Below are positions 1 to 64,000 of a DNA stretch of 64,000 nucleotides, piece after piece (positions within the stretch are counted from its first letter, which is position 1; every line of letters starts with the position of its first letter). The translations under genes were made by a program, and so were the position numbers. The stretch lies in contig CP166615.1 of the NCBI GenBank assembly GCA_041937175.2, positions 2,528,001 to 2,592,000 of the forward strand. The letters are read 5' to 3'. Under the pieces are notes generated by a model. The model made no database searches. It saw only the letters and a list, made by a program, of their open reading frames with translations, and was not told the DNA's origin. The DNA is from Limnothrix sp. BL-A-16. Lineage in GTDB: Bacteria > Cyanobacteriota > Cyanobacteriia > CACIAM-69d.

Positions 1-547
1 GGGGGCGATCGACCCCATGGAAGCGATTCGCTGGTGGGTTCAACTCAGCAGCCTGCTCCACAACCTTCACCAAGCTGGCTGGGTCCATGGGGATGTGAAG
101 CCCGCCAATCTGATTCGGCGGCCCCAGGGGGATTTGGCCCTGGTGGATTTTGATGCGGCCATGGCGGTGGGCGATCGGGCGGCCGCCGCCTGTGGCTCTG
201 CGGGCTACATTGCCCCAGAGCAGCGACAACAGGAGCCAGTGGGCCCCGCCAGCGATTGGTTTAGCCTGGGCCGCACGATCGTGCATTGGCTCACGGGGCA
301 GCATCCCTTAGATTTGATGGCCCAAAGTGTTGACTCTGACTTTGACTGGCGCTGGGCCGTGCCGGGGTTGCCGAACTCGATCGCCGATGCGATCGATATC
401 CTGATGGCTCCTAACCCGAGCGATCGCCGAATCATGCCAGCGGGAACCACCGCCACTTCCTTGCTTCCCCTGGCGCAGCGCCTGGCGCGGCCGCCCGTTG
501 TTGCCACGCCCCCTAGGCAGTTCCCGGAATTCCCGAGGGCTGCCTAG
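1..547 (+). CDS. Hanks-type Ser/Thr protein kinase, C-terminal part (5' end outside window)
   Basis: HGDVKPANL catalytic loop, LVDFD (DFG position), GSAGYIAPEQ, SDWFSLG motifs; the frame is open back to the window start. Confidence 0.85.
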   Translation, partial: GAIDPMEAIRWWVQLSSLLHNLHQAGWVHGDVKPANLIRRPQGDLALVDFDAAMAVGDRAAAACGSAGYIAPEQRQQEPVGPASDWFSLGRTIVHWLTGQHPLDLMAQSVDSDFDWRWAVPGLPNSIADAIDILMAPNPSDRRIMPAGTTATSLLPLAQRLARPPVVATPPRQFPEFPRAA

Positions 548-607
548 GGAATCCCTGGGAATCCCAGCAACCTAGGAATTTCTAGGGGTTTCTAGGGATT
601 TTCTAGT
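511..607. repeat. 10-bp inverted repeat (CCCTAGGCAG/CTGCCTAGGG) followed by imperfect ~10-bp CTAG-rich tandem repeats
   Basis: Arms at 511-520 and 540-549; then cctagggaat/ccctgggaat/cctaggaatt/tctaggggtt/tctagggatt. Confidence 0.6.
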
Positions 608-722
608 GTTCCTCCACACCACAATCTCTCTGTTCAATTCGGCAGTGGACTGTGCTCCACGAGCCGGATTTTTTTGTGGCCAATCTTGATGGCCAATCAG
701 CGCGGCAAATTAGCGCGGCAAA

Positions 723-1709
723 TTAGCGCAGTACTGGGGGCGATCGCTCTGGTACGGAATGCCAAGGGCGCGGGACTCCATACAACGCCACCGTTCCCTG
801 GCCGTTCCAGCGCTCCCCATTCGGCAGGGTAGCCCGCCGAAAATCCGCTTGCTCCAATTGAGCATCGTGCAAAACGGCCCGGGTGAGATTGCTGGCAAAC
901 AGGATGGCTTGGGTCAAATCTGCCCGACTCAGATCCGCATCCATTAGCGCGGCCCGACTTAAATCGGTGCGGATCAGATTGGCTCGACGGAGGTTAGCCC
1001 GACTCAGATCCACTTCTGACAAATCAAAATGGCTCAGATCGGCGGTGGCCAAGTTACTTTGGGGCGCAATTAACCACAGACCGGCCCCGATCGGGTCAAA
1101 GTCTTGGGGCCAGCAGGTGGCCCCGTCCATCAATGCCCCCTGAAAACTAGCCCCTTGGAGTTGGGCTTGGCTCAGGTCAGTTCCGCGCAAATCTGCCCGA
1201 TCGAGATAAGCCTCCTGCAACTGGGCTTGGGCTAAATTCCAACCCCGCAAGTCCGCTTGGCTGAGGTTGCTGGCCGCCGCTTTCAGTTGGGAACCAAGGA
1301 CGATCGCCCCCTGTTGCAACCAGTCGATCGCCCCTTGGGTGCGGGCATCCACGCGAGCCTGTCGCCAGTCCACCCCATCCACCCAAGTCCACCGCAAATC
1401 CGCCCCACAGAGATCCGCTCCGTTTAAGCTGGCTCCCCGCAGATCTGCCCCCCGTAAATCGGCTTCGCGCAAATCCGCCCGCCGTAGGTAAGTGCCCCGT
1501 AAATCGGCTTCGCGCAGATCCGCCCGCCGCAGGTTCACCCCCGACAAATAAGCCGAAGACCAATTGACCGACCGAGCCACAACCTCACGAAAGCGGGCCC
1601 CGGAAAAATCCGCCCCGCTTAGGCGTAGTTCCGACAAATTGGCTCGATCAAAATTCCACTTTCCCTGGTGATATTGCTCAATCCACTCAGCCGCCTGACT
1701 CTGTTTCAT
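723..1709 (-). CDS. Pentapeptide repeat protein
   Basis: Several blocks of A(D/N)LXX repeats (ADLRE, ADLRG, ANLRR); ATG at 1709 chosen, overlapping the upstream gene. Confidence 0.9.
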   Translation of the reverse strand: MKQSQAAEWIEQYHQGKWNFDRANLSELRLSGADFSGARFREVVARSVNWSSAYLSGVNLRRADLREADLRGTYLRRADLREADLRGADLRGASLNGADLCGADLRWTWVDGVDWRQARVDARTQGAIDWLQQGAIVLGSQLKAAASNLSQADLRGWNLAQAQLQEAYLDRADLRGTDLSQAQLQGASFQGALMDGATCWPQDFDPIGAGLWLIAPQSNLATADLSHFDLSEVDLSRANLRRANLIRTDLSRAALMDADLSRADLTQAILFASNLTRAVLHDAQLEQADFRRATLPNGERWNGQGTVALYGVPRPWHSVPERSPPVLR

Positions 1710-2379
1710 GGAGATCACCGATCGCGCCGTTGGCTACCAACTGTTGATAGTCTTCGGCCGTTAGTCCTTCGTTATTACCCAAGACCGCACCCGTGACGAT
1801 CGCCCGATGAAAATTCACCCGGCTTAAGTTGGCTCCACTCAGGTTAGCCCCACTCAGGTTAGCCCCACTCAGGTTGGCCAGGGCCAAGCTGGCCTTGTGC
1901 AAATCTGCTTTGGTCAAATTGACATCACTCAAGAGGGCCCCGGACAAATCTGCCCCGGCCAAGCGTGCTTCCGCTAAGTTTGCCCCGCTCAAGTCTGCAT
2001 CACAAAGTTGGGAACCGCGTAGATTCACCCGTTGCAGATTGGCCCCGCTCAGATCACACCCCTCCAGTCGCACCCCCAAAAGTTGTCTGCCGGTTAAGTC
2101 TTGTTGGGGATTCAGTCGGGCGAGGGTCAACAGATCAAGGAAGCTGGCTTGCGGATTGGCCCAAATGGCTGCGATCGCCCCGGCCCAGGGCCCGTCAATG
2201 GCTCCGCCCGATCGCGCCAGGAGGCAATCCAACACGGCTCGCTGTTCCGGCGACAGGGGGTGACGCTCCGCCAGGTTCAACGCTTGGGTAATTTGTTCGA
2301 TCGCCGCATCCAAATCCACGCGCGATCGATCCGCACCCGCCTGTTCCGCAGGGGCCCCTGCATCCTGAAAAACCGTCAC
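1687..2379 (-). CDS. Pentapeptide repeat protein
   Basis: C-terminal ANLSG/ADLSG repeats after a helical N-terminal region. Confidence 0.9.
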   Translation of the reverse strand: MTVFQDAGAPAEQAGADRSRVDLDAAIEQITQALNLAERHPLSPEQRAVLDCLLARSGGAIDGPWAGAIAAIWANPQASFLDLLTLARLNPQQDLTGRQLLGVRLEGCDLSGANLQRVNLRGSQLCDADLSGANLAEARLAGADLSGALLSDVNLTKADLHKASLALANLSGANLSGANLSGANLSRVNFHRAIVTGAVLGNNEGLTAEDYQQLVANGAIGDLHETESGG

Positions 2380-2527
2380 AATTCAATCTCCTTCAATTGC
2401 CGTTTGCACAACGGCTGCTGCACATGATCACTACCCGTTTTTAGGGTAACCCGAAGGGAACCGGCGGCCGGCTGAATGCAAAGAGAGTTCAACATTCTCA
2501 CGATCCACATCAGGGCGAAGCCAGGGT

Positions 2528-3832
2528 TCAGGTGGGTAACCAGGTTTGCACCACGCGCCCCGCAATTTTGTGACCCAGCCATGGGGTGTTCTGGGCCAGG
2601 GACTGCAATTGGGCCGGCTCCACTGTCCAGGTGGCGGCGGGATCAAACCGAATCAGGGGCTGGGCCTGACCAGGGCCGATCGGTTGGGGCATTTGGCCCA
2701 ACAACTCGGCGGGCCGCTGACTGAGCGATCGCCACAGTTCCAGCGCCGTCAATTCCCCAGTCATCACCAACCCTGACCAGAGCAAGGGCAAGGCCAACTC
2801 CAGCCCGATCGCCCCTTTGGGTGCTTCGGCAAAGGCGACGGTTTTTTCTTCGTAGGTGTAGGGGGCATGATCCACAGCGATCGCGTCGATCGTCCCGGCT
2901 TTGAGGGCGGCGATCAGGGCCTGGCGATCGGCAGGATTACCCAAGGGCGCAGACAGGTGCAGGCTGGGATCGTAGGGCGAAGGGGGGCGATCGCTGCCGG
3001 GCAGAGGTCGCCGTCCGTCAATGTGGCTGGTGTCGCAGAGCAATTGCAACCAAGACAGGCTGGCCGTGAGGGGCAACCCATCGGCCTTGCCTTGGGCCAC
3101 GAGGGCCGCAGCTCGACCGGTGGCCAAGCGCATCACATGCAGGCGGGCGGGGCGATCGCGCAGCAATTCCAAGAGGGTGGCGAGGGCGCTGCTTTCGGCC
3201 ACCGCCGACACCCCCACCAACCCCAGCCGCAACGCCTCAACGCCTTCCAGAACGGGGCCGCGACTGGCGGAGGTACTCTGACCCATCACCATCAACGGTA
3301 ACCCCAAGGGCCCCGCATAGTCCAGCAGCCGTTCCATCAAGACCCAATCCCGGATCGATCGCCCGTCGGTGAAGCCCACAATGCCCGCAGTGGCTAACTC
3401 TGCCAACTCGCTCATCTGTTCCCCCTGGGCCCCTTGGGTCAAGGCTCCCCACAGGTGCAGATGGGGGCTTGGCTCCGGCAAGGCTGCCCAGCGATCGCGC
3501 AGGTTTTGCACCAGGGCGGGCTGATCCATGGCCGGTTGCGTGTTGGGCAGCAGGGCCAGGGTGGTGAACCCGCCGGCCAGGGCGGCGGCGGCCAAGCTAG
3601 CGAGGGTTTCTCGGGACTCATGGCCCGGTTCGCCCGATCGGGAATAGCAATCCACCAGGCCCGGGGCCAAAATTTGCCCCGCCGCCTCAATCACTTGGGT
3701 TCCCTCGGGCAGGGCCCGGGGATCCGGGTCGATCGCCCGCACTTGCCCCTGATCCAGCAAGACCGTGGCCGGTCGATCAACCTGGGCCACCGGGTCAATC
3801 AGGCGAATTTCCCGTAGCAGTTCGATCGTCAT
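2528..3832 (-). CDS. pyrC: Dihydroorotase family protein (probably inactive PyrC'-type)
   Basis: ILAPGLVD..SGEPG, AALAGGFTT, PNTQP, IDAIAVDHAP, NTPW motifs; HxH metal site replaced by YSR. Confidence 0.85.
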   Translation of the reverse strand: MTIELLREIRLIDPVAQVDRPATVLLDQGQVRAIDPDPRALPEGTQVIEAAGQILAPGLVDCYSRSGEPGHESRETLASLAAAALAGGFTTLALLPNTQPAMDQPALVQNLRDRWAALPEPSPHLHLWGALTQGAQGEQMSELAELATAGIVGFTDGRSIRDWVLMERLLDYAGPLGLPLMVMGQSTSASRGPVLEGVEALRLGLVGVSAVAESSALATLLELLRDRPARLHVMRLATGRAAALVAQGKADGLPLTASLSWLQLLCDTSHIDGRRPLPGSDRPPSPYDPSLHLSAPLGNPADRQALIAALKAGTIDAIAVDHAPYTYEEKTVAFAEAPKGAIGLELALPLLWSGLVMTGELTALELWRSLSQRPAELLGQMPQPIGPGQAQPLIRFDPAATWTVEPAQLQSLAQNTPWLGHKIAGRVVQTWLPT

Positions 3833-5191
3833 CTACAGCGCCCCAGCGGCCGTTTTGTCCAAAATCGTGCCCGATAGGTGATGGGTAATGTTCATCGCCT
3901 GCAACACCGGCAAACTATCGGGCCCGTCGGGATAGCAAATTGCCGTTACCCCGCCGTTCCCTTGCTTAAAGCGCCAAATGCTTTCGGGGCCAAGGCCCGT
4001 GAGCTGGCAGAGCAGGGCTTTATTCACGGCATCATGGGCCACTACCAACCCGGTCAAGGGGCGATCGGCCGGCGTTGCCACTTCACCCGCCTGAGCCAAC
4101 ACGGCCGCCCAGGCCTGTTCAGCGCGATCGAACACCTGTTGCAGGTTCTCACCCTCCGGCATTTGCACCGTTTCCGGGTGCGTTTGCCATTGTTTCAGCA
4201 AGCCCGGATATTCCGCCTCAATTTCCGATTCGTACTTGCCCTCCCACAGACCATGGCCAATCTCCTTGAGGGTATCCAGCAAGCCCAATTCCAGCCCTGG
4301 ATGATGCGCCAAAATAGCCTCTGCGGTCGCTTTGGGGCGAGCCATGGGGCTGCTGAAGGCAAAGTCGATCGCCACATCCTTCAGGAAGTTGCCCGCTTTG
4401 GCCGCTTGACCATGACCCGTTTCATTCAGGGGCACATCAATTTGTCCCTGAAACCGCCCCTGACGGTTCCACTCCGTTTCCCCGTGGCGCACCAACAGCA
4501 ACTGCGGCCCCCGATCGTCCCCACCGGGCTTGGGCACGGCTGAGCCACCCAAGGATCCCAAGTGCGCCGTCAGGTTCATTGACTCCAGTTGCACCGCATC
4601 CCCCAAACCACCGGCAAAGTTCAGCACACTGATCCCACAGTTCGATTGCAGCAGGCAGTGGTAGCGATCGGGGCCGATTCCCAACGCCGTACTCAGCAAG
4701 CAGCGGTTAATGCCGTTATGGCCCACCAAAGCCACCGTCTGCCCCTGATGGCGGCTCAAAATCTCTTCCCAAAAGGCCTTGGCCTGATCTCGCAAGGACA
4801 GCACCGGAAAATGCGTCCCACTGGCCAAAGCCATGCTGAATTCGTGGGGCTGGTGTTTCCATTGGTCATAGGCTTCAGGAAACTGAGCCTTCACGTCACT
4901 GACGGCCATCCCTTCCCAAAGGGGCAAATCCACCTCCCGCAACCGTTCGTTGGTGGTCAGGGGCGGCGAAGGCTGCAATTGCTGACAGATGGTTTCGGCC
5001 GTTTGGCGCGCACGCTGGAGGGGGCTGCAATAGAAGGCATCGATCGCCAAACCTTGCAGGGCGATCGCCACTTGGGTGGCCTGGTTACGCCCCAGGTCAG
5101 TCAGCACCGACTGATCGCAGCGCCCTTGAATGATCCGGCGGGTGTTGAAGTTACTTTGTCCGTGGCGGATGAGGATAACGCGCGTAGCCAA
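3833..5191 (-). CDS. Two-domain histidine phosphatase / phosphoglycerate mutase family protein (cyanobacterial phosphoserine phosphatase-like)
   Basis: Two RHG motifs (LIRHGQS, LVRHGET), SPLQRA, ends ..DKTAAGAL; TTG start at 5191 preceded by AGGAG; abuts pyrC. Confidence 0.88.
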   Translation of the reverse strand: MATRVILIRHGQSNFNTRRIIQGRCDQSVLTDLGRNQATQVAIALQGLAIDAFYCSPLQRARQTAETICQQLQPSPPLTTNERLREVDLPLWEGMAVSDVKAQFPEAYDQWKHQPHEFSMALASGTHFPVLSLRDQAKAFWEEILSRHQGQTVALVGHNGINRCLLSTALGIGPDRYHCLLQSNCGISVLNFAGGLGDAVQLESMNLTAHLGSLGGSAVPKPGGDDRGPQLLLVRHGETEWNRQGRFQGQIDVPLNETGHGQAAKAGNFLKDVAIDFAFSSPMARPKATAEAILAHHPGLELGLLDTLKEIGHGLWEGKYESEIEAEYPGLLKQWQTHPETVQMPEGENLQQVFDRAEQAWAAVLAQAGEVATPADRPLTGLVVAHDAVNKALLCQLTGLGPESIWRFKQGNGGVTAICYPDGPDSLPVLQAMNITHHLSGTILDKTAAGAL

Positions 5192-5539
5192 GGGCCTGTC
5201 TCCTAAAGTGGGGGTCAAGGGGAAGCGGGGCAACAGGACATTGCCGGGCTGAGATATTGCCAGACCGAGGTGAGGCGGTTTTGCGATCGAGCAGGGCCTG
5301 GCGGCAGGGATTGGTTGCGGGCCCAGGGCAGACAACCGGCGCTCAGCCAGGATGCATTCTACCGCTCTGGGGCGAATCAACAGTTCTTCTGATCGGATCT
5401 TCTGGTCGGAGATCTTCATGGAAAAACAACCGCCCCCCAAGGAAGCGGTTGAAACCAAAGCACAACAGGGGCCGATCGAGCCAGAAGCCGCTACGCCACC
5501 GGGTCAAACCCGATCGGGCAGCAACCTCCTACGGTGGGC

Positions 5540-6337
5540 CTATTGCGCCAGCACATCCGGCGCGGTGGTTTCGCCAAAGCCCGATCGCCGCTGATTGGGT
5601 GGGTTTGGGCTGGCGCTGGGTGTGGGTTGCTGGGTCGGTTGGGCCGCAGGCGGATTGGTGGCCTCAGAAGTGGGAGTCGATCGGCTCTGGGGCGTGGGGG
5701 TAGGGGTTTGGGCCGGTACGGTGCGCGGAGCGGGGGTCACCGGCTCAGGCGATCGCGGCTCGGTCGCCTGGTTCAAGGCCGTGCGCACGGCTTCGATCGG
5801 CTGGGCTTCCTTGAGCCGGCCCCCTTCCCACAGCCCCGCCAACTGTTGCCCATTGGCATAGCTATAGATGCCGCGGCCATGGAAAGCGTTGTTACGAAAT
5901 TCTCCCTCGTAGCGATCGCCATTGGCGGTGCGGTAATTGCCGCGGCCGTTAAACTGACCCGCCATGAAGTCGCCTTCATAGCGATCGCCCGCAGGCGACA
6001 CATAAAGCCCCCGCCCTTGCAGCTTGCCGTTCACCACCTGTCCTTCATAAACTCCACCCGCCGCATAGGCATAGCGGCCGCGGCCCGTGCGCTGACCTGC
6101 CACAAAGTCTCCCTCGTAGCGATCGCCGTTGGCCGCCAAGCAGTTGCCCGGGCCCGTGAAGATGGCGGCCTTGGCTAATTCTTCACAGGACGCAGCGGCG
6201 GAACTGGTGGATAGGCGAATTTCTTCCGATCGCGCCGCTGGACTAATCCCGATCGTGCCAATGCAGGCACTCAGAACCATCGGAAACACAACACCCCGAC
6301 CCCATGGCCAAGGCAAACAAGTTGAGTTGGATCGCAT
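5540..6337 (-). CDS. MORN repeat protein with signal peptide and Pro/Thr-rich tail
   Basis: Repeated GDRYEGDF..G...GRG.Y units; start uncertain. Confidence 0.85.
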   Translation of the reverse strand: MRSNSTCLPWPWGRGVVFPMVLSACIGTIGISPAARSEEIRLSTSSAAASCEELAKAAIFTGPGNCLAANGDRYEGDFVAGQRTGRGRYAYAAGGVYEGQVVNGKLQGRGLYVSPAGDRYEGDFMAGQFNGRGNYRTANGDRYEGEFRNNAFHGRGIYSYANGQQLAGLWEGGRLKEAQPIEAVRTALNQATEPRSPEPVTPAPRTVPAQTPTPTPQSRSTPTSEATNPPAAQPTQQPTPSASPNPPNQRRSGFGETTAPDVLAQ

Positions 6338-6642
6338 AAGGTCTGGATAAGTAGCTATTGCAATCGTTCTGAGCAACCGCCCCGAGGGAGCGTGGCGAGC
6401 GACGTAGCTAAGTCTTTTGTAACTGGCTGATCGCAATCCTGACGAATTTTCTATTAAATCGTTATCTTAAATCGGGTTGGACTGTTTTGTCTGTATTCAA
6501 ACAATCACCTTAATCAATTTGCTTGTGAGCATCAATTCATTTGAAAATATTTCACCCTCTTTTTTCACTCTAGCTTTTGAATGATTCCAGTTTCATGAAC
6601 ATCACCATGAGCATTACAAAAACCAGGAGTCCCCCCCTAATA

Positions 6643-6800
6643 GGGATGTCTGAAAAGCCAAAACTGCTACCTTGCGGGTTACACCGATTAACTAAGATAG
6701 GGGGCTTAGGACTTGTCGTCAAATCACCTGAAACCCTGATTTCACCGTTGGCGGATCGTGGGGGGCAAGGGGCTTAAGCCCCTTGTCTAGGTTGGTTAAT
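6643..6800 (+). repeat. REP/MITE-family element copy (MITE-like end plus CAAGGGGCTTAAGCCCCTTG palindrome)
   Basis: gggatgtctgaaaagccaaaa at ~6643 matches the end of the 33356-33486 MITE; palindrome at 6766-6785; 6727-6800 nearly identical to 54436-54510. Confidence 0.75.
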
Positions 6801-7382
6801 GATGATGAAGCGATTACAAACTCCCAAAGCAGTCAGGCCTTAAACCGTTCAAGGCCAATTGCAGATCAAGAACAGATCAAAAAACAAAATCGACAGAAAA
6901 TCAGTCGAAAAACCCTTCAAAATCGATCCAAGACTCCCATCAGGGGCGAGGAAGATTGGCTTGAAACCTTGATTAGTTCCCTCAGCTTTGCTCATAGACA
7001 TAGGGCATAACCGATGGAATAGCTGATGGATTAGCTGGGAGAATGGGCGGGAATAATGACTAGGGACAGGGTTGTGGCGATGCATTAGCGCAGATCCCGC
7101 TTTTTGGGGGCATCGTTAGTTTGGGGACAATGGCTGCGGATGGCTTCCCTCCTGCGATCGCCCTTGGGGTCTGAAATGCTAAAAATGCCGCCCAATTAGT
7201 CCCGAGCAGGGTACATCAGCACCGATCGAAGTAAGCAGTATGTGCGCTGGTTGATTGACCACCCCAGGGTCTGGCCCAGGCCGGGTCGGGTGATCATCCC
7301 CAGTCCGCAACACTTGAGGCGATTTCCTTGGGATCTGCGCCGTGGCTCATCCTTGCAGCCTGGGTCTGCCCACAGCCGTGTT

Positions 7383-9131
7383 ATGCAATTCAGTATCGTC
7401 ATTGCTACCTATAACCGCCGTCGGCTGCTTGATCGGGCGATCGCCTCCGCCTTGGGGCAAAGCTATCCCTGTGAAGTGGTGGTGGTGGACGATTGTTCCC
7501 GGGACGATACCCCCGAATGGGTAGCTCAGTTGCAACTCAGCCTCCCGATCGAACGACGCGCCCAACTGGTCTATTGGCGCAACAGCATCAATCAGGGGCA
7601 TTCAGCCAGCGTGAACCGAGGTGTGGAGCTGGCCAAGGGCGACTGGGTGAAATTGCTTGATGATGATGATTATCTTGATCCAAATTGCATTGCTGAATTT
7701 GTGCGGGCAATTCGCATTCACGATCAACGCTGTGGCGAAGGCTTGCGCCCGCCCGCGGCCCTGTGCTCCTGCCAGGCCTTGCAGGTGGACTTACAGGGCC
7801 ATGAAATGGGGCACACCCCTCGCACGGGGCCAGGTTTAGCCTATTTCATTCCCCAAGAGGATATTCACTACGGCATGTTGGTGGAGATGGTGCCGTTTGG
7901 TACGCCCGTGCAAGTGGCCTTTCGTCGATCGGCCTTTTTGCAGGCCCGGGGCTGGGACTCTCAGTTTGATACCAATTTTGATGATATTGATGCTTGGATT
8001 CGCATTGCCGAGTATGGCGATGCCATTTTTTTAAATCAGTGCTTGGCCTATCGCACCGTTTGGGACGGAGCCTATAACCGGCAATTTTCGTTCGATCGCC
8101 GTTTTGACACCAACTGGTCTATTAAACAAAAAATTCACGGGCTGGTAAACGAACGGTTCCAACAGCAATTGCCCGAAAGCCGCGCCGTTCAGTCCTATCT
8201 GCGTCTGCATTGGGGATTGGTCGCCCTGAAGCATTACCAATGGTTCAAGGCCTTCTCGATCGCGGCCCCCAGTTTGCTATCGGCTCGGGGATGGGGCTTG
8301 ATGTTGCGCACTCGACTCAACCGCATTTTCCACGCCCTCACCTGGACATACCGCGACACCCAACGCTATCTGAAGCGCCGCCTTCAGGCCTGGATTCGGG
8401 CCCAGTCCCCCCAATCACTGCTGCGGGGTGGGTGGTTCAAACTGCGCTGGCAACAGATGCGCTTTCGGTTGCAGTTAGCGCGGCAACTGTGGCAACAGGG
8501 GTTCCCCCTGGCGGCTTTGTTTGTGGTGAAAACGGTGGTGATGCGTTGGGCGATCGCCCTGTGGCTCGATCCTTTGGTGCGCTGGGCCCAACGATCGCCC
8601 CGGCGGCGGGCTTGGCTGCTGCGTCGTGCGGCCCGACTGTGGCGTTGGCTCGATCGGGACTTAAATTTTCTGAACCATTTAGACCATGCCCAGCGCCGAA
8701 GCAGTCCCCATCACTCCAGCGCTTCCCGTCATTCCAATCGCCCTTACCTCCTCAGCGATCGGATCAGGAATCACCTCGATCGCCTGAGTCGCCTGAATCG
8801 CCTGAGCTATTTACCTCCCAGCAATCCTTTGTTCGCTTTGCCCGCTGCCCCAGTCTCCAGCCCAGCGCAACCGCTCCCGCCCAAACCACCCATGACCCCA
8901 AGGTTGCGCCAATGGATCGATCGACTGCGATTCGTGCAAGCTCGCCAATTGTGGCATCAGGGGCGCTGGCTGAAATCTTTGGCGCTGTCGATGCCGCTGC
9001 TGTTGTCCCCTGCCATTTGGAGGCTGATGTGGCAACGGGGCGGGCGGGCAATGCGCCGGCCGAAGGTTCGGCGGTTTGTGCTGCTGGATTTGCCAGCGAC
9101 TCCGGGCGATCGATCCCATCCTCACCCCTGA
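7383..9131 (+). CDS. Glycosyltransferase family 2 with long Arg/Trp-rich C-terminal extension
   Basis: FSIVIATYNR, VVVDDCSRD, NRGVELAKGDWVKLLDDDD GT2 motifs. Confidence 0.9.
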   Translation: MQFSIVIATYNRRRLLDRAIASALGQSYPCEVVVVDDCSRDDTPEWVAQLQLSLPIERRAQLVYWRNSINQGHSASVNRGVELAKGDWVKLLDDDDYLDPNCIAEFVRAIRIHDQRCGEGLRPPAALCSCQALQVDLQGHEMGHTPRTGPGLAYFIPQEDIHYGMLVEMVPFGTPVQVAFRRSAFLQARGWDSQFDTNFDDIDAWIRIAEYGDAIFLNQCLAYRTVWDGAYNRQFSFDRRFDTNWSIKQKIHGLVNERFQQQLPESRAVQSYLRLHWGLVALKHYQWFKAFSIAAPSLLSARGWGLMLRTRLNRIFHALTWTYRDTQRYLKRRLQAWIRAQSPQSLLRGGWFKLRWQQMRFRLQLARQLWQQGFPLAALFVVKTVVMRWAIALWLDPLVRWAQRSPRRRAWLLRRAARLWRWLDRDLNFLNHLDHAQRRSSPHHSSASRHSNRPYLLSDRIRNHLDRLSRLNRLSYLPPSNPLFALPAAPVSSPAQPLPPKPPMTPRLRQWIDRLRFVQARQLWHQGRWLKSLALSMPLLLSPAIWRLMWQRGGRAMRRPKVRRFVLLDLPATPGDRSHPHP

Positions 9132-9385
9132 ATCAGGATCCGATCGGGGTGAAAGTAAGAGCGAACCGGAGTGAAACCGGGATGAGATCGAGATTAATCG
9201 CTCCGAAATGGGAATCGATTCTTTGGCTCCCAACCGATTAGGGACGCGGCTGTGTTGATCGCTGCCAGTGATAGCATGAGCAGGGGCCAGGGCCGGAGAA
9301 CGATCGAGTGCGATCGCCCGTCCAAACCCAATGTTTCTGAACCTATCGTGATTTTGACTGCGCGCAGACCGCGCGACTAACACCT

Positions 9386-9730
9386 ATGTCGCAAAACAAA
9401 GGATTTGGCTTCGGCTTGGGCAAAATGAAGGAAATTGCCCAAGCGATCCAAAAAGCCCAGCAAGTGCAAGAAGATGCTAAAAAGCTGCAAGAAGAGCTGG
9501 AAAAAACCGAAATTGAAGGTCAAGCGGGCAACGGCTTGGTGAAGGTGGTGATGAGCGGCAACCAAGAACCCCTCCGCGTAGAAATTTCCGCAGAAGCCTT
9601 GGGCGAAGGGGCTGAAGTTTTGTCGGATCTGGTTTTTGCGGCCATGAAAAACGCCTACACCGCTTCCACAGAAACCATGCGGCAACGAATGGAAGCCCTG
9701 ACCGCTAATCTTCAGCTACCGGGCATGTAG
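9386..9730 (+). CDS. ybaB: YbaB/EbfC nucleoid-associated protein
   Basis: [27 protein letters not shown], cyanobacterial [12 protein letters not shown]-terminus. Confidence 0.92.
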
Positions 9731-9789
9731 TCCCCGTGAATCGACCGATCGATCCCGAGGGTCCGTCGTCATTGCCTGGGAGCCAATGG

Positions 9790-9900
9790 GAGCCGTTGAT
9801 TTTCCAGACTCCAACCGTCGTAACAAGGGGCTTAAGCCCCTTGCTCCCCACGATCTGGTCACGGTGGAGTCAGGGTTGCCGATGATTTGATGATCGGCTC
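9790..9900 (-). repeat. REP/MITE-family element copy
   Basis: Palindrome at 9824-9843; flanks are the reverse complement of the other copies; imperfect GAGCCG..CGGCTC ends. Confidence 0.75.
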
Positions 9901-10032
9901 TCAGCTCCTAATTCGGTTATTCCGGCATCTTGGCAGACCAGGAGCGTTGGCCCTTGGTCTGCGGTGAGTGAGACACATCGAATTCAGTTGCCTTCTTTGG
10001 CATCTTGCTAGACTCTGCGAAATCTGTGCCCT

Positions 10033-10530
10033 ATGCCTGTCAAACTGCTATTTGTCTGTTTGGGCAATATTTGCCGATCGCCCGCTGCCGAAAATTTGAT
10101 GAATCATCTCATTGCACAGCGTGGCTTGCAGGGGCAAATTGAGTGTGATTCGGCGGGCACAGGAGCCTATCACGTGGGCGAGCCACCCGATCGGCGCATG
10201 AGCGCAGCGGCGGCGAATCACCCAGGCATCAAACTGCAAGGGCGAGCGCGACAATTTTCCTCCGTTGATTTCGCGGATTTTGACCTAATTTTGGCGATGG
10301 ATCGGGATAACTATTGGGGCATTTTGGCCCGCGATCCCGATCGCAAATATCGCGACAAGGTGAAGATGATGTGCGATTTTTGTCGCCACCATGACCTCAA
10401 GGAAGTGCCTGATCCTTACTATGGCGGCCCCGAAGGATTTCAACAGGTTATTGATCTGTTGCTCGATGCCTGTGAAGGACTGTTGGAAACCCTAATTAAG
10501 GAAGGTAAGGTTACGGCTCCTCAGGATTAG
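10033..10530 (+). CDS. Low-molecular-weight protein tyrosine phosphatase
   Basis: FVCLGNICRSP active-site loop, DSAGT, DPYYG. Confidence 0.95.
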   Translation: MPVKLLFVCLGNICRSPAAENLMNHLIAQRGLQGQIECDSAGTGAYHVGEPPDRRMSAAAANHPGIKLQGRARQFSSVDFADFDLILAMDRDNYWGILARDPDRKYRDKVKMMCDFCRHHDLKEVPDPYYGGPEGFQQVIDLLLDACEGLLETLIKEGKVTAPQD

Positions 10531-10612
10531 GCAACCGCAGGGTTAACCACAGGATTCAACAACTGTTAACCAACCTCAGGGTTAGACCATTCAGAATTTA
10601 ACCATTTAGCAT

Positions 10613-11194
10613 TTAGCCATCAAACTCGATCGCCCCAGGCCAATAGTCCCATAACACCAAAGCTTGGCCCTGAAACAAGATGGGGTCTCCGAGGGTAATG
10701 AATTCGTTGGTTAATTCATGGGGTAATTCATGGGGTAACTTAAGGTTCAATTGAGGGTTCGATCGATCCATCCACCCCGCAACCGGCCGAGTGACAGTTC
10801 CCCGAGCCGATCGCCCCACCAACGCTACATCAAACCGCCGAGCTAAATGGGCCCATTGGGGATGTTGAATTAAAAACAACTCCGCCGTTCGCAAGAGTTT
10901 AAGTTGCTTGGCGGGGGTGATGGCCAACGCGCCGTTGCGATCCCAATTTCCAGGACTGCGGGTTTTTACCTCCACAAAGGCCAATTCCTGACCCGATCGC
11001 GCCACCAAGTCCAGCTCACCGGCCCGGCAGCGCCATCGCCGCGCCTCGATCATCCAGCCCTCTTGGATCAACCAGGCGGCCACCAACGCTTCACCCAATT
11101 CGCCTAACTGGGCCGCCGCTTGTCGTTGATTGATTGAGCGCTGATTGATTGAGCGCTGATTGATTGAGGGTTGTTGATTTTGGTGCTGATCCAT
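10613..11194 (-). CDS. YraN family (UPF0102) putative endonuclease
   Basis: GELGEALVAAWL, GELDLVA, FVEVKTR, RFDVALV; N-terminal SINQR x3 from a 15-bp tandem repeat. Confidence 0.9.
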   Translation of the reverse strand: MDQHQNQQPSINQRSINQRSINQRQAAAQLGELGEALVAAWLIQEGWMIEARRWRCRAGELDLVARSGQELAFVEVKTRSPGNWDRNGALAITPAKQLKLLRTAELFLIQHPQWAHLARRFDVALVGRSARGTVTRPVAGWMDRSNPQLNLKLPHELPHELTNEFITLGDPILFQGQALVLWDYWPGAIEFDG

Positions 11195-11226
11195 AAAAAG
11201 AAGCCCAAAAACTATAGGCCCAAAAA

Positions 11227-11982
11227 CTAACGTTTTTCACCCGTGTCCAGAATCACCCCTAGGGCGATCGCAATGCGTCGATCGAGATAGCGATTGAGAT
11301 CCGCACTCATATCCAAAACATAGCGATCAAGCAGGGTAAATTTGCGGTTAAATTCCCCAATTTGCCGCTCTCGATTAGCTTCACAAATGATAAAGTTAGT
11401 GCGCAACAATCCAAACATTGGCCCCAGCAAGCGCCGAAGTAATGAAAGGGCGATGGAATCTTCATAGGCAACACAAAGCAATGAGCCATCGGGGCGATAG
11501 CAGTGCCACCGTTTGCGAAATAAATCGTAGAGATAGTTCTTGCGAAATCGGGCTAAATCTCCTTCCAAATCGCGCACTGTAAAGGTAGCAGTGAACCATT
11601 CAAATTTTTTCTCTTGAATGATCTTAATCAGCGGTTCCTGTTTGCTGGCATCTCGATAGATAGTGACATGGCGCTTAGGTGAAATCAGCACAATCACCGC
11701 CAGAACAACCCCACAAGCAGCAAGCGTACCCACCAAAAACACTGGCCATTGCAGGTTTTCTGGCATCACAGATAGCAGAAGAGCCAACAGCACGATCATG
11801 ACGATGGTGGCGACTAAACCGGCCAAAACCGCCAGCAAGCTACGCGCCCAATGGGTTGGCCGTTCAATGAACAGGATGGGGTCTCCGTGATCATCACAAA
11901 CGTCATACTTTTCCGAGAGGGTCATCAACTTTTGTCGCAATAGAAATCGATCGCGGTTAAAGACTGAATCGACCTGAAACAT
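11227..11982 (-). CDS. Scramblase/LURP-one (Tubby C-terminal)-like protein with an inserted two-TM hairpin
   Basis: FLLRQKLMTLSEKYDV..., two hydrophobic helices, C-terminal DRRIAIALGVILD typical of this fold family. Confidence 0.6.
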   Translation of the reverse strand: MFQVDSVFNRDRFLLRQKLMTLSEKYDVCDDHGDPILFIERPTHWARSLLAVLAGLVATIVMIVLLALLLSVMPENLQWPVFLVGTLAACGVVLAVIVLISPKRHVTIYRDASKQEPLIKIIQEKKFEWFTATFTVRDLEGDLARFRKNYLYDLFRKRWHCYRPDGSLLCVAYEDSIALSLLRRLLGPMFGLLRTNFIICEANRERQIGEFNRKFTLLDRYVLDMSADLNRYLDRRIAIALGVILDTGEKR

Positions 11983-12072
11983 GCTCAATTCTCCACAACA
12001 TCACCCGATCGCCCCGTGGCGACGGCCCCGGTTAGCCCAGGTTTCTGGGCCAACGTTAACCGACAACCCACC

Positions 12073-14043
12073 TCATCGCAGGGTCACCACTACCCCTTGG
12101 CTTTCACGGGCCGATCGATCCACGGCACATAGGGCATAGGTTCCGGCCCCCAAGGCGAGCGATCGCGCTCCGGCCGCCAACAGGCGATCGAGCGTCCAAC
12201 TGTTGCTCTGCTGTCGGTAAAGGGCCCAACCGCGTAACCCTTCGCCACCCCCAGCCCAAGTGAGTTCCCCGCCATTGACCCTCACCCCCGTGGGCGGACT
12301 CGGCGGGTTGCCGGTGGCCCTCAAAACCGGCGGCAAGGCTGGTTGGGCGTAAAGTTCCTGGCGCAGTTGGTCGGCAAACCCTTGGCGATTTTCCGCGATC
12401 GGCTCAATGTTATAGAATGCATTCCCCAAGGCCCGCTGGGCTGCCAGCTCCCGCGTGAGGGTAATTTGCTGCTCAAATTCGGCCACTGACCAAGCGCTGC
12501 TACTGCCCAGTTTGTCCAAGTTGTTACCGGGGTAAACATGGGCCCCGTTGGCAATCTGCACCCACCAATTCAGCAGGGTGCGGTAACTTTGGGCCGTTTG
12601 GTCAATTCGCCAATAGAGTTGAGGCGCAACGTAATCTAACCAGCCGGCCTTAAGCCACCATTTGGGATCGGCAAATAGGCGATCGTACTGATCCAGTCCC
12701 ACAATGCCCGCCGGCTCTCCGGGGCGATAGATACCAAAGGGGCTGATACCGAATTTCACCCAAGGCTTGACCGATCGAATCTGTTCCGACAACCGCTTCA
12801 CCAGCTTGTTTACGTTGTCTCGCCGCCAATCGGCTACGGTTTTGCCACCCCCCCAAGACCAGTAGGTTTGGCGATCGGGAAACTCTTGCCCCTCCACGGG
12901 ATAGGGATAGAAATAGTCATCCAGGTGAATGCCGTCAATGTCGTAGCGCCGCACCACATCCAACACCACGTCCACGGCTCGGTTTTGCACCTCGGGCAGG
13001 CCCGGATCCATCCAACGCTGCGTGCCGTAGGTATAAACGGCGTTGGGGTAAACGGCTTCCACATGGTTCCCGGTGCCGATCGGGGCGTTGAGGGAGGTGC
13101 GGGCCCGGTAGGGATTGAACCAAGCGTGGAGTTCCAGGTTTCGTTGGCGGCATTGCTCGATCGCGAAGGCCAGCGGGTCATAGTAAGGATTGGGTGCGCG
13201 GCCCTGGGTTCCCGTTAACCAGCGGCTCCAAGGCTCAATGCTGGAGTCGTAAAGCGCGTCTCCTTCGGGGCGAATTTGCAGAAAGATGGCGTTTAAACGG
13301 GCCGCCGCCGCCCGATCGAGCAGGGTCACCAATTCCGCCTGCTGCTGGGCGCTGGATAGGCCCGCCTTGGACGGCCAATTCACATTCCACACGCTGGCAA
13401 TCCAAGCGGCTCGAAATTCCCGCCGATGGGACAGATTCACCAACTGGGGCGGCGGCTCCCCGGGTTCCACCAAGTAGGGCGAGTCGATCGTGGGGAAATC
13501 CCGATCGGCCACTAGGGCTTGATAGAGCATGGTGGCCACTTCCGCCCGGCTGCTGGCTTGGCTGGGGCGCAGTTGCCGCAAGTTGGGAAAATTCGCCACC
13601 AAGCGACGGTGCAAGGCTCGCTGCACCGGTTGTCGGGCATAGGTTGCGATCGCCCCCGCATCATCAAAAAAACGGCTCAGATCCAAGGTTTCGCCGCCGG
13701 TTAAGCCCAACCCGTTCACCAAGGCCACCAACACATCGGCCCGCATGATCGTGGCATCGGGGCGAAAGGAACCGTCCGGGTAGCCACTGAGCAGACCACG
13801 TTCCCAAGCCTGTTGAATCGCGGTTCGGGCCCAATGGTTGGCGGCCACATCCCGAAAGCTGCGGGGCGATCGCACGGGGGGCCGATCGACCGATCGAACC
13901 AGCAAGGCCGCGAATTGGGCCCGAGTTAAGGGGCGATCCGGCTGGAAGGAGCCATCGGGAAATCCGCTAATCAACCCTCGATCGGCCAGGGCCACGATAA
14001 AGGCTTGGGCCCAGTGGTTGGTGATGTCTGCAAACGTCGCCAT
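12073..14043 (-). CDS. SLH-domain protein fused to a GHL10 (DUF187) glycoside hydrolase
   Basis: Three SLH repeats (FADITNHWA..G.ISGFPDGSFQPD..TRAQ); REFRAAWIASVWNVNWPS, HAWFNPYR, DGIHLDDYFYPY. Confidence 0.92.
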   Translation of the reverse strand: MATFADITNHWAQAFIVALADRGLISGFPDGSFQPDRPLTRAQFAALLVRSVDRPPVRSPRSFRDVAANHWARTAIQQAWERGLLSGYPDGSFRPDATIMRADVLVALVNGLGLTGGETLDLSRFFDDAGAIATYARQPVQRALHRRLVANFPNLRQLRPSQASSRAEVATMLYQALVADRDFPTIDSPYLVEPGEPPPQLVNLSHRREFRAAWIASVWNVNWPSKAGLSSAQQQAELVTLLDRAAAARLNAIFLQIRPEGDALYDSSIEPWSRWLTGTQGRAPNPYYDPLAFAIEQCRQRNLELHAWFNPYRARTSLNAPIGTGNHVEAVYPNAVYTYGTQRWMDPGLPEVQNRAVDVVLDVVRRYDIDGIHLDDYFYPYPVEGQEFPDRQTYWSWGGGKTVADWRRDNVNKLVKRLSEQIRSVKPWVKFGISPFGIYRPGEPAGIVGLDQYDRLFADPKWWLKAGWLDYVAPQLYWRIDQTAQSYRTLLNWWVQIANGAHVYPGNNLDKLGSSSAWSVAEFEQQITLTRELAAQRALGNAFYNIEPIAENRQGFADQLRQELYAQPALPPVLRATGNPPSPPTGVRVNGGELTWAGGGEGLRGWALYRQQSNSWTLDRLLAAGARSLALGAGTYALCAVDRSARESQGVVVTLR

Positions 14044-14266
14044 TGTCTTCCAATCCCTTGCTGCGCTGCGATCGCCTCTCGCACCCTAGCATGGCCTTGA
14101 ACTTTCGCCCCATGGCCCGATCCCCTTTTGGGCCCCGGCCAAGGAGACGCTGATTAGGATTAAAAATCACTGCGATTGCAAGATCCAATCGGGCGATCGC
14201 CCCCAGATTCCCAAAGAAGTTCAAACACTCAGCGTTGCGATCGCCAATCGCCCGTACAATGTTGCG

Positions 14267-14383
14267 TGGACGCTCAACCCCGCGTCACAACCCCGGGCGC
14301 TGTTTGTGTTCGGCAATTTGCGCTGGGCAGTTGAATTTGCGCTGAGCAATGGGTTGTGACCGCTGCCGGTTGAGGCGGTTCCA
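14267..14383 (+). promoter_or_regulatory. Structured 5' leader candidate upstream of ccmK4
   Basis: TACAAT -10 at 14255-14260 followed by nested stems TGGA/TCCA, CTCAACC/GGTTGAG, GTCACAACCC/GGGTTGTGAC. Confidence 0.5.
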
Positions 14384-14446
14384 TGTCTTGCAACTTTTGC
14401 AACCCACTGTTTTCATTTAGCTAGGCTTTTCACAGGAGAGCGCCCC

Positions 14447-14788
14447 ATGGCCCAAGCGGTAGGCTCGATCGAAACCAAAGGCTTCCCCGCTGTCTTGGCC
14501 GCAGCCGATGCAATGGTTAAGGCCGGGCGCGTCACCCTCGTTGGCTACATCCGCGTGGGCAGCGCTCGCTTCACCGTTAATGTGCGCGGCGAAGTGGCTG
14601 AAGTTAAACAATCCGTTGAAGCGGGCATCGCGGCGGCCGAAAACGTCTTCGGCGGCGTGGTGGAATCGTGGGTGATCATCCCGCGTCCCCACGAGAATGT
14701 GGTGGCGGTGCTGCCCATTGAATACAACGACAAGGTGGAACAGTATCGCGTGGCAGTGGAAGGCCCGCGCCTGCTCACCTCGCGCTAG
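14447..14788 (+). CDS. ccmK4: Beta-carboxysome shell hexamer, CcmK4-type BMC-H
   Basis: [34 protein letters not shown] pore motif (K4 class, not the KIGSGR of K1/K2), [16 protein letters not shown]. Confidence 0.85.
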
Positions 14789-14819
14789 GGCTGATTGCTA
14801 AAGGCCCCATTGGTCACTG

Positions 14820-14842
14820 GCCGCCCCCCTCGGGCGGCTTTT
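14820..14842 (+). terminator. Rho-independent terminator after ccmK4
   Basis: GCCGCCC-loop-GGGCGGC-TTTT. Confidence 0.7.
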
Positions 14843-14888
14843 GTTTGGGCATCGGGTCGTTGGATGGGCCTAGGTCTCCGCGCAACCC

Positions 14889-17800
14889 TTAATCCCAACG
14901 ATCGAGGTCGTCTGACCAACGCTGTAACAGGGCCATGGCGCGATCGCGCTGGGTTTCAAAGGTGGCCGCCAGCCAGATCATCCCCGTGCCCAACGCCAGC
15001 CCCACCAACCATTTCAGGAACGACCACCGAGCATTCAACTCCACAAAGTTGGCCAGGGTGGCGGCTCCCAGCAACAGGGATCCCATCAACAGATAGGCGC
15101 GCACTTGCCAGAAAATGCCAGCCCCGATCGCCCCGAGGGCCAAAACCAGACTTACCCAATCGGTGCTGTGCTGTGCGAAGGCCGCCCAAGCAATGATTCC
15201 CGTGCCAGCTAACCGCAGGCCATGGCGCAGGGGCCGGCCTTTGGCCCCTTGCCAAGCGGGATCAATTTCCGCCGCCAAAATTAAGCTGCTGCCCAAGGGC
15301 CCCACATAGAGCAGGGCTTCCATGGAACCGGCCAGCCATAGACTCCGCCAAATCGACCAGGTGGCAAACAGCAGCCCCAGGTAATACAACCGGCGACAAC
15401 GCAACAGGGCCGCCAACGCACCATAACTGGCGGCCACCACCATCAACGCGGGCGGGGCGATCGACCCGGCCAGCAAGAGGCTGATGCTGGCGGGCAACCA
15501 AAGGGCAACCCGTTCCCAGGCGGTTTTTTGGGGGCGGGTTTGGCCCAAGATGGCCAGCCCGATCGCGCTGAAGGCCGCCAAGGCAGCCCAATGGGGGTCA
15601 ACGGCGGCCCAGCCCGGCAACCAAGCCCGGCCCCAACTGATCCAGGCGATCGTTTGCAGAACCGCCAGATCCACCCACAGGCCCGAGGTGCGCCACCCCT
15701 GAACCCAGGGATAGGCCACCAACAATCCCAAAGCCACCCAGGCCAAGGATCCGTGGGTGGGGCCCGCCGTCAACCACAGCAAGCCCGAGAACCCAGTGCC
15801 CACCAACCAGTGGCCATGGGCTGTCCAGGCCAGGGTAGGGCCATTGAGGGCAAAGAGCGATCGCCCCCATCGATCGCGCCCCAGGTCATAAAACCAAGCC
15901 AGAAAACCCGCCACCACGGCAAACAACACCAGGGCATCCGTGGTGGTTCCGGCGGGTAACCAATGGCCTGTCCAAAAGAAGGCCAATTCGCCCCAACCCC
16001 AGGAGGCGATCGCCAGGGAACCGTAACTCAGCCAGCGTTGATGGGGCGATCGGGCGGCCACCCGCAAGCCAATGAGCGCCACCCCCACCATTAGCAAGCC
16101 CGTCCAACCGTCCCAATAGCTCGATCGCCACAACAGGGTTAACAGGCCATAGCCCAAGGGCAACCATCGACGGCTGGGAAACTGTCGCCCCAACCGCTCC
16201 GTCGCCAGCAGGCAGATGAACCCCAGCCCAAGCGTCACAGCGGCATAGTGGCTGAGGGAGCCGTTCAGTTGGCGAAGGGTTTCCGCCGCCGCCAACTCCA
16301 GGGCCGCGGCTCCTGCCCAGAGCAGTCCCGGAATGGCGGCGGGCCGACCGGCCCGCCGACTGGTGAGCAACCGAAACCCGATCGCCCCCAACAGCAGCCC
16401 AATCACCCACCCTTCCCAAAGCGCTTGGGGCTGATCCCAGTCCAGGGCCAACACCAACAGTCGCAGGGCCGTGAAGGGCAACAGCAACCAACTCACCGCC
16501 GTGGCCCAGCGATCGAGGGCTTGGCCATAGAGACGCAGCAGCGGATTCGATCGCCCTACCCCCAACCACCACAGCCCCCAAGCTACGACCAAAAGCCCAC
16601 TTTGCAAGGTCACCCAAGGGCCAAAGGCTAACCCGCTCCAAGACCCCACGCCGGCCCCGGTCAAGGCGGATAGGGACAACCAACCAAAGGTCACGGCCAT
16701 CAGGGCCACCCACCCTTGTCGAAACCCAGGCAGCAGGGAGCTGGCCCCCAAGGTCAACCCGGCCACACCCAGGGACAAAGTGAGGGACTGGGGTGAGGCA
16801 ATGGCCAGGGATTGGGCCAACACTAATCCACCAGCCCCAAGGCCCTTGGCAGCTTTGCGGAGCCTTCCGGGCCCGATCGCCGCCAACCCCAACAGGGCCA
16901 GCGGAATCACCAACCAACTGAGCAAGCCCGAGGTTGCCACCTGTGCAGGGACGGTTTCCCAAACCCCATGGGTCAGTTGCACCAGGCTCAAGCCTGCTAG
17001 CCCCAAACCCAGCCACCAACTGGTTTTGACCCAAGGTTGCCAAGGGGAACGATCGCCCCCGATCGCCACCAAACTCCACAAAACCAGGGTGGCTCCGATG
17101 CCCACCTGCCCCCAACCGATCGGGGCGCTGGTGGTGGGCAAGGCAAACCGGGCCAGGGCATAAACAGCGGCCAGGGCGGCCGTGAGGGTGCAGTTGGCCA
17201 GGACTTGGGGCAGCAGGGATCCCAAGGGCGATCGACTGGCCACCAGGCCGAAGCTGGCGGTGGTGAGCAAACTGAGGGGCAAAAGCCGCAGGTTATGGGG
17301 CCAGAGGGCGAGGGCATAGGCATTCAGCAACAACAGGATCCCCAGCGCCAGGCCCAAGCCAAATTTCGCCAAATCGGGGCGATCGCGCCGCTGCTGGGCG
17401 ATCGCCAGGCCCCCGGGCATGATCGGGTAAGGCAACCACAGCAGCCCCAAAACCTGTTCCGGTTGCCGCAGTTCCAGCAGGGATTGGGCCGCCATCAATA
17501 GGCTCGATCGCCAATCGTCGGGCAACAGGGCCGCGGCTCCTCGGCAGGCTCCCGCCATGACCAGGGTTAAGCCCAACAGATCCGTTCTTCGCCCCGATCG
17601 CTGCAACCGTTCCCACAACAGACCTCCCACGATCAGGGCCAAGGTCAACTGCTGCCAAGGAGCCGTGGCATCCGTCTGCCCCAACAACCAACCCAAGCCC
17701 ACCAGCAACCAGCCCAACCCATTCAGCCCCACCTTGACCCGGGTTGCCTCGCGCGCATCCAAAATCACCAGCAACCCAGACACCACCATCATCAACGCCA

Positions 17801-18611
17801 CATCGGCCAAGCTGGCGATCTGGGTGGCCAGGGCCCGCAACAACAAAATCAGCAGTGAACCGGCCATCAGGGCCCGATGATGGCGCGATCGCAGTTGCCA
17901 CCGGCTGGGCCAAGCGGCCGCCAGGGCGATGAACCCCGCACAAATCGTCACCCCAGCCCAAGCTTGGCCCGATGGCCAGTTCCAGTGCAATCCACAGGCC
18001 AACAGGATCAAGAGAGCGACCGATCGACGACTCACCATCGTCCAGGCAATCATTAACCACAATCCGCCTGCTCCAAACCACCCCCACAGGGGCAATCCCA
18101 ATCCATCGGCGGCCCAGGCATTCACCGGCAACAGCAGGGTTACTAGGCCACGCAGGGTTTGACCCGTCAGGCGCAATCGGGCCTGGCGATCGGTCCAGAG
18201 GGCAGCCCCCCAAAACAACATCGTGTAGAGCAGCAAGATGCCATATTGCCCCACACCTCCCACTTGGCTCCAAAAGCTGGCTGCCAACCAAGCGGAGGAC
18301 ACCACCACCAAAAACGCCCCCAACAGCAGCAACCAAACCACGCTCAGCTCGGCCGTGATGGCCCGCAGCCGGCCGGGGGACTGGGTGGCGGGTTGGGGGG
18401 AGGGGCTGGGGACGGGAGCAACGGGCGATCGAGCGGTTACCGGTAGAGGACAGGTGAGCCAAGTGCTGGCCACTTCGCGCACCCAATCTTCGGACACCAA
18501 CCCCAAACGCAACCACACCTCCAACCCCTCCAAAAGTCGGGGGTCAGAGGTGCGGACAGCCAATTCAATGGTTAGCAGGTGGTCGCGGTGTTGCGGAGCG
18601 AGGTCAGCCAT
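14889..18611 (-). CDS. Large polytopic membrane protein (cyanobacterial DUF2157-like family)
   Basis: 1240 aa, many TM segments; N-terminal LLEGLEVWLRLGLVS and ELSVVWLLLLGAFLVVVSS; C-terminal ATFETQR..WD. Confidence 0.75.
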   Translation of the reverse strand: MADLAPQHRDHLLTIELAVRTSDPRLLEGLEVWLRLGLVSEDWVREVASTWLTCPLPVTARSPVAPVPSPSPQPATQSPGRLRAITAELSVVWLLLLGAFLVVVSSAWLAASFWSQVGGVGQYGILLLYTMLFWGAALWTDRQARLRLTGQTLRGLVTLLLPVNAWAADGLGLPLWGWFGAGGLWLMIAWTMVSRRSVALLILLACGLHWNWPSGQAWAGVTICAGFIALAAAWPSRWQLRSRHHRALMAGSLLILLLRALATQIASLADVALMMVVSGLLVILDAREATRVKVGLNGLGWLLVGLGWLLGQTDATAPWQQLTLALIVGGLLWERLQRSGRRTDLLGLTLVMAGACRGAAALLPDDWRSSLLMAAQSLLELRQPEQVLGLLWLPYPIMPGGLAIAQQRRDRPDLAKFGLGLALGILLLLNAYALALWPHNLRLLPLSLLTTASFGLVASRSPLGSLLPQVLANCTLTAALAAVYALARFALPTTSAPIGWGQVGIGATLVLWSLVAIGGDRSPWQPWVKTSWWLGLGLAGLSLVQLTHGVWETVPAQVATSGLLSWLVIPLALLGLAAIGPGRLRKAAKGLGAGGLVLAQSLAIASPQSLTLSLGVAGLTLGASSLLPGFRQGWVALMAVTFGWLSLSALTGAGVGSWSGLAFGPWVTLQSGLLVVAWGLWWLGVGRSNPLLRLYGQALDRWATAVSWLLLPFTALRLLVLALDWDQPQALWEGWVIGLLLGAIGFRLLTSRRAGRPAAIPGLLWAGAAALELAAAETLRQLNGSLSHYAAVTLGLGFICLLATERLGRQFPSRRWLPLGYGLLTLLWRSSYWDGWTGLLMVGVALIGLRVAARSPHQRWLSYGSLAIASWGWGELAFFWTGHWLPAGTTTDALVLFAVVAGFLAWFYDLGRDRWGRSLFALNGPTLAWTAHGHWLVGTGFSGLLWLTAGPTHGSLAWVALGLLVAYPWVQGWRTSGLWVDLAVLQTIAWISWGRAWLPGWAAVDPHWAALAAFSAIGLAILGQTRPQKTAWERVALWLPASISLLLAGSIAPPALMVVAASYGALAALLRCRRLYYLGLLFATWSIWRSLWLAGSMEALLYVGPLGSSLILAAEIDPAWQGAKGRPLRHGLRLAGTGIIAWAAFAQHSTDWVSLVLALGAIGAGIFWQVRAYLLMGSLLLGAATLANFVELNARWSFLKWLVGLALGTGMIWLAATFETQRDRAMALLQRWSDDLDRWD

Positions 18612-18770
18612 AAAGGGGGTCGAAGGGACGCGATCAGCTCAGGAGGGGTCAACCGCCATGAGCCTAACCCGATCGTCCCGTCATCCCCCAGCCACCGGAC
18701 CAGTTCCGCCGCTGTCGGTGGGCCACCGCCAACAACTGCCCACCGATCGCTTGCCCTAGACCAACTCAAC

Positions 18771-21700
18771 CTAAACCAAGATGAAGTCCTGGCTGTTCAC
18801 GAATTGCAAGGCGGGGATGCCCTGAAGACGAGCGATCGGGGTCTCGCCCGCCCGAACCAGGATCGAGTTGCCCTCTTCCACAAAGGACAAATCGGTAAAT
18901 CGCAACCCACCGGCCAGCGCGATTCGGTCATTGTTAGCGAAGTAGTCAGAAATGATGTCCACGCCGCGATTGAGACCGATCACAAAGGTGTCAATTCCCT
19001 CGCCCCCAAAGAGCACATCATCCCCTTGATCACCGGAGAGCACGTCATTGCCCGCGCTGCCCGTGAGGGTGTCGTTCCCCTTGCCCCCAAAAAGGGTGTC
19101 GTCATCCTCGCAACCATCCAGTTGGTCATCGCCATCGTTGCCAAAGAGCAAGTCATTCCCGGCGTTACCGGACAACACATCGTTATCGGAAGCCGTGCCA
19201 ACGGACTGGGGCCGATCGGGATTGTTGCCGTAGAGGGTATCGTTGCCCGCTTCACCGCAGAGGGTGTCGTTGCCCCGATCGCCCATCAACAGATCCAACC
19301 CAGCACCACCCCAGAGGTAGTCATTCCCCTGACCACCCCGGGCCGTGTCGTTGCCATCTTCGCCCGCCAGGCTGTCGTTGCCATCGTTGCCCAACAGCAA
19401 GTCTTCATTGCCGCCGCCCAACAGCAGATCGTTGCCGGTGCGATCGGGATCCCGCGTGTTGTTGTTGCCACCAATTAGGGTGTCGTTGCCCAGGTCACCG
19501 GACAACACATCATTGCCCTTATCGCCATAGAGCAAATCGTTGTCCTTACCGCCATACACCAAGTCATCCTCTTGACCGGCATAGATGGTGTCCTGGCCCT
19601 GGCCGCCATTCAGGTTGTCTTGGCCACGACCGCCATAGAGCAGGTCATCGTCCGCGCCGCCCCCGATCGGGACATTGCTGCCGCCGCTGCCCAACAGGGT
19701 GTCGTTGCCCAGGTCACCGTAGAGCACGTCATTGCCCAAATCGCCCAGGATCAAATCATTATCCCGGCCGCCAAAGGCCGTGTCCTTGCCGTCGCCCCCG
19801 GAGAGGGTGTCTTGGCCTTCGTTCCCATAAAGCAGGTCATCGCCGCCCAAGCCAAACAACAGGTCTTGGCCGTTGGGATCGGAAATGAGGCGCACGCCGG
19901 TTCCACCGATCAGGGTGTCGTTGCCCAGGTCACCGATCAGAATGTCGCTACCCCGATCGCCGTGCAGCAAGTCGGCTTCCTTGCCGCCACGGATGTAGTC
20001 ATCCCCTTGGCCGCCAAACACCGTATCTTCACCTTCATTGGCGCTGATTACGTCGTTTTCGGTGTTGCCAAAGATCAGATCCCGATCGCTCGGATCCGGC
20101 CGGTTATCCGGGCGACCCTGGCCGCCGATGATGGTGTCGGCTCCTTGGTCGCCACGCAGGATGTCACTGCCCCGATCGCCCAGCAGAATATCGTTATCCT
20201 TGCCGCCATTGATGATGTCTTGGCCATTACCGCCAAAGATCACATCATCACCCTCATTCCCGTTGAGCAGATCGTTGCCCTCGCCGCCACCGAGGCGATC
20301 GGCATCCACCCCGGAACCCACCGCAGCACGATTGCCCAGACCACCAAAAATGGAATCGTTGCCAAGGTCGCCAATCAGTTCATCGGAACCGGGGCCGCCC
20401 CGCAGGCGATCGTTCCCCGCAAACCCCGACACAAAATCGTTGGACGCTGTGCCCACCAAATCATCATTACCCGGCGTGCCCAACAGTCGGTTCCCGCCAG
20501 TTTCGGGCGGCGGCGGAATCACCAACGCGGGTAGCTCAGGCACAATCAGAGGATTGGGAATTTGCCAGGAAGCCGCCAACGGCGAGGCCACACAACCGCA
20601 ATTCGGGGCCGCACCCGCCACATCAGTAAAGCTAGTGATGAAGAAGGGTAGATCTCCCAAGGCCCTATTAACCGGAGTGGGCGGCGTGGGTGGCGTGCTC
20701 GCCACCGAAATTCCCGGCGGCGCAATAAAGGAAATCGTGCCACTGATCAGGCTGCGATTGCCTTTTATATCAATCACATCGAAGGTCAGAAAGTCCTTAC
20801 CCGTGAAATCGGCCCGGGGAATAAAGAACAGATTGCCGAATTCTTCCGGAGTCAGGAGGCCCGTGCTGGTGATTTTGCGCCCCCCATTGAACGGATCGCC
20901 CACGTACAAGTCACCCAAAGCCGGTAGGCGGGTGATGTTGTAATTTTTGATGGAATCGCTGTTCGGGTCGATCGCCGTGGGTGGTAATCCCCCCAGTCGA
21001 AACTTGGCAACCCCGTTTTCGGGAGGCTCGGTCAAATCCGTGGCCGAGCCGGGAACCACGTTGAAGATCCCGTTCAAGGGAACCGGCGGTTCGGCAATAA
21101 TTTCCGGGCGATCGAACAATACCGTTGCTGAATCTGGACTCAGGTTCCCCTTGTCATCCCTGGCGGAGTACTTGAAGAACCCTTTGCCATCCGGTGACTC
21201 AAACCGTAGGTTACCGACATTTCCCGGCGGAATCGATTGCCCCGCCGACAGGGAAACCTTCGCCCCCGTCAGTGGATCGAGCAGAAACAGTGAACTCCCC
21301 GGGGGAATTTCCGTAATCACAAATTCCCGAATCGGATCACTATCGGGATCCGCCGCCGCCAACGGAATGGAACCATTGGGGTTATAGGGCAACACCAAGT
21401 TGAGCGGGGTCGGCGGTGTATTCACACCCCCCACCACGCGCGTCGCATCGGTCGCTGTAATCACCTGGGGCGCGAGGGGCCCCAAATCCGGATCAAAAAG
21501 CCCGGCCGGAAGGGAGACTCGGGCCGTGTTGGTGATCACCCCGGTAGCCGTCTCCGAAAGGCGACCCGACACCTGGAAGGTTTTCGTTTCTCCAGCATTG
21601 AGCGCCAAGCCAATCCCGGGAGGAGCCAGCACATTGGGATTCCAAACGGGACTGAGCAACTCTGCCGGGGGCGCATCGGACAGATTCAGCAAAAACGGGG

Positions 21701-23348
21701 CCGTAATGTCGCAGCCCCCGGTGTTGGAGATCGTAATGCTGTAGGTAATGGTGCTGCCGGGCAGTACTGCTTCTAGACCATCGGTTTTGGTGAGATTAAT
21801 GTTGGGCTTGATCGGCTGGCTGGGCAACGTTCCCAGGTCACCCACGCTGATTGCCTGATCGGAGGTGAGGGCTACACCGTTAATCACGGTTCCCGCTGGA
21901 ATCCGTGTGCGGGCCACCAGGGACACGGCTCCCGAATTTTGGTCAATCCGATATAGCCCTGCACCACCCGGGTTTTGACCCGTTGTGGTGGCATAAAGGT
22001 TGCCATCGTAACCTAAGGCTAGCCCTGCGAAGGGAACACTGTTTTTGGTTAAGAGTTGCGCCGAAACTGGGATGGGAGTGCCATCAAAAGGTTTAGCCAA
22101 CTCAGTTGCCGGGATCCTATAAAGACGACCGGTCGTTGGCCCGTTAGCGGGGCTCCGCAAAACCATGAGCAGTGATCCATCGATGGGATCCACCGCAAAG
22201 TCACCACTGGTGGAGCCACTCACCCCATCATCAGGTGGCAAATCATCAGGGTTACTGGAACCGATGATGCTCGTGATTTGCAGTCTTTTGGAGAGAATTT
22301 GGCTGGAGGCGGCTGTGGAAGCGGCCACATTAATAAAGTCGATCGTCCGACCACTGCCCGCAATTAGGTTCCCCGCCGTATCAAAGGCTAAGCGCCCAGA
22401 GTTGAGGGTGTTAGGCACGGGAGTGCCACTGCCACCGGCTAAATCGGTGACCTGGATCGTACCGCCCCCGTTGGGTAAGCCATAGATGCGGTTGGAGTTG
22501 GGTTCACGGGCGATCGCGTCGCTGGCCAGGAAATTAGCCTGCTGTAGCTTCACTTCTCCCGTGGCCAAATCAACCGTTACCAGGTCGTTTTGTCCACCAC
22601 TACCATCGAAGTTGGCGATCCCAAGGAATTGGTTGGGAATACAGGGAGCCAACAGACCGGGATATTGGGCGATCGCCCGTTGCGTGAAGGGCACTTGGGC
22701 TTGCAGGGGCCCGGTCGATCGATCCAAGCGCCAAGATCCACCCCGATCGGCCGCGCCCACGAGGCTGGTGGCCGCGCCCACGGTTGCTTGGGTCAGGTGG
22801 GCCAGGGTTTCAATCAGTTGCTGCCCCAAGATGCCGGCCCCCGTGCGGCAACCATAGAGCAAAATTTCGGCTCGATCGCTCAGCAACAAAGCCCAACGCC
22901 GCAGCCAGTCCCGCACATCCCGAGACAGATCCGCCGCAGACAGCCCCCGATCGCCCAACTGCAACCAGCCCGGTTGACCGTGAGCAATCACATGGAGTTG
23001 TTGAACCGGTTTTTCAGCTAAGGCTTGGGTCATTTGGGCCCAAGCTGCTTCCGTTGGCTCCAACCTCAGCACCCTTGCGCCGGGCTGCACTCCCTGAATC
23101 AATTGGTCGATCGCTTCTACCCTTGCATCAATCACAACCAGGGTGGATTCAAGGTTGTTGGGCTGGCGTGACTGAAAAGACGTAGACAAAACAATCGATC
23201 GATCGGTGGACTGCAATGAGCCATCAAAATGTTGATCTTGCGAATCACAATTTTGATCATTGCTTTGGCGTTGCATCGATGATGAACCCTCAGCAAAAAT
23301 ACTCAGAGTAGTCAACCCAGACGATTGTGTTGATTGATGCGTGCTCAT
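18771..23348 (-). CDS. Large secreted protein: DUF4347 + propeller-like region + DUF11/Ig-like + RTX hemolysin-type Ca-binding repeats
   Basis: LHVIAHGQPGWLQLG / ILLYGC (DUF4347), LTKTDG..PGSTITYSITISNTG (DUF11), many GGxGxD repeats, T1SS-like C-terminus. Confidence 0.9.
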   Translation of the reverse strand: MSTHQSTQSSGLTTLSIFAEGSSSMQRQSNDQNCDSQDQHFDGSLQSTDRSIVLSTSFQSRQPNNLESTLVVIDARVEAIDQLIQGVQPGARVLRLEPTEAAWAQMTQALAEKPVQQLHVIAHGQPGWLQLGDRGLSAADLSRDVRDWLRRWALLLSDRAEILLYGCRTGAGILGQQLIETLAHLTQATVGAATSLVGAADRGGSWRLDRSTGPLQAQVPFTQRAIAQYPGLLAPCIPNQFLGIANFDGSGGQNDLVTVDLATGEVKLQQANFLASDAIAREPNSNRIYGLPNGGGTIQVTDLAGGSGTPVPNTLNSGRLAFDTAGNLIAGSGRTIDFINVAASTAASSQILSKRLQITSIIGSSNPDDLPPDDGVSGSTSGDFAVDPIDGSLLMVLRSPANGPTTGRLYRIPATELAKPFDGTPIPVSAQLLTKNSVPFAGLALGYDGNLYATTTGQNPGGAGLYRIDQNSGAVSLVARTRIPAGTVINGVALTSDQAISVGDLGTLPSQPIKPNINLTKTDGLEAVLPGSTITYSITISNTGGCDITAPFLLNLSDAPPAELLSPVWNPNVLAPPGIGLALNAGETKTFQVSGRLSETATGVITNTARVSLPAGLFDPDLGPLAPQVITATDATRVVGGVNTPPTPLNLVLPYNPNGSIPLAAADPDSDPIREFVITEIPPGSSLFLLDPLTGAKVSLSAGQSIPPGNVGNLRFESPDGKGFFKYSARDDKGNLSPDSATVLFDRPEIIAEPPVPLNGIFNVVPGSATDLTEPPENGVAKFRLGGLPPTAIDPNSDSIKNYNITRLPALGDLYVGDPFNGGRKITSTGLLTPEEFGNLFFIPRADFTGKDFLTFDVIDIKGNRSLISGTISFIAPPGISVASTPPTPPTPVNRALGDLPFFITSFTDVAGAAPNCGCVASPLAASWQIPNPLIVPELPALVIPPPPETGGNRLLGTPGNDDLVGTASNDFVSGFAGNDRLRGGPGSDELIGDLGNDSIFGGLGNRAAVGSGVDADRLGGGEGNDLLNGNEGDDVIFGGNGQDIINGGKDNDILLGDRGSDILRGDQGADTIIGGQGRPDNRPDPSDRDLIFGNTENDVISANEGEDTVFGGQGDDYIRGGKEADLLHGDRGSDILIGDLGNDTLIGGTGVRLISDPNGQDLLFGLGGDDLLYGNEGQDTLSGGDGKDTAFGGRDNDLILGDLGNDVLYGDLGNDTLLGSGGSNVPIGGGADDDLLYGGRGQDNLNGGQGQDTIYAGQEDDLVYGGKDNDLLYGDKGNDVLSGDLGNDTLIGGNNNTRDPDRTGNDLLLGGGNEDLLLGNDGNDSLAGEDGNDTARGGQGNDYLWGGAGLDLLMGDRGNDTLCGEAGNDTLYGNNPDRPQSVGTASDNDVLSGNAGNDLLFGNDGDDQLDGCEDDDTLFGGKGNDTLTGSAGNDVLSGDQGDDVLFGGEGIDTFVIGLNRGVDIISDYFANNDRIALAGGLRFTDLSFVEEGNSILVRAGETPIARLQGIPALQFVNSQDFILV

Positions 23349-23591
23349 GAAGCTCTCACAGAAAGGTAGAAAACAATGTGTCTTGCATCCCTTTAACGGG
23401 GAAATAAATAGATGCCCCGGACGATTGATAAATTTGAGAGAACTTGATCGTTCTCGTCTAAATTTAATGATGGACTAGTTGTGCCGAGAGAAGGGTCATG
23501 GGTAGTTCCAAAGCATGATATTGATCACGGATTACACCGTGAAAACCAAGCAAGGAAAGTTAGTCCAGACTGTGGCAGAACGAGTATTCGG

Positions 23592-23631
23592 AAATTCACA
23601 ATCTTGATTGAAAATTCACAATCTTGATTGA
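23592..23631. repeat. Perfect 20-bp tandem duplication in AT-rich promoter region
   Basis: aaattcacaatcttgattga x2. Confidence 0.85.
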
Positions 23632-23731
23632 AAAATTCTCGAAAAATTTAAATTTTTTAGAGTGAAATTGATCCATGCATTTTGAGTTCTGATCATGACT
23701 CAATGCCAACCAATTCATTCACTCCTTGTCT

Positions 23732-24049
23732 TTACGTCTTCCGCTTGAGATCAATCTCAAGGCCATGAAAAGCCATGACGATATCACAATAGCTTGAACG
23801 TACCCTGACCAACGACCTGGGTTTCACCAGGGCGCTGATTTGAGTAAACTGTCTCAGTTGCGAACTTGTAAAGGACTCTTGGGACAGTCCGTGAAATTGA
23901 TGAGACGGTTCGACACCCAAAGGAACGACTTCAAGGCAGATTCTGGGTGATCGAGTATCAAAGACTACAGCCAGTTTCACTGGTTCTTCATCTTTGGTGT
24001 GTAATCTGCGATCGCTCAAACCTTGGGTAGGGTGGCCATCCTTGAGCAA
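23732..24049 (-). CDS. Hypothetical small protein (uncertain)
   Basis: Only sizeable minus-strand ORF in the AT-rich gap; no recognisable motif; possible internal GTG start. Confidence 0.25.
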   Translation of the reverse strand: MLKDGHPTQGLSDRRLHTKDEEPVKLAVVFDTRSPRICLEVVPLGVEPSHQFHGLSQESFTSSQLRQFTQISALVKPRSLVRVRSSYCDIVMAFHGLEIDLKRKT

Positions 24050-24783
24050 CTTCTTGAGTCCTATCTATCTAAAGGAAACATATTTTTCTGTTTGAATGTG
24101 CTTGGATCGATCTGCACCCTGATTTTAAAATATAGCGATAAATTTCTTAAGAAAACTCAGTTCAAAGGAAGATTTTAGATTTTTTCACTGAAATAAAGTC
24201 TTCGTACAATTATTTCTTCAGTTCTCAATTAAGAAAATAAATAATCATCGTTCGATAATTTAAGTTTGGTGGTTCAATAATTTGATTTTTAATTTCCAGT
24301 AATTTTTGATAATTATTTGACAATTAAGTCATCTCGAAATCATGAAAATATCATGATCAAGGTACTCCATTAGCTCTTATACTGCTCAATCATAATTTAG
24401 TCATCATAGTTTGTAGTATTTAGCAGTTGGGATCGAATAATTATCGAATCATAAACACTGAAAGAGAGAACGGATGGGTGAAGGACGAATTGATCGTAAT
24501 CTGGTTTTGATCCTTCGATTACCGTAGCTTGCGTGGCTCAAAATCGAGGGAGACAAAAGACTTTTCGATTGACTCAGACCAATCAGTTCGATCGAGTCCA
24601 GACAATTACAACACTGAGCGCAGAAAGTTAGTTTTCTTGGGTAGATGGGACTCCAGAAATGATGTCAGGCTGCGTCATCCCGCCTGGGGTTTGGTTGATT
24701 GCATCCTAAACCGCAAAAATGAAAAACCAGTGAAGCCACAGAAATCATGGCCCCCAGATACCCTGAATCATCCCTGACTCAGG

Positions 24784-26178
24784 TTATGGATTCGTGAGCG
24801 TTTGCAAGGTCAAAACCTGGGGCGGAGTGGCATCGGGGGGATAGATCAGGCTGACTTGCACGAGCCGATCGCCCTGGGGGGGTAATTGCACGGTCGCGAG
24901 GGGCTGACCCGGTTCTCCTCGGCGCTGCACCAAATGCACATATCGCGTTTGTGGCAACCCCCGATCGTCGGGGTATCGAATGCGGACGGTTCCCCGAAAG
25001 AAGACCGAGTTGGGCAACGGATCGAAAAACTGCAACCCAGGCGCGGGCGCATCAAATTTCACTGGTGTTTCTAGGGCGATCGCCACCGTCTGCGGTTGGG
25101 CTGTGGGGTTATGCAGGGGCAAGGTGAGGTCATATTCAATCCCGTAGTTGCCGTGGGCGGCCCAGGCCGTATCCGGGTAGCGAGCCACGATCGGGGCGGT
25201 TTGCACTTGCTCAGTCCCTAACCGACCGGCAACCAGGGTGCTCACACCATAGGAAAAGGCTGCACCGGGGGCGGGAATGCTGAGGCGTGGGTTGTTGGGC
25301 CCATCGGTGACGATCGCGCGCCAACGGGACCCGATCGCCACGCCGGCCACCCGGCCATAACGTAGGGGGCCCGGTGCGCCGGGGGCCGTGGGAACCGGCT
25401 CGCGTGGCCCTGACAGGGTTCCGGTGGTGAGTGTGGATCGCCAGTCCGCTTCCGTGGGGGGCTGTTCTCCACCGTCGGGGGTTGCCTGGGCAAAACGGGC
25501 GAGGGTAGCGGCATAAACCGGGCGATCGCTGTCCAGACGCAGCAGGGTGGAGCGACCGTTCAGGGGTGGATTGAGCGATCGAACCGGGATGGGCAAACTG
25601 GTCAGCACAATTGTCTCGCCCGGGGGAATGGTGACCCGATCGGGCAAATCCCCTTGGCGGCGGCCTCGCAACACCCAATCCACCGCTCGGCTGCCGGGCC
25701 CCGAGTAGACCTGGCCGATCGGGTTATCCACCATCGGCGGCAGGGCAATGAACGGCGCATCAGGCTGGCTGAGATAGCTGGCCCCCTGAAGAACTCGCAC
25801 CGTTGCCGATCGGTTGGGATCCGCGTTGCCCAACACAATTCCCACATAGAGCGATCGTAGGTCGATCGCCCCATTTGGCCCGGCTGCCTCCGCTTTGGCA
25901 ATGTGGTGGGCAAAAATATCAAACCGTCCTTGAAACACCTGATTAAGGTGCGCCTCTGGACTGCGCATTCCAGCAGGGGGAAAGGTCGAGAGCAAAATTC
26001 CCGCTTGCTGGACAATTTCTGGGCTGTTGCTATTCAGCACAGGCACAGCATCCAAATGCCCCGGGAGCGATCGAACTTCCTGGGGCCGTAGATTTGGCCT
26101 CGGACTCGGTGCAGGCGTTCCGGGTGGCAAGCCCTGCGCTCCCAAAATCCCCGCCAGTAGCCAGCTTGCCAACACCAT
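24784..26178 (-). CDS. DUF3370 domain protein
   Basis: LPGHLDAVPVLNSNSPE, GRFDIFAHH, AHGNYGIEY, YPPDATPPQVLT. Confidence 0.88.
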   Translation of the reverse strand: MVLASWLLAGILGAQGLPPGTPAPSPRPNLRPQEVRSLPGHLDAVPVLNSNSPEIVQQAGILLSTFPPAGMRSPEAHLNQVFQGRFDIFAHHIAKAEAAGPNGAIDLRSLYVGIVLGNADPNRSATVRVLQGASYLSQPDAPFIALPPMVDNPIGQVYSGPGSRAVDWVLRGRRQGDLPDRVTIPPGETIVLTSLPIPVRSLNPPLNGRSTLLRLDSDRPVYAATLARFAQATPDGGEQPPTEADWRSTLTTGTLSGPREPVPTAPGAPGPLRYGRVAGVAIGSRWRAIVTDGPNNPRLSIPAPGAAFSYGVSTLVAGRLGTEQVQTAPIVARYPDTAWAAHGNYGIEYDLTLPLHNPTAQPQTVAIALETPVKFDAPAPGLQFFDPLPNSVFFRGTVRIRYPDDRGLPQTRYVHLVQRRGEPGQPLATVQLPPQGDRLVQVSLIYPPDATPPQVLTLQTLTNP

Positions 26179-27022
26179 CCTTCAAACCCTCCCGCAACCA
26201 CAAAGCATTGCGGCTCCCATTATCTCAAACCAACGGCCCCTCCTTGGTTGCCGGCTGCTGGGGTTCCTCAACCCATCGCCCTAATCGAATCGAGCAACTC
26301 GCAACCCTCGATCGCCCCAGCCGTGCAACTCCCCAGCGCAAAAAACCAACGTAGCCCAGCATCTATCGGCACTCAACAGCGAAATTAGCCCAAAAACGGG
26401 CTGAAACGTTTCATTTAGGGTTACTAACCTATTCGTGCCCCTTGGAAGCCGAAATAGTTCAACAGTCCCTTGGCAACAAAGCCACGACAACCCATCAGTC
26501 CCAAGAGGACAATGGCATCAGAAATCGCAATCGAAAATCCTGAGTAATTTTTGGAGTAATTCTTGGAGCAATCTTTGCAGAATCACCTGGGCAGAGTGAT
26601 CAATTTTTCGCCTAAAGGCTTCGTGATTTCTGACAAAAACATCCCGTGATGGCCGTCACCATAATTTAAATTTTTTCAGATTTTCAATCACCAGAAATCT
26701 TGCCCAAAAAGACTTTCAGCTTTTTTGTATTTGATCTTTACTTAATCTTTAAACTTTAAATAGACTTCATAAAACTGGCTTGCAATTAAAGATTCCGCCA
26801 AGAGCCAGAAAAACCCTAGACAGGCCTTCGTAAACACAGTACAAGTAAATCAAGAACCCAAAAGAGCGCGTGCTTTTCCAGGCAAAACAAGCGGACTAAA
26901 TCATTCACCGGTTTGGTAAGTGGGCGCGATCGACATCAAGGGTGCTGTCAGGAAAAGCGATTCCAGCAAAACTACCACTGCTCACCAAGAACATTCGGAT
27001 TAGGACTAGGAGGATTTAAATC

Positions 27023-27766
27023 GTGAAAGGTTTTATTTGGAAAGGCTTTGTCCTCGCAGCGGCTACCCTCGTCGGCACCATGTCTGCCTCCGCCGCCCGC
27101 GCATTGCAACTAACTCCCGAACAGTTGGCCCAATTTGATACTTACGTCCAACAGGAGCGCAAAGCATTCACGGCGCTGGAACTCTCGAAAATTAACCCCA
27201 ACAGCCTGAAGTGGTCGGGTGCTGCTGATTCGCTGGAAGTCTACTTCATCAACGAAGGCGCAGGTTATCGCAACCAGTTGCTCTTTTCCGCCAACGATGG
27301 CCCTTTGAGCACGGTCTTCAACGATGTGTCTTCCAAGGAGTCGATTTTGGCTGAGGCTGATGGCCCCCTGAAGCGGGGTCAAGGCGTGAGCCTCGGATCC
27401 TTCAGCAAAGGCAGCGTGATTGACTTCTTCCTGAACTCTGATGGTTACAGCCGTGGCGAAAACTACGCTGGCATGACTTCGGATCAGGTTTATGGCACCG
27501 GGACTTGGAACTTCTTGGGCGCTGATGCCAACCGCAATGGCGACAAGCTGCAACACATGGTTGCCTATGACCTGGGCGATGGTTGGACTCTGATGGGCTT
27601 TGAGGACATCGTGACCGGCGGTGACCTGGACTATAACGACACGGTGTTCGTGGTTCGTGGTGTGGCTGGCTCGAAGGTGGCAACGCCTGAGCCTTCGGTG
27701 ATGCTATCGCTGGCTGCTGCTGCGGCTCTGGGCCTGGTGTCCCGCCGTCGTCAGCAAGATAGCTAG
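27023..27766 (+). CDS. PEP-CTERM sorting protein with DUF4114-like domain
   Basis: Signal peptide, GFEDI..GGDLDYNDTVF, C-terminal TPEPS-TM-RRR; GGAGG RBS. Confidence 0.92.
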   Translation: MKGFIWKGFVLAAATLVGTMSASAARALQLTPEQLAQFDTYVQQERKAFTALELSKINPNSLKWSGAADSLEVYFINEGAGYRNQLLFSANDGPLSTVFNDVSSKESILAEADGPLKRGQGVSLGSFSKGSVIDFFLNSDGYSRGENYAGMTSDQVYGTGTWNFLGADANRNGDKLQHMVAYDLGDGWTLMGFEDIVTGGDLDYNDTVFVVRGVAGSKVATPEPSVMLSLAAAAALGLVSRRRQQDS

Positions 27767-28150
27767 ACCGCTCAAGTGATGCTGCCATGGGTTGCTACTC
27801 AACAGTAGGCAGATGATTGAAGTAGATGGTGGCTAGCGATTGCTAGTCGTTAGCAATCGCTAGCCATCAGACTGGCGGGTGAACCTTTCAATTGGGCTGA
27901 AGTTCCATCCGTCGGTTCGATCGAGCAATGGATATGGATTTGGTTCGGTAGATTATGGGTGAGTTGAGCAAAATCAACTCGCCCACCTTTTTTTGGGCTA
28001 TTTTTCGGCTTTTCGGCTACTTTTCGGCTACCTTGCGGGCAAAGGGTATTTTTTGGGAAAACTGCGCTTGGCCTGTGCCTAGCCTGTGCCATCATCTCCG
28101 GGTTAGGAATGCTGACCGGGAGATGATGGCTTTTGGACGTTACAGGATGG

Positions 28151-29125
28151 ATGGCGGCAACGCTGGCGGCTAGTTCGATCGCCCCGGTGGGGATGGCGCA
28201 CCATGGCGTGGGCTGGTTGGGGGCGACGGTGGCGGCGCTGTTTTGGGGGTCGTATCTGATCCCCGTGAAACGGTTGCCAGCGGTGGATCCTTTGGCGGCG
28301 CAACTGAGCATGGCGATCGGGATTGGGCTGTTGGCCATTCCGCTGGCGATCGCCTCTGGAGCTTGGATTCCCAATGGCTGGGGCCTGCTGGCGGGGGTGA
28401 TTTGGGCCTTGGGCAATTACGGCTCCATTTTTGTGGTGCGGGCCTTGGGTTTGGCGCGGGGGTTGGCCCTGTGGGCCACGATCGGGATTGGGGTTTCGTT
28501 TCTTTGGGGGGCGTTATTTTTTCGGGAGCCGGTGTTGTTACCGGTGGCCCTTGGGGGAGTGGCGCTGTTGGTGGCGGGAATTGCCCTGATGAATTGGCCC
28601 GATCGCCCAACCAAAACGCAACCCCCGATCGAACAATCCGCCCATCCACCGGCTAACCGATCGAGCCAACAATCCAGCCGCCGACTCAAAATCCAGGATC
28701 AGGGCTGGTGGCTTTGTGCCGTGGTGGGGTTGCTGTTTGGGTCGCAATCAGTCCCCTTTGCCTTTGCGGCCCAAAGCCCGATCGCCTTTGTGCCGTCTAT
28801 GTCCCTTGGGATTTTGGGAACAGCGAGTCTGTTGGCTGGGCAACGGGGAGGCCGGGTGTTGCGGCAGTTGCCCCGATCGAGCCTGTTGGCGTTGGTTTGC
28901 TCGGGAATGCTCTGGAATGTGGCGAATGTGGGCAGCTTTTTCGCGGTCGATCGCCTCGGGATGGCGGTGGGAATGCCCCTAACTCAGTTTGCGATCGTGG
29001 TGAATGCGGCCTGGGGTCTGTGGTTGTTTCGAGAGGTGACCGGTCGTCAGCGAATTTTGCGAGTGGCGATCGGGACGATCTGCGCCTTTGGTGGAATTAT
29101 TCTGATTGGAGGATCGCGGCTTTGA
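28151..29125 (+). CDS. DMT-superfamily transporter (GRP/GlcU-like sugar transporter)
   Basis: Two 5-TM halves; FWGSYLIPVK, GVIWALGN, WGLWLFREV; start uncertain. Confidence 0.75.
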   Translation: MAATLAASSIAPVGMAHHGVGWLGATVAALFWGSYLIPVKRLPAVDPLAAQLSMAIGIGLLAIPLAIASGAWIPNGWGLLAGVIWALGNYGSIFVVRALGLARGLALWATIGIGVSFLWGALFFREPVLLPVALGGVALLVAGIALMNWPDRPTKTQPPIEQSAHPPANRSSQQSSRRLKIQDQGWWLCAVVGLLFGSQSVPFAFAAQSPIAFVPSMSLGILGTASLLAGQRGGRVLRQLPRSSLLALVCSGMLWNVANVGSFFAVDRLGMAVGMPLTQFAIVVNAAWGLWLFREVTGRQRILRVAIGTICAFGGIILIGGSRL

Positions 29126-29237
29126 GGATTGTTGGATTTTTAAGTTATTGGATTTTTCAGGCGCTTGGTCTTCGATCTTTGATATTTCGTCTGTATAAAG
29201 CCTTTGCCTAAAGCAATCAGCCTGTCACATTGCAGAT

Positions 29238-29300
29238 GCTATGGAGGCTAAAACTGATTTGCCAAGCGTTGCCGCTATGCCTATTAAGCGAGGTGAAAGC
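29238..29300 (+). repeat. Degenerate 63-bp direct repeat, copy 1 (left of VWA island)
   Basis: Aligns without gaps to 31125-31187, 47/63 identical by my count. Confidence 0.75.
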
Positions 29301-29753
29301 TATTGGCCAGTGAAAGAGGTCGATGCACTTGCATAACTCTAGTCACGATAAAATTTCCTCGAAGGGGAGTGTGCTTCCGCAGATGAAGGGTAAAACCCAG
29401 AATTTTGGGCAGAGACTAAAGTCGATTAATGACACCCCACCGGGAAAGTTGATTTCGCGCTTGCCATCCAATACACAGTCGGGCTACCTTATACTTGCAG
29501 TAAAGTTCTTAGATTGTTGGTAGCATAAGCATCACCAAACGTCTTTTGAAAAAGATGCAGGTTTTAACTCGCTTACTAGGCATGGTTGTTCGTAGGGAAG
29601 CCATGCCCGCCTAGATAATTGCTTCATGGCATCTGTGATATGGCGCACCGATCATCCTAGGTAAAGACTGTGGTTTGAAAAACTAGTAGCAAAAATGGTT
29701 GATTACGCATTTTACTATTTTCTTATTCAAGCGTTAAACCCAGGAGTAATTGA

Positions 29754-30989
29754 GTGAGCGAGCCGAACAAGAGATATACAAGTTCATTATGGGAGAAAAT
29801 TGTAGCTGTCATTTTGGCGACTGGAGTAATTATTTCTTTTATTTACTTTGTTTTCAATCCCCCAGCAGAAAACAGTGCAGCTCTTCCAATCATTAGATTT
29901 CTCGCTGCTACTGCTTCCGGCCTATCTGCTTTTTTATTCGTTGGTGGACTTGATTTAGAAGCAACACTACCCTTCAACAAAGGAGTTGTTCGGGCAGCGG
30001 GTGGATTTGCAGTTTTTATTGCAGTTTTTTTTCTATTCTTTTATGGAATTCCCAGTAAAAATAATACTTTAGTTTCTCCATCCCCTGAGTCTAGTTCTGC
30101 TGCTCCAACCATTAGTCCTTCGCCGCTTGTCACCCCCTCTACAGATAGTGTAGGCGACAACAAGCAGGCTCTAACTACCAAAAGCTCCCTCATCCTAATT
30201 CTAGACGCATCTGGTAGTATGAACACGACTTTTGACAAGCAATCAAGAATAGATTCAGCCAAAAAGGCTGTGGAGAAAATAGTTGAAGAACTTCCCTCAG
30301 AGAGAGAATTTGGCTTAACTGTTTATGGAAATGAAAATGCAAATTCTTGCAATAGCTTAAAAACCTTAGTGGATTTAGGAGATATAAATCGAAGCTTTGT
30401 TTTAAGTCAGCTTTCTAAAGTAGAAGCCATGGGATCGACCCCAATTGCGGCATCAATTCAAGAAGTAGCAAAGACCATAAAAAATCACAGAAAAGAAACA
30501 ACGATTGTACTAATAAGTGACGGAGAAGAAAGCTGCGGAGGCGATCCATGTCAAGTTGTCAAACAATTAAAATCAGAAGGCTATAAATTTACATTTCATG
30601 GCGTTGGGGTTGATACGAATTCGCAAGCAGATCAACAATTGTCTTGTCTTGCGAGGGAAGGAGGTGGGTTCTATTTAAAAGCTGATCCTGGCAACCCAGG
30701 TGGAATATTAGAAGAATTAGAAAAAGCTACATTAGGAGGTCAGTTTCGTATCAAAAAACCTAAAGATTCGAGAATAGACGGCTGGAAAATCACCCTATCT
30801 GGCAGTAGTTCTCAAGACCCAGTTCTTCTTGTAAAAAAGCAATCGGATTCTCAGCTTTGGAGAACTTATCCACTTGATAGTGGATCTTACGATATTTACA
30901 TTTTTATTAGAGATCAGCAAAGTGCTGTTCAAGTTGGTCAGGCACAAGTCATGAAGAATCAAATTACAGAGTTTGATACAAAAAGATAG
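29754..30989 (+). CDS. Membrane-anchored von Willebrand factor A (VWA) domain protein, low GC
   Basis: Three N-terminal TMs, Ser/Pro linker, LILDASGSM (DxSxS), GSTP, ISDGEESCGGDPC MIDAS motifs; AGGAG RBS. Confidence 0.9.
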   Translation: MSEPNKRYTSSLWEKIVAVILATGVIISFIYFVFNPPAENSAALPIIRFLAATASGLSAFLFVGGLDLEATLPFNKGVVRAAGGFAVFIAVFFLFFYGIPSKNNTLVSPSPESSSAAPTISPSPLVTPSTDSVGDNKQALTTKSSLILILDASGSMNTTFDKQSRIDSAKKAVEKIVEELPSEREFGLTVYGNENANSCNSLKTLVDLGDINRSFVLSQLSKVEAMGSTPIAASIQEVAKTIKNHRKETTIVLISDGEESCGGDPCQVVKQLKSEGYKFTFHGVGVDTNSQADQQLSCLAREGGGFYLKADPGNPGGILEELEKATLGGQFRIKKPKDSRIDGWKITLSGSSSQDPVLLVKKQSDSQLWRTYPLDSGSYDIYIFIRDQQSAVQVGQAQVMKNQITEFDTKR

Positions 30990-31015
30990 GAGAAATTTCC
31001 AGACTTGCAATGACA

Positions 31016-31104
31016 GCCTAAATAATCCCATTGCACACCGACTACATCAAGTTGACTGGCAGTTACGAGAAATGACTGGCAGCAGGTAAACAGGAGCGTT
31101 AAGT
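31016..31104 (+). mobile_element. Degenerate attC-like integron recombination site
   Basis: GCCTAAA(~RYYYAAC)..ATTGCACACCGAC....GCAGGTAAAC-AGGAGC-GTTAAGT(GTTRRRY); 89 bp, starting 27 bp after the VWA stop. Confidence 0.55.
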
Positions 31105-31124
31105 AGATGGTCGTCATTCCCCCG

Positions 31125-31187
31125 GCTATGGAGGCCAGCACTGATTTACCATGCGCTGCTAGTGTGCTTATCAAGCAAGGTAACAAC
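31125..31187 (+). repeat. Degenerate 63-bp direct repeat, copy 2 (right of VWA island)
   Basis: gctatggaggccagcactgatttacca... versus gctatggaggctaaaactgatttgcca... Confidence 0.75.
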
Positions 31188-31218
31188 CGTCTTTGAATAT
31201 CCGAGTTTGTATATCTGA

Positions 31219-32178
31219 ATGACGGGAGAAACCGGCGCGCTCAATCAGGGTTGGGTTTATCAAGATTGGGTCGATCGCGCAGCGGCGGGCCTCACCCTCT
31301 TGGCCTACTACAGCCAACACTATCGACACTCCACAGAACAGACTTGGCGCGATCGAATTTTAGCGGGTCAAATTTTGGTTGAAGATTGCCCGGCCAGTCC
31401 TCAGCAAATTCTGCGATCGGGACAACGGTTGACCTACCATCGCTCTCCTTGGGTGGAACCAACCGTGCCCCTCGATTTCGCAGTGCTCTATGAAGATGCA
31501 GATCTGTTGGTGGTGGCGAAACCCGCTGGCTTGCCCGTGATGCCGGCGGGAGGTTTTTTGGAACATACCCTGTTGCGGCAATTGCAAAAACGCTATCCAC
31601 AATCCAGCCCTGTGCCCATTCACCGACTGGGGCGCGGCACTTCCGGTTTGGTCTTGCTGGCCCGATCGCCCCAGGCCCGATCGCACCTGACCCAACAAAT
31701 GCGCGATCGACAAATACATAAGGTCTACTGGGCTTTGGCGGTGGGTAACGCTCCCCTGGATCAGTTTCGGATTGAGCAGCCGATCGGCAAAATTCCCCAC
31801 CCCCAATTGGGGCATCTTTACGGGGTCACCCCGGATGGAGCCTTTGCCCGCAGCGATTGCCGAGTGTTGCGGCGGGATCATGACCAAATGTTGGTCGAAG
31901 TCACCATTCTCACGGGCCGCCCTCACCAAATTCGGATTCACTTAGCCGCCGCTGGATTTCCCCTTGTGGGCGACCCGCTCTATGGAGTCGGTGGACAACC
32001 ACGACTGACCCCGATCGCGCCGGAGGCCTCCAGAGATCCCGAGGCGATCGCCCTGCCCGGCGACTGTGGCTATTGGCTCCATGCCCAAACCCTCGTCTTT
32101 CGCCATCCCCGCACCCAAGCCCCGATCGAGGTTTCTTGTCCTGCGCCGTCGCAATTTGGCCAACCCGCCCATCGTTAG
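31219..32178 (+). CDS. RluA-family RNA pseudouridine synthase homolog (catalytic Asp replaced by Gly)
   Basis: VVAKPAGLPV, HRLGRGTSG, TGRPHQIRIH, GDPLYG, WLHA. Confidence 0.9.
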   Translation: MTGETGALNQGWVYQDWVDRAAAGLTLLAYYSQHYRHSTEQTWRDRILAGQILVEDCPASPQQILRSGQRLTYHRSPWVEPTVPLDFAVLYEDADLLVVAKPAGLPVMPAGGFLEHTLLRQLQKRYPQSSPVPIHRLGRGTSGLVLLARSPQARSHLTQQMRDRQIHKVYWALAVGNAPLDQFRIEQPIGKIPHPQLGHLYGVTPDGAFARSDCRVLRRDHDQMLVEVTILTGRPHQIRIHLAAAGFPLVGDPLYGVGGQPRLTPIAPEASRDPEAIALPGDCGYWLHAQTLVFRHPRTQAPIEVSCPAPSQFGQPAHR

Positions 32179-32243
32179 CACCAAATCTTGAGCGCCAGAT
32201 CTTGAGCGCCAGATCTTGAGCACCAAATCTTGAGCATCAAATC
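32177..32243. repeat. 14-bp tandem repeat (about 4.5 copies) between convergent genes
   Basis: agc(a/g)cca(a/g)atcttg units. Confidence 0.85.
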
Positions 32244-33193
32244 TAGGGAGCTTTGGAACCCGCCGCCGAACCGCCGATTTGCACATTGGGCGTTTGGATG
32301 GTTGGGGCTTGCTGACCGTTCCATTTTTCAATGCGAGTCCGTTCCACCCGCAACCGTTCCAGCTCCAATAATTGCGGGGTAATGGAACCCGCCCGCAGGC
32401 GATTGGACTCCGCCTCTGCCCGGGCCTGCTCGATCGTCACCAACGCTTCTCCCTTGGCCCTCGCCACATTGGAAGCCGCCTCCGCTTCCACTTTGCGACG
32501 ATTGGCCTCGGCCGTTTGGGCCGCCTGTTGGGCCGCAAACTGTTCGTTAATACTTTTTTGAATGTCCGGGGGCAGCCGCAACGGCCCCAACAGGGACACA
32601 TCTTGAACAGTGATGAACTGAAAGCGCCGCTGCACACAGGCCCGCACCGTTGCCACCAATCGCTGCTGACTGGTGGGCACTTGCACAGGGGTCAGGGCTA
32701 AGGTTTCCGCCGCTTCCGAAAAACAATTTCTCAGCCCATTTCTCAACTCATTTGCCCGAAACTGATCGGGGGTTTTGCGATAGGTTTCATAGAACTCATG
32801 CAGTCTAGTTCTGGTGGTGTTGGGAATCGCTTCCGTAGAAAAACCAAACGATAGGCCCACATCCGCCGAAACGGGACTACCGGCTACGGAAAACACGATC
32901 GACTCATCAACGGGTGAGCCTTCCGTTGTTTCTTTGGTGAAAGGATAGGTATTGACAAAGGTTGGAAAAACAACAATTTCTTCCGTGTAGCCATTAAACC
33001 AAACACGCCCCGAAACCAATTCAGCTTTATCAATTCCTTTGCTGCCACCATAGAGTTGAATTTTGAGGCCGGCATACCCTGGCTCAACGGTGGTGATGCT
33101 GGTTCCGGGAATGATGCCACAGGCGTTAAGGGCTGAGGTAAGCAGGGCAAGAGCTGAAGTTTGGATGATTACTCGTTTTGGAAGTTTTGTCAT
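32243..33193 (-). CDS. SPFH/band 7/prohibitin family protein, probable lipoprotein
   Basis: LNAC lipobox, VEPGYAGLK, Ala/Glu-rich coiled coil, EKWNG C-terminus. Confidence 0.85.
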   Translation of the reverse strand: MTKLPKRVIIQTSALALLTSALNACGIIPGTSITTVEPGYAGLKIQLYGGSKGIDKAELVSGRVWFNGYTEEIVVFPTFVNTYPFTKETTEGSPVDESIVFSVAGSPVSADVGLSFGFSTEAIPNTTRTRLHEFYETYRKTPDQFRANELRNGLRNCFSEAAETLALTPVQVPTSQQRLVATVRACVQRRFQFITVQDVSLLGPLRLPPDIQKSINEQFAAQQAAQTAEANRRKVEAEAASNVARAKGEALVTIEQARAEAESNRLRAGSITPQLLELERLRVERTRIEKWNGQQAPTIQTPNVQIGGSAAGSKAP

Positions 33194-33355
33194 GGTTGAT
33201 TCTCACACCTTCAATCAAAAAACAGTTAAAAGGATGACTAGCGAGCATTAATCATGAATTGAACCAGCAATTGAGCAAAATACGAATCGAGACACCTATT
33301 AAAAATCAATTAATTTACTAACTTTAAATAAAGCTCGAATTGAGTCATGTTTTCA

Positions 33356-33486
33356 GAGGATGTCTGAAAAGTGTCTTTTGGCACGGGCAATGCACCAATA
33401 GTCTTGGGGGCAAGGGGCTTAAGCCCCTTGTCTTCGTCGATCGATGGGGCGTGCAGAGTATCGATTTTGGCTTTTCAGACATCCTC
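33356..33486. mobile_element. 131-bp MITE with perfect 16-bp TIRs, TCA target-site duplication and internal REP-like palindrome
   Basis: GAGGATGTCTGAAAAG ... CTTTTCAGACATCCTC; TCA at 33353-33355 and 33487-33489; CAAGGGGCTTAAGCCCCTTG at 33411-33430. Confidence 0.85.
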
Positions 33487-33966
33487 TCAGGGCGATCGGT
33501 GGGTGGATTGGATGGATTGTGACGGATCAGCAGCATCGGCAATAGGCCATTGATGATCAGTTGCCAGGTCAGGAGAATGCTGCAACAAATCCAAGGGCGA
33601 TCGATTCAAGGCGCGATAGGTTTCGTCCTGGTTGAGCAGTTGCAAGGTTTCGATCGCCTCCTCCACCGCTCGCGAAGAAATCGTCAGTAACTGCACAATT
33701 CGTAGTCGTCGATAGACCGGATCGTATTGCGCCAACAGGGTTCGGGCCCGTCGAGCATCTAGCCACCGCCACAGGCCATAACCCAGCGATCCAATCCAGG
33801 CGATCGGCACACCCAACACAATTGCAAACCCCAAGAGGGGCCAAGGGGAATTGAGAAAGAACGGTGCGATCGCAAAGAGAATCAAACCCAGCAAGATTTC
33901 TCCCAGGGCCGTGAGTAACCAACGTTGCCAGGTTTGAAGCGGCCAGCGCCGCCAGCGTCGTTTCAT
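33487..33966 (-). CDS. Hypothetical membrane protein (2 TM)
   Basis: Basic N-terminus, two hydrophobic helices, host-like codon usage; start uncertain. Confidence 0.6.
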   Translation of the reverse strand: MKRRWRRWPLQTWQRWLLTALGEILLGLILFAIAPFFLNSPWPLLGFAIVLGVPIAWIGSLGYGLWRWLDARRARTLLAQYDPVYRRLRIVQLLTISSRAVEEAIETLQLLNQDETYRALNRSPLDLLQHSPDLATDHQWPIADAADPSQSIQSTHRSP

Positions 33967-34230
33967 GGCTACCTTGCCCATCGCCTGTGCAATGGCATGT
34001 TGAATCGCCGGTTTCGATGTGCTGAGAAGTTGGGTGATTGCTCGATCGTAGCCAGCGATGCCCACGATTGCCCAGCGTTTGATCGATCGACCTATTGATC
34101 GACCGATCGATCGGCCTTGGGATTTACATCACCGGGGCCACGAAGCCGATCGACCTTGGCAAAATGAAATGAGCTGCCCCAGTTTCCGGGCCAGTAGCCG
34201 CATCGATCCACCCTCACCCCCCGATCGCCC

Positions 34231-35403
34231 TTGAACTCCCTGCTCACCGACCTGACCAAACTTCGCCCCCACTTGCGATCGCGCCTGTTGCTATCTCACC
34301 TGCTGGTGGTTTTCCTCAGCATCGGTAGCTTTGCGTTGGTGGGTTGGTTTTCGTCCCCCAAAACCTTTGTTTGGAAGCTGGATGAGCTGGAGGTGCGGGG
34401 GTTTCGGTTGCGCTATGCCCGCACGCAACTGGTGAACAGTTTTGGGTTTGTGTTGCAGCAAAGCACTCTTTGGTCAGCGCTGGTGGGGGCCACGGCGGCA
34501 GGGGCCTTTAGCTATTGGGCGGCTTTGCGGATTGCACGGCCCCTGAAGCATATGGAAGAGGTGACTGTACGGTTTGCCTCGGGGGAACTGGATGCCCGCA
34601 TCCAAGCCAGTGATATTCCAGAACTAAATCAGTTGGGCAGTAGTTTCAACCGTTTGGCCACGAGCTTGGAGGGCACGGAGCAGCGCCGCCGGGATTTGAT
34701 CAGCGACCTGACCCATGAACTGCGCACACCGCTGACGGTGGTGAGGGGCTATCTCGAAGAACTGAGTGAAGGGCGGATTGATCCCACGCCGGATTTGTTC
34801 GATCGCCTGATTCGCGAAACCAAACGGCTGGAGCGACTGGTGAGCGACACTCAAGAGCTATCGCGGGCAGAAACGGGCTATTTACCGATTCATGTGCAGT
34901 CGATCGACCTGCGGCCACTGTTGGAATCAATCATCAACCGCATTGCCGATCAGGTGTTTGATGATGAACCGAGGTTAATTCTCGACTGCCCGGCGGTCCT
35001 GCCGCTGGTGGCCGCCGATCCCGATCGGGTGGAACAGGTGTTGCTGAATCTGATGGGCAATGCCTTACGCCACACCACCTGTGGCTCAATTCGCCTTTGG
35101 GCCAGTCCCAAGGATGAACGCGCCCTTTGGGTGGGGGTCACGGATACGGGGGAAGGCATTTCTGAGGAAGATTTGCCCCATGTGTTTGAGCGATTTTGGC
35201 GTGCCGATCGCAGTCGTTGCCGCCATGAGGGCCGCCAATCCGCTGGCGTGGGGATTGGGCTATCCATTTCCCGGCGATTGGTGGAGCTTCAGGGGGGTGA
35301 AATGGAGGTGACCAGCGAGCTAGGCAAGGGCAGCACGTTTCAATTCAGCCTCCCGATCGCGATCGGGAGCGAGAAACTTCAGAAAAACATCGAAACAAAT
35401 TAG
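34231..35403 (+). CDS. Membrane sensor histidine kinase (HAMP-HisKA-HATPase, BaeS-like)
   Basis: DLTHELRTPLT H-box, NLMGNALRHT, DTGEGI, FERFWRAD, GVGIGL. Confidence 0.93.
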   Translation: MNSLLTDLTKLRPHLRSRLLLSHLLVVFLSIGSFALVGWFSSPKTFVWKLDELEVRGFRLRYARTQLVNSFGFVLQQSTLWSALVGATAAGAFSYWAALRIARPLKHMEEVTVRFASGELDARIQASDIPELNQLGSSFNRLATSLEGTEQRRRDLISDLTHELRTPLTVVRGYLEELSEGRIDPTPDLFDRLIRETKRLERLVSDTQELSRAETGYLPIHVQSIDLRPLLESIINRIADQVFDDEPRLILDCPAVLPLVAADPDRVEQVLLNLMGNALRHTTCGSIRLWASPKDERALWVGVTDTGEGISEEDLPHVFERFWRADRSRCRHEGRQSAGVGIGLSISRRLVELQGGEMEVTSELGKGSTFQFSLPIAIGSEKLQKNIETN

Positions 35404-35439
35404 CAGTAGTAGCATGACAGGCTTAATACATTGGGTCGA

Positions 35440-35510
35440 AGTTGCGGAGCCAGTCGTGGTAACAAGGGGCTTGAGCATCTTGCTGCCTAACGATTTGGTG
35501 ACGGTAACAG
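35440..35510 (-). repeat. Degenerate REP/MITE-family copy
   Basis: caaggggcttgagcatcttg at 35463-35482 with flanks resembling the 9790-9900 copy. Confidence 0.6.
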
Positions 35511-35665
35511 CCATGTAATTTAACCCAGTGAATTAGGGCAGCCACGCTAGTAGAAACATCCAGAAAACTTGAACCCCTCTCCCCAGCCCGAGCGATCGCC
35601 CAGGTAATCACACCAGTCATCGCCCAAATAATTGCCCAAATAATTGCCCCAGCAATGATCAGAAA

Positions 35666-36259
35666 CTATTCCACCTCGCGCCGACCTTCGAGGGCCTTCG
35701 CCAAGGTAACCTCATCGGCATATTCCAACTCACCCCCCACGGGCAACCCAAATGCAATTCTGGTCACCTTGGTAAAGGGCTTCAGGAGTTGAGACAGATA
35801 AAGGGTGGTGGTTTCCCCTTCAATGCTGGGCCCGATCGCCAAAATTACCTCATGGGTCTTTTCGCGATGCACCCGCTGCACCAGGGGCTGAATCGTCAGG
35901 CTTTCGGGGCCAATGCCATCCATAGGGGAAATGACTCCGCCCAAGACGTGGTAGCGCCCACGATATTCACGAGTGCGCTCGATCGCAATCAGATCCCGCG
36001 AGTCCGCCACCACACAGATCGTCTGTTGATCGCGGTTCGGGTTGCTGCAAACCTCGCAAACCGGCTCCGCCGAGAGGTGATAGCAAACCTGACAATGGCC
36101 CACCTGTTGCTTGGCATCCAGCAGCGCTTGGGCAAGGGTTTGAATTTCCGCCTCCGGGCGATTCAACAGATACAGCGCCAACCGCTGGGCAGATTTAGGG
36201 CCAATGCCCGGTAGCCGTTGCAATTGCTCAATTAATCGAGCCAAAGGACGAGTATAAAC
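35666..36259 (-). CDS. recR: Recombination mediator RecR
   Basis: [14 protein letters not shown]4 zinc finger, [27 protein letters not shown]; start placed at GTT 36259 after AGGAGG (alternative GTG 36292). Confidence 0.95.
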
Positions 36260-36369
36260 AGCACACCTCCTGCGCTGCGCCGCGTAAGGCACCAGTTTGT
36301 TTCGCAGCCGCGTATTCTAGCACTTCCCTTTCGGGCAAGCGGAGCCTACAATCGTGCTGATTTTTCGCA

Positions 36370-37062
36370 ATGGCTGGAACTATGACCGAGGCTCCGATCG
36401 ATCGCGCTCCCGAGCCTAACTTGGTCTCCCCTCAACTGTCCGGTGACCTCTTAGCGCTCTATCAAAACCTGCCCCCGATCGCCCTGGGCGTATTAGCCTC
36501 GGGAAGTGGCAGTAATTTTGAAACCATCATGGAGGCGATCGCCGATGGCCGCTTACGGGCAGAGGTGAAAGTGCTGATTTACAACAACCCCGGGGCCAAA
36601 GTCGCCGCCCGGGCAGCCCGCTGGGGCGTGACCGCCGTTCTCCTCGACCATCGCCAATACCCCGATCGAAACCAGTTTGACGCGGCCGTTGTCCAAGCGC
36701 TCCAAGCCGCTGGAGTGGAATGGGTTGCCATGGCCGGTTGGATGCGGCGGGCCACCGAAACCCTCGTCAATGCCTTTCCCCAACGGGCCATCAACATTCA
36801 CCCCAGCCTGTTGCCCAGCTTTCCCGGCATTCGGGCCGTTGAACAAGCCCTCGCCGCCCAAGTCAGAATCACCGGCTGCACAGTGCATTTCGTAGAACTA
36901 GAGGTGGACAGCGGCCCCATCCTGATGCAGGCTGCTGTTCCCGTTTACCCCACCGACAACGCCGAAACGCTCCACGCCAGAATTCAAACCCAAGAGCATT
37001 TGATTTTTCCCCAGGCGATCGCCCTGGCCATCGCCCAAGCCAATCAAGCCACTCAGCCCTAG
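36370..37062 (+). CDS. purN: Phosphoribosylglycinamide formyltransferase
   Basis: LASGSGSNF, NIHPSLLPSFPG, GCTVHFV..VDSGPI. Confidence 0.95.
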   Translation: MAGTMTEAPIDRAPEPNLVSPQLSGDLLALYQNLPPIALGVLASGSGSNFETIMEAIADGRLRAEVKVLIYNNPGAKVAARAARWGVTAVLLDHRQYPDRNQFDAAVVQALQAAGVEWVAMAGWMRRATETLVNAFPQRAINIHPSLLPSFPGIRAVEQALAAQVRITGCTVHFVELEVDSGPILMQAAVPVYPTDNAETLHARIQTQEHLIFPQAIALAIAQANQATQP

Positions 37063-37280
37063 TCGTTTCAAGATCAATCCAAAATCAATCCAAAATGCCC
37101 AAGAGTTACATGAACTCTCGGGCACTAAAGCATTAGCTTGAGTAACCAAATCCCCAACTGGGCAATTCAACCAGCACAGCTTTGAACTACTGGTAACTTT
37201 TTTAATTACTGGTAATTGCTGGCAATTACTGATTGAAATTGTTAGGGATAACTGGCGATCAACCGCCCTACTTAAAATCT

Positions 37281-37598
37281 CTAGAGCTTCACTTCAATAT
37301 CCACACCAGCCGGCAAATCGAGCTTCATCAAAGCATCGATCGTTTTCGACGACGGCTGATAGATATCAACCACGCGGCGGTGAGTGCGCGTTTCAAAATG
37401 CTCACGCGAATCCTTGTCCACGTGGGGAGAACGCAGCACGCAATAGATCTTGCGCTTCGTCGGCAGCGGAATCGGGCCCACCGCCGTCGCGCTCGTGCGG
37501 TTCGCCGTATCCACAATCTTTTCGCAGGAAGCATCCAACAGCTTTCGATCGAAAGCTTGCAAGCGGATCCGGATTTTCTGTTGCTGAATCGTCGCCAT
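37281..37598 (-). CDS. rpsJ: 30S ribosomal protein S10
   Basis: [32 protein letters not shown]. Confidence 0.98.
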
Positions 37599-37716
37599 AC
37601 TCAAGGACTCAGGGGGTGTAAAGACTCAATTTTCAAGGTTCAGGGTTTGACTGAAGACAGCCGTAGGAACGCTGAATCCAGCGCTCCTACAGTGTCTAGC
37701 TCAGATGAACCAACAA

Positions 37717-38946
37717 CTACTTAACGATCTTGGCAACCACACCAGCACCAATCGTCCGGCCGCCTTCGCGAATAGCGAAGCGCATCCCCTGTTCGATTGC
37801 TACCGGGCAGATCAGCTCAACCGTCATCTTGATCCGGTCACCGGGCATCACCATTTCCACGGTCGAGCCGTCGTCAGCGGTGTAAGCCGTGATTTGACCG
37901 GTCACATCCGTAGTCCGCACATAGAACTGAGGACGATAGCCAGCGAAGAACGGGGTGTGGCGGCCGCCTTCTTCCTTGGTCAACACGTACACTTCAGCCT
38001 CGAATTGCGTATGGGGGCTGATCGACTTCGGCTTCGCCAGCACCATACCGCGCTCGATATCTTCCTTTTGGATACCGCGCAACAGCAAACCAGCATTGTC
38101 CCCAGCCATCCCTTGATCCAGGGACTTCTTGAACATTTCCACACCGGTCACAGTGGTGCTGCGAGTGTCCTTCAGACCCACGATTTCCACCGTGTCGCCC
38201 ACCTTGACGATACCGCGCTCGATCCGGCCGGTGGCAACCGTACCACGACCCGTAATCGAGAACACGTCTTCCACTGCCATCAGGAAGTCACGATCCACAT
38301 CGCGCTCAGGAGTGGGCACATAGCCATCCACTTCATCCATCAGCTTCAGGATCTTGTCAACCCACTCGTTTTCGCCGCGAGCGATCTTGGGGTTAGCGGT
38401 CAGGGCTTCCACAGCCTTCACAGCCGAACCGATCACGATCGGGATGTCGTCGCCGGGGAAGTCATAGCTGCTCAGCAGTTCACGGACTTCCAGTTCAACC
38501 AGCTCCAGCAGTTCAGCATCATCCACCAAGTCTTCCTTGTTCAGGAAAACCACCAGGTTGGGCACGCCCACCTGACGAGCCAGCAGGATGTGCTCACGGG
38601 TTTGGGGCATGGGGCCGTCAGCCGCCGACACCACCAGGATGCCGCCGTCCATTTGAGCAGCACCGGTGATCATGTTCTTCACGTAGTCCGCGTGACCGGG
38701 GCAGTCCACGTGGGCATAGTGGCGCTCTTCGGTCTCGTATTCCACGTGAGCCGTGTTGATCGTGATCCCACGGGCTTTTTCTTCCGGTGCGGAGTCGATG
38801 TCGGCGTAGTTACGAGCCTTGGCCTTCCCTTGGGCTGCCAACGACATGGTGATTGCAGCAGTCAGGGTCGTTTTGCCGTGGTCAACGTGCCCGATCGTCC
38901 CGATGTTGACGTGAGGTTTAGTCCGTTCAAACTTTTCGCGTGCCAT
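37717..38946 (-). CDS. tuf: Elongation factor Tu
   Basis: [30 protein letters not shown]. Confidence 0.99.
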
Positions 38947-38971
38947 GAGTCTTGTGCGTTCCTTTTCCTTG

Positions 38972-41047
38972 CTATGCGTTCCCCTTACTCTTCGCGATGA
39001 TCGCCTCAGCGACGTTGCGAGGAACTTCGCTGTATTGGCTGAACTCCATCGAGAAGATACCGCGGCCTTGCGTCATCGAGCGAATGTCGGTGGCATAACC
39101 AAACATTTCTGCCAGAGGTACTTTAGCAGCAACCTTGGCCGTTCCGCTCTCGGAACCCATCCCTTCGATTTGACCGCGACGGGAGTTGAGGTTCCCCATC
39201 ACGTCACCGAGAAACTCTTCAGGAGCTTCAACCTCAACCTTCATCAAAGGTTCGAGGAGGACGGGTGCTGCTTTCATGACCGCCTCGCGGACAGCCATGG
39301 AGCCAGCAATTTTGAATGCCATTTCCGACGAGTCCACATCGTGGTAAGACCCATCGACCATGGTGACCTTCACATCGATCAGTGGGTAGCCTGCTAGGAT
39401 ACCGGATTCGCAAGCTTCGCGCATCCCCTGTTCCGCAGGGCCGATGTATTCCTTCGGCACCACACCACCGACGATCTTCGAGACGAACTCAAAGCCCGTC
39501 CCCGGTTCGCCCGGCTCAATTTCAACCACCACGTGGCCGTATTGACCCTTACCACCGCTCTGGCGGACAAATTTGCCTTCTGCCTTGGCAGCCTTACCGA
39601 TGGTTTCGCGATACGCCACCTGCGGCGCACCCACGTTGGCTTCCACGCGGAATTCCCGCATCATGCGATCTACGAGGATTTCGAGGTGCAGCTCACCCAT
39701 CCCAGCGATCACGGTTTGGTTGGTTTCCGAGTCAATGCTGACGCGGAAGGTCGGATCTTCTTCCGAGAGAGATTGCAGGGCCTTGGACAGTTTTTCCATG
39801 TCCTGCTTGGTCTTCGGCTCAACGGCCACCGAGATCACCGGCTCAGGAATGAACAGGGATTCCAGAATGACCGGATCGCTTTCGCTGCAAATCGTGTCGC
39901 CGGTAATGGTGTCTTTCAGACCCAGGGCTGCGCCAAGGTCGCCAGCACGCATTTCGTCTACTTCGATTCGTTCGTCAGCTTTGAGCACGATCAAGCGCGA
40001 AATCCGCTCTTTCTTGCCCTTGGTGGCGTTGTAGACGTAGCTACCCTTGGTGATCACGCCGGAGTAGACCCGGATGAAGGTCAAGCGACCATAGGGGTCA
40101 GCCATGATCTTGAAGGCCAGGGCTGCTGGGGGTGCGTTGTCGTCGGCCGGACGGGTCACTTCCGAACCGTCGGGCAGCAGACCCTTAATCGGGGGCACGT
40201 CGATCGGGGCGGGCAGGTAGTCCACCACGGCATCGAGCAGCAGTTGAACCCCTTTGTTTTTGAAGGCAGAGCCGCAGAGCATGGGGACGATCGTGCCGTC
40301 GATTGTGCCCTTGCGCAGCGCACCCTTGATTTCCTCTTGGGTCAGCTCTTCGCCTTCAAGATACTTTTCGGTCAAGGCATCGTCGGTTTCGGCAACCGCT
40401 TCCACCAACTTCAGGCGATATTCATCAGCCAGGTCAACCAGATCTTCAGGAATATCGGTTTCTTGGATGTCGGTGCCCAGATCGTTGGCGTAGATGTAGG
40501 CGCGCATCTTCACCAGGTCAACAATGCCGCGCAACTCAGATTCAGCCCCGATCGGGATTTGAACCGGCACCGCATTGGCCTTTAGGCGATCGCGCACCTG
40601 ACCATAGACCTTGTAGAAGTTCGCACCCGTCCGGTCCATCTTGTTCACGAACACAATCCGGGGGACTTTGTAACGGTCAGCTTGCCGCCACACCGTTTCC
40701 GACTGGGGCTGCACGCCACCCACCGAACAGAACACCGCGATCACACCATCGAGCACCCGCATGGAGCGCTCCACCTCGATCGTGAAGTCCACGTGACCAG
40801 GCGTATCAATGATGTTGATCTTGTGATCGTTCCAGCTCGTACTGATGGCCGCAGCGGTGATCGTGATTCCACGCTCACGCTCTTGCTCCATCCAGTCCGT
40901 GACGGCAGTTCCCTCGTGAACTTCACCGATCTTGTGAACCACGCCCGAGTAATACAGAATCCGCTCGGTCGTCGTTGTTTTGCCCGCATCAATGTGGGCG
41001 GCAATTCCAATATTTCGCACTCGTTCGAGCGGAATCGATCTGGCCAC
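38972..41047 (-). CDS. fusA: Elongation factor G
   Basis: [30 protein letters not shown]. Confidence 0.99.
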
Positions 41048-41276
41048 TTTAACCTCCTGGGACTCCTATCGCAGATACCATGTTACATCCTTGTTAAGTA
41101 ATCGAAACAAAGACAGAACGCTGGGGAAACAGATTGGGCTGACCGCTATTTAAGAATGCGATCAAACCCCACTGCCACCAAAACGCTTGTCTCAGTTTCC
41201 AACTTACGAGGACTGAAGCACTGAGCCATTTGTCAGCCGATGAATCGTCGTGACAAACGCTCGAAACTCTCGAAAC

Positions 41277-41747
41277 CTAGTAGCGATAGTGAGCAAAGGC
41301 CTTGTTCGCTTCCGCCATCCGGTGCGTTTCTTCGCGCTTCCGGATTGCGCTACCCGTTTCGTTGGCCGCATCCATCACTTCATTCGCAAAGCGGCTCACC
41401 ATGCTGCGGCCACCGCGTTGGCGAGCAAATTGGATCAACCAGCGCAGGGCCAGGGCAATGCCCCGATCGCTCCGCACTTCCATGGGCACTTGGTAAGTTG
41501 CACCACCCACCCGGCGAGCTTTTACCTCCACCAGGGGCGTTGCGTTCTTCACGGCCCGCTCAAAGATATCCAGGGGTTCCGAGCCAGTGCGCTCTTGGAT
41601 GAGCTTGAAGGCATCGTAAACAATCCGGGAAGCGACCGACTTCTTGCCAGATTTCATGATCCGGCGAACAGTCATGCTGACCAGGCGGCTGTTGTAAACA
41701 GGGTCAGGGGGAACAGGGCGTTTGTTGACAGTTGTACGACGAGACAT
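41277..41747 (-). CDS. rpsG: 30S ribosomal protein S7
   Basis: [25 protein letters not shown]. Confidence 0.99.
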
Positions 41748-42036
41748 ATAACAGTAGCCGTTAGGTCACAATCAGAGCGTGAACAAGCAAACTAAAACTT
41801 TGGTGTCGCAAAGTCCATGAATATCTGCCACCCAGTCAGCACTCAGTCAGGGGGCTGCATGGGTGCTTGCTGGGAGCCTGAAATGGCTAACCGCGATTTT
41901 CTAATTCCTTTGCGTACCAAGCACCCGAGCAGTCACCGACAACTGCGTCATGAGCAATTTCAATTGTTGAAAATTGTTGAATTGGCCATGCTGAAGTTGC
42001 GGTTAACAGTGCCGGCCCGGGACTACGGAACCACCA

Positions 42037-42417
42037 TTATTTTTGGGGCTTCGGGCGCTTCGCACCGTACTTGGATCGCCCTTGCTTACGATCTTTAACG
42101 CCGGCAGTGTCAAGGGTTCCGCGAATGATGTGGTAGCGCACGCCGGGCAGGTCTTTTACCCGACCACCGCGAATCATGACCACTGAGTGTTCTTGCAGAT
42201 TGTGCCCAATGCCCGGAATGTAGGCTGTCACTTCAAAGCCGGAGGTTAGGCGAACACGTGCCACCTTACGCAGGGCAGAGTTGGGCTTTTTGGGTGTGGT
42301 GGTGTACACGCGCGTGCAAACGCCGCGGCGCTGAGGACAGCTTTTGAGCGCTGGCGATTTGGTTTTGCTCTTAGCTTTGGCGCGCTCAGATCGGATGAGT
42401 TGCTGAATCGTGGGCAT
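42037..42417 (-). CDS. rpsL: 30S ribosomal protein S12
   Basis: [27 protein letters not shown]. Confidence 0.99.
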
Positions 42418-42649
42418 GGGCTTACTGCACCGGCAGATTCTAGATATTCGATGGGGTCATAAAATGTCACGGTCTATAACTATACGGATGTGCTGTTACC
42501 TTTGTCAATGAAGCGTAGCTAGGTTGACAGCTTTCTGGGAATGGCTTCGCTAGGTGGGCTTTTCGTCAAAGTTCGCCGTCCCTTGGCCGGTGCGGTGGTC
42601 ATGGTTTCGAGACGATCGCCCTCAACCCTCAACCAAACGAATCGATCGG

Positions 42650-42991
42650 CTACGATTCGCCATGATCGAAGGAGTGCCCACAACTGCAATTGTTGCGAGC
42701 ATTGGGGTTTTGGAACCGAAAATTACCACCCACCAGATCTTCGGAATAGTCGATCGTCAAGCCTCGTAGGTAGGGCAAATCATGGTCGCGCACGATCGCC
42801 CGCCAGCCATCTCCTTCAAGGGCCTGTTCATCAGGGGCGATCGCCTGGCTCGGTGGGTGGAACTGCAAGACATAGGTCAGGGAGCGACATCCTCCCGATC
42901 GCACCTCCAGCCGAAACCAGCCTTGTTCCAGTCCCCATTGTTGAGCAAGGCGGTGAACTTCAGCTTGGGCCGCAGCAGACAGAACCAACAT
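42650..42991 (-). CDS. HesB/IscA-family Fe-S assembly accessory protein
   Basis: SGGC, FRFQNPNA..CSCGHSF. Confidence 0.9.
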   Translation of the reverse strand: MLVLSAAAQAEVHRLAQQWGLEQGWFRLEVRSGGCRSLTYVLQFHPPSQAIAPDEQALEGDGWRAIVRDHDLPYLRGLTIDYSEDLVGGNFRFQNPNARNNCSCGHSFDHGES

Positions 42992-43212
42992 GGATAGTCA
43001 ACAGAATTTTTGAGAAATGGTTTAAAAAATGCGATCAACGAAGTGTGATTTGGCTCGCCAAACGCCTTAGCCAGCCCTGAAACCATTGCCATCGCAGCAA
43101 CATTCACGATCTCAGGCAGACCCAAGCGAACGGACTCAATTCAAGAGCAGAGCAAGCCAAAATCAGGGCAAGCCAAATCAAAACAAATCAAAATCGAATC
43201 GAAGCAATGGCC

Positions 43213-43635
43213 CTACTTAGCAGCAGGAGTCCGGGCGTAATCATCCTGAAAACGAACAATATCGTCTTCGCCCAAATATTCCCCATTCTGCACTTCAATC
43301 AACACCAGGGGAATAGTGCCGGGGTTCTCCAGCCGGTGGGCAGTGCATTGGGGAACGTAGGTGGACTGATTGGGCGTGAGCATAATCTCGTTGTCGCCAC
43401 AAACCACACGCGCCGTGCCTGAGACAACGATCCAGTGCTCGCTGCGGTGGTGATGCATCTGTAGGCTCAGGCGATGGCCAGGGCTAACCTCAATGCGCTT
43501 GATTTTGTAGCCGCGTCCCTCTTCTAGCACCGTGAAAGATCCCCAGGGCCGTGCCTCGGTTTGGTTCGTGCTGAGGCCATTTTTTGGAACAACGCCGTTC
43601 TCGGTCTCGGGGGTTTGAGTTTTTGTTGCAGCCAC
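43213..43635 (-). CDS. Type II phosphomannose isomerase C-terminal cupin protein
   Basis: RPWGSF, LSLQMHHHRSEHW, EVQNGEYLGEDDIVRF. Confidence 0.92.
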   Translation of the reverse strand: MAATKTQTPETENGVVPKNGLSTNQTEARPWGSFTVLEEGRGYKIKRIEVSPGHRLSLQMHHHRSEHWIVVSGTARVVCGDNEIMLTPNQSTYVPQCTAHRLENPGTIPLVLIEVQNGEYLGEDDIVRFQDDYARTPAAK

Positions 43636-44195
43636 CGTACTGTCCTCGTTGAGTGTGGGTGTTCAGTTGCCTAAGTTGACGCAGCTAAGTTGACGCAGTG
43701 TTGATGCAGTTCAGCTTCCTTTGCCGCTGAACCCCCTGACCATCCCTCTGTTTCGAGTATAGGCGAGGAATTTTGAGGCGAAAATAGTCCCCCTACTCAG
43801 CACTAACCCTCTCCAAACCCGTCAGCACCCGCGCGATCGCCCCAGATCTATCCCCCAGCGGCATCGCCCTGTTGAGTCGCCCTGTTGCGCCGCCCAGTGG
43901 TAGCCAATTCGTAAAACCAGAGCGTCCCGATCGCCCGATTATTTCCCAGCTCCTCGATCCCCAACCTCGGGATTCGATCGCCCCCCAGGGATTCACAGTG
44001 ACCTGTGGCGCATCGGTGATAATCTGATACTTGGCAAAAATACCGATGAAGGCGCGCTGGCGTACCTTCAGTGCGGTTCGCCCCGTTAACACCGAGTTTG
44101 AAAAACCGCTCGCACCCCAATCAGCGATCGTCCGGTGCCTCCCACCAAGACAGCGCGATCACTGGATTTGCGAGCAAGCCAACCCAGATCATTGA

Positions 44196-45671
<1,476 letters not shown>

Positions 45672-45778
45672 TTTTTAAATCGCGCTGCGGAATGCGGGGG
45701 CTGGGTTAACCGGTCTCCGCTGCCGCTGGTGTTGTTTGTTCACGGTGTTGCAATTCCGCTCGATCGAGCCAAGAGGTT

Positions 45779-46180
45779 ATGAGCTTAACAGTTCGTGTTA
45801 TTTCCCCAGACAAGACCGTTTGGGATAACCAGGCAGAGGAAGTGATCCTGCCGAGTACCACAGGACAGTTAGGCATCCTGCCCGGTCACGCGCCGCTGTT
45901 GACGGCGTTGGGCACGGGGGTGATGCGTGTTCGGGTCAGTAAGGATTGGTTACCGATCGCCCTGATGGGTGGCTTTGCCGAAATTGAAGATAACGAAGTG
46001 ACGGTGCTGGTGAATGGAGCCGAACGGGGTGACTCGATCGACCGTTCCGCCGCCCAAGCGGAATATACCGACGCAGAAGCTCGGGTCGCTGCCGCTAACA
46101 GTCCTCAAGAGAAAATTAAGGCAACCCAAGCCCTCAAACGCGCCCGTGCTCGGGTGCAGGCGGCTGGTGGCACGGTTTAG
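45779..46180 (+). CDS. atpC: ATP synthase F1 epsilon subunit
   Basis: [23 protein letters not shown]; follows atpD. Confidence 0.97.
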
Positions 46181-46277
46181 ACCGCCAACCAATTTTCATA
46201 TTTTCTCGATCTCAATATCTATTTGTTGATGATCTTGATTATTCAGATCAACGAAACGATTGGATTGACTCATCCAG

Positions 46278-46312
46278 AGCGGGGTAGGGCTAAGCCTATC
46301 CCGCTTTTCTTT
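46278..46312 (+). terminator. Rho-independent terminator of atpDC
   Basis: AGCGGGGTAGG..CCTATCCCGCT-TTTCTTT. Confidence 0.75.
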
Positions 46313-46440
46313 ATCCTGTTCCGATCTCGCTTCTATCCATCTCGCTTTTAATGAGAAGAGGCAACTTTGCTCACCAGTCGCGGGGATCCCGTCGGTCTTC
46401 GCGTCAGGGTTTTGGTAATCTCCTCCGAACGATCAAAATC

Positions 46441-46917
46441 ATGCAAATTTCAGGTTTATTGCGGACGATCGGGCAGCAACTGAGCAAACGGCTGGGGCAA
46501 TGGGGCGCGATCGGCCTGTTGGGCCTGTTGATGTGGCTGATGGTTCCCACGGGCGCGGCCCAAGCCCTCACCAATATCAAGCTGTCGGATTTGAACTATC
46601 GAGAATGCCCGGCTGAAGTGGCCGCTGGGGCCGTCACCTCTGGCGGGGCAACGTTGCCGGCCAAGTGCTTCATTGTCTATGGCAAAGCAAACAACACCAC
46701 AGGCAAAACGGTGTTTGATGCGGATATCTTTGGGCGAATTTATGACGCGACGGACAATTCCATCATGGAAAATCGCACCCGTTTAGGCGCGATCGAACAG
46801 ATTCCGCCCGGCGTGAGCGAATTTGAGTTTCGGATTTCTGTGCCCGTCAGCCAACCGGAACCGCTCCAGCTCAAGCAATTTAAGGCAGCAGGGTTCACCG
46901 CTCGTGTGCGCCGTTAG
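46441..46917 (+). CDS. Conserved cyanobacterial exported hypothetical protein
   Basis: Signal peptide (..AQA), Cys pair, DADIFGRIYDA..NRTRLG, LQLKQFKAAGF. Confidence 0.7.
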   Translation: MQISGLLRTIGQQLSKRLGQWGAIGLLGLLMWLMVPTGAAQALTNIKLSDLNYRECPAEVAAGAVTSGGATLPAKCFIVYGKANNTTGKTVFDADIFGRIYDATDNSIMENRTRLGAIEQIPPGVSEFEFRISVPVSQPEPLQLKQFKAAGFTARVRR

Positions 46918-47163
46918 TATGGTTACCCACCCTTGGGATGAATCTTGGGATCAAGTTGAAAGATGACTGTCTAGTCGCCACAACAAGTCCTAAATAACAG
47001 CAAAAACGACAGCAAAGGAGGGGCCAGTTCTGAAACTTGCCCCTCCTCGATGACATGGGTTAATTGAGCTAGCCAGCTCGATCCATCAAACTAATCCAAT
47101 CAATCAAGCCAGTCGAACTAATTCACTCAGCCGAAGCGATCAAGCAAGCCAATCAAGCAGTTG

Positions 47164-47694
47164 TTACGACTGCACCGACTTCAAGTAAGCCAGCATCGTA
47201 TCAGCATCAGAAACTTCAAAAGGATCGCTGGGAGCATTGTCCCCATAGCCAGGTTCAATGAACATTTTTTCGATCGCGCCGTCATTTACCACCATGGAAT
47301 AGCGCCAAGAACGCATCCCAAACCCCAGATTGGACTTGTCCACCAACATGCCCATCTTGCGAGTAAATTCCCCATTACCATCGGGCAACAGGAAGACATT
47401 CTGGGCGTTTTGTTGCTTGCCCCACTGGAACATCACAAAAGCATCATTCACCGACAAACAAATCACCGCATCCACACCCAGGCTCTTGATTTCCTCATAG
47501 AGTTCTTCATAGCGCGGCAGATGGCTGGTGGAACAGGTGGGCGTGAAAGCACCCGGCAGGGAGAACAACACAACGCGCTTGCCACCGAAGAGGTCTTGGG
47601 TGCTGAGATCTTGCCAACGGAAGGGGTTAGGGCCCGGCACGGACTCATCGCGGACACGGGTTTTGAACACAACATCGGGGACACGATCGAGCAT
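47164..47694 (-). CDS. Type II (Prx5-like) peroxiredoxin
   Basis: [27 protein letters not shown]. Confidence 0.95.
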
Positions 47695-47736
47695 GGTGGT
47701 GACTTCCTTATACGTAGAACGGCACTTCGCCTAAAC

Positions 47737-47751
47737 TCATAATGATTATGA
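47737..47751. promoter_or_regulatory. PerR/Fur-type 7-1-7 operator
   Basis: Perfect inverted repeat TCATAAT-G-ATTATGA about 43 bp upstream of the peroxiredoxin start. Confidence 0.7.
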
Positions 47752-47987
47752 CTTACAAGAAAGAATTTGACAAGGGACAGGCCCTGGTTAATGGCCAATG
47801 CGCCCCCGACCGATGCAAGGGATGTTAGTCGCTACAATCAAACAATCAATGCAGCGCCCTGAAAGCGTTGCTGATTTAGCCGTTGCAATCGTAGGCATTG
47901 CGATCCTGGGCCAGGACGCGGGGACTAAATTTCGTTGAAATTGTTGCAATTGTTGAAATTAGGGCACATGACATTGGGGCACAAGTA

Positions 47988-48410
47988 ATGAATTTTTTGG
48001 ATTCGGATGATGATCCGCCTCTCCAAATTAACGTCACGCCCATGGTAGATGTGATTTTTGCAATTCTGGCGTTTTTTGTGGTGGCGACGGCTTTTTTGAC
48101 CCGATCGCGTGGTTTGCCGGTGAACTTGCCCAGCGCTGCCACGGGCCAAGCCCAAACCCAGTCAATGCCGGTGGTGACGGTGGATGCGGCGGGGAATTTG
48201 GCAGTCGATCGACAGCCGATCCCGATCGAGCAATTACCCACCCTGGTGCAGACAAAGTTGGGGCCGAGCAACCCAGAACAGCCCATGCGCACTGTAGCCA
48301 TTGAGGCCGATCGAGCCGTGAGCCACGGGCGCGTGGTGGAAGTGATGGATCGGTTGCGTCAAATCCCCAACCTGCAATTGGCGATCGCGACGCGATCGGG
48401 CAACCCCTAG
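47988..48410 (+). CDS. exbD: Biopolymer transport protein ExbD/TolR
   Basis: INVTPMVDVIFAILAFF, LPVNLP, ADRAVSHGRVVEVMD. Confidence 0.9.
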   Translation: MNFLDSDDDPPLQINVTPMVDVIFAILAFFVVATAFLTRSRGLPVNLPSAATGQAQTQSMPVVTVDAAGNLAVDRQPIPIEQLPTLVQTKLGPSNPEQPMRTVAIEADRAVSHGRVVEVMDRLRQIPNLQLAIATRSGNP

Positions 48411-48569
48411 CCCCAAGAGTCCGAACCCCAAGATTCCGAGCCATGGCGATCCAAGCCCCAACAGTTCGCGCTATGGCATTAATGGCATTATTTGGGAAGA
48501 ATCGCGGCAGACCACTGCGCTGATTCTGATTAGATCTCCTCTCTTCATCATCGTTTAGGCTCACCTGCC

Positions 48570-49115
48570 ATGCGCGATCGCCTTGAACCTGCTCCCTACC
48601 TTCCCCGTGTGCCCCTGTGGCGACGTGGTGCGGCCACGGCGATCGATGCGGTCATTGCGGGATTGTTCAGCAGCCTGTTGGGGGCCGGGTTTGAACTGCC
48701 GGTTTTTGTGATCCTGTGGCTCTTGGTACGAGTGGTGATGGTGGCCAATAATCGCGGCCAAAGCATCGGGCGATTGGCCATGGATATCAAACTGGTGAAT
48801 CCCCGCACCCGCCGCCTGCCGACGATGGTGGAGCTGACCCAACGGGAGGGCATCGTGGGCATTGAAGCTTGGTTAGCCTTGCAGGGATTGTCCCTGTTGT
48901 CACAGGTGAACCCGGTGGCGCTGCTTTGTTTGGCTCCAGCCATTGTGGATGGCATTGTGACGGCTACGGATGAAAGCCGCCAACAACAGTCTTTTCACGA
49001 TCGCCTGATTGGGTCGATTGTGGTGCAAACATCTCGGGGGTTTTCCCTCGATTTGAAGGTGCAACGGTGGTATCGTCTCCTGCGCGATCGAACTGAGCGT
49101 TTTATGCGAAGATAG
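48570..49115 (+). CDS. RDD family membrane protein
   Basis: WRRGAATAID, GQSIGRLAMDIK, FHDRLIGSIVV; upstream of rpmG. Confidence 0.85.
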   Translation: MRDRLEPAPYLPRVPLWRRGAATAIDAVIAGLFSSLLGAGFELPVFVILWLLVRVVMVANNRGQSIGRLAMDIKLVNPRTRRLPTMVELTQREGIVGIEAWLALQGLSLLSQVNPVALLCLAPAIVDGIVTATDESRQQQSFHDRLIGSIVVQTSRGFSLDLKVQRWYRLLRDRTERFMRR

Positions 49116-49274
49116 AGTGCTGCAAAACTGCCCGAATCCGTTTGCGGACAAAATCAGCAGTTCTGCTCGATCGGCGATCGCCCCCCGCCTGTTTTGCCCA
49201 GTGCCAATGCGGCGGCGCACGATCGTCCAATCGCAAACCCTTTGCACCGATCGAACCATTAGGAGTCTCCCACC

Positions 49275-49469
49275 GTGGCTAAAGGTAAAGACGTACGGCT
49301 CGTGATCACCTTGGAGTGCACCGAGTGCCGCACCAACACCGACAAGCGCTCGCCCGGCGTGTCGCGCTACACCACCCAGAAAAACCGCCGCAACACCACC
49401 GCGCGCCTGGAACTGAAGAAGTTCTGCACCCACTGCAACAAGCACACGGTGCACCGCGAAATTAAGTAA
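49275..49469 (+). CDS. rpmG: 50S ribosomal protein L33
   Basis: [30 protein letters not shown]. Confidence 0.97.
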
Positions 49470-49621
49470 TTTTTCGCCCTTAACCCAATCCCGGCCCGGA
49501 GCGCTCGATCGCCCCGGCCGTGAATTGTGCAGTCTCGTTATACGAACTCGGTGCGATCGGCTGTTTCCAAGCCGAGCCGCCCGATTCTTCTGAATCACTC
49601 CTGAATCATTAGCGAATCACC

Positions 49622-49837
49622 ATGGCTTACTATCGTCGTCGCGTTTCTCCCCTCAAACCCGAAGAGCCGATCGACTACAAAGATGTTGATCTGCTGCGTC
49701 GCTTCATCACCGAGCGCGGCAAAATCCTGCCCCGCCGTGTCACCGGCCTGACGGCTAAGCAACAACGCGATTTGGCTGTGGCCATCAAGCGCGCCCGCAT
49801 CCTGGCCCTGCTGCCGTTCATCAACAAAGAAGCCTAG
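49622..49837 (+). CDS. rpsR: 30S ribosomal protein S18
   Basis: [23 protein letters not shown]. Confidence 0.98.
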
Positions 49838-49889
49838 ACCACCATTGGGCGCTGAGCACCGAGTACCTAGGGTCTACCGCCAACAATTG

Positions 49890-49985
49890 TCCAAAACCCC
49901 AATCCCACCGTTACCAGCTCACGGGAGATCAGGGGCTTAAGTCCCTTGTTATGACTATTGGGGTGCAGGAAGTCAATTTGGCTTA
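49890..49985 (+). repeat. Degenerate REP/MITE-family copy
   Basis: caggggcttaagtcccttg at 49930-49948; flanks align to the reverse complement of 9790-9900. Confidence 0.65.
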
Positions 49986-49995
49986 AACAGGCTCA

Positions 49996-50028
49996 AAAGG
50001 GGCGATCGACTAGTTCGATCGCCCCTTT
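49996..50028. terminator. Bidirectional terminator between rpsR and the Get3/ArsA gene
   Basis: AAAGGGGCGATCGA-ctagt-TCGATCGCCCCTTT perfect 14-bp stem. Confidence 0.75.
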
Positions 50029-50069
50029 GCTGTATCCAAAATCCGTGAGGCCAGGGGTGAATTCTGGGC

Positions 50070-51176
50070 TTAAAAGGAGATGATCAAGTAGCGATCGCTG
50101 AACTTTGCGCCCTTAACCGATCGCCCGGCTAGGGACGGCGGCAAGAAGATATTGCGGCGTTGTTCGCCCGCTTCGATCGTCACTTCCGGCCCCGATTGGG
50201 TCAGGTGGATTTGCTCCTTGGTGAATCCTGGCAGGAACAGCTTCACCTGTTGGGTGGCCAAGTCGATCTCGATCGGGCGGGGAGCCTGCTGGGCCAAAGT
50301 GGCAAAATCCGGCATCAACGGGATCAATGCATCCCAATTGGGGGTGGCGGTTTGCTCAGGAATCGCCGTCACGGTCAGGGGATCGAAATCTGAGCCGATC
50401 GCCCCTGGATCGCTCGATCGATTCAAAAACAAACCGCCCACCGTCAAACCCGCCTGTTGAGCGCTGCCCCAGAGGTATTGAGCCAAGGCCTGCGAGACCG
50501 AATCGCCATTGGCCACCAGCCAGCCCGCTACCCGACGCGGATCGGCCAACAAATTCCGCCCCCGATCGAGCAAGTCTTGAAACTCACCCAAGGGGCCTTC
50601 CCACGGTGTGCTCGACATGCCGCCACCGCTCAACACCGCCATGGAAATCGGTTGCACAAAGGGCGAAATTGCCTTGGCAAAATCCGACTCCGCCACCACC
50701 TTTTGGAACCGGCGCACATACCAGGACAAAACCTCCGGCGCGCCGATGGTTAGCAGGGTGGCTCGATCACTGTTGCCGTCATAGACGATCGCGTCGTAAT
50801 TTCCCGACGCTTCGTATTGCCGTAGGGTGTTCAACGTCAGCGCCCGATCCATCCCCGGCAGCACGGCCAGCTCTTCGCCATAGACATTGCGGAAAAAGGG
50901 TTGGCGCAAATATTCCGACTCGAGGCGCTTAATTTCATCCCAGCCCCGTTCCAGCAGGGTGGTGGCGGCCGGTTGCACGGCCCAAAGGTTGGAGCCGATC
51001 GCCTGGGGATCCGAACCGATCGCCCCCGTTCCTAACATCATGCCCAGGGTGGGCCCCGCGTCTTGCCCAAACAGCAGCACCCGCTTGCCTTGGTTGGCCA
51101 GGGCCATCGCCGCCGCGATCGCCAGGGTCGATCGCCCCGATCCCCCTTTTCCCAACAGCGTCAGCGTGAAAGCCAC
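50070..51176 (-). CDS. ArsA/Get3-family ATPase with C-terminal alpha-crystallin-like domain (Get3d-type)
   Basis: LGKGGSGRST, ELAVLPGMD, C-terminal LFLPGF..Q.GPEVTIEAGEQRRNIFLP. Confidence 0.88.
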   Translation of the reverse strand: MAFTLTLLGKGGSGRSTLAIAAAMALANQGKRVLLFGQDAGPTLGMMLGTGAIGSDPQAIGSNLWAVQPAATTLLERGWDEIKRLESEYLRQPFFRNVYGEELAVLPGMDRALTLNTLRQYEASGNYDAIVYDGNSDRATLLTIGAPEVLSWYVRRFQKVVAESDFAKAISPFVQPISMAVLSGGGMSSTPWEGPLGEFQDLLDRGRNLLADPRRVAGWLVANGDSVSQALAQYLWGSAQQAGLTVGGLFLNRSSDPGAIGSDFDPLTVTAIPEQTATPNWDALIPLMPDFATLAQQAPRPIEIDLATQQVKLFLPGFTKEQIHLTQSGPEVTIEAGEQRRNIFLPPSLAGRSVKGAKFSDRYLIISF

Positions 51177-51237
51177 GATCGCACTCCTCTAGCGTTGTCG
51201 CCCCCCATTGTGCCAACGATTGCCGGCCGGCGTGTAT

Positions 51238-51699
51238 TTACTGCCGCATCTCGCCCAAAATTTCGATCACCCGCTGAATTTCTGTTTTCAGGCCTGTGAC
51301 ATCTGTTTTTAGGCCCGTGACATCTGCTTTCAGACCCGTGACATCTGCTTTGAGGGCGGTGATGTCACTTTGCATCTGATCCATGCGGGCAAAGGTTTGG
51401 TCAAATAGGCCCAGAAACGTATCGGTGCGATCGTCTACGACCTGCTCCAATTGGGCGATTCGGTTATTTAACCCTTCGGTGGCCTGTTGCAGACTGCTAA
51501 TCGCCAAGCGCAATTCCCCGATCGCCTGTGTGTTGGTGGCGATCGCCTGGGTATTCGCGGCGGTCAGGTCGGCGAGGTGGCTAAACCGCTGATTCCAATC
51601 AAAGGACTGCTGCGTGGTAACGCTGGCCAGGGTGGTGACGTTGATCGTCAGTTGCTGGAGCTGAGCTTCGAGAGTGTTGAGGCGGGTTTCGGTGGTCAT
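51238..51699 (-). CDS. Coiled-coil hypothetical protein with heptad repeats
   Basis: (L)KADVTG x3 from a 21-bp tandem repeat; NTQAI x2. Confidence 0.65.
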   Translation of the reverse strand: MTTETRLNTLEAQLQQLTINVTTLASVTTQQSFDWNQRFSHLADLTAANTQAIATNTQAIGELRLAISSLQQATEGLNNRIAQLEQVVDDRTDTFLGLFDQTFARMDQMQSDITALKADVTGLKADVTGLKTDVTGLKTEIQRVIEILGEMRQ

Positions 51700-51922
51700 G
51701 GGGCGATCGGGGGCTGAGGCGAGGCCGCTACCCCCAGCCTAGCAAGTTCTTGTGGGACGGCGCGGGGTCGATCGATCTCTGGAATCGGCGGTCGTGCTCC
51801 AAGGAGTTGAGCAACAGAATTTTGGGCCCAATCATTTTGGGGCGAATACTGGGGTCAAATAAAAACGCCAGTAAAAACGCCAGCGGAATAACTCCCACTG
51901 GCGTAATTTATTCACTCGTTGC

Positions 51923-52126
51923 TTAGACCGCTTCGAGTTCGTCTTCAAAAAACCAAGTTGCCAAACCACCCGTAAACTCAACGACAACGCCGATGCCGCT
52001 GCCGTCAACCATTTTGTATTCCTTAACCGTACCGACCGGATTTTGTTTAATTTTTTCAACCATCGCGGTGGACATGCGATCGCGAATCCGGCGCACTTTG
52101 ACGCGCTGACCTAGCTCAATCACCAC
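51923..52126 (-). CDS. petP: Cytochrome b6f subunit PetP (DUF2862)
   Basis: GQRVKVRRIRDR, DGSGIGVVVEF, TWFFEDEL. Confidence 0.9.
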   Translation of the reverse strand: MVIELGQRVKVRRIRDRMSTAMVEKIKQNPVGTVKEYKMVDGSGIGVVVEFTGGLATWFFEDELEAV

Positions 52127-52254
52127 TGGAACCGTCTCTAGTAAACTGAATCCACAGCTAATAAGACTACTGCATTTTGACCCGATCGCCGCGCTTGAGA
52201 GATTTGGAGAGAAATCAGCGATCGGGCGATCGGGTTTTGCCTCTTCACAACGGC

Positions 52255-52794
52255 TTAGTCAACCAGCTCAGGACTGGCGGCATGGCGATAGCGCTCCATG
52301 ATCCGCTTTTCGGGGTCAATGCCCTCAAAGGTGGGCGGTAACCAAACCCGCGCCAACAGAATCAGGGTCAAAACCAACAGAAATACACCCGTGGCCAAAA
52401 GTTGCTGCCAGGGCACTTCCAACACGCCTCGCACGATCGACTCTCGGAGCACGGAAACGATCGCCACTTCCACGGCCACCCCGATCGACACACGCTGTTC
52501 TTGCAAGTAAATGATCAGCAGCCGGAACATTTCCACCAAAATCAGCACCGATAGGATATCCGCCGTAATTAGGTGAAAATTTGGGGGTTCCAGCAGGGAG
52601 ATGAAAATGACGCGCAGTTGCACCACCATCACGCCAAATAACCCCAAACAAAGGGACACGGCGATCGCATCTTGCACCCGTTCCAACATCCAGACCAGGC
52701 GCGATCGAAACCTGCCGGTTTCCGTGGCGCGATTACTGGCGGGCAACAACTGGACGGGGGGCAATCGACGGGAGGGGGCTGAGGACAGGTTCAT
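52255..52794 (-). CDS. PsiE-family membrane protein
   Basis: Four TMs, DILSVLILVEMFRLL..YL, EVAIVSVLRE. Confidence 0.85.
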   Translation of the reverse strand: MNLSSAPSRRLPPVQLLPASNRATETGRFRSRLVWMLERVQDAIAVSLCLGLFGVMVVQLRVIFISLLEPPNFHLITADILSVLILVEMFRLLIIYLQEQRVSIGVAVEVAIVSVLRESIVRGVLEVPWQQLLATGVFLLVLTLILLARVWLPPTFEGIDPEKRIMERYRHAASPELVD

Positions 52795-52980
52795 GGCGAT
52801 TTCTCCGGCTTGCTGCGGGCTGTTCTTATTTTGATTATGGGAATCTTATAAATCAACCTCCAATTTATTTGTATTATTTATATTGACGCATCTGCTCAGA
52901 CCACCGGGGCCAAGGTTCATCGCGATCGCGTAGTTTGATCTGTGGCTATTCACGGCTGTTCACCTTCACTCCTCCACCCT

Positions 52981-53781
52981 ATGCTCGCCAAACGGATCGT
53001 TCCCTGCCTCGATGTCAAAGCCGGTCGCGTCGTCAAGGGCGTGAACTTTGTGAATCTGCAAGATGCGGGCGATCCGGTGGAGCTGGCCAGGGCCTACGAT
53101 CGCGCCGGGGCCGATGAGCTGGTGTTTTTGGACATCACGGCCACCCACGAAGATCGCGGGATTATTTTTGATGTGGTCTATGAAACCGCCGAGCAGGTGT
53201 TCATTCCCCTGACCGTGGGCGGCGGCATCAGTGACTTAGAAACGATTAAAAAACTGTTACGGGCCGGAGCCGATAAAATTAGCATCAACTCCTCGGCGGT
53301 GCGGGATCCGGACTTGATCGATCGCGCCAGTGCCCGGTTTGGCAATCAATGCATTGTGGTGGCGATCGATGCCCGCCGCCGCCCCGGAACCGGCGAAAAT
53401 GGTGTGCCCAGCGCCTGGGATGTCTATGTGCGTGGTGGTCGGGAAAATACAGGTTTGGATGCGATCGCCTGGGCCGAAGAAGTGGTGCGGCGCGGCGCGG
53501 GGGAATTACTGGTGACCAGCATGGATGCGGACGGAACCCAGGCGGGCTATGACCTGGAGCTGACCCGAACAATCGCCGATCGCGTGGCCGTGCCGGTGAT
53601 TGCCTCCGGGGGCGCGGGCAACTGTCAACATATCCGCGAAGCTCTGACCGAAGGCAAGGCCGAGGCCGCCCTGCTAGCTTCTTTGTTACATTACGGTCAA
53701 CTCAGCATTGACGAGATTAAGACCGATTTGCAGCAAGCGGGCTTGCCAGTGCGTCACACGGGGGCGATCGCGACTCTGTAG
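52981..53781 (+). CDS. hisF: Imidazole glycerol phosphate synthase cyclase subunit
   Basis: [36 protein letters not shown]. Confidence 0.98.
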
Positions 53782-53876
53782 AAAACCTTAGGAAACGATA
53801 AATTGCTGGCAGATTGTCAAGATTTCCTTTACAATACGTAAAAACACACTCATAAATCTTGATCTGCACTCTGTCC

Positions 53877-54176
53877 ATGGTTGTCGTTCTGCTGCTGGCG
53901 ATCGCCCTAGTAGCTTGGTCATTGCACCTGATGCAACAGGCCCTCAGCAACAGGGAGTTTTCGCTGATGCTGGCCGGAACCCTCGTTGCTTCAGCAGCGG
54001 CAGCCCTGGTGGTGGTCTACTTCCTGGGCAACAGTTCGCTGCGCTACTTGCTCTCGGTCGATCGCAATGCCTATGCCACCTATAACGTGCCCGTCACCGC
54101 TAGCGATCCTTTAGCCGGGATGCGCCAATCCGCCATCCTCGCCGATTGGGATCGATTGGTGGAGCCTCTGCAATAG
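53877..54176 (+). CDS. Small two-TM hypothetical membrane protein
   Basis: Two hydrophobic helices around REFSLMLAG; followed by a hairpin and T-run. Confidence 0.6.
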   Translation: MVVVLLLAIALVAWSLHLMQQALSNREFSLMLAGTLVASAAAALVVVYFLGNSSLRYLLSVDRNAYATYNVPVTASDPLAGMRQSAILADWDRLVEPLQ

Positions 54177-54260
54177 CAGGATGGTTCCGCCGGTTCCCTG
54201 TTTTTTGCACCCCCAGTGATTGATCATCAAAACCGACCCGCAATTCAGTTGCATTCAAAC

Positions 54261-54313
54261 AAACGAAATCGGCTAGACCTAAGGCAATACAACCGGTCTA
54301 GCCGATTTTGTTT
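54261..54313. repeat. 19-bp inverted repeat (hairpin)
   Basis: AAACGAAATCGGCTAGACC / GGTCTAGCCGATTTTGTTT, one G-U pair, 15-nt loop. Confidence 0.75.
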
Positions 54314-54429
54314 CGAGTTTTTTGGGTTTCGCGCTTCCCGAGGTAGAACTTCAGTTCCGTTGTTTGCGGATCGGGGGCACTGACCAGGCGATCGCCTAAG
54401 GAAAGGATATGTTCCTAGGGTATGTCTCA

Positions 54430-54510
54430 AATTGCCTGAAACCCTGATTCCACAGTGGGCAGATCGTGGGGGGCAAGGGGCTTAAGCCCCTTGTCTGGGA
54501 TGGTTAGCGT
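54430..54510 (+). repeat. REP/MITE-family element copy
   Basis: cctgaaaccctgatt..gatcgtggggggCAAGGGGCTTAAGCCCCTTGtct; palindrome at 54474-54493. Confidence 0.8.
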
Positions 54511-54558
54511 ATGGCAGATCAACCGTTTTTACTGGATCCCAGGAAATGACGACAGACC

Positions 54559-56820
54559 CTAGGGCACGCCCATTTGAATCAAATCCTCGCCGGGTAACAC
54601 TTCGCTAAATTTACCTCGATGGGCCACAAACAGGGCCAAACGCAGCCCCCAATCTGGCTCGACGGGCAAATCATCCCAAGGAACCGCCAGCTCCAAACAG
54701 CTATCCACGGCGAAGCGGGCGCGGCTGGGTCGGGCCCGCCAGGTATCGAATTCCGCCGCTTCCGAGAACCAAAGGGTTTTGGTGGGCAACTTCAGACCAA
54801 TGTGATGGCGGTAGTGGTAGTTGGCCGGGGCCAAATCGGGCAATTGCTCCAGGGGCACAGGACTGTTGTGGGCGGGGCGATCGGGATAGAACCAGCACAG
54901 GTGAATTTCATCGGGCTGTTTGCCGGTTTGGAAATCCAGCCGGACATAAAAGTGATGGTGATCCACTCCGTACCAAATGGTTTGAATCGGGCTGGATTGG
55001 TGCATCGTGCCCCGGGAACCACCCACCGCAATCCGGCCCGCTTGGTTCCAGTCTTGATCATCGCCACAGCCGTCAATGATCGGGTGAATAAAGTTTTGGG
55101 GGGTGCGATCGCCCGTGGCTTCATGAACTTCCACCGGCTCCAATAATTCCGGGGGAATGGGTTCGTTCAGGGCTTGGTAAATGGCGCACAGGTGCTCCCG
55201 AAACAGGCGATCGAAAATGGCATCTTGATTCGACGAGTGGCCAAACCCAAACCACCAAAACCAATCGGAACCCTCCGCCGCATAGAGCGCTTCCCAGGCG
55301 GCCGGATTGGTGGTTTCGGTGGCTTCCGGGTGGCGAGCCAGGGTTTCGCGGGCCGCCGTCAGCAAATCCCAGGCGCGGTTTTTGGCCGGATCGCCAATCC
55401 AGGTGGAAAAGGAGCCATCCACCCAAGAGCCACTGTGCAGGCGATCGACCGGCAGGGTTTCGCGGGGCGGGAACCGATCGAGATAATCACCCACGGTTAC
55501 CAGCTCAATTTCAGGATGCTGGCTGAGGCGGCTGTAGAGCGCGTCCAAGAAGGGCATCCCGTCGCGATCGTAATATTCCCAGCAGTTTTCTCCATCCAGG
55601 GCAATGGTCACCAACCAAGGCTGCTCTAGGCTGGTGCGATCGTCCCCTTGGCGTTGCTTCAGTTGCCGAGTAATCGCTTCCAAATGGCCAATCAAGTCTT
55701 GGGCAGCATGTTGGGGTTCCATGCCCGCATAGCTAAAGCCAATCAGATCCGAAAGGCGGTGGTCACGGAACGCGATCGCCAAGTCTCCCTGATCCGTGGC
55801 TAGGCGATAGGGCTGGTAAAGGTACTGTGGCTCCAGAACGTTGCCGGATCCGTCGCGGTGGAAGAAATGCTCGATCGTCCAGCCCAACACCGCCTCATCG
55901 GAAATTAACCATTGGAAACCGGCCGCCGCCACATCGGGCAAAATCGCCGGACTCACGGACTGCTCCGAAGGCCACAGCCCCCGAGGCAAACAGCCAAAGC
56001 GCTCGTGATACATGGCTTTGGCCCGTTCCAGATGCCGGGGAATATCTTCCGCCCACTGGAACCGGCTCGCGGGCAGTTGCATTTGGGGAATGGCCACCCG
56101 GCCCGCATCCGTATCGGCCAACAGGGGCAAAATGGGATGGGTGTAGGGCGTGGTGGTCACTTCCAACTGGCCCGACTCCTGCATCGATCGGTGCTTGGGA
56201 ATAATTTGCGCCAAAATTTCCCGTTGCTTATCCCAAATTTCTTGGCGATCGGTGAGCGAAAAATCCTTGCCCCGTTCTAACCAACCGGCAATTTTTGGAT
56301 CATCCCAAAACAACGGATCAATCCAAGCCAGGTTATGCCAAGCCAACAGATCTCCAAAATCCTCGGGTTTCCAATGGTCTAAACACCAAGGAATTCCCAA
56401 ATCATTTCGTTGTTCAAACAATTGGCAATAGCGAGGATGGGGATCCACCAAGGTGCGGTGGTTTCCATCAAAAAAATGCTCCAGCACAAAGCGCTTTTGT
56501 GTCGGTTGCAGTTGTTCAGCAGGGGTGAGCGCCAAGGCCAAGTAGGGGTCGATCGCCCGGCCCGCCACATAATCTTCAATTTGCAAGATCAGAGAAGGAA
56601 CCAAGTTCACGGTTTGACGCAACCGGGGGAACCGTTCCAACATCAAAATCAAATCGAGATAGTCCTTGGTGCCATGCAATCGCACCCAAGGCAATCGATA
56701 TTGCGCTTCTTCTGACTGTTGGGGCACGTCTGCCAAGGCTATTTCGGCCAGGTTGCCACGGCTTTTGTAGAGGGGCTGGTGTTGATGCCAAACAAAGGCA
56801 ACGTGCAGCGGGTAAGGCAT
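54559..56820 (-). CDS. Glycoside hydrolase family 57 (amylopullulanase-like)
   Basis: WHQHQP, HPILPLL, GLWPSE, IALDGENCWE, AEGSDWFWW. Confidence 0.95.
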   Translation of the reverse strand: MPYPLHVAFVWHQHQPLYKSRGNLAEIALADVPQQSEEAQYRLPWVRLHGTKDYLDLILMLERFPRLRQTVNLVPSLILQIEDYVAGRAIDPYLALALTPAEQLQPTQKRFVLEHFFDGNHRTLVDPHPRYCQLFEQRNDLGIPWCLDHWKPEDFGDLLAWHNLAWIDPLFWDDPKIAGWLERGKDFSLTDRQEIWDKQREILAQIIPKHRSMQESGQLEVTTTPYTHPILPLLADTDAGRVAIPQMQLPASRFQWAEDIPRHLERAKAMYHERFGCLPRGLWPSEQSVSPAILPDVAAAGFQWLISDEAVLGWTIEHFFHRDGSGNVLEPQYLYQPYRLATDQGDLAIAFRDHRLSDLIGFSYAGMEPQHAAQDLIGHLEAITRQLKQRQGDDRTSLEQPWLVTIALDGENCWEYYDRDGMPFLDALYSRLSQHPEIELVTVGDYLDRFPPRETLPVDRLHSGSWVDGSFSTWIGDPAKNRAWDLLTAARETLARHPEATETTNPAAWEALYAAEGSDWFWWFGFGHSSNQDAIFDRLFREHLCAIYQALNEPIPPELLEPVEVHEATGDRTPQNFIHPIIDGCGDDQDWNQAGRIAVGGSRGTMHQSSPIQTIWYGVDHHHFYVRLDFQTGKQPDEIHLCWFYPDRPAHNSPVPLEQLPDLAPANYHYRHHIGLKLPTKTLWFSEAAEFDTWRARPSRARFAVDSCLELAVPWDDLPVEPDWGLRLALFVAHRGKFSEVLPGEDLIQMGVP

Positions 56821-57133
56821 AGGGGGCGATCGAACCAATCTTTCTCCCATTCTAGGCGCGAGGTCAATTCCCGGAGCAATGGTTGAGGGCCCTTGTACTG
56901 AATTCCTGATGCGATTCACGACAAAAAAGCGGGCGAAAAAATTCCACCCGCATTGTTAGCCAATGGTCTACTAATTGCTAGTAATTGCTAGTCAATCGTT
57001 GGTCATGAACCAACCAATTATCAGCAAGCGATTAGCAAGGGGTCAGCCAATTTCAAGTAATGCGCTGGCAATTACTGCCAAATGACTGATAACCGGCATC
57101 AACAAGGAATCATCAGACGGAAGTTTACCTGAT

Positions 57134-57790
57134 TTATCCTTGCAATTTCAGATTAGAAAACGTCATCGTGGTGACGATTTCTTGGTCTCCTTCCTTGACC
57201 CGAATGGTTTGAGAACTCATCAAAACGTAGTTGCCAACCCGTTCATGGGTGTCTTCATAGCGCACCTGCTTCACCAGTTGGTTTTCCGGCAGCTTATAGA
57301 AGTTGGCATCGGTCAAGGTGGGCAAATAGCCTTCACCGGTATCCATCGTTGTTTGGGTGTCAATGATGAATTTCATGGGGCCCACGGGACGCTCCACATG
57401 GCAAATTTCCCGATCGCGCACTTTGTAGCTGGATCCCATGGATTTCCCAGCAACCAACACTTCCACTGCGCCCGTTTCGTCAGTGGCTCCTAAGGTAAAT
57501 TCGTTTTGACCGTGGGCCTTGTCGAAGCTGCTGCGCTGACGATGGGTGACAATATCGCGCAGTTGATGTTCCAACGTTTTCAACACTTCGGGATGGTCAA
57601 TGCCGGTGACGCTGACGCTGAAATCGGCCGCGATCGCCACGGATCCCCGATAGCTTTCTTCCCCTTGACGCAATTCCACATCGGCGGTGTAACCCGGAAA
57701 GTTAGCATCCCAGGTATAGCGATTTTCGTAGGCGGCCCGGAACAAGTCCCGAGCGTTGGTTTCTTGGGCGCGATCTTGAGCGAGGGTCAT
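57134..57790 (-). CDS. DUF3386 family protein
   Basis: ARDLFRAAYENRYTWD.NFPGY N-terminal signature. Confidence 0.85.
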   Translation of the reverse strand: MTLAQDRAQETNARDLFRAAYENRYTWDANFPGYTADVELRQGEESYRGSVAIAADFSVSVTGIDHPEVLKTLEHQLRDIVTHRQRSSFDKAHGQNEFTLGATDETGAVEVLVAGKSMGSSYKVRDREICHVERPVGPMKFIIDTQTTMDTGEGYLPTLTDANFYKLPENQLVKQVRYEDTHERVGNYVLMSSQTIRVKEGDQEIVTTMTFSNLKLQG

Positions 57791-58165
57791 AGCGATCCAG
57801 AGTTAGGGTGTTTGGAAGGTGGTGATCGGAAACCGATCGAGAACCAACCACAAATCAATTACCAAACCATTGATCAGTCGCCAATTAGTGGCTAACCAAT
57901 TGATGATGAATTGATCCTGGGTTGATCATGATTGCGTTGATCGTGATCTTGATCATGAACGAATTGCAAACCAATTGCAAATTAACTGCAAATTAACTGC
58001 AAACCAACAGCTAAATAATTGGCCATAAGCTGCCGATTGTTCATGAATGAATCAAGCACGATCAACTCATGGATGAATTGATCATCGATACATCGCACAT
58101 CAATCATGAGTTGCGCATGAATCCATGATCCATTAATCGGGAATGGGGCGATCGCCCTGGGCAAT

Positions 58166-59539
58166 CTATCGCAAGGTCACGAACTCTTCAGCGGTGGAAG
58201 GATGAATGGCCATGGTGCGATCGAAGTCGGCCTTCGTTGCCCCCATCACCACAGGAATAGCCATGCCTTGGATAATTTCCGCCGCATCTTTGCCCACCAT
58301 ATGCACCCCTAAAATTCGCTCGTCTTCACCTTCCACCACCAGTTTGACCAACACCTTTTCGGTGCAGTCGGTCAGGCTGTAGATCATTGGGCGGAAGCGG
58401 GCCCGGTAGATTTTCACCCGATCGCCATAAACGGCCCGGGCTTCCTCTTCGGTCATGCCCACGGTGGCGGCTTCCGGTTGCGAAAACACGGCGGAGGGAA
58501 TATTGCGATGGCTGATAGTGCGGGGCTGGTGACCAAATACCGTGTCCGCAAAGGCACGCCCTTCCGCGATCGCCACGGGGGTGAGATTAACCCGATCGGT
58601 GCAGTCGCCCACGGCGTAGATGTGGGGCTGGTTGGTGCAGTGGTCGGCCGTCACGGCGATCGCCCCATTCACCACTGCCACCCCGGCACGATCGAGGTTC
58701 AGCGGCTCAATTTGAGGCTTGGGTTTGCGGCCCGTGGCGCTCAGGATGGCATCGGCCATCAACTCATGGGCCACGCCGTCAGTTGTTTTGAACTGCATCC
58801 GCAGGCCGGCATCGGTTTTTTCAATTTGGAGGGTGGCGATATCGGCATGGGTATGTACAGCAATGCCTCGATCGACCATGGCTTGCTGGATTTGATCCCG
58901 AATATCACTATCAAAGCCGCGCAGGATTCGATCGCCCCGCAACACTTGCGTCACCTCAGAGCCTAAGCCCTTCAGGATTCCAGCAAATTCCACGCCGATA
59001 TAGCCCCCACCTAAGACCACAAACCGTTGGGGTCGCTCCTTCAGCAGGAACATCTCCCGAGAGGTGATCGTATGTTCAATGCCGGGCACATCTGGGCGCA
59101 CGGCTTCGCCACCCACGGCAATCAGGATGTAGCGGGCGGTCACTTCGCGAGTGCCGCTGGGGCTAACGATTTCAATCCGGTGCTCATCCACAAATCGCCC
59201 CAGACCCGAAATCAGCTCTACGCCCGCTTTTTCCAGAAAACTGATGTGTAGTTTGTTAAGGCGCATCACTTCCGTCTGCACCGCGTTGATCAGCTTAGGC
59301 CAGTCGTGCTCTGGCTCCACTGCTGACCAACCGTAGCCCGTGGCATCCTCGTACCAGTGGGCAAACTGGGATGCATAGACCATGAGCTTTTTGGGCACGC
59401 AACCGCGAATTACGCAAGTGCCACCCACGAGGTCGCTTTCTGCGATCGCCACTTTTGCGCCATAGCTGGCGGCTCGCTTGGAAGCGGCCAGCCCGCCGGA
59501 GCCTGCACCAATAACGAAGAGGTCGTAGTCAAATGTCAT
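58166..59539 (-). CDS. gor: Glutathione-disulfide reductase
   Basis: GAGSGG, GGTCVIRGCVPKK, HPSTAEEFVT. Confidence 0.96.
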   Translation of the reverse strand: MTFDYDLFVIGAGSGGLAASKRAASYGAKVAIAESDLVGGTCVIRGCVPKKLMVYASQFAHWYEDATGYGWSAVEPEHDWPKLINAVQTEVMRLNKLHISFLEKAGVELISGLGRFVDEHRIEIVSPSGTREVTARYILIAVGGEAVRPDVPGIEHTITSREMFLLKERPQRFVVLGGGYIGVEFAGILKGLGSEVTQVLRGDRILRGFDSDIRDQIQQAMVDRGIAVHTHADIATLQIEKTDAGLRMQFKTTDGVAHELMADAILSATGRKPKPQIEPLNLDRAGVAVVNGAIAVTADHCTNQPHIYAVGDCTDRVNLTPVAIAEGRAFADTVFGHQPRTISHRNIPSAVFSQPEAATVGMTEEEARAVYGDRVKIYRARFRPMIYSLTDCTEKVLVKLVVEGEDERILGVHMVGKDAAEIIQGMAIPVVMGATKADFDRTMAIHPSTAEEFVTLR

Positions 59540-59784
59540 GATGTTGCCTTCTGATCCAGCCGGAGCAATCGAGCTTGCCCCGCCCTTCGATCGTAGCAAC
59601 CGACCTTGCAAACGGGCGCAATGGATTGCGATCGAGCTAGCAGCCCAGAAGGAGCAAGGCGATCAAAAGGCGATCAAAGCACGATCATAAAAATGCCCTG
59701 ACCCGTGCCCCCTGGCCGATTAAGCATGAGTCGGGCGATCAGCTTTGGGCAGATTCTTTTGCGCAGATCCCTTTGGGCGAATCC

Positions 59785-60573
59785 TTAAGCCCCGATCGCC
59801 TCAGAACTGTCGGCCATCCGAGGAGCCGCGTAGCCCGTGCCGCGCACCGTCAAGATAATCTCTGGGTTACGCGGATCGTCTTCCAGTTTCGATCGCAGCC
59901 GCGCCACATGCACATCCACCACCCGCATGTCCGCTTGGATCCGAGGGGCATAACCCCAGAGAGTTTGCAGAATTTCGCCCCGGGGCACGGCTTCCCCATT
60001 GCGGCTAAACAGCAATTCCAACAGGCTGAATTCCGTATGGGTCAGACGAATTCGTCGATCGCTGCGATAAACCTGGCGCTTCCGGGTATCGACTCGCAGG
60101 GAACCAATTTGAATCGTGCCATTCCCGATCGGGGGCGGCGTGGTTTTGTCCTTCACCCGACGCAGCACACAGGCAATTCGCGCCTCTAATTCTTTAGGGG
60201 AAAAAGGTTTAGCTAAATAATCATCGGCTCCCATTTGTAAGCCAGTGATGCGATCGCCCACATCGCCCAAGGCCGTCAACATAATGATCGGCACATCGGA
60301 GTTTTGGCGCAGGGTTTGGCAAACGCCATAGCCGTCAATTTTCGGCATCATCACATCCAACACCACCAGATCGGGATCCTCGCGGTCAAATACCTCGAGG
60401 GCCTCCTCTCCATCCGCCGCCGACACGACTTCATACCCCGCCAGCGAAAGGCGCGTAGTCAGGATCATCCGCAATGCCGATTCATCATCGACAATCAGGA
60501 TTTTGCCGCGCGATCGCCCTGATTCTGTGATCGTCTGCAAGGAATTTTCTGCCAACATTTTTGTTGATTTCAT
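59785..60573 (-). CDS. OmpR-family response regulator, RpaB-like paralog (SrrA-like)
   Basis: ILIVDDE..RMILTTRLS, DVMMPKIDG, TALGDV.DRITGL, DMRVVDVHV.RLRSKLEDDP; diverged from canonical RpaB. Confidence 0.85.
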   Translation of the reverse strand: MKSTKMLAENSLQTITESGRSRGKILIVDDESALRMILTTRLSLAGYEVVSAADGEEALEVFDREDPDLVVLDVMMPKIDGYGVCQTLRQNSDVPIIMLTALGDVGDRITGLQMGADDYLAKPFSPKELEARIACVLRRVKDKTTPPPIGNGTIQIGSLRVDTRKRQVYRSDRRIRLTHTEFSLLELLFSRNGEAVPRGEILQTLWGYAPRIQADMRVVDVHVARLRSKLEDDPRNPEIILTVRGTGYAAPRMADSSEAIGA

Positions 60574-61112
60574 TTAAAAAGCTTGCAGTTATTCATCAAC
60601 GTTGGCTACTGATTGAGCTAGTTATTTTGATTCATGAATTGTTTCAGAACAATTCGAGCAAAATCAGCCGATCGCAGCCGATTGATGAACACTTCAGCAA
60701 TCAACGGAGAAGGGGTTTCGACGGTTGAATGGTGTCATTCAGTCGCCAAAGGGAAATTAAGAAACGTGAATGCACGTCTGTCAAATGCGGTGCGGTCTGA
60801 ACGCAATCGCCCTTCAACCCAATGGATTGACAAGTCACCAGGAACCGACGGTTTAGGGAATGGATCGCAACTAATTGAGATCAATTCCAGTCGGTTGTGT
60901 TGGCCAATAATGGGCCAAGGTGTTGATGGGCTAAGGATTCTCGCTCATCTAAATATTACCAGATGTAACGTTTTCGCCGCAAATCTTAAAGAAATCTGAG
61001 GATTAACCATAACGGTTGATTAATTGCCCCCCTTGATCGTGAGCCGTGAGCTTGGCTCGTCATCTTGGCTCGTGGCGGTAGCCAGCGCGATCGGCTTTCC
61101 GACCCATTCTGA

Positions 61113-61637
<525 letters not shown>

Positions 61638-61712
61638 TGGACTGCTAGACACCTCCCGATTGGGGCCCAAATCCTTTCAACGGGCCCCGCGCTCCGCCTG
61701 AACCACCCACAC

Positions 61713-62141
61713 TTAAGAAGCCGCCGTTGCTAGGGATGGAGATGGGGCAGCATCCTGGTTTTTGAGTTGAATGAGTTCCACCTTGTAGCCGTCTGGATCC
61801 TCCACGAAGGCAATCACCGTCGAGCCATGTTTCATGGGGCCGGGGGCGCGGGTCACTCGCCCGCCCCGCGTCGTGATTTCCTCGCAGGTGGCATAGATAT
61901 CATCTACCCCCAGAGCGATGTGACCGTAGGCCGTCCCGAGTTCGTAGGACTCCACGCCCCAGTTGTGGGTTAGCTCAATGACGGCCGTTTCTGACTCGTC
62001 CCCATAGCCCACAAAGGCCAGCGTGAACTTGCCATCGGGATAATCCTTTTGGCGCAAGAGTTTCATCCCCAACACATTGCAATAGAAATCGAGCGATCGC
62101 TGCAAGTCGCCCACCCGCAGCATGGTGTGAAGTAGTCGCAT
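61713..62141 (-). CDS. gloA: Lactoylglutathione lyase (glyoxalase I)
   Basis: [29 protein letters not shown]. Confidence 0.97.
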
Positions 62142-62461
62142 GGTTCTCTCCCGCAAACGGTTCGATCTAACAAAGGCACTAACAAACAAAGTCACTCGCA
62201 AGCAAAGTCACTCGCAAGGTCAGCCTGATGCATGGCCCATTAGGAACAATGCTTTTAAGTTTAAACTCGAAAACTTCAACCGGTTCCCCAGAGGCATCTC
62301 CAGAGAGACCCACCCCAAACACCCCAAACACCCAAAATTAATTGCCAACTAAAAAATGCCAATAAAAATGCCCACTAAAAAACCCATGCCGGATGCAGCG
62401 ATCGCGTCCAGCACAGGTTTAGTTTAGGGGAACCTAAGCAGGGATTGGAGCGTCAGTTGAC

Positions 62462-64000
62462 CTAACGAGCCGCCCGTAGTCCACCGCTCGGCAAGAAGGC
62501 CATCGGGTTCACTGCGCCTTTGCCCGATGGGCGAATTTCAAAGTGCAGGTGGGGGCCAGTGCTGCGACCAGTGCTGCCCATTTCTGCAATCAGTTGACCT
62601 TGGCGGACGGTTTGACCAGCCCGTACCAAAAGACGGCTGTTGTGGGCATAGCGAGTGAGGCTGCCATCCGGGTGGCGAATATCCACCTTGTTACCGTAGC
62701 CACCGCTGTCCCAACCGGAAGTTGCCACCACGCCGTCAGCCGCAGCCACAACCGGTGTACCCACAGGGGCTGCAATATCAATGCCTCGGTGCATCCGGCC
62801 CCAGCGCCAGCCATAGCCGGAAGTCAGAATGCCTTGGCTCGGCCAGATGTAGCCGCGCATGGTCTGGGGTTGTGCGCCCGGTAGGTAAGCTGAAGGATCC
62901 GACAGGGGCGGCAGTTGCGGCGAAACACTGGCATTGAGCAGCGTTTGCACACGGGGATTACGAGCATTCAGCGGTTCGGAGGCGGCTGCAATCAGTTGGC
63001 TGCGGCGCGGATCCGCCTCCGGCATCGGTTGGCTCAGGGCTAGCGGACGATCGCTCAGGGGCGCAGAGGGCGGTTGCACAGCCACGGTTGCCGCTTGATT
63101 AGCCACGGTGTTGGCTTGGCTGGCGGCCACGGCGGTGGCAGCGGCCGGAGCCAACAGGCTGATGGCACCGCTGCGGCTTGATTCGCCGGTTTGGTTTTGG
63201 TAGCGAGCTTGCAGGGCCTGAATTTCAGCTCGCAGACCGTCAATGTAGGGGCTATAGCGTGGGCTGGCTAGGTCGCTGTTTGCTGTTCCCTGTTGAAGGC
63301 GGCTGCTGGCGGTGGGCACGTCGGCAGCGCCGGCCAGGGATTGAGCGGTGGCCGCATGGCTCAGAAGATTGACAGCGCCACCGCCGGCTTCTTCCGTTGC
63401 AACCGTGCGGGCGGCCGCGGCACTCACGGGGACAGCCGGGCGATCGAGCCGCTGCGTGGGAACTGCAACGGCCGTGAGTCGATAATCAGCGGCGGTGGGG
63501 ATGCTAACCACCAGGTCGTTGGCAGTGGGAGTGACCGCATCTACAGAAGCACGCTCGGCCGTAGTCGCCGATTGCAGTGCAACGGTTTCTTCGGTGCGAT
63601 CGGTCGTGGGAACCTCTGCTGATTCAGTGGTTGGTTGCGGCTCCAGGGCCAGCAGTTCGATCGCCTCAGTGGTGGAACCCAGCAGGTTTCCGGTATTCGC
63701 CGCCAGAGACTCCAAGGCTTGGCTCAATCGTTGGCTTTGGGCCTGCAAGCGATCAATGCTCCGGATGGCAGCAGCATCGGCCAGCAGGTCGATCGTGTTG
63801 GGCGAAGAAGGGGCTTCTGCGGCGGGAATTTCAGTCACAGCAGGACTGTTGGCGCTAGCCGACTCGGCAACAGTGGCCGAAGCGTCAATCACAACGGACG
63901 CTTCCGGTGCAACCGCAGCCACTTCAACCTGGTTGTCCGGGAGGGCTGGAATCCGGCTGCGATCGAGGGTGATTGCTGTGGTCTGGCTGTCGGCTTCGCT
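62462..64000 (-). CDS. M23 family metallopeptidase (NlpD-like), 5' end outside window
   Basis: WGRMHRGIDIAAP, YAHNS, STGPHLHFE; frame open to the window end. Confidence 0.93.
   Translation of the reverse strand, partial: SEADSQTTAITLDRSRIPALPDNQVEVAAVAPEASVVIDASATVAESASANSPAVTEIPAAEAPSSPNTIDLLADAAAIRSIDRLQAQSQRLSQALESLAANTGNLLGSTTEAIELLALEPQPTTESAEVPTTDRTEETVALQSATTAERASVDAVTPTANDLVVSIPTAADYRLTAVAVPTQRLDRPAVPVSAAAARTVATEEAGGGAVNLLSHAATAQSLAGAADVPTASSRLQQGTANSDLASPRYSPYIDGLRAEIQALQARYQNQTGESSRSGAISLLAPAAATAVAASQANTVANQAATVAVQPPSAPLSDRPLALSQPMPEADPRRSQLIAAASEPLNARNPRVQTLLNASVSPQLPPLSDPSAYLPGAQPQTMRGYIWPSQGILTSGYGWRWGRMHRGIDIAAPVGTPVVAAADGVVATSGWDSGGYGNKVDIRHPDGSLTRYAHNSRLLVRAGQTVRQGQLIAEMGSTGRSTGPHLHFEIRPSGKGAVNPMAFLPSGGLRAAR

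Follow-up and report, generated by a model that had tools for sequence, protein, structure and literature searches.

Introduction

An integron cassette consists of one open reading frame (ORF) and an attC recombination site in the same orientation, and usually carries no promoter. Known attC sites are 57–141 bp long, and the integron integrase crosses over at G|TT of the R' box. The R'' box has the consensus 5'-RYYYAAC-3', and extrahelical bases on the R''–L'' arm are part of attC anatomy (PMC5027507). Cyanobacteria encode integrons, and groups of at least two attC sites within 4 kb that have no integrase have been termed CALINs (PMC4889954). In the chromosomal attC family of Cyanobacteria modelled by Ghaly, Tetu and Gillings (2021, PMC8352920), a GCCTAAC-type R'' box and a 5–6-nt spacer are followed by a stem of 13 pairs, whose 5' arm has an unpaired G and an unpaired A, then by a loop, a 6-nt spacer and a GTTAG-type R' box. 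A single attC with a coding sequence (CDS), and with neither another att site nor an integrase nearby, has been termed a SALIN; the same source describes the insertion of cassettes at genomic GWT sites (attG) and proposes that cassettes undergo 'domestication' by loss of attC (bioRxiv 10.1101/2022.09.11.507474).

The locus described here lies in the genome of a filamentous cyanobacterium, in a 64-kb stretch of DNA that was analysed as a whole and is referred to below as the window. It contains a gene for a von Willebrand factor A (VWA) domain protein followed by an 89-nt element, and we put at roughly 70% the probability that the two together are one integron cassette, now alone in an intergenic region. 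As in a SALIN, there is one CDS and one attC-like site with no integrase or other att site nearby, and a G|TT (GWT) crossover would suit the flanks (compare bioRxiv 10.1101/2022.09.11.507474); the locus differs in its host, a filamentous cyanobacterium, and in that we infer the mechanism of its insertion. With a single site in 64 kb, the window does not qualify as a CALIN in the sense of PMC4889954. SALINs, attG insertion and domestication have all been described already, and the locus would be a clear example of this known kind of event.

Results

The VWA gene occupies a spacer between a transporter gene and an rluA-type gene, and the features of this region are as follows.

28133–29125, co-oriented with the VWA gene: DMT/GlcU-type transporter gene, left flank (named from Pfam and NCBIfam)
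29126–31218, no strand: low-GC, HIP1-free intergenic island (GC and CGATCG gap)
29754–30989, + strand: VWA gene of the putative cassette, 411 aa (Pfam, AlphaFold, Foldseek)
31016–31104, + strand: putative decayed attC site, 89 nt (homology to L001 copies; stem pairs)
31219–32178: RluA-family gene, right flank (named from Pfam and NCBIfam)

The GC content of the island is 0.30–0.51 by sub-segment, one 20-nt spacer excepted (0.60), and that of the VWA ORF is 0.394, compared with 0.61 and 0.59 in the flanking genes. Low GC is also found in other intergenic DNA of the window, for example at 26450–26900. Two successive CGATCG sites start at 29067 and 31272, and the gap of 2205 bp that separates them is the longest of the 352 in the window, in which the second-longest is 1309 bp. 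The mean gap is 182 bp, so that only about 0.002 gaps of at least 2205 bp would be expected in the window. Chance does not account for the CGATCG gap, the low GC or the attC-like element. With a GC of 0.39 in the VWA ORF against about 0.6 in its neighbours and the largest CGATCG gap of the window, the island is evidently of foreign origin. A preliminary description had placed an AT-rich, membrane-anchored VWA gene in a stretch without CGATCG (about 29100–31260) in a window otherwise dense with this motif; the GC value, the gap, the Pfam assignment and three N-terminal helices in a low-confidence AlphaFold model bear this out.

In the predicted protein, a Pro/Ser-rich linker joins the three N-terminal helices to a VWA domain (aa 146–307; Pfam VWA_2, 3.8e-14; VWA, 4.8e-14) whose MIDAS motif is complete, and a beta domain forms the C-terminus. 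Low confidence was assigned by AlphaFold to the helices (block pLDDT of about 40–65 over residues 11–100), and a pLDDT of 82–94 to residues 141–400, two 10-residue blocks excepted. The MIDAS residues D151, S153, S155, T229 and D256 and four Cys residues are invariant in six of six orthologues. The best Foldseek matches were VWA proteins, namely 4fx5 and BatB 3ibs (E 3.3e-11 for the latter), and 4jdu was also found. The protein P0001 is 95% identical to the VWA protein. PADLOC returned no match for the VWA protein, and a tblastn search of plasmids matched 172 records, all below 60% identity and none with 80% query coverage. The gene likely encodes a BatA/BatB-like binding protein that depends on metal and faces the periplasm. 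As in BatA and BatB, membrane helices at the N-terminus precede a VWA domain that contains a MIDAS motif. The protein differs from that type in having three helices instead of one or two and in its extra, conserved C-terminal beta domain; its gene lies outside any bat/MoxR operon.

A scan of genome contigs, with six orthologues of the VWA protein as the query, gave a single close relative (80% aa identity) among the best 80 of 172 relatives, the next reaching 46%. This relative lies on a 9.9-kb, low-GC MAG contig (CAZGDE010000277.1, hereafter L001). The two proteins are identical at 333 of 411 positions (about 80–81%), and L001 268–1616 is 83.8% identical to window positions 29742–31082. At dS 0.50, the dN/dS ratio is 0.19, and the VWA gene is thus intact and evidently under purifying selection.

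The 89-nt element begins 26 nt past the VWA stop codon, in the same orientation, and its length falls inside the 57–141-bp range. Its boxes can be assigned as R'' GCCTAAA, L'' ATTGCACACCGAC, L' GCAGGTAAAC, spacer AGGAGC and R' GTTAAGT, so that R'' (GCCTAAAT at 31016–31023), a spacer, the L'' arm with its unpaired G and A, a 33-nt loop, the L' arm, a second spacer and R' follow one another. The R' box (31098–31104) fits 5'-GTTRRRY-3'; the R'' box has no AAC triplet and departs from RYYYAAC. L001 carries three related copies, to which the element is homologous over its whole length.

L001 1551–1638, + strand: copy (a), R'' GCCTAAC, orthologous to the window element
L001 6569–6654, + strand: copy (b), 13 of 13 stem pairs
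L001 8594–8681, + strand: copy (c), R'' GTCTAAC, 13 of 13 stem pairs

The three are co-oriented, each lying 3' of a + strand ORF, and the genes in front of them are unrelated. The window element aligned to copy (a) with a z score of 22 and to copy (c) with a z score of 8.2, and copy (a) to copy (c) with a z score of 10.1; none of 1000 shuffles reached any of these scores. A covariance model built from copies (a) and (c) scored the window element at 42.3 bits.

All four copies share the 33-nt loop, 6-nt spacers on both sides and an unpaired G and A at G16 and A23 of the published model; the 5' arm has one base more in copies (a) and (c) and the window element than in that model (PMC8352920). 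Under the published architecture, copy (c) gave 13 of 13 pairs with 6 of 7 R box positions, copy (b) 13 of 13 with 4 of 7, and copy (a) 10 Watson–Crick and 2 G.T pairs. Between (b) and (c), both sides have changed at 7 of the 13 pairs with pairing kept. The window element keeps 9 of the 13 model pairs, four being broken; shuffled sequences kept about 3.2 +/- 1.6, with a maximum of 10 (n = 2000). For each strand of copies (b) and (c), folding was good, with z between -2.3 and -3.8 and no more than 3 of 200 shuffles folding equally well. In single-sequence folding, copy (a) and the window element fold weakly, and for neither strand of the latter was the minimum free energy better than that of shuffles (z +0.17 and +1.93).

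As the published profile we used the sequence half, namely the filter HMM, of the covariance model for cyanobacterial attC sites (Ghaly 2021, PMC8352920). It was run with nhmmer on the window and 80 loci (1.27 Mb), with no known attC included as a positive control. Copy (c) ranked first in the whole 1.27 Mb (25.7 bits, E 1.5e-5, profile positions 1–86 of 87) and copy (b) second (13.0 bits, E 0.14); copy (a) had no match with this profile. On ten block-shuffled databases the profile peaked at 7.5–15.3 bits, and since one of the ten reached 15.3 bits, copy (b) alone is not significant by sequence. The window element scored 5.2 bits (E 38) with this sequence half of the model, which is not significant. 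The better-preserved members on L001 thus appear to match the published model of cyanobacterial chromosomal attC sites. From that family (PMC8352920), the window element departs in its R'' box (GCCTAAAT), its four broken pairs and its 5.2 bits. Because it fails every direct attC test, its membership depends on homology to copies (c) and (b), which lie on one contig; by this relationship the 89-nt element is assigned to the family of putative attC recombination sites. An Rfam search of 26000–34000 at E up to 1 returned one chance match of snoRNA type and no family, and no T run follows the element. The 89-bp, attC-like element that had been described shortly after the VWA stop is found where it was placed, with boxes that agree with the published cyanobacterial architecture and an R'' box decayed from an AAC that its L001 orthologue, which reads GCCTAAC, still has; of the check then proposed against an attC model, the window copy fails the published profile and its homologue (c) passes.

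L001 qualifies as a CALIN under the definition of PMC4889954 cited above: copies (b) and (c) are 1.9 kb apart on a 9.9-kb contig with no integrase found, and the third copy lies 4.9 kb away. The 4.9 kb between (a) and (b), with several genes, is long for a cassette. None of 33 ORFs of L001 matched the integrase family PF00589, and since this contig is short, an integrase may lie just past its end. Two covariance models detected no further family members in L001. The contig also carries a 122-nt hairpin repeat at 2–123 and 6404–6525, built on TTAGGC/GCCTAA. As a second, short attC this repeat is doubtful: one copy closes GCCTAA/TTAGGC (z -4.1), the other fails to do so, and neither the models nor the profile matched it.

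The window is not a complete integron, as it has no intI (PF00589). In agreement with the preliminary description, none of its 83 ORFs matched an integrase or transposase family, and a second attC in the 64 kb was found neither with two covariance models (best other E 0.29–0.67) nor with the published profile. No promoter-like site was found on the + strand at 28900–29754, and the ORF (29754–30989, +) followed by the attC-like site (31016–31104, +) has the layout of a cassette. One decayed attC and no integrase in 64 kb thus fit a stranded single cassette resembling a SALIN.

Comparison with L001 also bears on the extent of the putative cassette, which would run from about 29506 to 31098.

29505–29507, + strand: candidate left cassette junction (G|TT; placed by inference)
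29511–29753, + strand: 5' leader of the putative cassette, common to L001 (alignments; about 130 nt, 29552–29681, in the window only)
29733–29739, + strand: GTTAAAC heptamer, the 'core' of the preliminary description, inside the shared leader

On the right, 31078–31097 and L001 share 12 identities over 20 positions, with 7 transitions and 1 transversion, and similarity drops to background past the GTTA of R'. The DNA shared by the window and L001 evidently stops at the R' box, the predicted cut site of an integron integrase. On the left, 29511–29551 is about 80% identical to L001 153–194 (none of 1000 shuffles reached the score), and 29682–29741 and L001 208–267 share 31 identities over 60 positions, with 19 transitions and 10 transversions; the level in 29682–29733 (29 of 52 identities) is reached by 2.6e-5 of background windows. 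In the window and L001 alike, homology begins 3–6 nt to the right of a GTT (29505–29507 and 148–150, respectively), and further left no significant likeness to L001 was detected (265 and 619 of 1000 shuffles reached the scores). The left junction at 29505–29507 is placed by a fading of homology that is not sharp, and is accordingly given as a candidate. A pairing of L001 GTTAGGC (111–117) with window GTCGGGC (29478–29484), which a global alignment had suggested, was rejected (619 and 953 of 1000 shuffles reached the scores).

Two further features lie outside the block shared with L001.

29238–29294, + strand: 57-nt imperfect direct repeat, left copy (77% identical to right copy)
31125–31181, + strand: 57-nt direct repeat, right copy (starts 21 nt past the R' box of the putative attC)

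The copies were matched by blastn at E 5e-7, and the repeat was not found in L001 or the other 79 loci. A small gene was considered as an explanation of the repeat and not accepted: in both copies it can be read as a short ORF (31 aa), and the 13 differences between them are spread 3, 5 and 5 over the codon positions. A repeat around the cassette is not predicted by a simple insertion of a single cassette. The small ORFs at 29323–29523 (+) and 30959–31186 (-) had no Pfam match. The segment 29214–29235 weakly resembles the spacer and R''–L'' part of an attC (22 of 1000 shuffles reach the score); a vestigial attC at 29206–29237 was not accepted on this marginal likeness.

Discussion

An AT-rich, foreign VWA gene with a worn attC behind it suggests a stranded gene cassette. 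The island might instead derive from a small array of cassettes, either as its remnant or as a fragment that arrived by ordinary horizontal transfer and illegitimate recombination, the attC being real and its neighbours decayed beyond recognition; we regard this as possible, if unlikely. It would account for the low GC and the absence of CGATCG throughout the spacer 29126–31218, beyond the part shared with L001, and for the 57-nt repeat outside the shared block on both sides, whose copies might represent the beginnings of two cassettes that are paralogues. The weak attC likeness at 29214–29235 points the same way, and the break of homology at R' indicates movement at some time, not movement at this spot. 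However, two covariance models and the published profile find one family member in the window, a CGATCG-free spacer of 500 nt is unremarkable where sites occur once per 182 nt, and other intergenic DNA of the window is also low in GC.

Another reading sees in the 89-nt element not a recombination site but an attC look-alike, namely a terminator, a conserved hairpin of the 3' UTR or a repeat dispersed in cyanobacteria; it appears very improbable. The weak folding of the window element and copy (a), the G.T pairs of the latter, which favour the transcribed strand, and the presence of other TTAGGC/GCCTAA hairpin repeats (the 122-nt repeat) in L001 would suit it, but the copies sit behind unrelated genes, copy (c) is the best match of an independent attC profile, and no Rfam family or T run was found. 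In addition, the R'' and R' boxes, both spacers, the two unpaired R''–L'' bases and a stem of 13 of 13 pairs with two-sided changes are attC anatomy (PMC5027507). As for the left border, the preliminary description had correctly placed GTTAAAC, AGGAG (29743–29747) and the GTG start (29754), and had taken GTTAAAC for the left core of the cassette; the heptamer fits GTTRRRY just 5' of the ribosome-binding site. Because the homology to L001 runs through it to about 29511, at least 50 nt further left, and L001 has ATT at the aligned place, this border is scarcely credible. Counted over both strands, the window contains 129 instances of GTTRRRY (100.5 +/- 9.6 in shuffles), about one per 500 nt, and GTTAAAC at 29733 appears to be a chance heptamer, not a border. 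Of the captured cassette as originally proposed, the attC relationship, the R'' decay and the lack of an integrase in the window stand, and the left core does not.

If the VWA gene and the 89-nt element are one cassette, its source may have been an integron in the chromosome of a low-GC cyanobacterium or a similar donor, from which it was excised. An integron integrase would then have placed it at a GTT between the DMT and rluA genes, a secondary site of the attG type. When joined again, the flanks give AAAG|TTAAGT, and an empty site would read AAAG|TTAAGTAGATG. After insertion, the attC would have decayed, losing the AAC triplet of R'' and 4 of 13 stem pairs, so that the cassette could no longer be excised, and the VWA gene would persist as an ordinary chromosomal gene. 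As no good promoter match precedes the gene, its transcripts probably arise by read-through of the transporter gene, which has the same orientation. That this is a domestication caught in the act, in which a cassette of a low-GC lineage at a secondary GTT of a distant, HIP1-rich lineage was frozen by attC decay with its gene under selection, is a speculative and rather unlikely version of these events.

Stranded integron cassettes have so far been counted only where their attC is recognisable. The attC of the putative window cassette is below the reach of profile search and was recognised through a better-kept relative; software would therefore probably not count it as a SALIN, and such counts may be underestimates. 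The decayed site and an intact relative belong to a little-studied cyanobacterial attC family, and the pair is usable for testing the requirements of recombination.

The closest relatives of the VWA head, among the best 80 of 172 in the genome-contig scan, are from Desulfobacterota. The attC sites and IntI of this phylum cluster with cyanobacterial ones (replies to reviewers by the authors of the attC study, PMC8352920), and together these observations hint at cassette traffic between the two phyla. The three-helix N-terminal anchor recurs with other outer domains, one GUN4-like and one a 560-aa domain of no known family, and may identify a group of surface proteins that are carried on cassettes and exchange their heads.

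Composition and gene content of the island

Within the 64 kb of the window, one gene of foreign origin and its attC-family site stand alone. It lies between a transporter gene and a pseudouridine synthase gene, both on its own strand:

28133–29125, + strand: DMT/GlcU-type transporter gene, upstream neighbour
29754 (GTG start)–30989 (end), + strand: VWA gene, 411 codons, with AGGAG at 29743–29747
31016–31104, + strand: attC-like element, 89 nt, behind the VWA gene
31219–32178, + strand: RluA-family pseudouridine synthase gene (TIGR00005, 214.8 bits; cut-off 192.7), downstream neighbour

The chromosome is cyanobacterial and HIP1-rich, with 356 copies of the HIP1 core CGATCG in the window against 19 expected. 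The CGATCG-free stretch pointed out in the preliminary description, between sites starting at 29067 and 31272, proved to be the largest of 352 gaps (next 1309, mean 182), and the VWA gene has a GC of 0.39, compared with about 0.6 for the adjoining genes, indicating that the island between the transporter and RluA-family genes is real and of foreign composition. The heptamer GTTAAAC (29733–29739), AGGAG, the GTG start and the 89-nt element were all found where that description had placed them; as it had remarked, no integrase is visible, none of the 83 window ORFs matching an integrase or transposase family.

In this Limnothrix genome, low GC is not by itself a mark of foreign DNA, because intergenic patches at 26450–26900 and 33050–33350 also have a GC of 0.37–0.42. 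The former falls in a CGATCG-sparse stretch (gaps 26309–26927 and 26927–27918). The third-largest CGATCG gap (21109–22340) is inside the gene of a 1525-aa RTX protein (18771–23348, − strand) whose sequence includes a DUF4347 domain and 15 stretches of RTX calcium-binding repeats. The host lineage is filamentous and poorly sampled; EF-G (38972–41047) showed at most 87% identity to named cyanobacteria (e.g. Trichocoleus, Funiculus and Leptolyngbya) and 94% to two metagenome proteins.

Comparison of the 89-nt element with attC sites

Taken alone, the 89-nt element folded end to end as ssDNA no better than shuffles on either strand (top, z +0.17, 104/200 shuffles folding at least as well; bottom, z +1.93, 198/200), and Rfam returned nothing relevant. 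Genome contigs were searched with a profile from six aligned VWA orthologues, and among the best 80 of 172 relatives kept, the only close one was L001 (CAZGDE010000277.1), a 9.9-kb MAG contig with a GC of 0.42 and 80% aa identity to the VWA protein (runner-up, 46%). The comparative evidence is drawn wholly from this contig. Positions 29742–31082 match L001 268–1616 at 83.8%, and the element after the L001 VWA gene starts with an intact R'' (GCCTAAC) and ends with GTTAGCA. The R'' end in the window, GCCTAAAT, lacks the AAC triplet, and the earlier proposal that it once read AAC is borne out by this relative. L001 carries three copies of the element, each on the + strand and downstream of a + strand ORF:

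Copy (a), L001 1551–1638, + strand: after the VWA gene
Copy (b), L001 6569–6654, + strand: downstream of a + strand ORF
Copy (c), L001 8594–8681, + strand: after a 503-aa ORF and before an HTH + type II restriction endonuclease gene

For copies (b) and (c), folding was strong whichever strand was taken (z −2.3 to −3.8).

Supplement file 4 of Ghaly et al. 2021 (PMC8352920) provides a covariance model of 51 chromosomal attC sites from Cyanobacteria. Its 5′ end comprises R'' (7) and a spacer (5), its 3′ end a spacer (6) and R' (7), and its core a 13-pair stem with an unpaired G and an unpaired A on the 5′ arm, and a loop (PMC8352920); this layout agrees with the attC anatomy of Nivina et al. 2016 (PMC5027507). 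Of this model, only the filter HMM (its sequence part) was run with nhmmer over the window and 80 loci (1.27 Mb), without a known attC as positive control. The best hit was copy (c), matched over its full length at 25.7 bits (E 1.5e-5); copy (b) came next with 13.0 bits (E 0.14), the window element scored 5.2 bits (E 38), and copy (a) gave no match. Because peak scores in ten block-shuffled databases were 7.5–15.3 bits, the sequence match of copy (c) is clearly significant, that of copy (b) not.

Pairing of the four copies on the layout of the published model
Copy (c): stem 13/13 Watson–Crick; R box 6/7
Copy (b): stem 13/13; R box 4/7
Copy (a): stem 10 + 2 G·T; R box 5/7
Window copy: stem 9/13; R box 4 + 2 G·T

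All four copies have G and A at the unpaired places of the model and a 33-nt loop, and shuffles reached 3.3 ± 1.6 pairs (maximum 9–10, n = 2000). Between (b) and (c), both sides have changed at 7 of the 13 pairs with pairing kept. Structure thus settles copy (b) and places the window copy. Whole-length alignments gave z values of 22 (window–(a)), 8.2 (window–(c)) and 10.1 ((a)–(c)), each score being reached by 0/1000 dinucleotide shuffles. Because of its pairing on the model layout and its whole-length homology to (a) and (c), the window element is judged to be, by descent, a member of a cyanobacterial attC family, now decayed, with the R'' triplet gone and four stem pairs broken.

The attC-like nature proposed in the preliminary description is supported by homology; nine of 13 pairs are kept, and folding, the published profile and the R'' without AAC speak against it. 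The window copy was not significant with the published filter HMM; a covariance model made solely from copies (a) and (c) gave it 42.3 bits, and no second site in the window fell below E 0.29. The window site is of particular interest for having decayed below detection by profile search; its boxes had nevertheless been delimited from sequence alone, and their limits were right on the published layout.

On L001, copies (a) and (b) lie 4.9 kb apart, a long distance for one cassette, and our own models detected no further site between them. No integrase was seen on this contig, which begins merely 148 nt ahead of the candidate junction. The gene after copy (c) (8822–9652), whose product combines an HTH domain with a type II restriction endonuclease (PADLOC REase_II, 2.1e-35), would represent a defence gene occupying a cassette position. 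A 122-nt repeat (80%) at 2–123 and 6404–6525, with a third partial copy at 3501–3521, contains TTAGGC/GCCTAA hairpins; its copies end in GTTAGGC or GTTGAGC, one closing into a hairpin (z −4.1). It may represent a small mobile repeat or a second, short type of recombination site.

Borders and proposed history of the cassette

On the right side, 31078–31097 has 12 identities, 7 transitions and 1 transversion to L001 (n = 20), and past the GTTA of R' similarity is at background level. The point in R' where it ends is the cut site of integron integrases.

On the left, GTTAAAC, earlier taken as the cassette core, was rejected as the border. L001 homology runs through it, the aligned L001 bases being ATT: the 52 nt before its GTT (29682–29733) are identical at 29/52 positions, a value reached by 2.6e-5 of 78,120 background windows. 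The heptamer alone means little, since the window has 129 matches to GTTRRRY. A further block, 29511–29551, matches L001 153–194 (0/1000 shuffles), and upstream of 29511 / L001 153 no significant similarity is left. In both loci a GTT lies 3–6 nt ahead of the homology start (window 29505–29507, L001 148–150). Assuming these junctions, we infer that the cassette would extend over 29506–31098; the rejoined flanks, AAAG|TTAAGT, would fit both GTTRRRY and GWT, the consensus of genomic attG insertion sites (bioRxiv 10.1101/2022.09.11.507474).

Isolated cassettes, attG insertion, domestication by attC loss and the cyanobacterial attC model are all already described. Loot et al. (bioRxiv 10.1101/2022.09.11.507474) report 3400 isolated cassettes (SALIN) in 21,105 RefSeq genomes, arising by insertion at attG sites and open to domestication by attC loss, and Cury et al. 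2016 (PMC4889954) describe integrase-less clusters (CALIN) and state that Cyanobacteria encode integrons. Most likely, the cassette would have been excised from the chromosomal integron of a low-GC donor and inserted by an integrase at a secondary GTT site, after which decay of its attC would have made excision impossible.

The island could instead be the remnant of an array. The cassette is flanked on either side by a 57-nt imperfect direct repeat (29238–29294 and 31125–31181; 77%, blastn E 5e-7); neither copy falls within the L001-shared block, the repeat is missing from L001 and the 79 other fetched loci, and each copy reads as a short ORF start (MEAKTDLP... / MEASTDLP...). An inverted copy of the left repeat's end (29559–29583, 84%) lies at the edge of a stretch of about 130 nt (29552–29681) that separates the two leader blocks and is missing from L001. 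As relics of neighbouring cassettes, these features would speak for an array remnant rather than a single insertion, but they could equally belong to the native spacer. The 130 nt, which contain a GGCATGG/CCATGCC hairpin, may have arisen as a small inserted element. Shortly after the transporter stop codon, two 16-nt units stand in tandem (29129–29160; TTGTTGGATTTTTAAG / TTATTGGATTTTTCAG).

The VWA gene and its product

The VWA gene is under purifying selection relative to its L001 orthologue (dN/dS 0.19, dS 0.50). Since no promoter-like site was found on the + strand ahead of it, the simplest source of expression would be read-through from the co-oriented transporter gene. The VWA domain covers aa 146–307 (Pfam VWA_2 3.8e-14, VWA 4.8e-14), with a complete MIDAS motif (D151, S153, S155, T229, D256), and four Cys are invariant in all six orthologues. 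The AlphaFold model starts with three N-terminal helices at low confidence and continues through a disordered Pro/Ser linker to a VWA fold predicted with confidence, followed by a C-terminal beta domain; the top Foldseek matches were VWA proteins, BatB among them. Given the three helices and the positive charge of the N-terminus, a periplasmic orientation is expected for the VWA part; the orthologue P0005 has, as judged by eye, a lipoprotein-type signal sequence in place of the helices.

The protein is rare, with five proteins at 51–95% identity and further relatives at about 40% over the VWA part only. In the other 79 fetched loci (L002–L080), mostly from Desulfobacterota, Verrucomicrobiota and Planctomycetota and not cyanobacteria, the VWA and C-terminal domains are 30–46% identical over aa 146–409. 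In the peer-review file of PMC8352920, the authors reply that cyanobacterial and deltaproteobacterial attC/IntI cluster together. The three-helix module (aa 1–100, 29754–30053), which looks like a portable membrane anchor, recurs at 48–63% identity in five proteins from the protein search (P0056, P0061, P0060, P0080 and P0094), two of them GUN4-like (about 270 aa) and three with a 560-aa region without a Pfam family.
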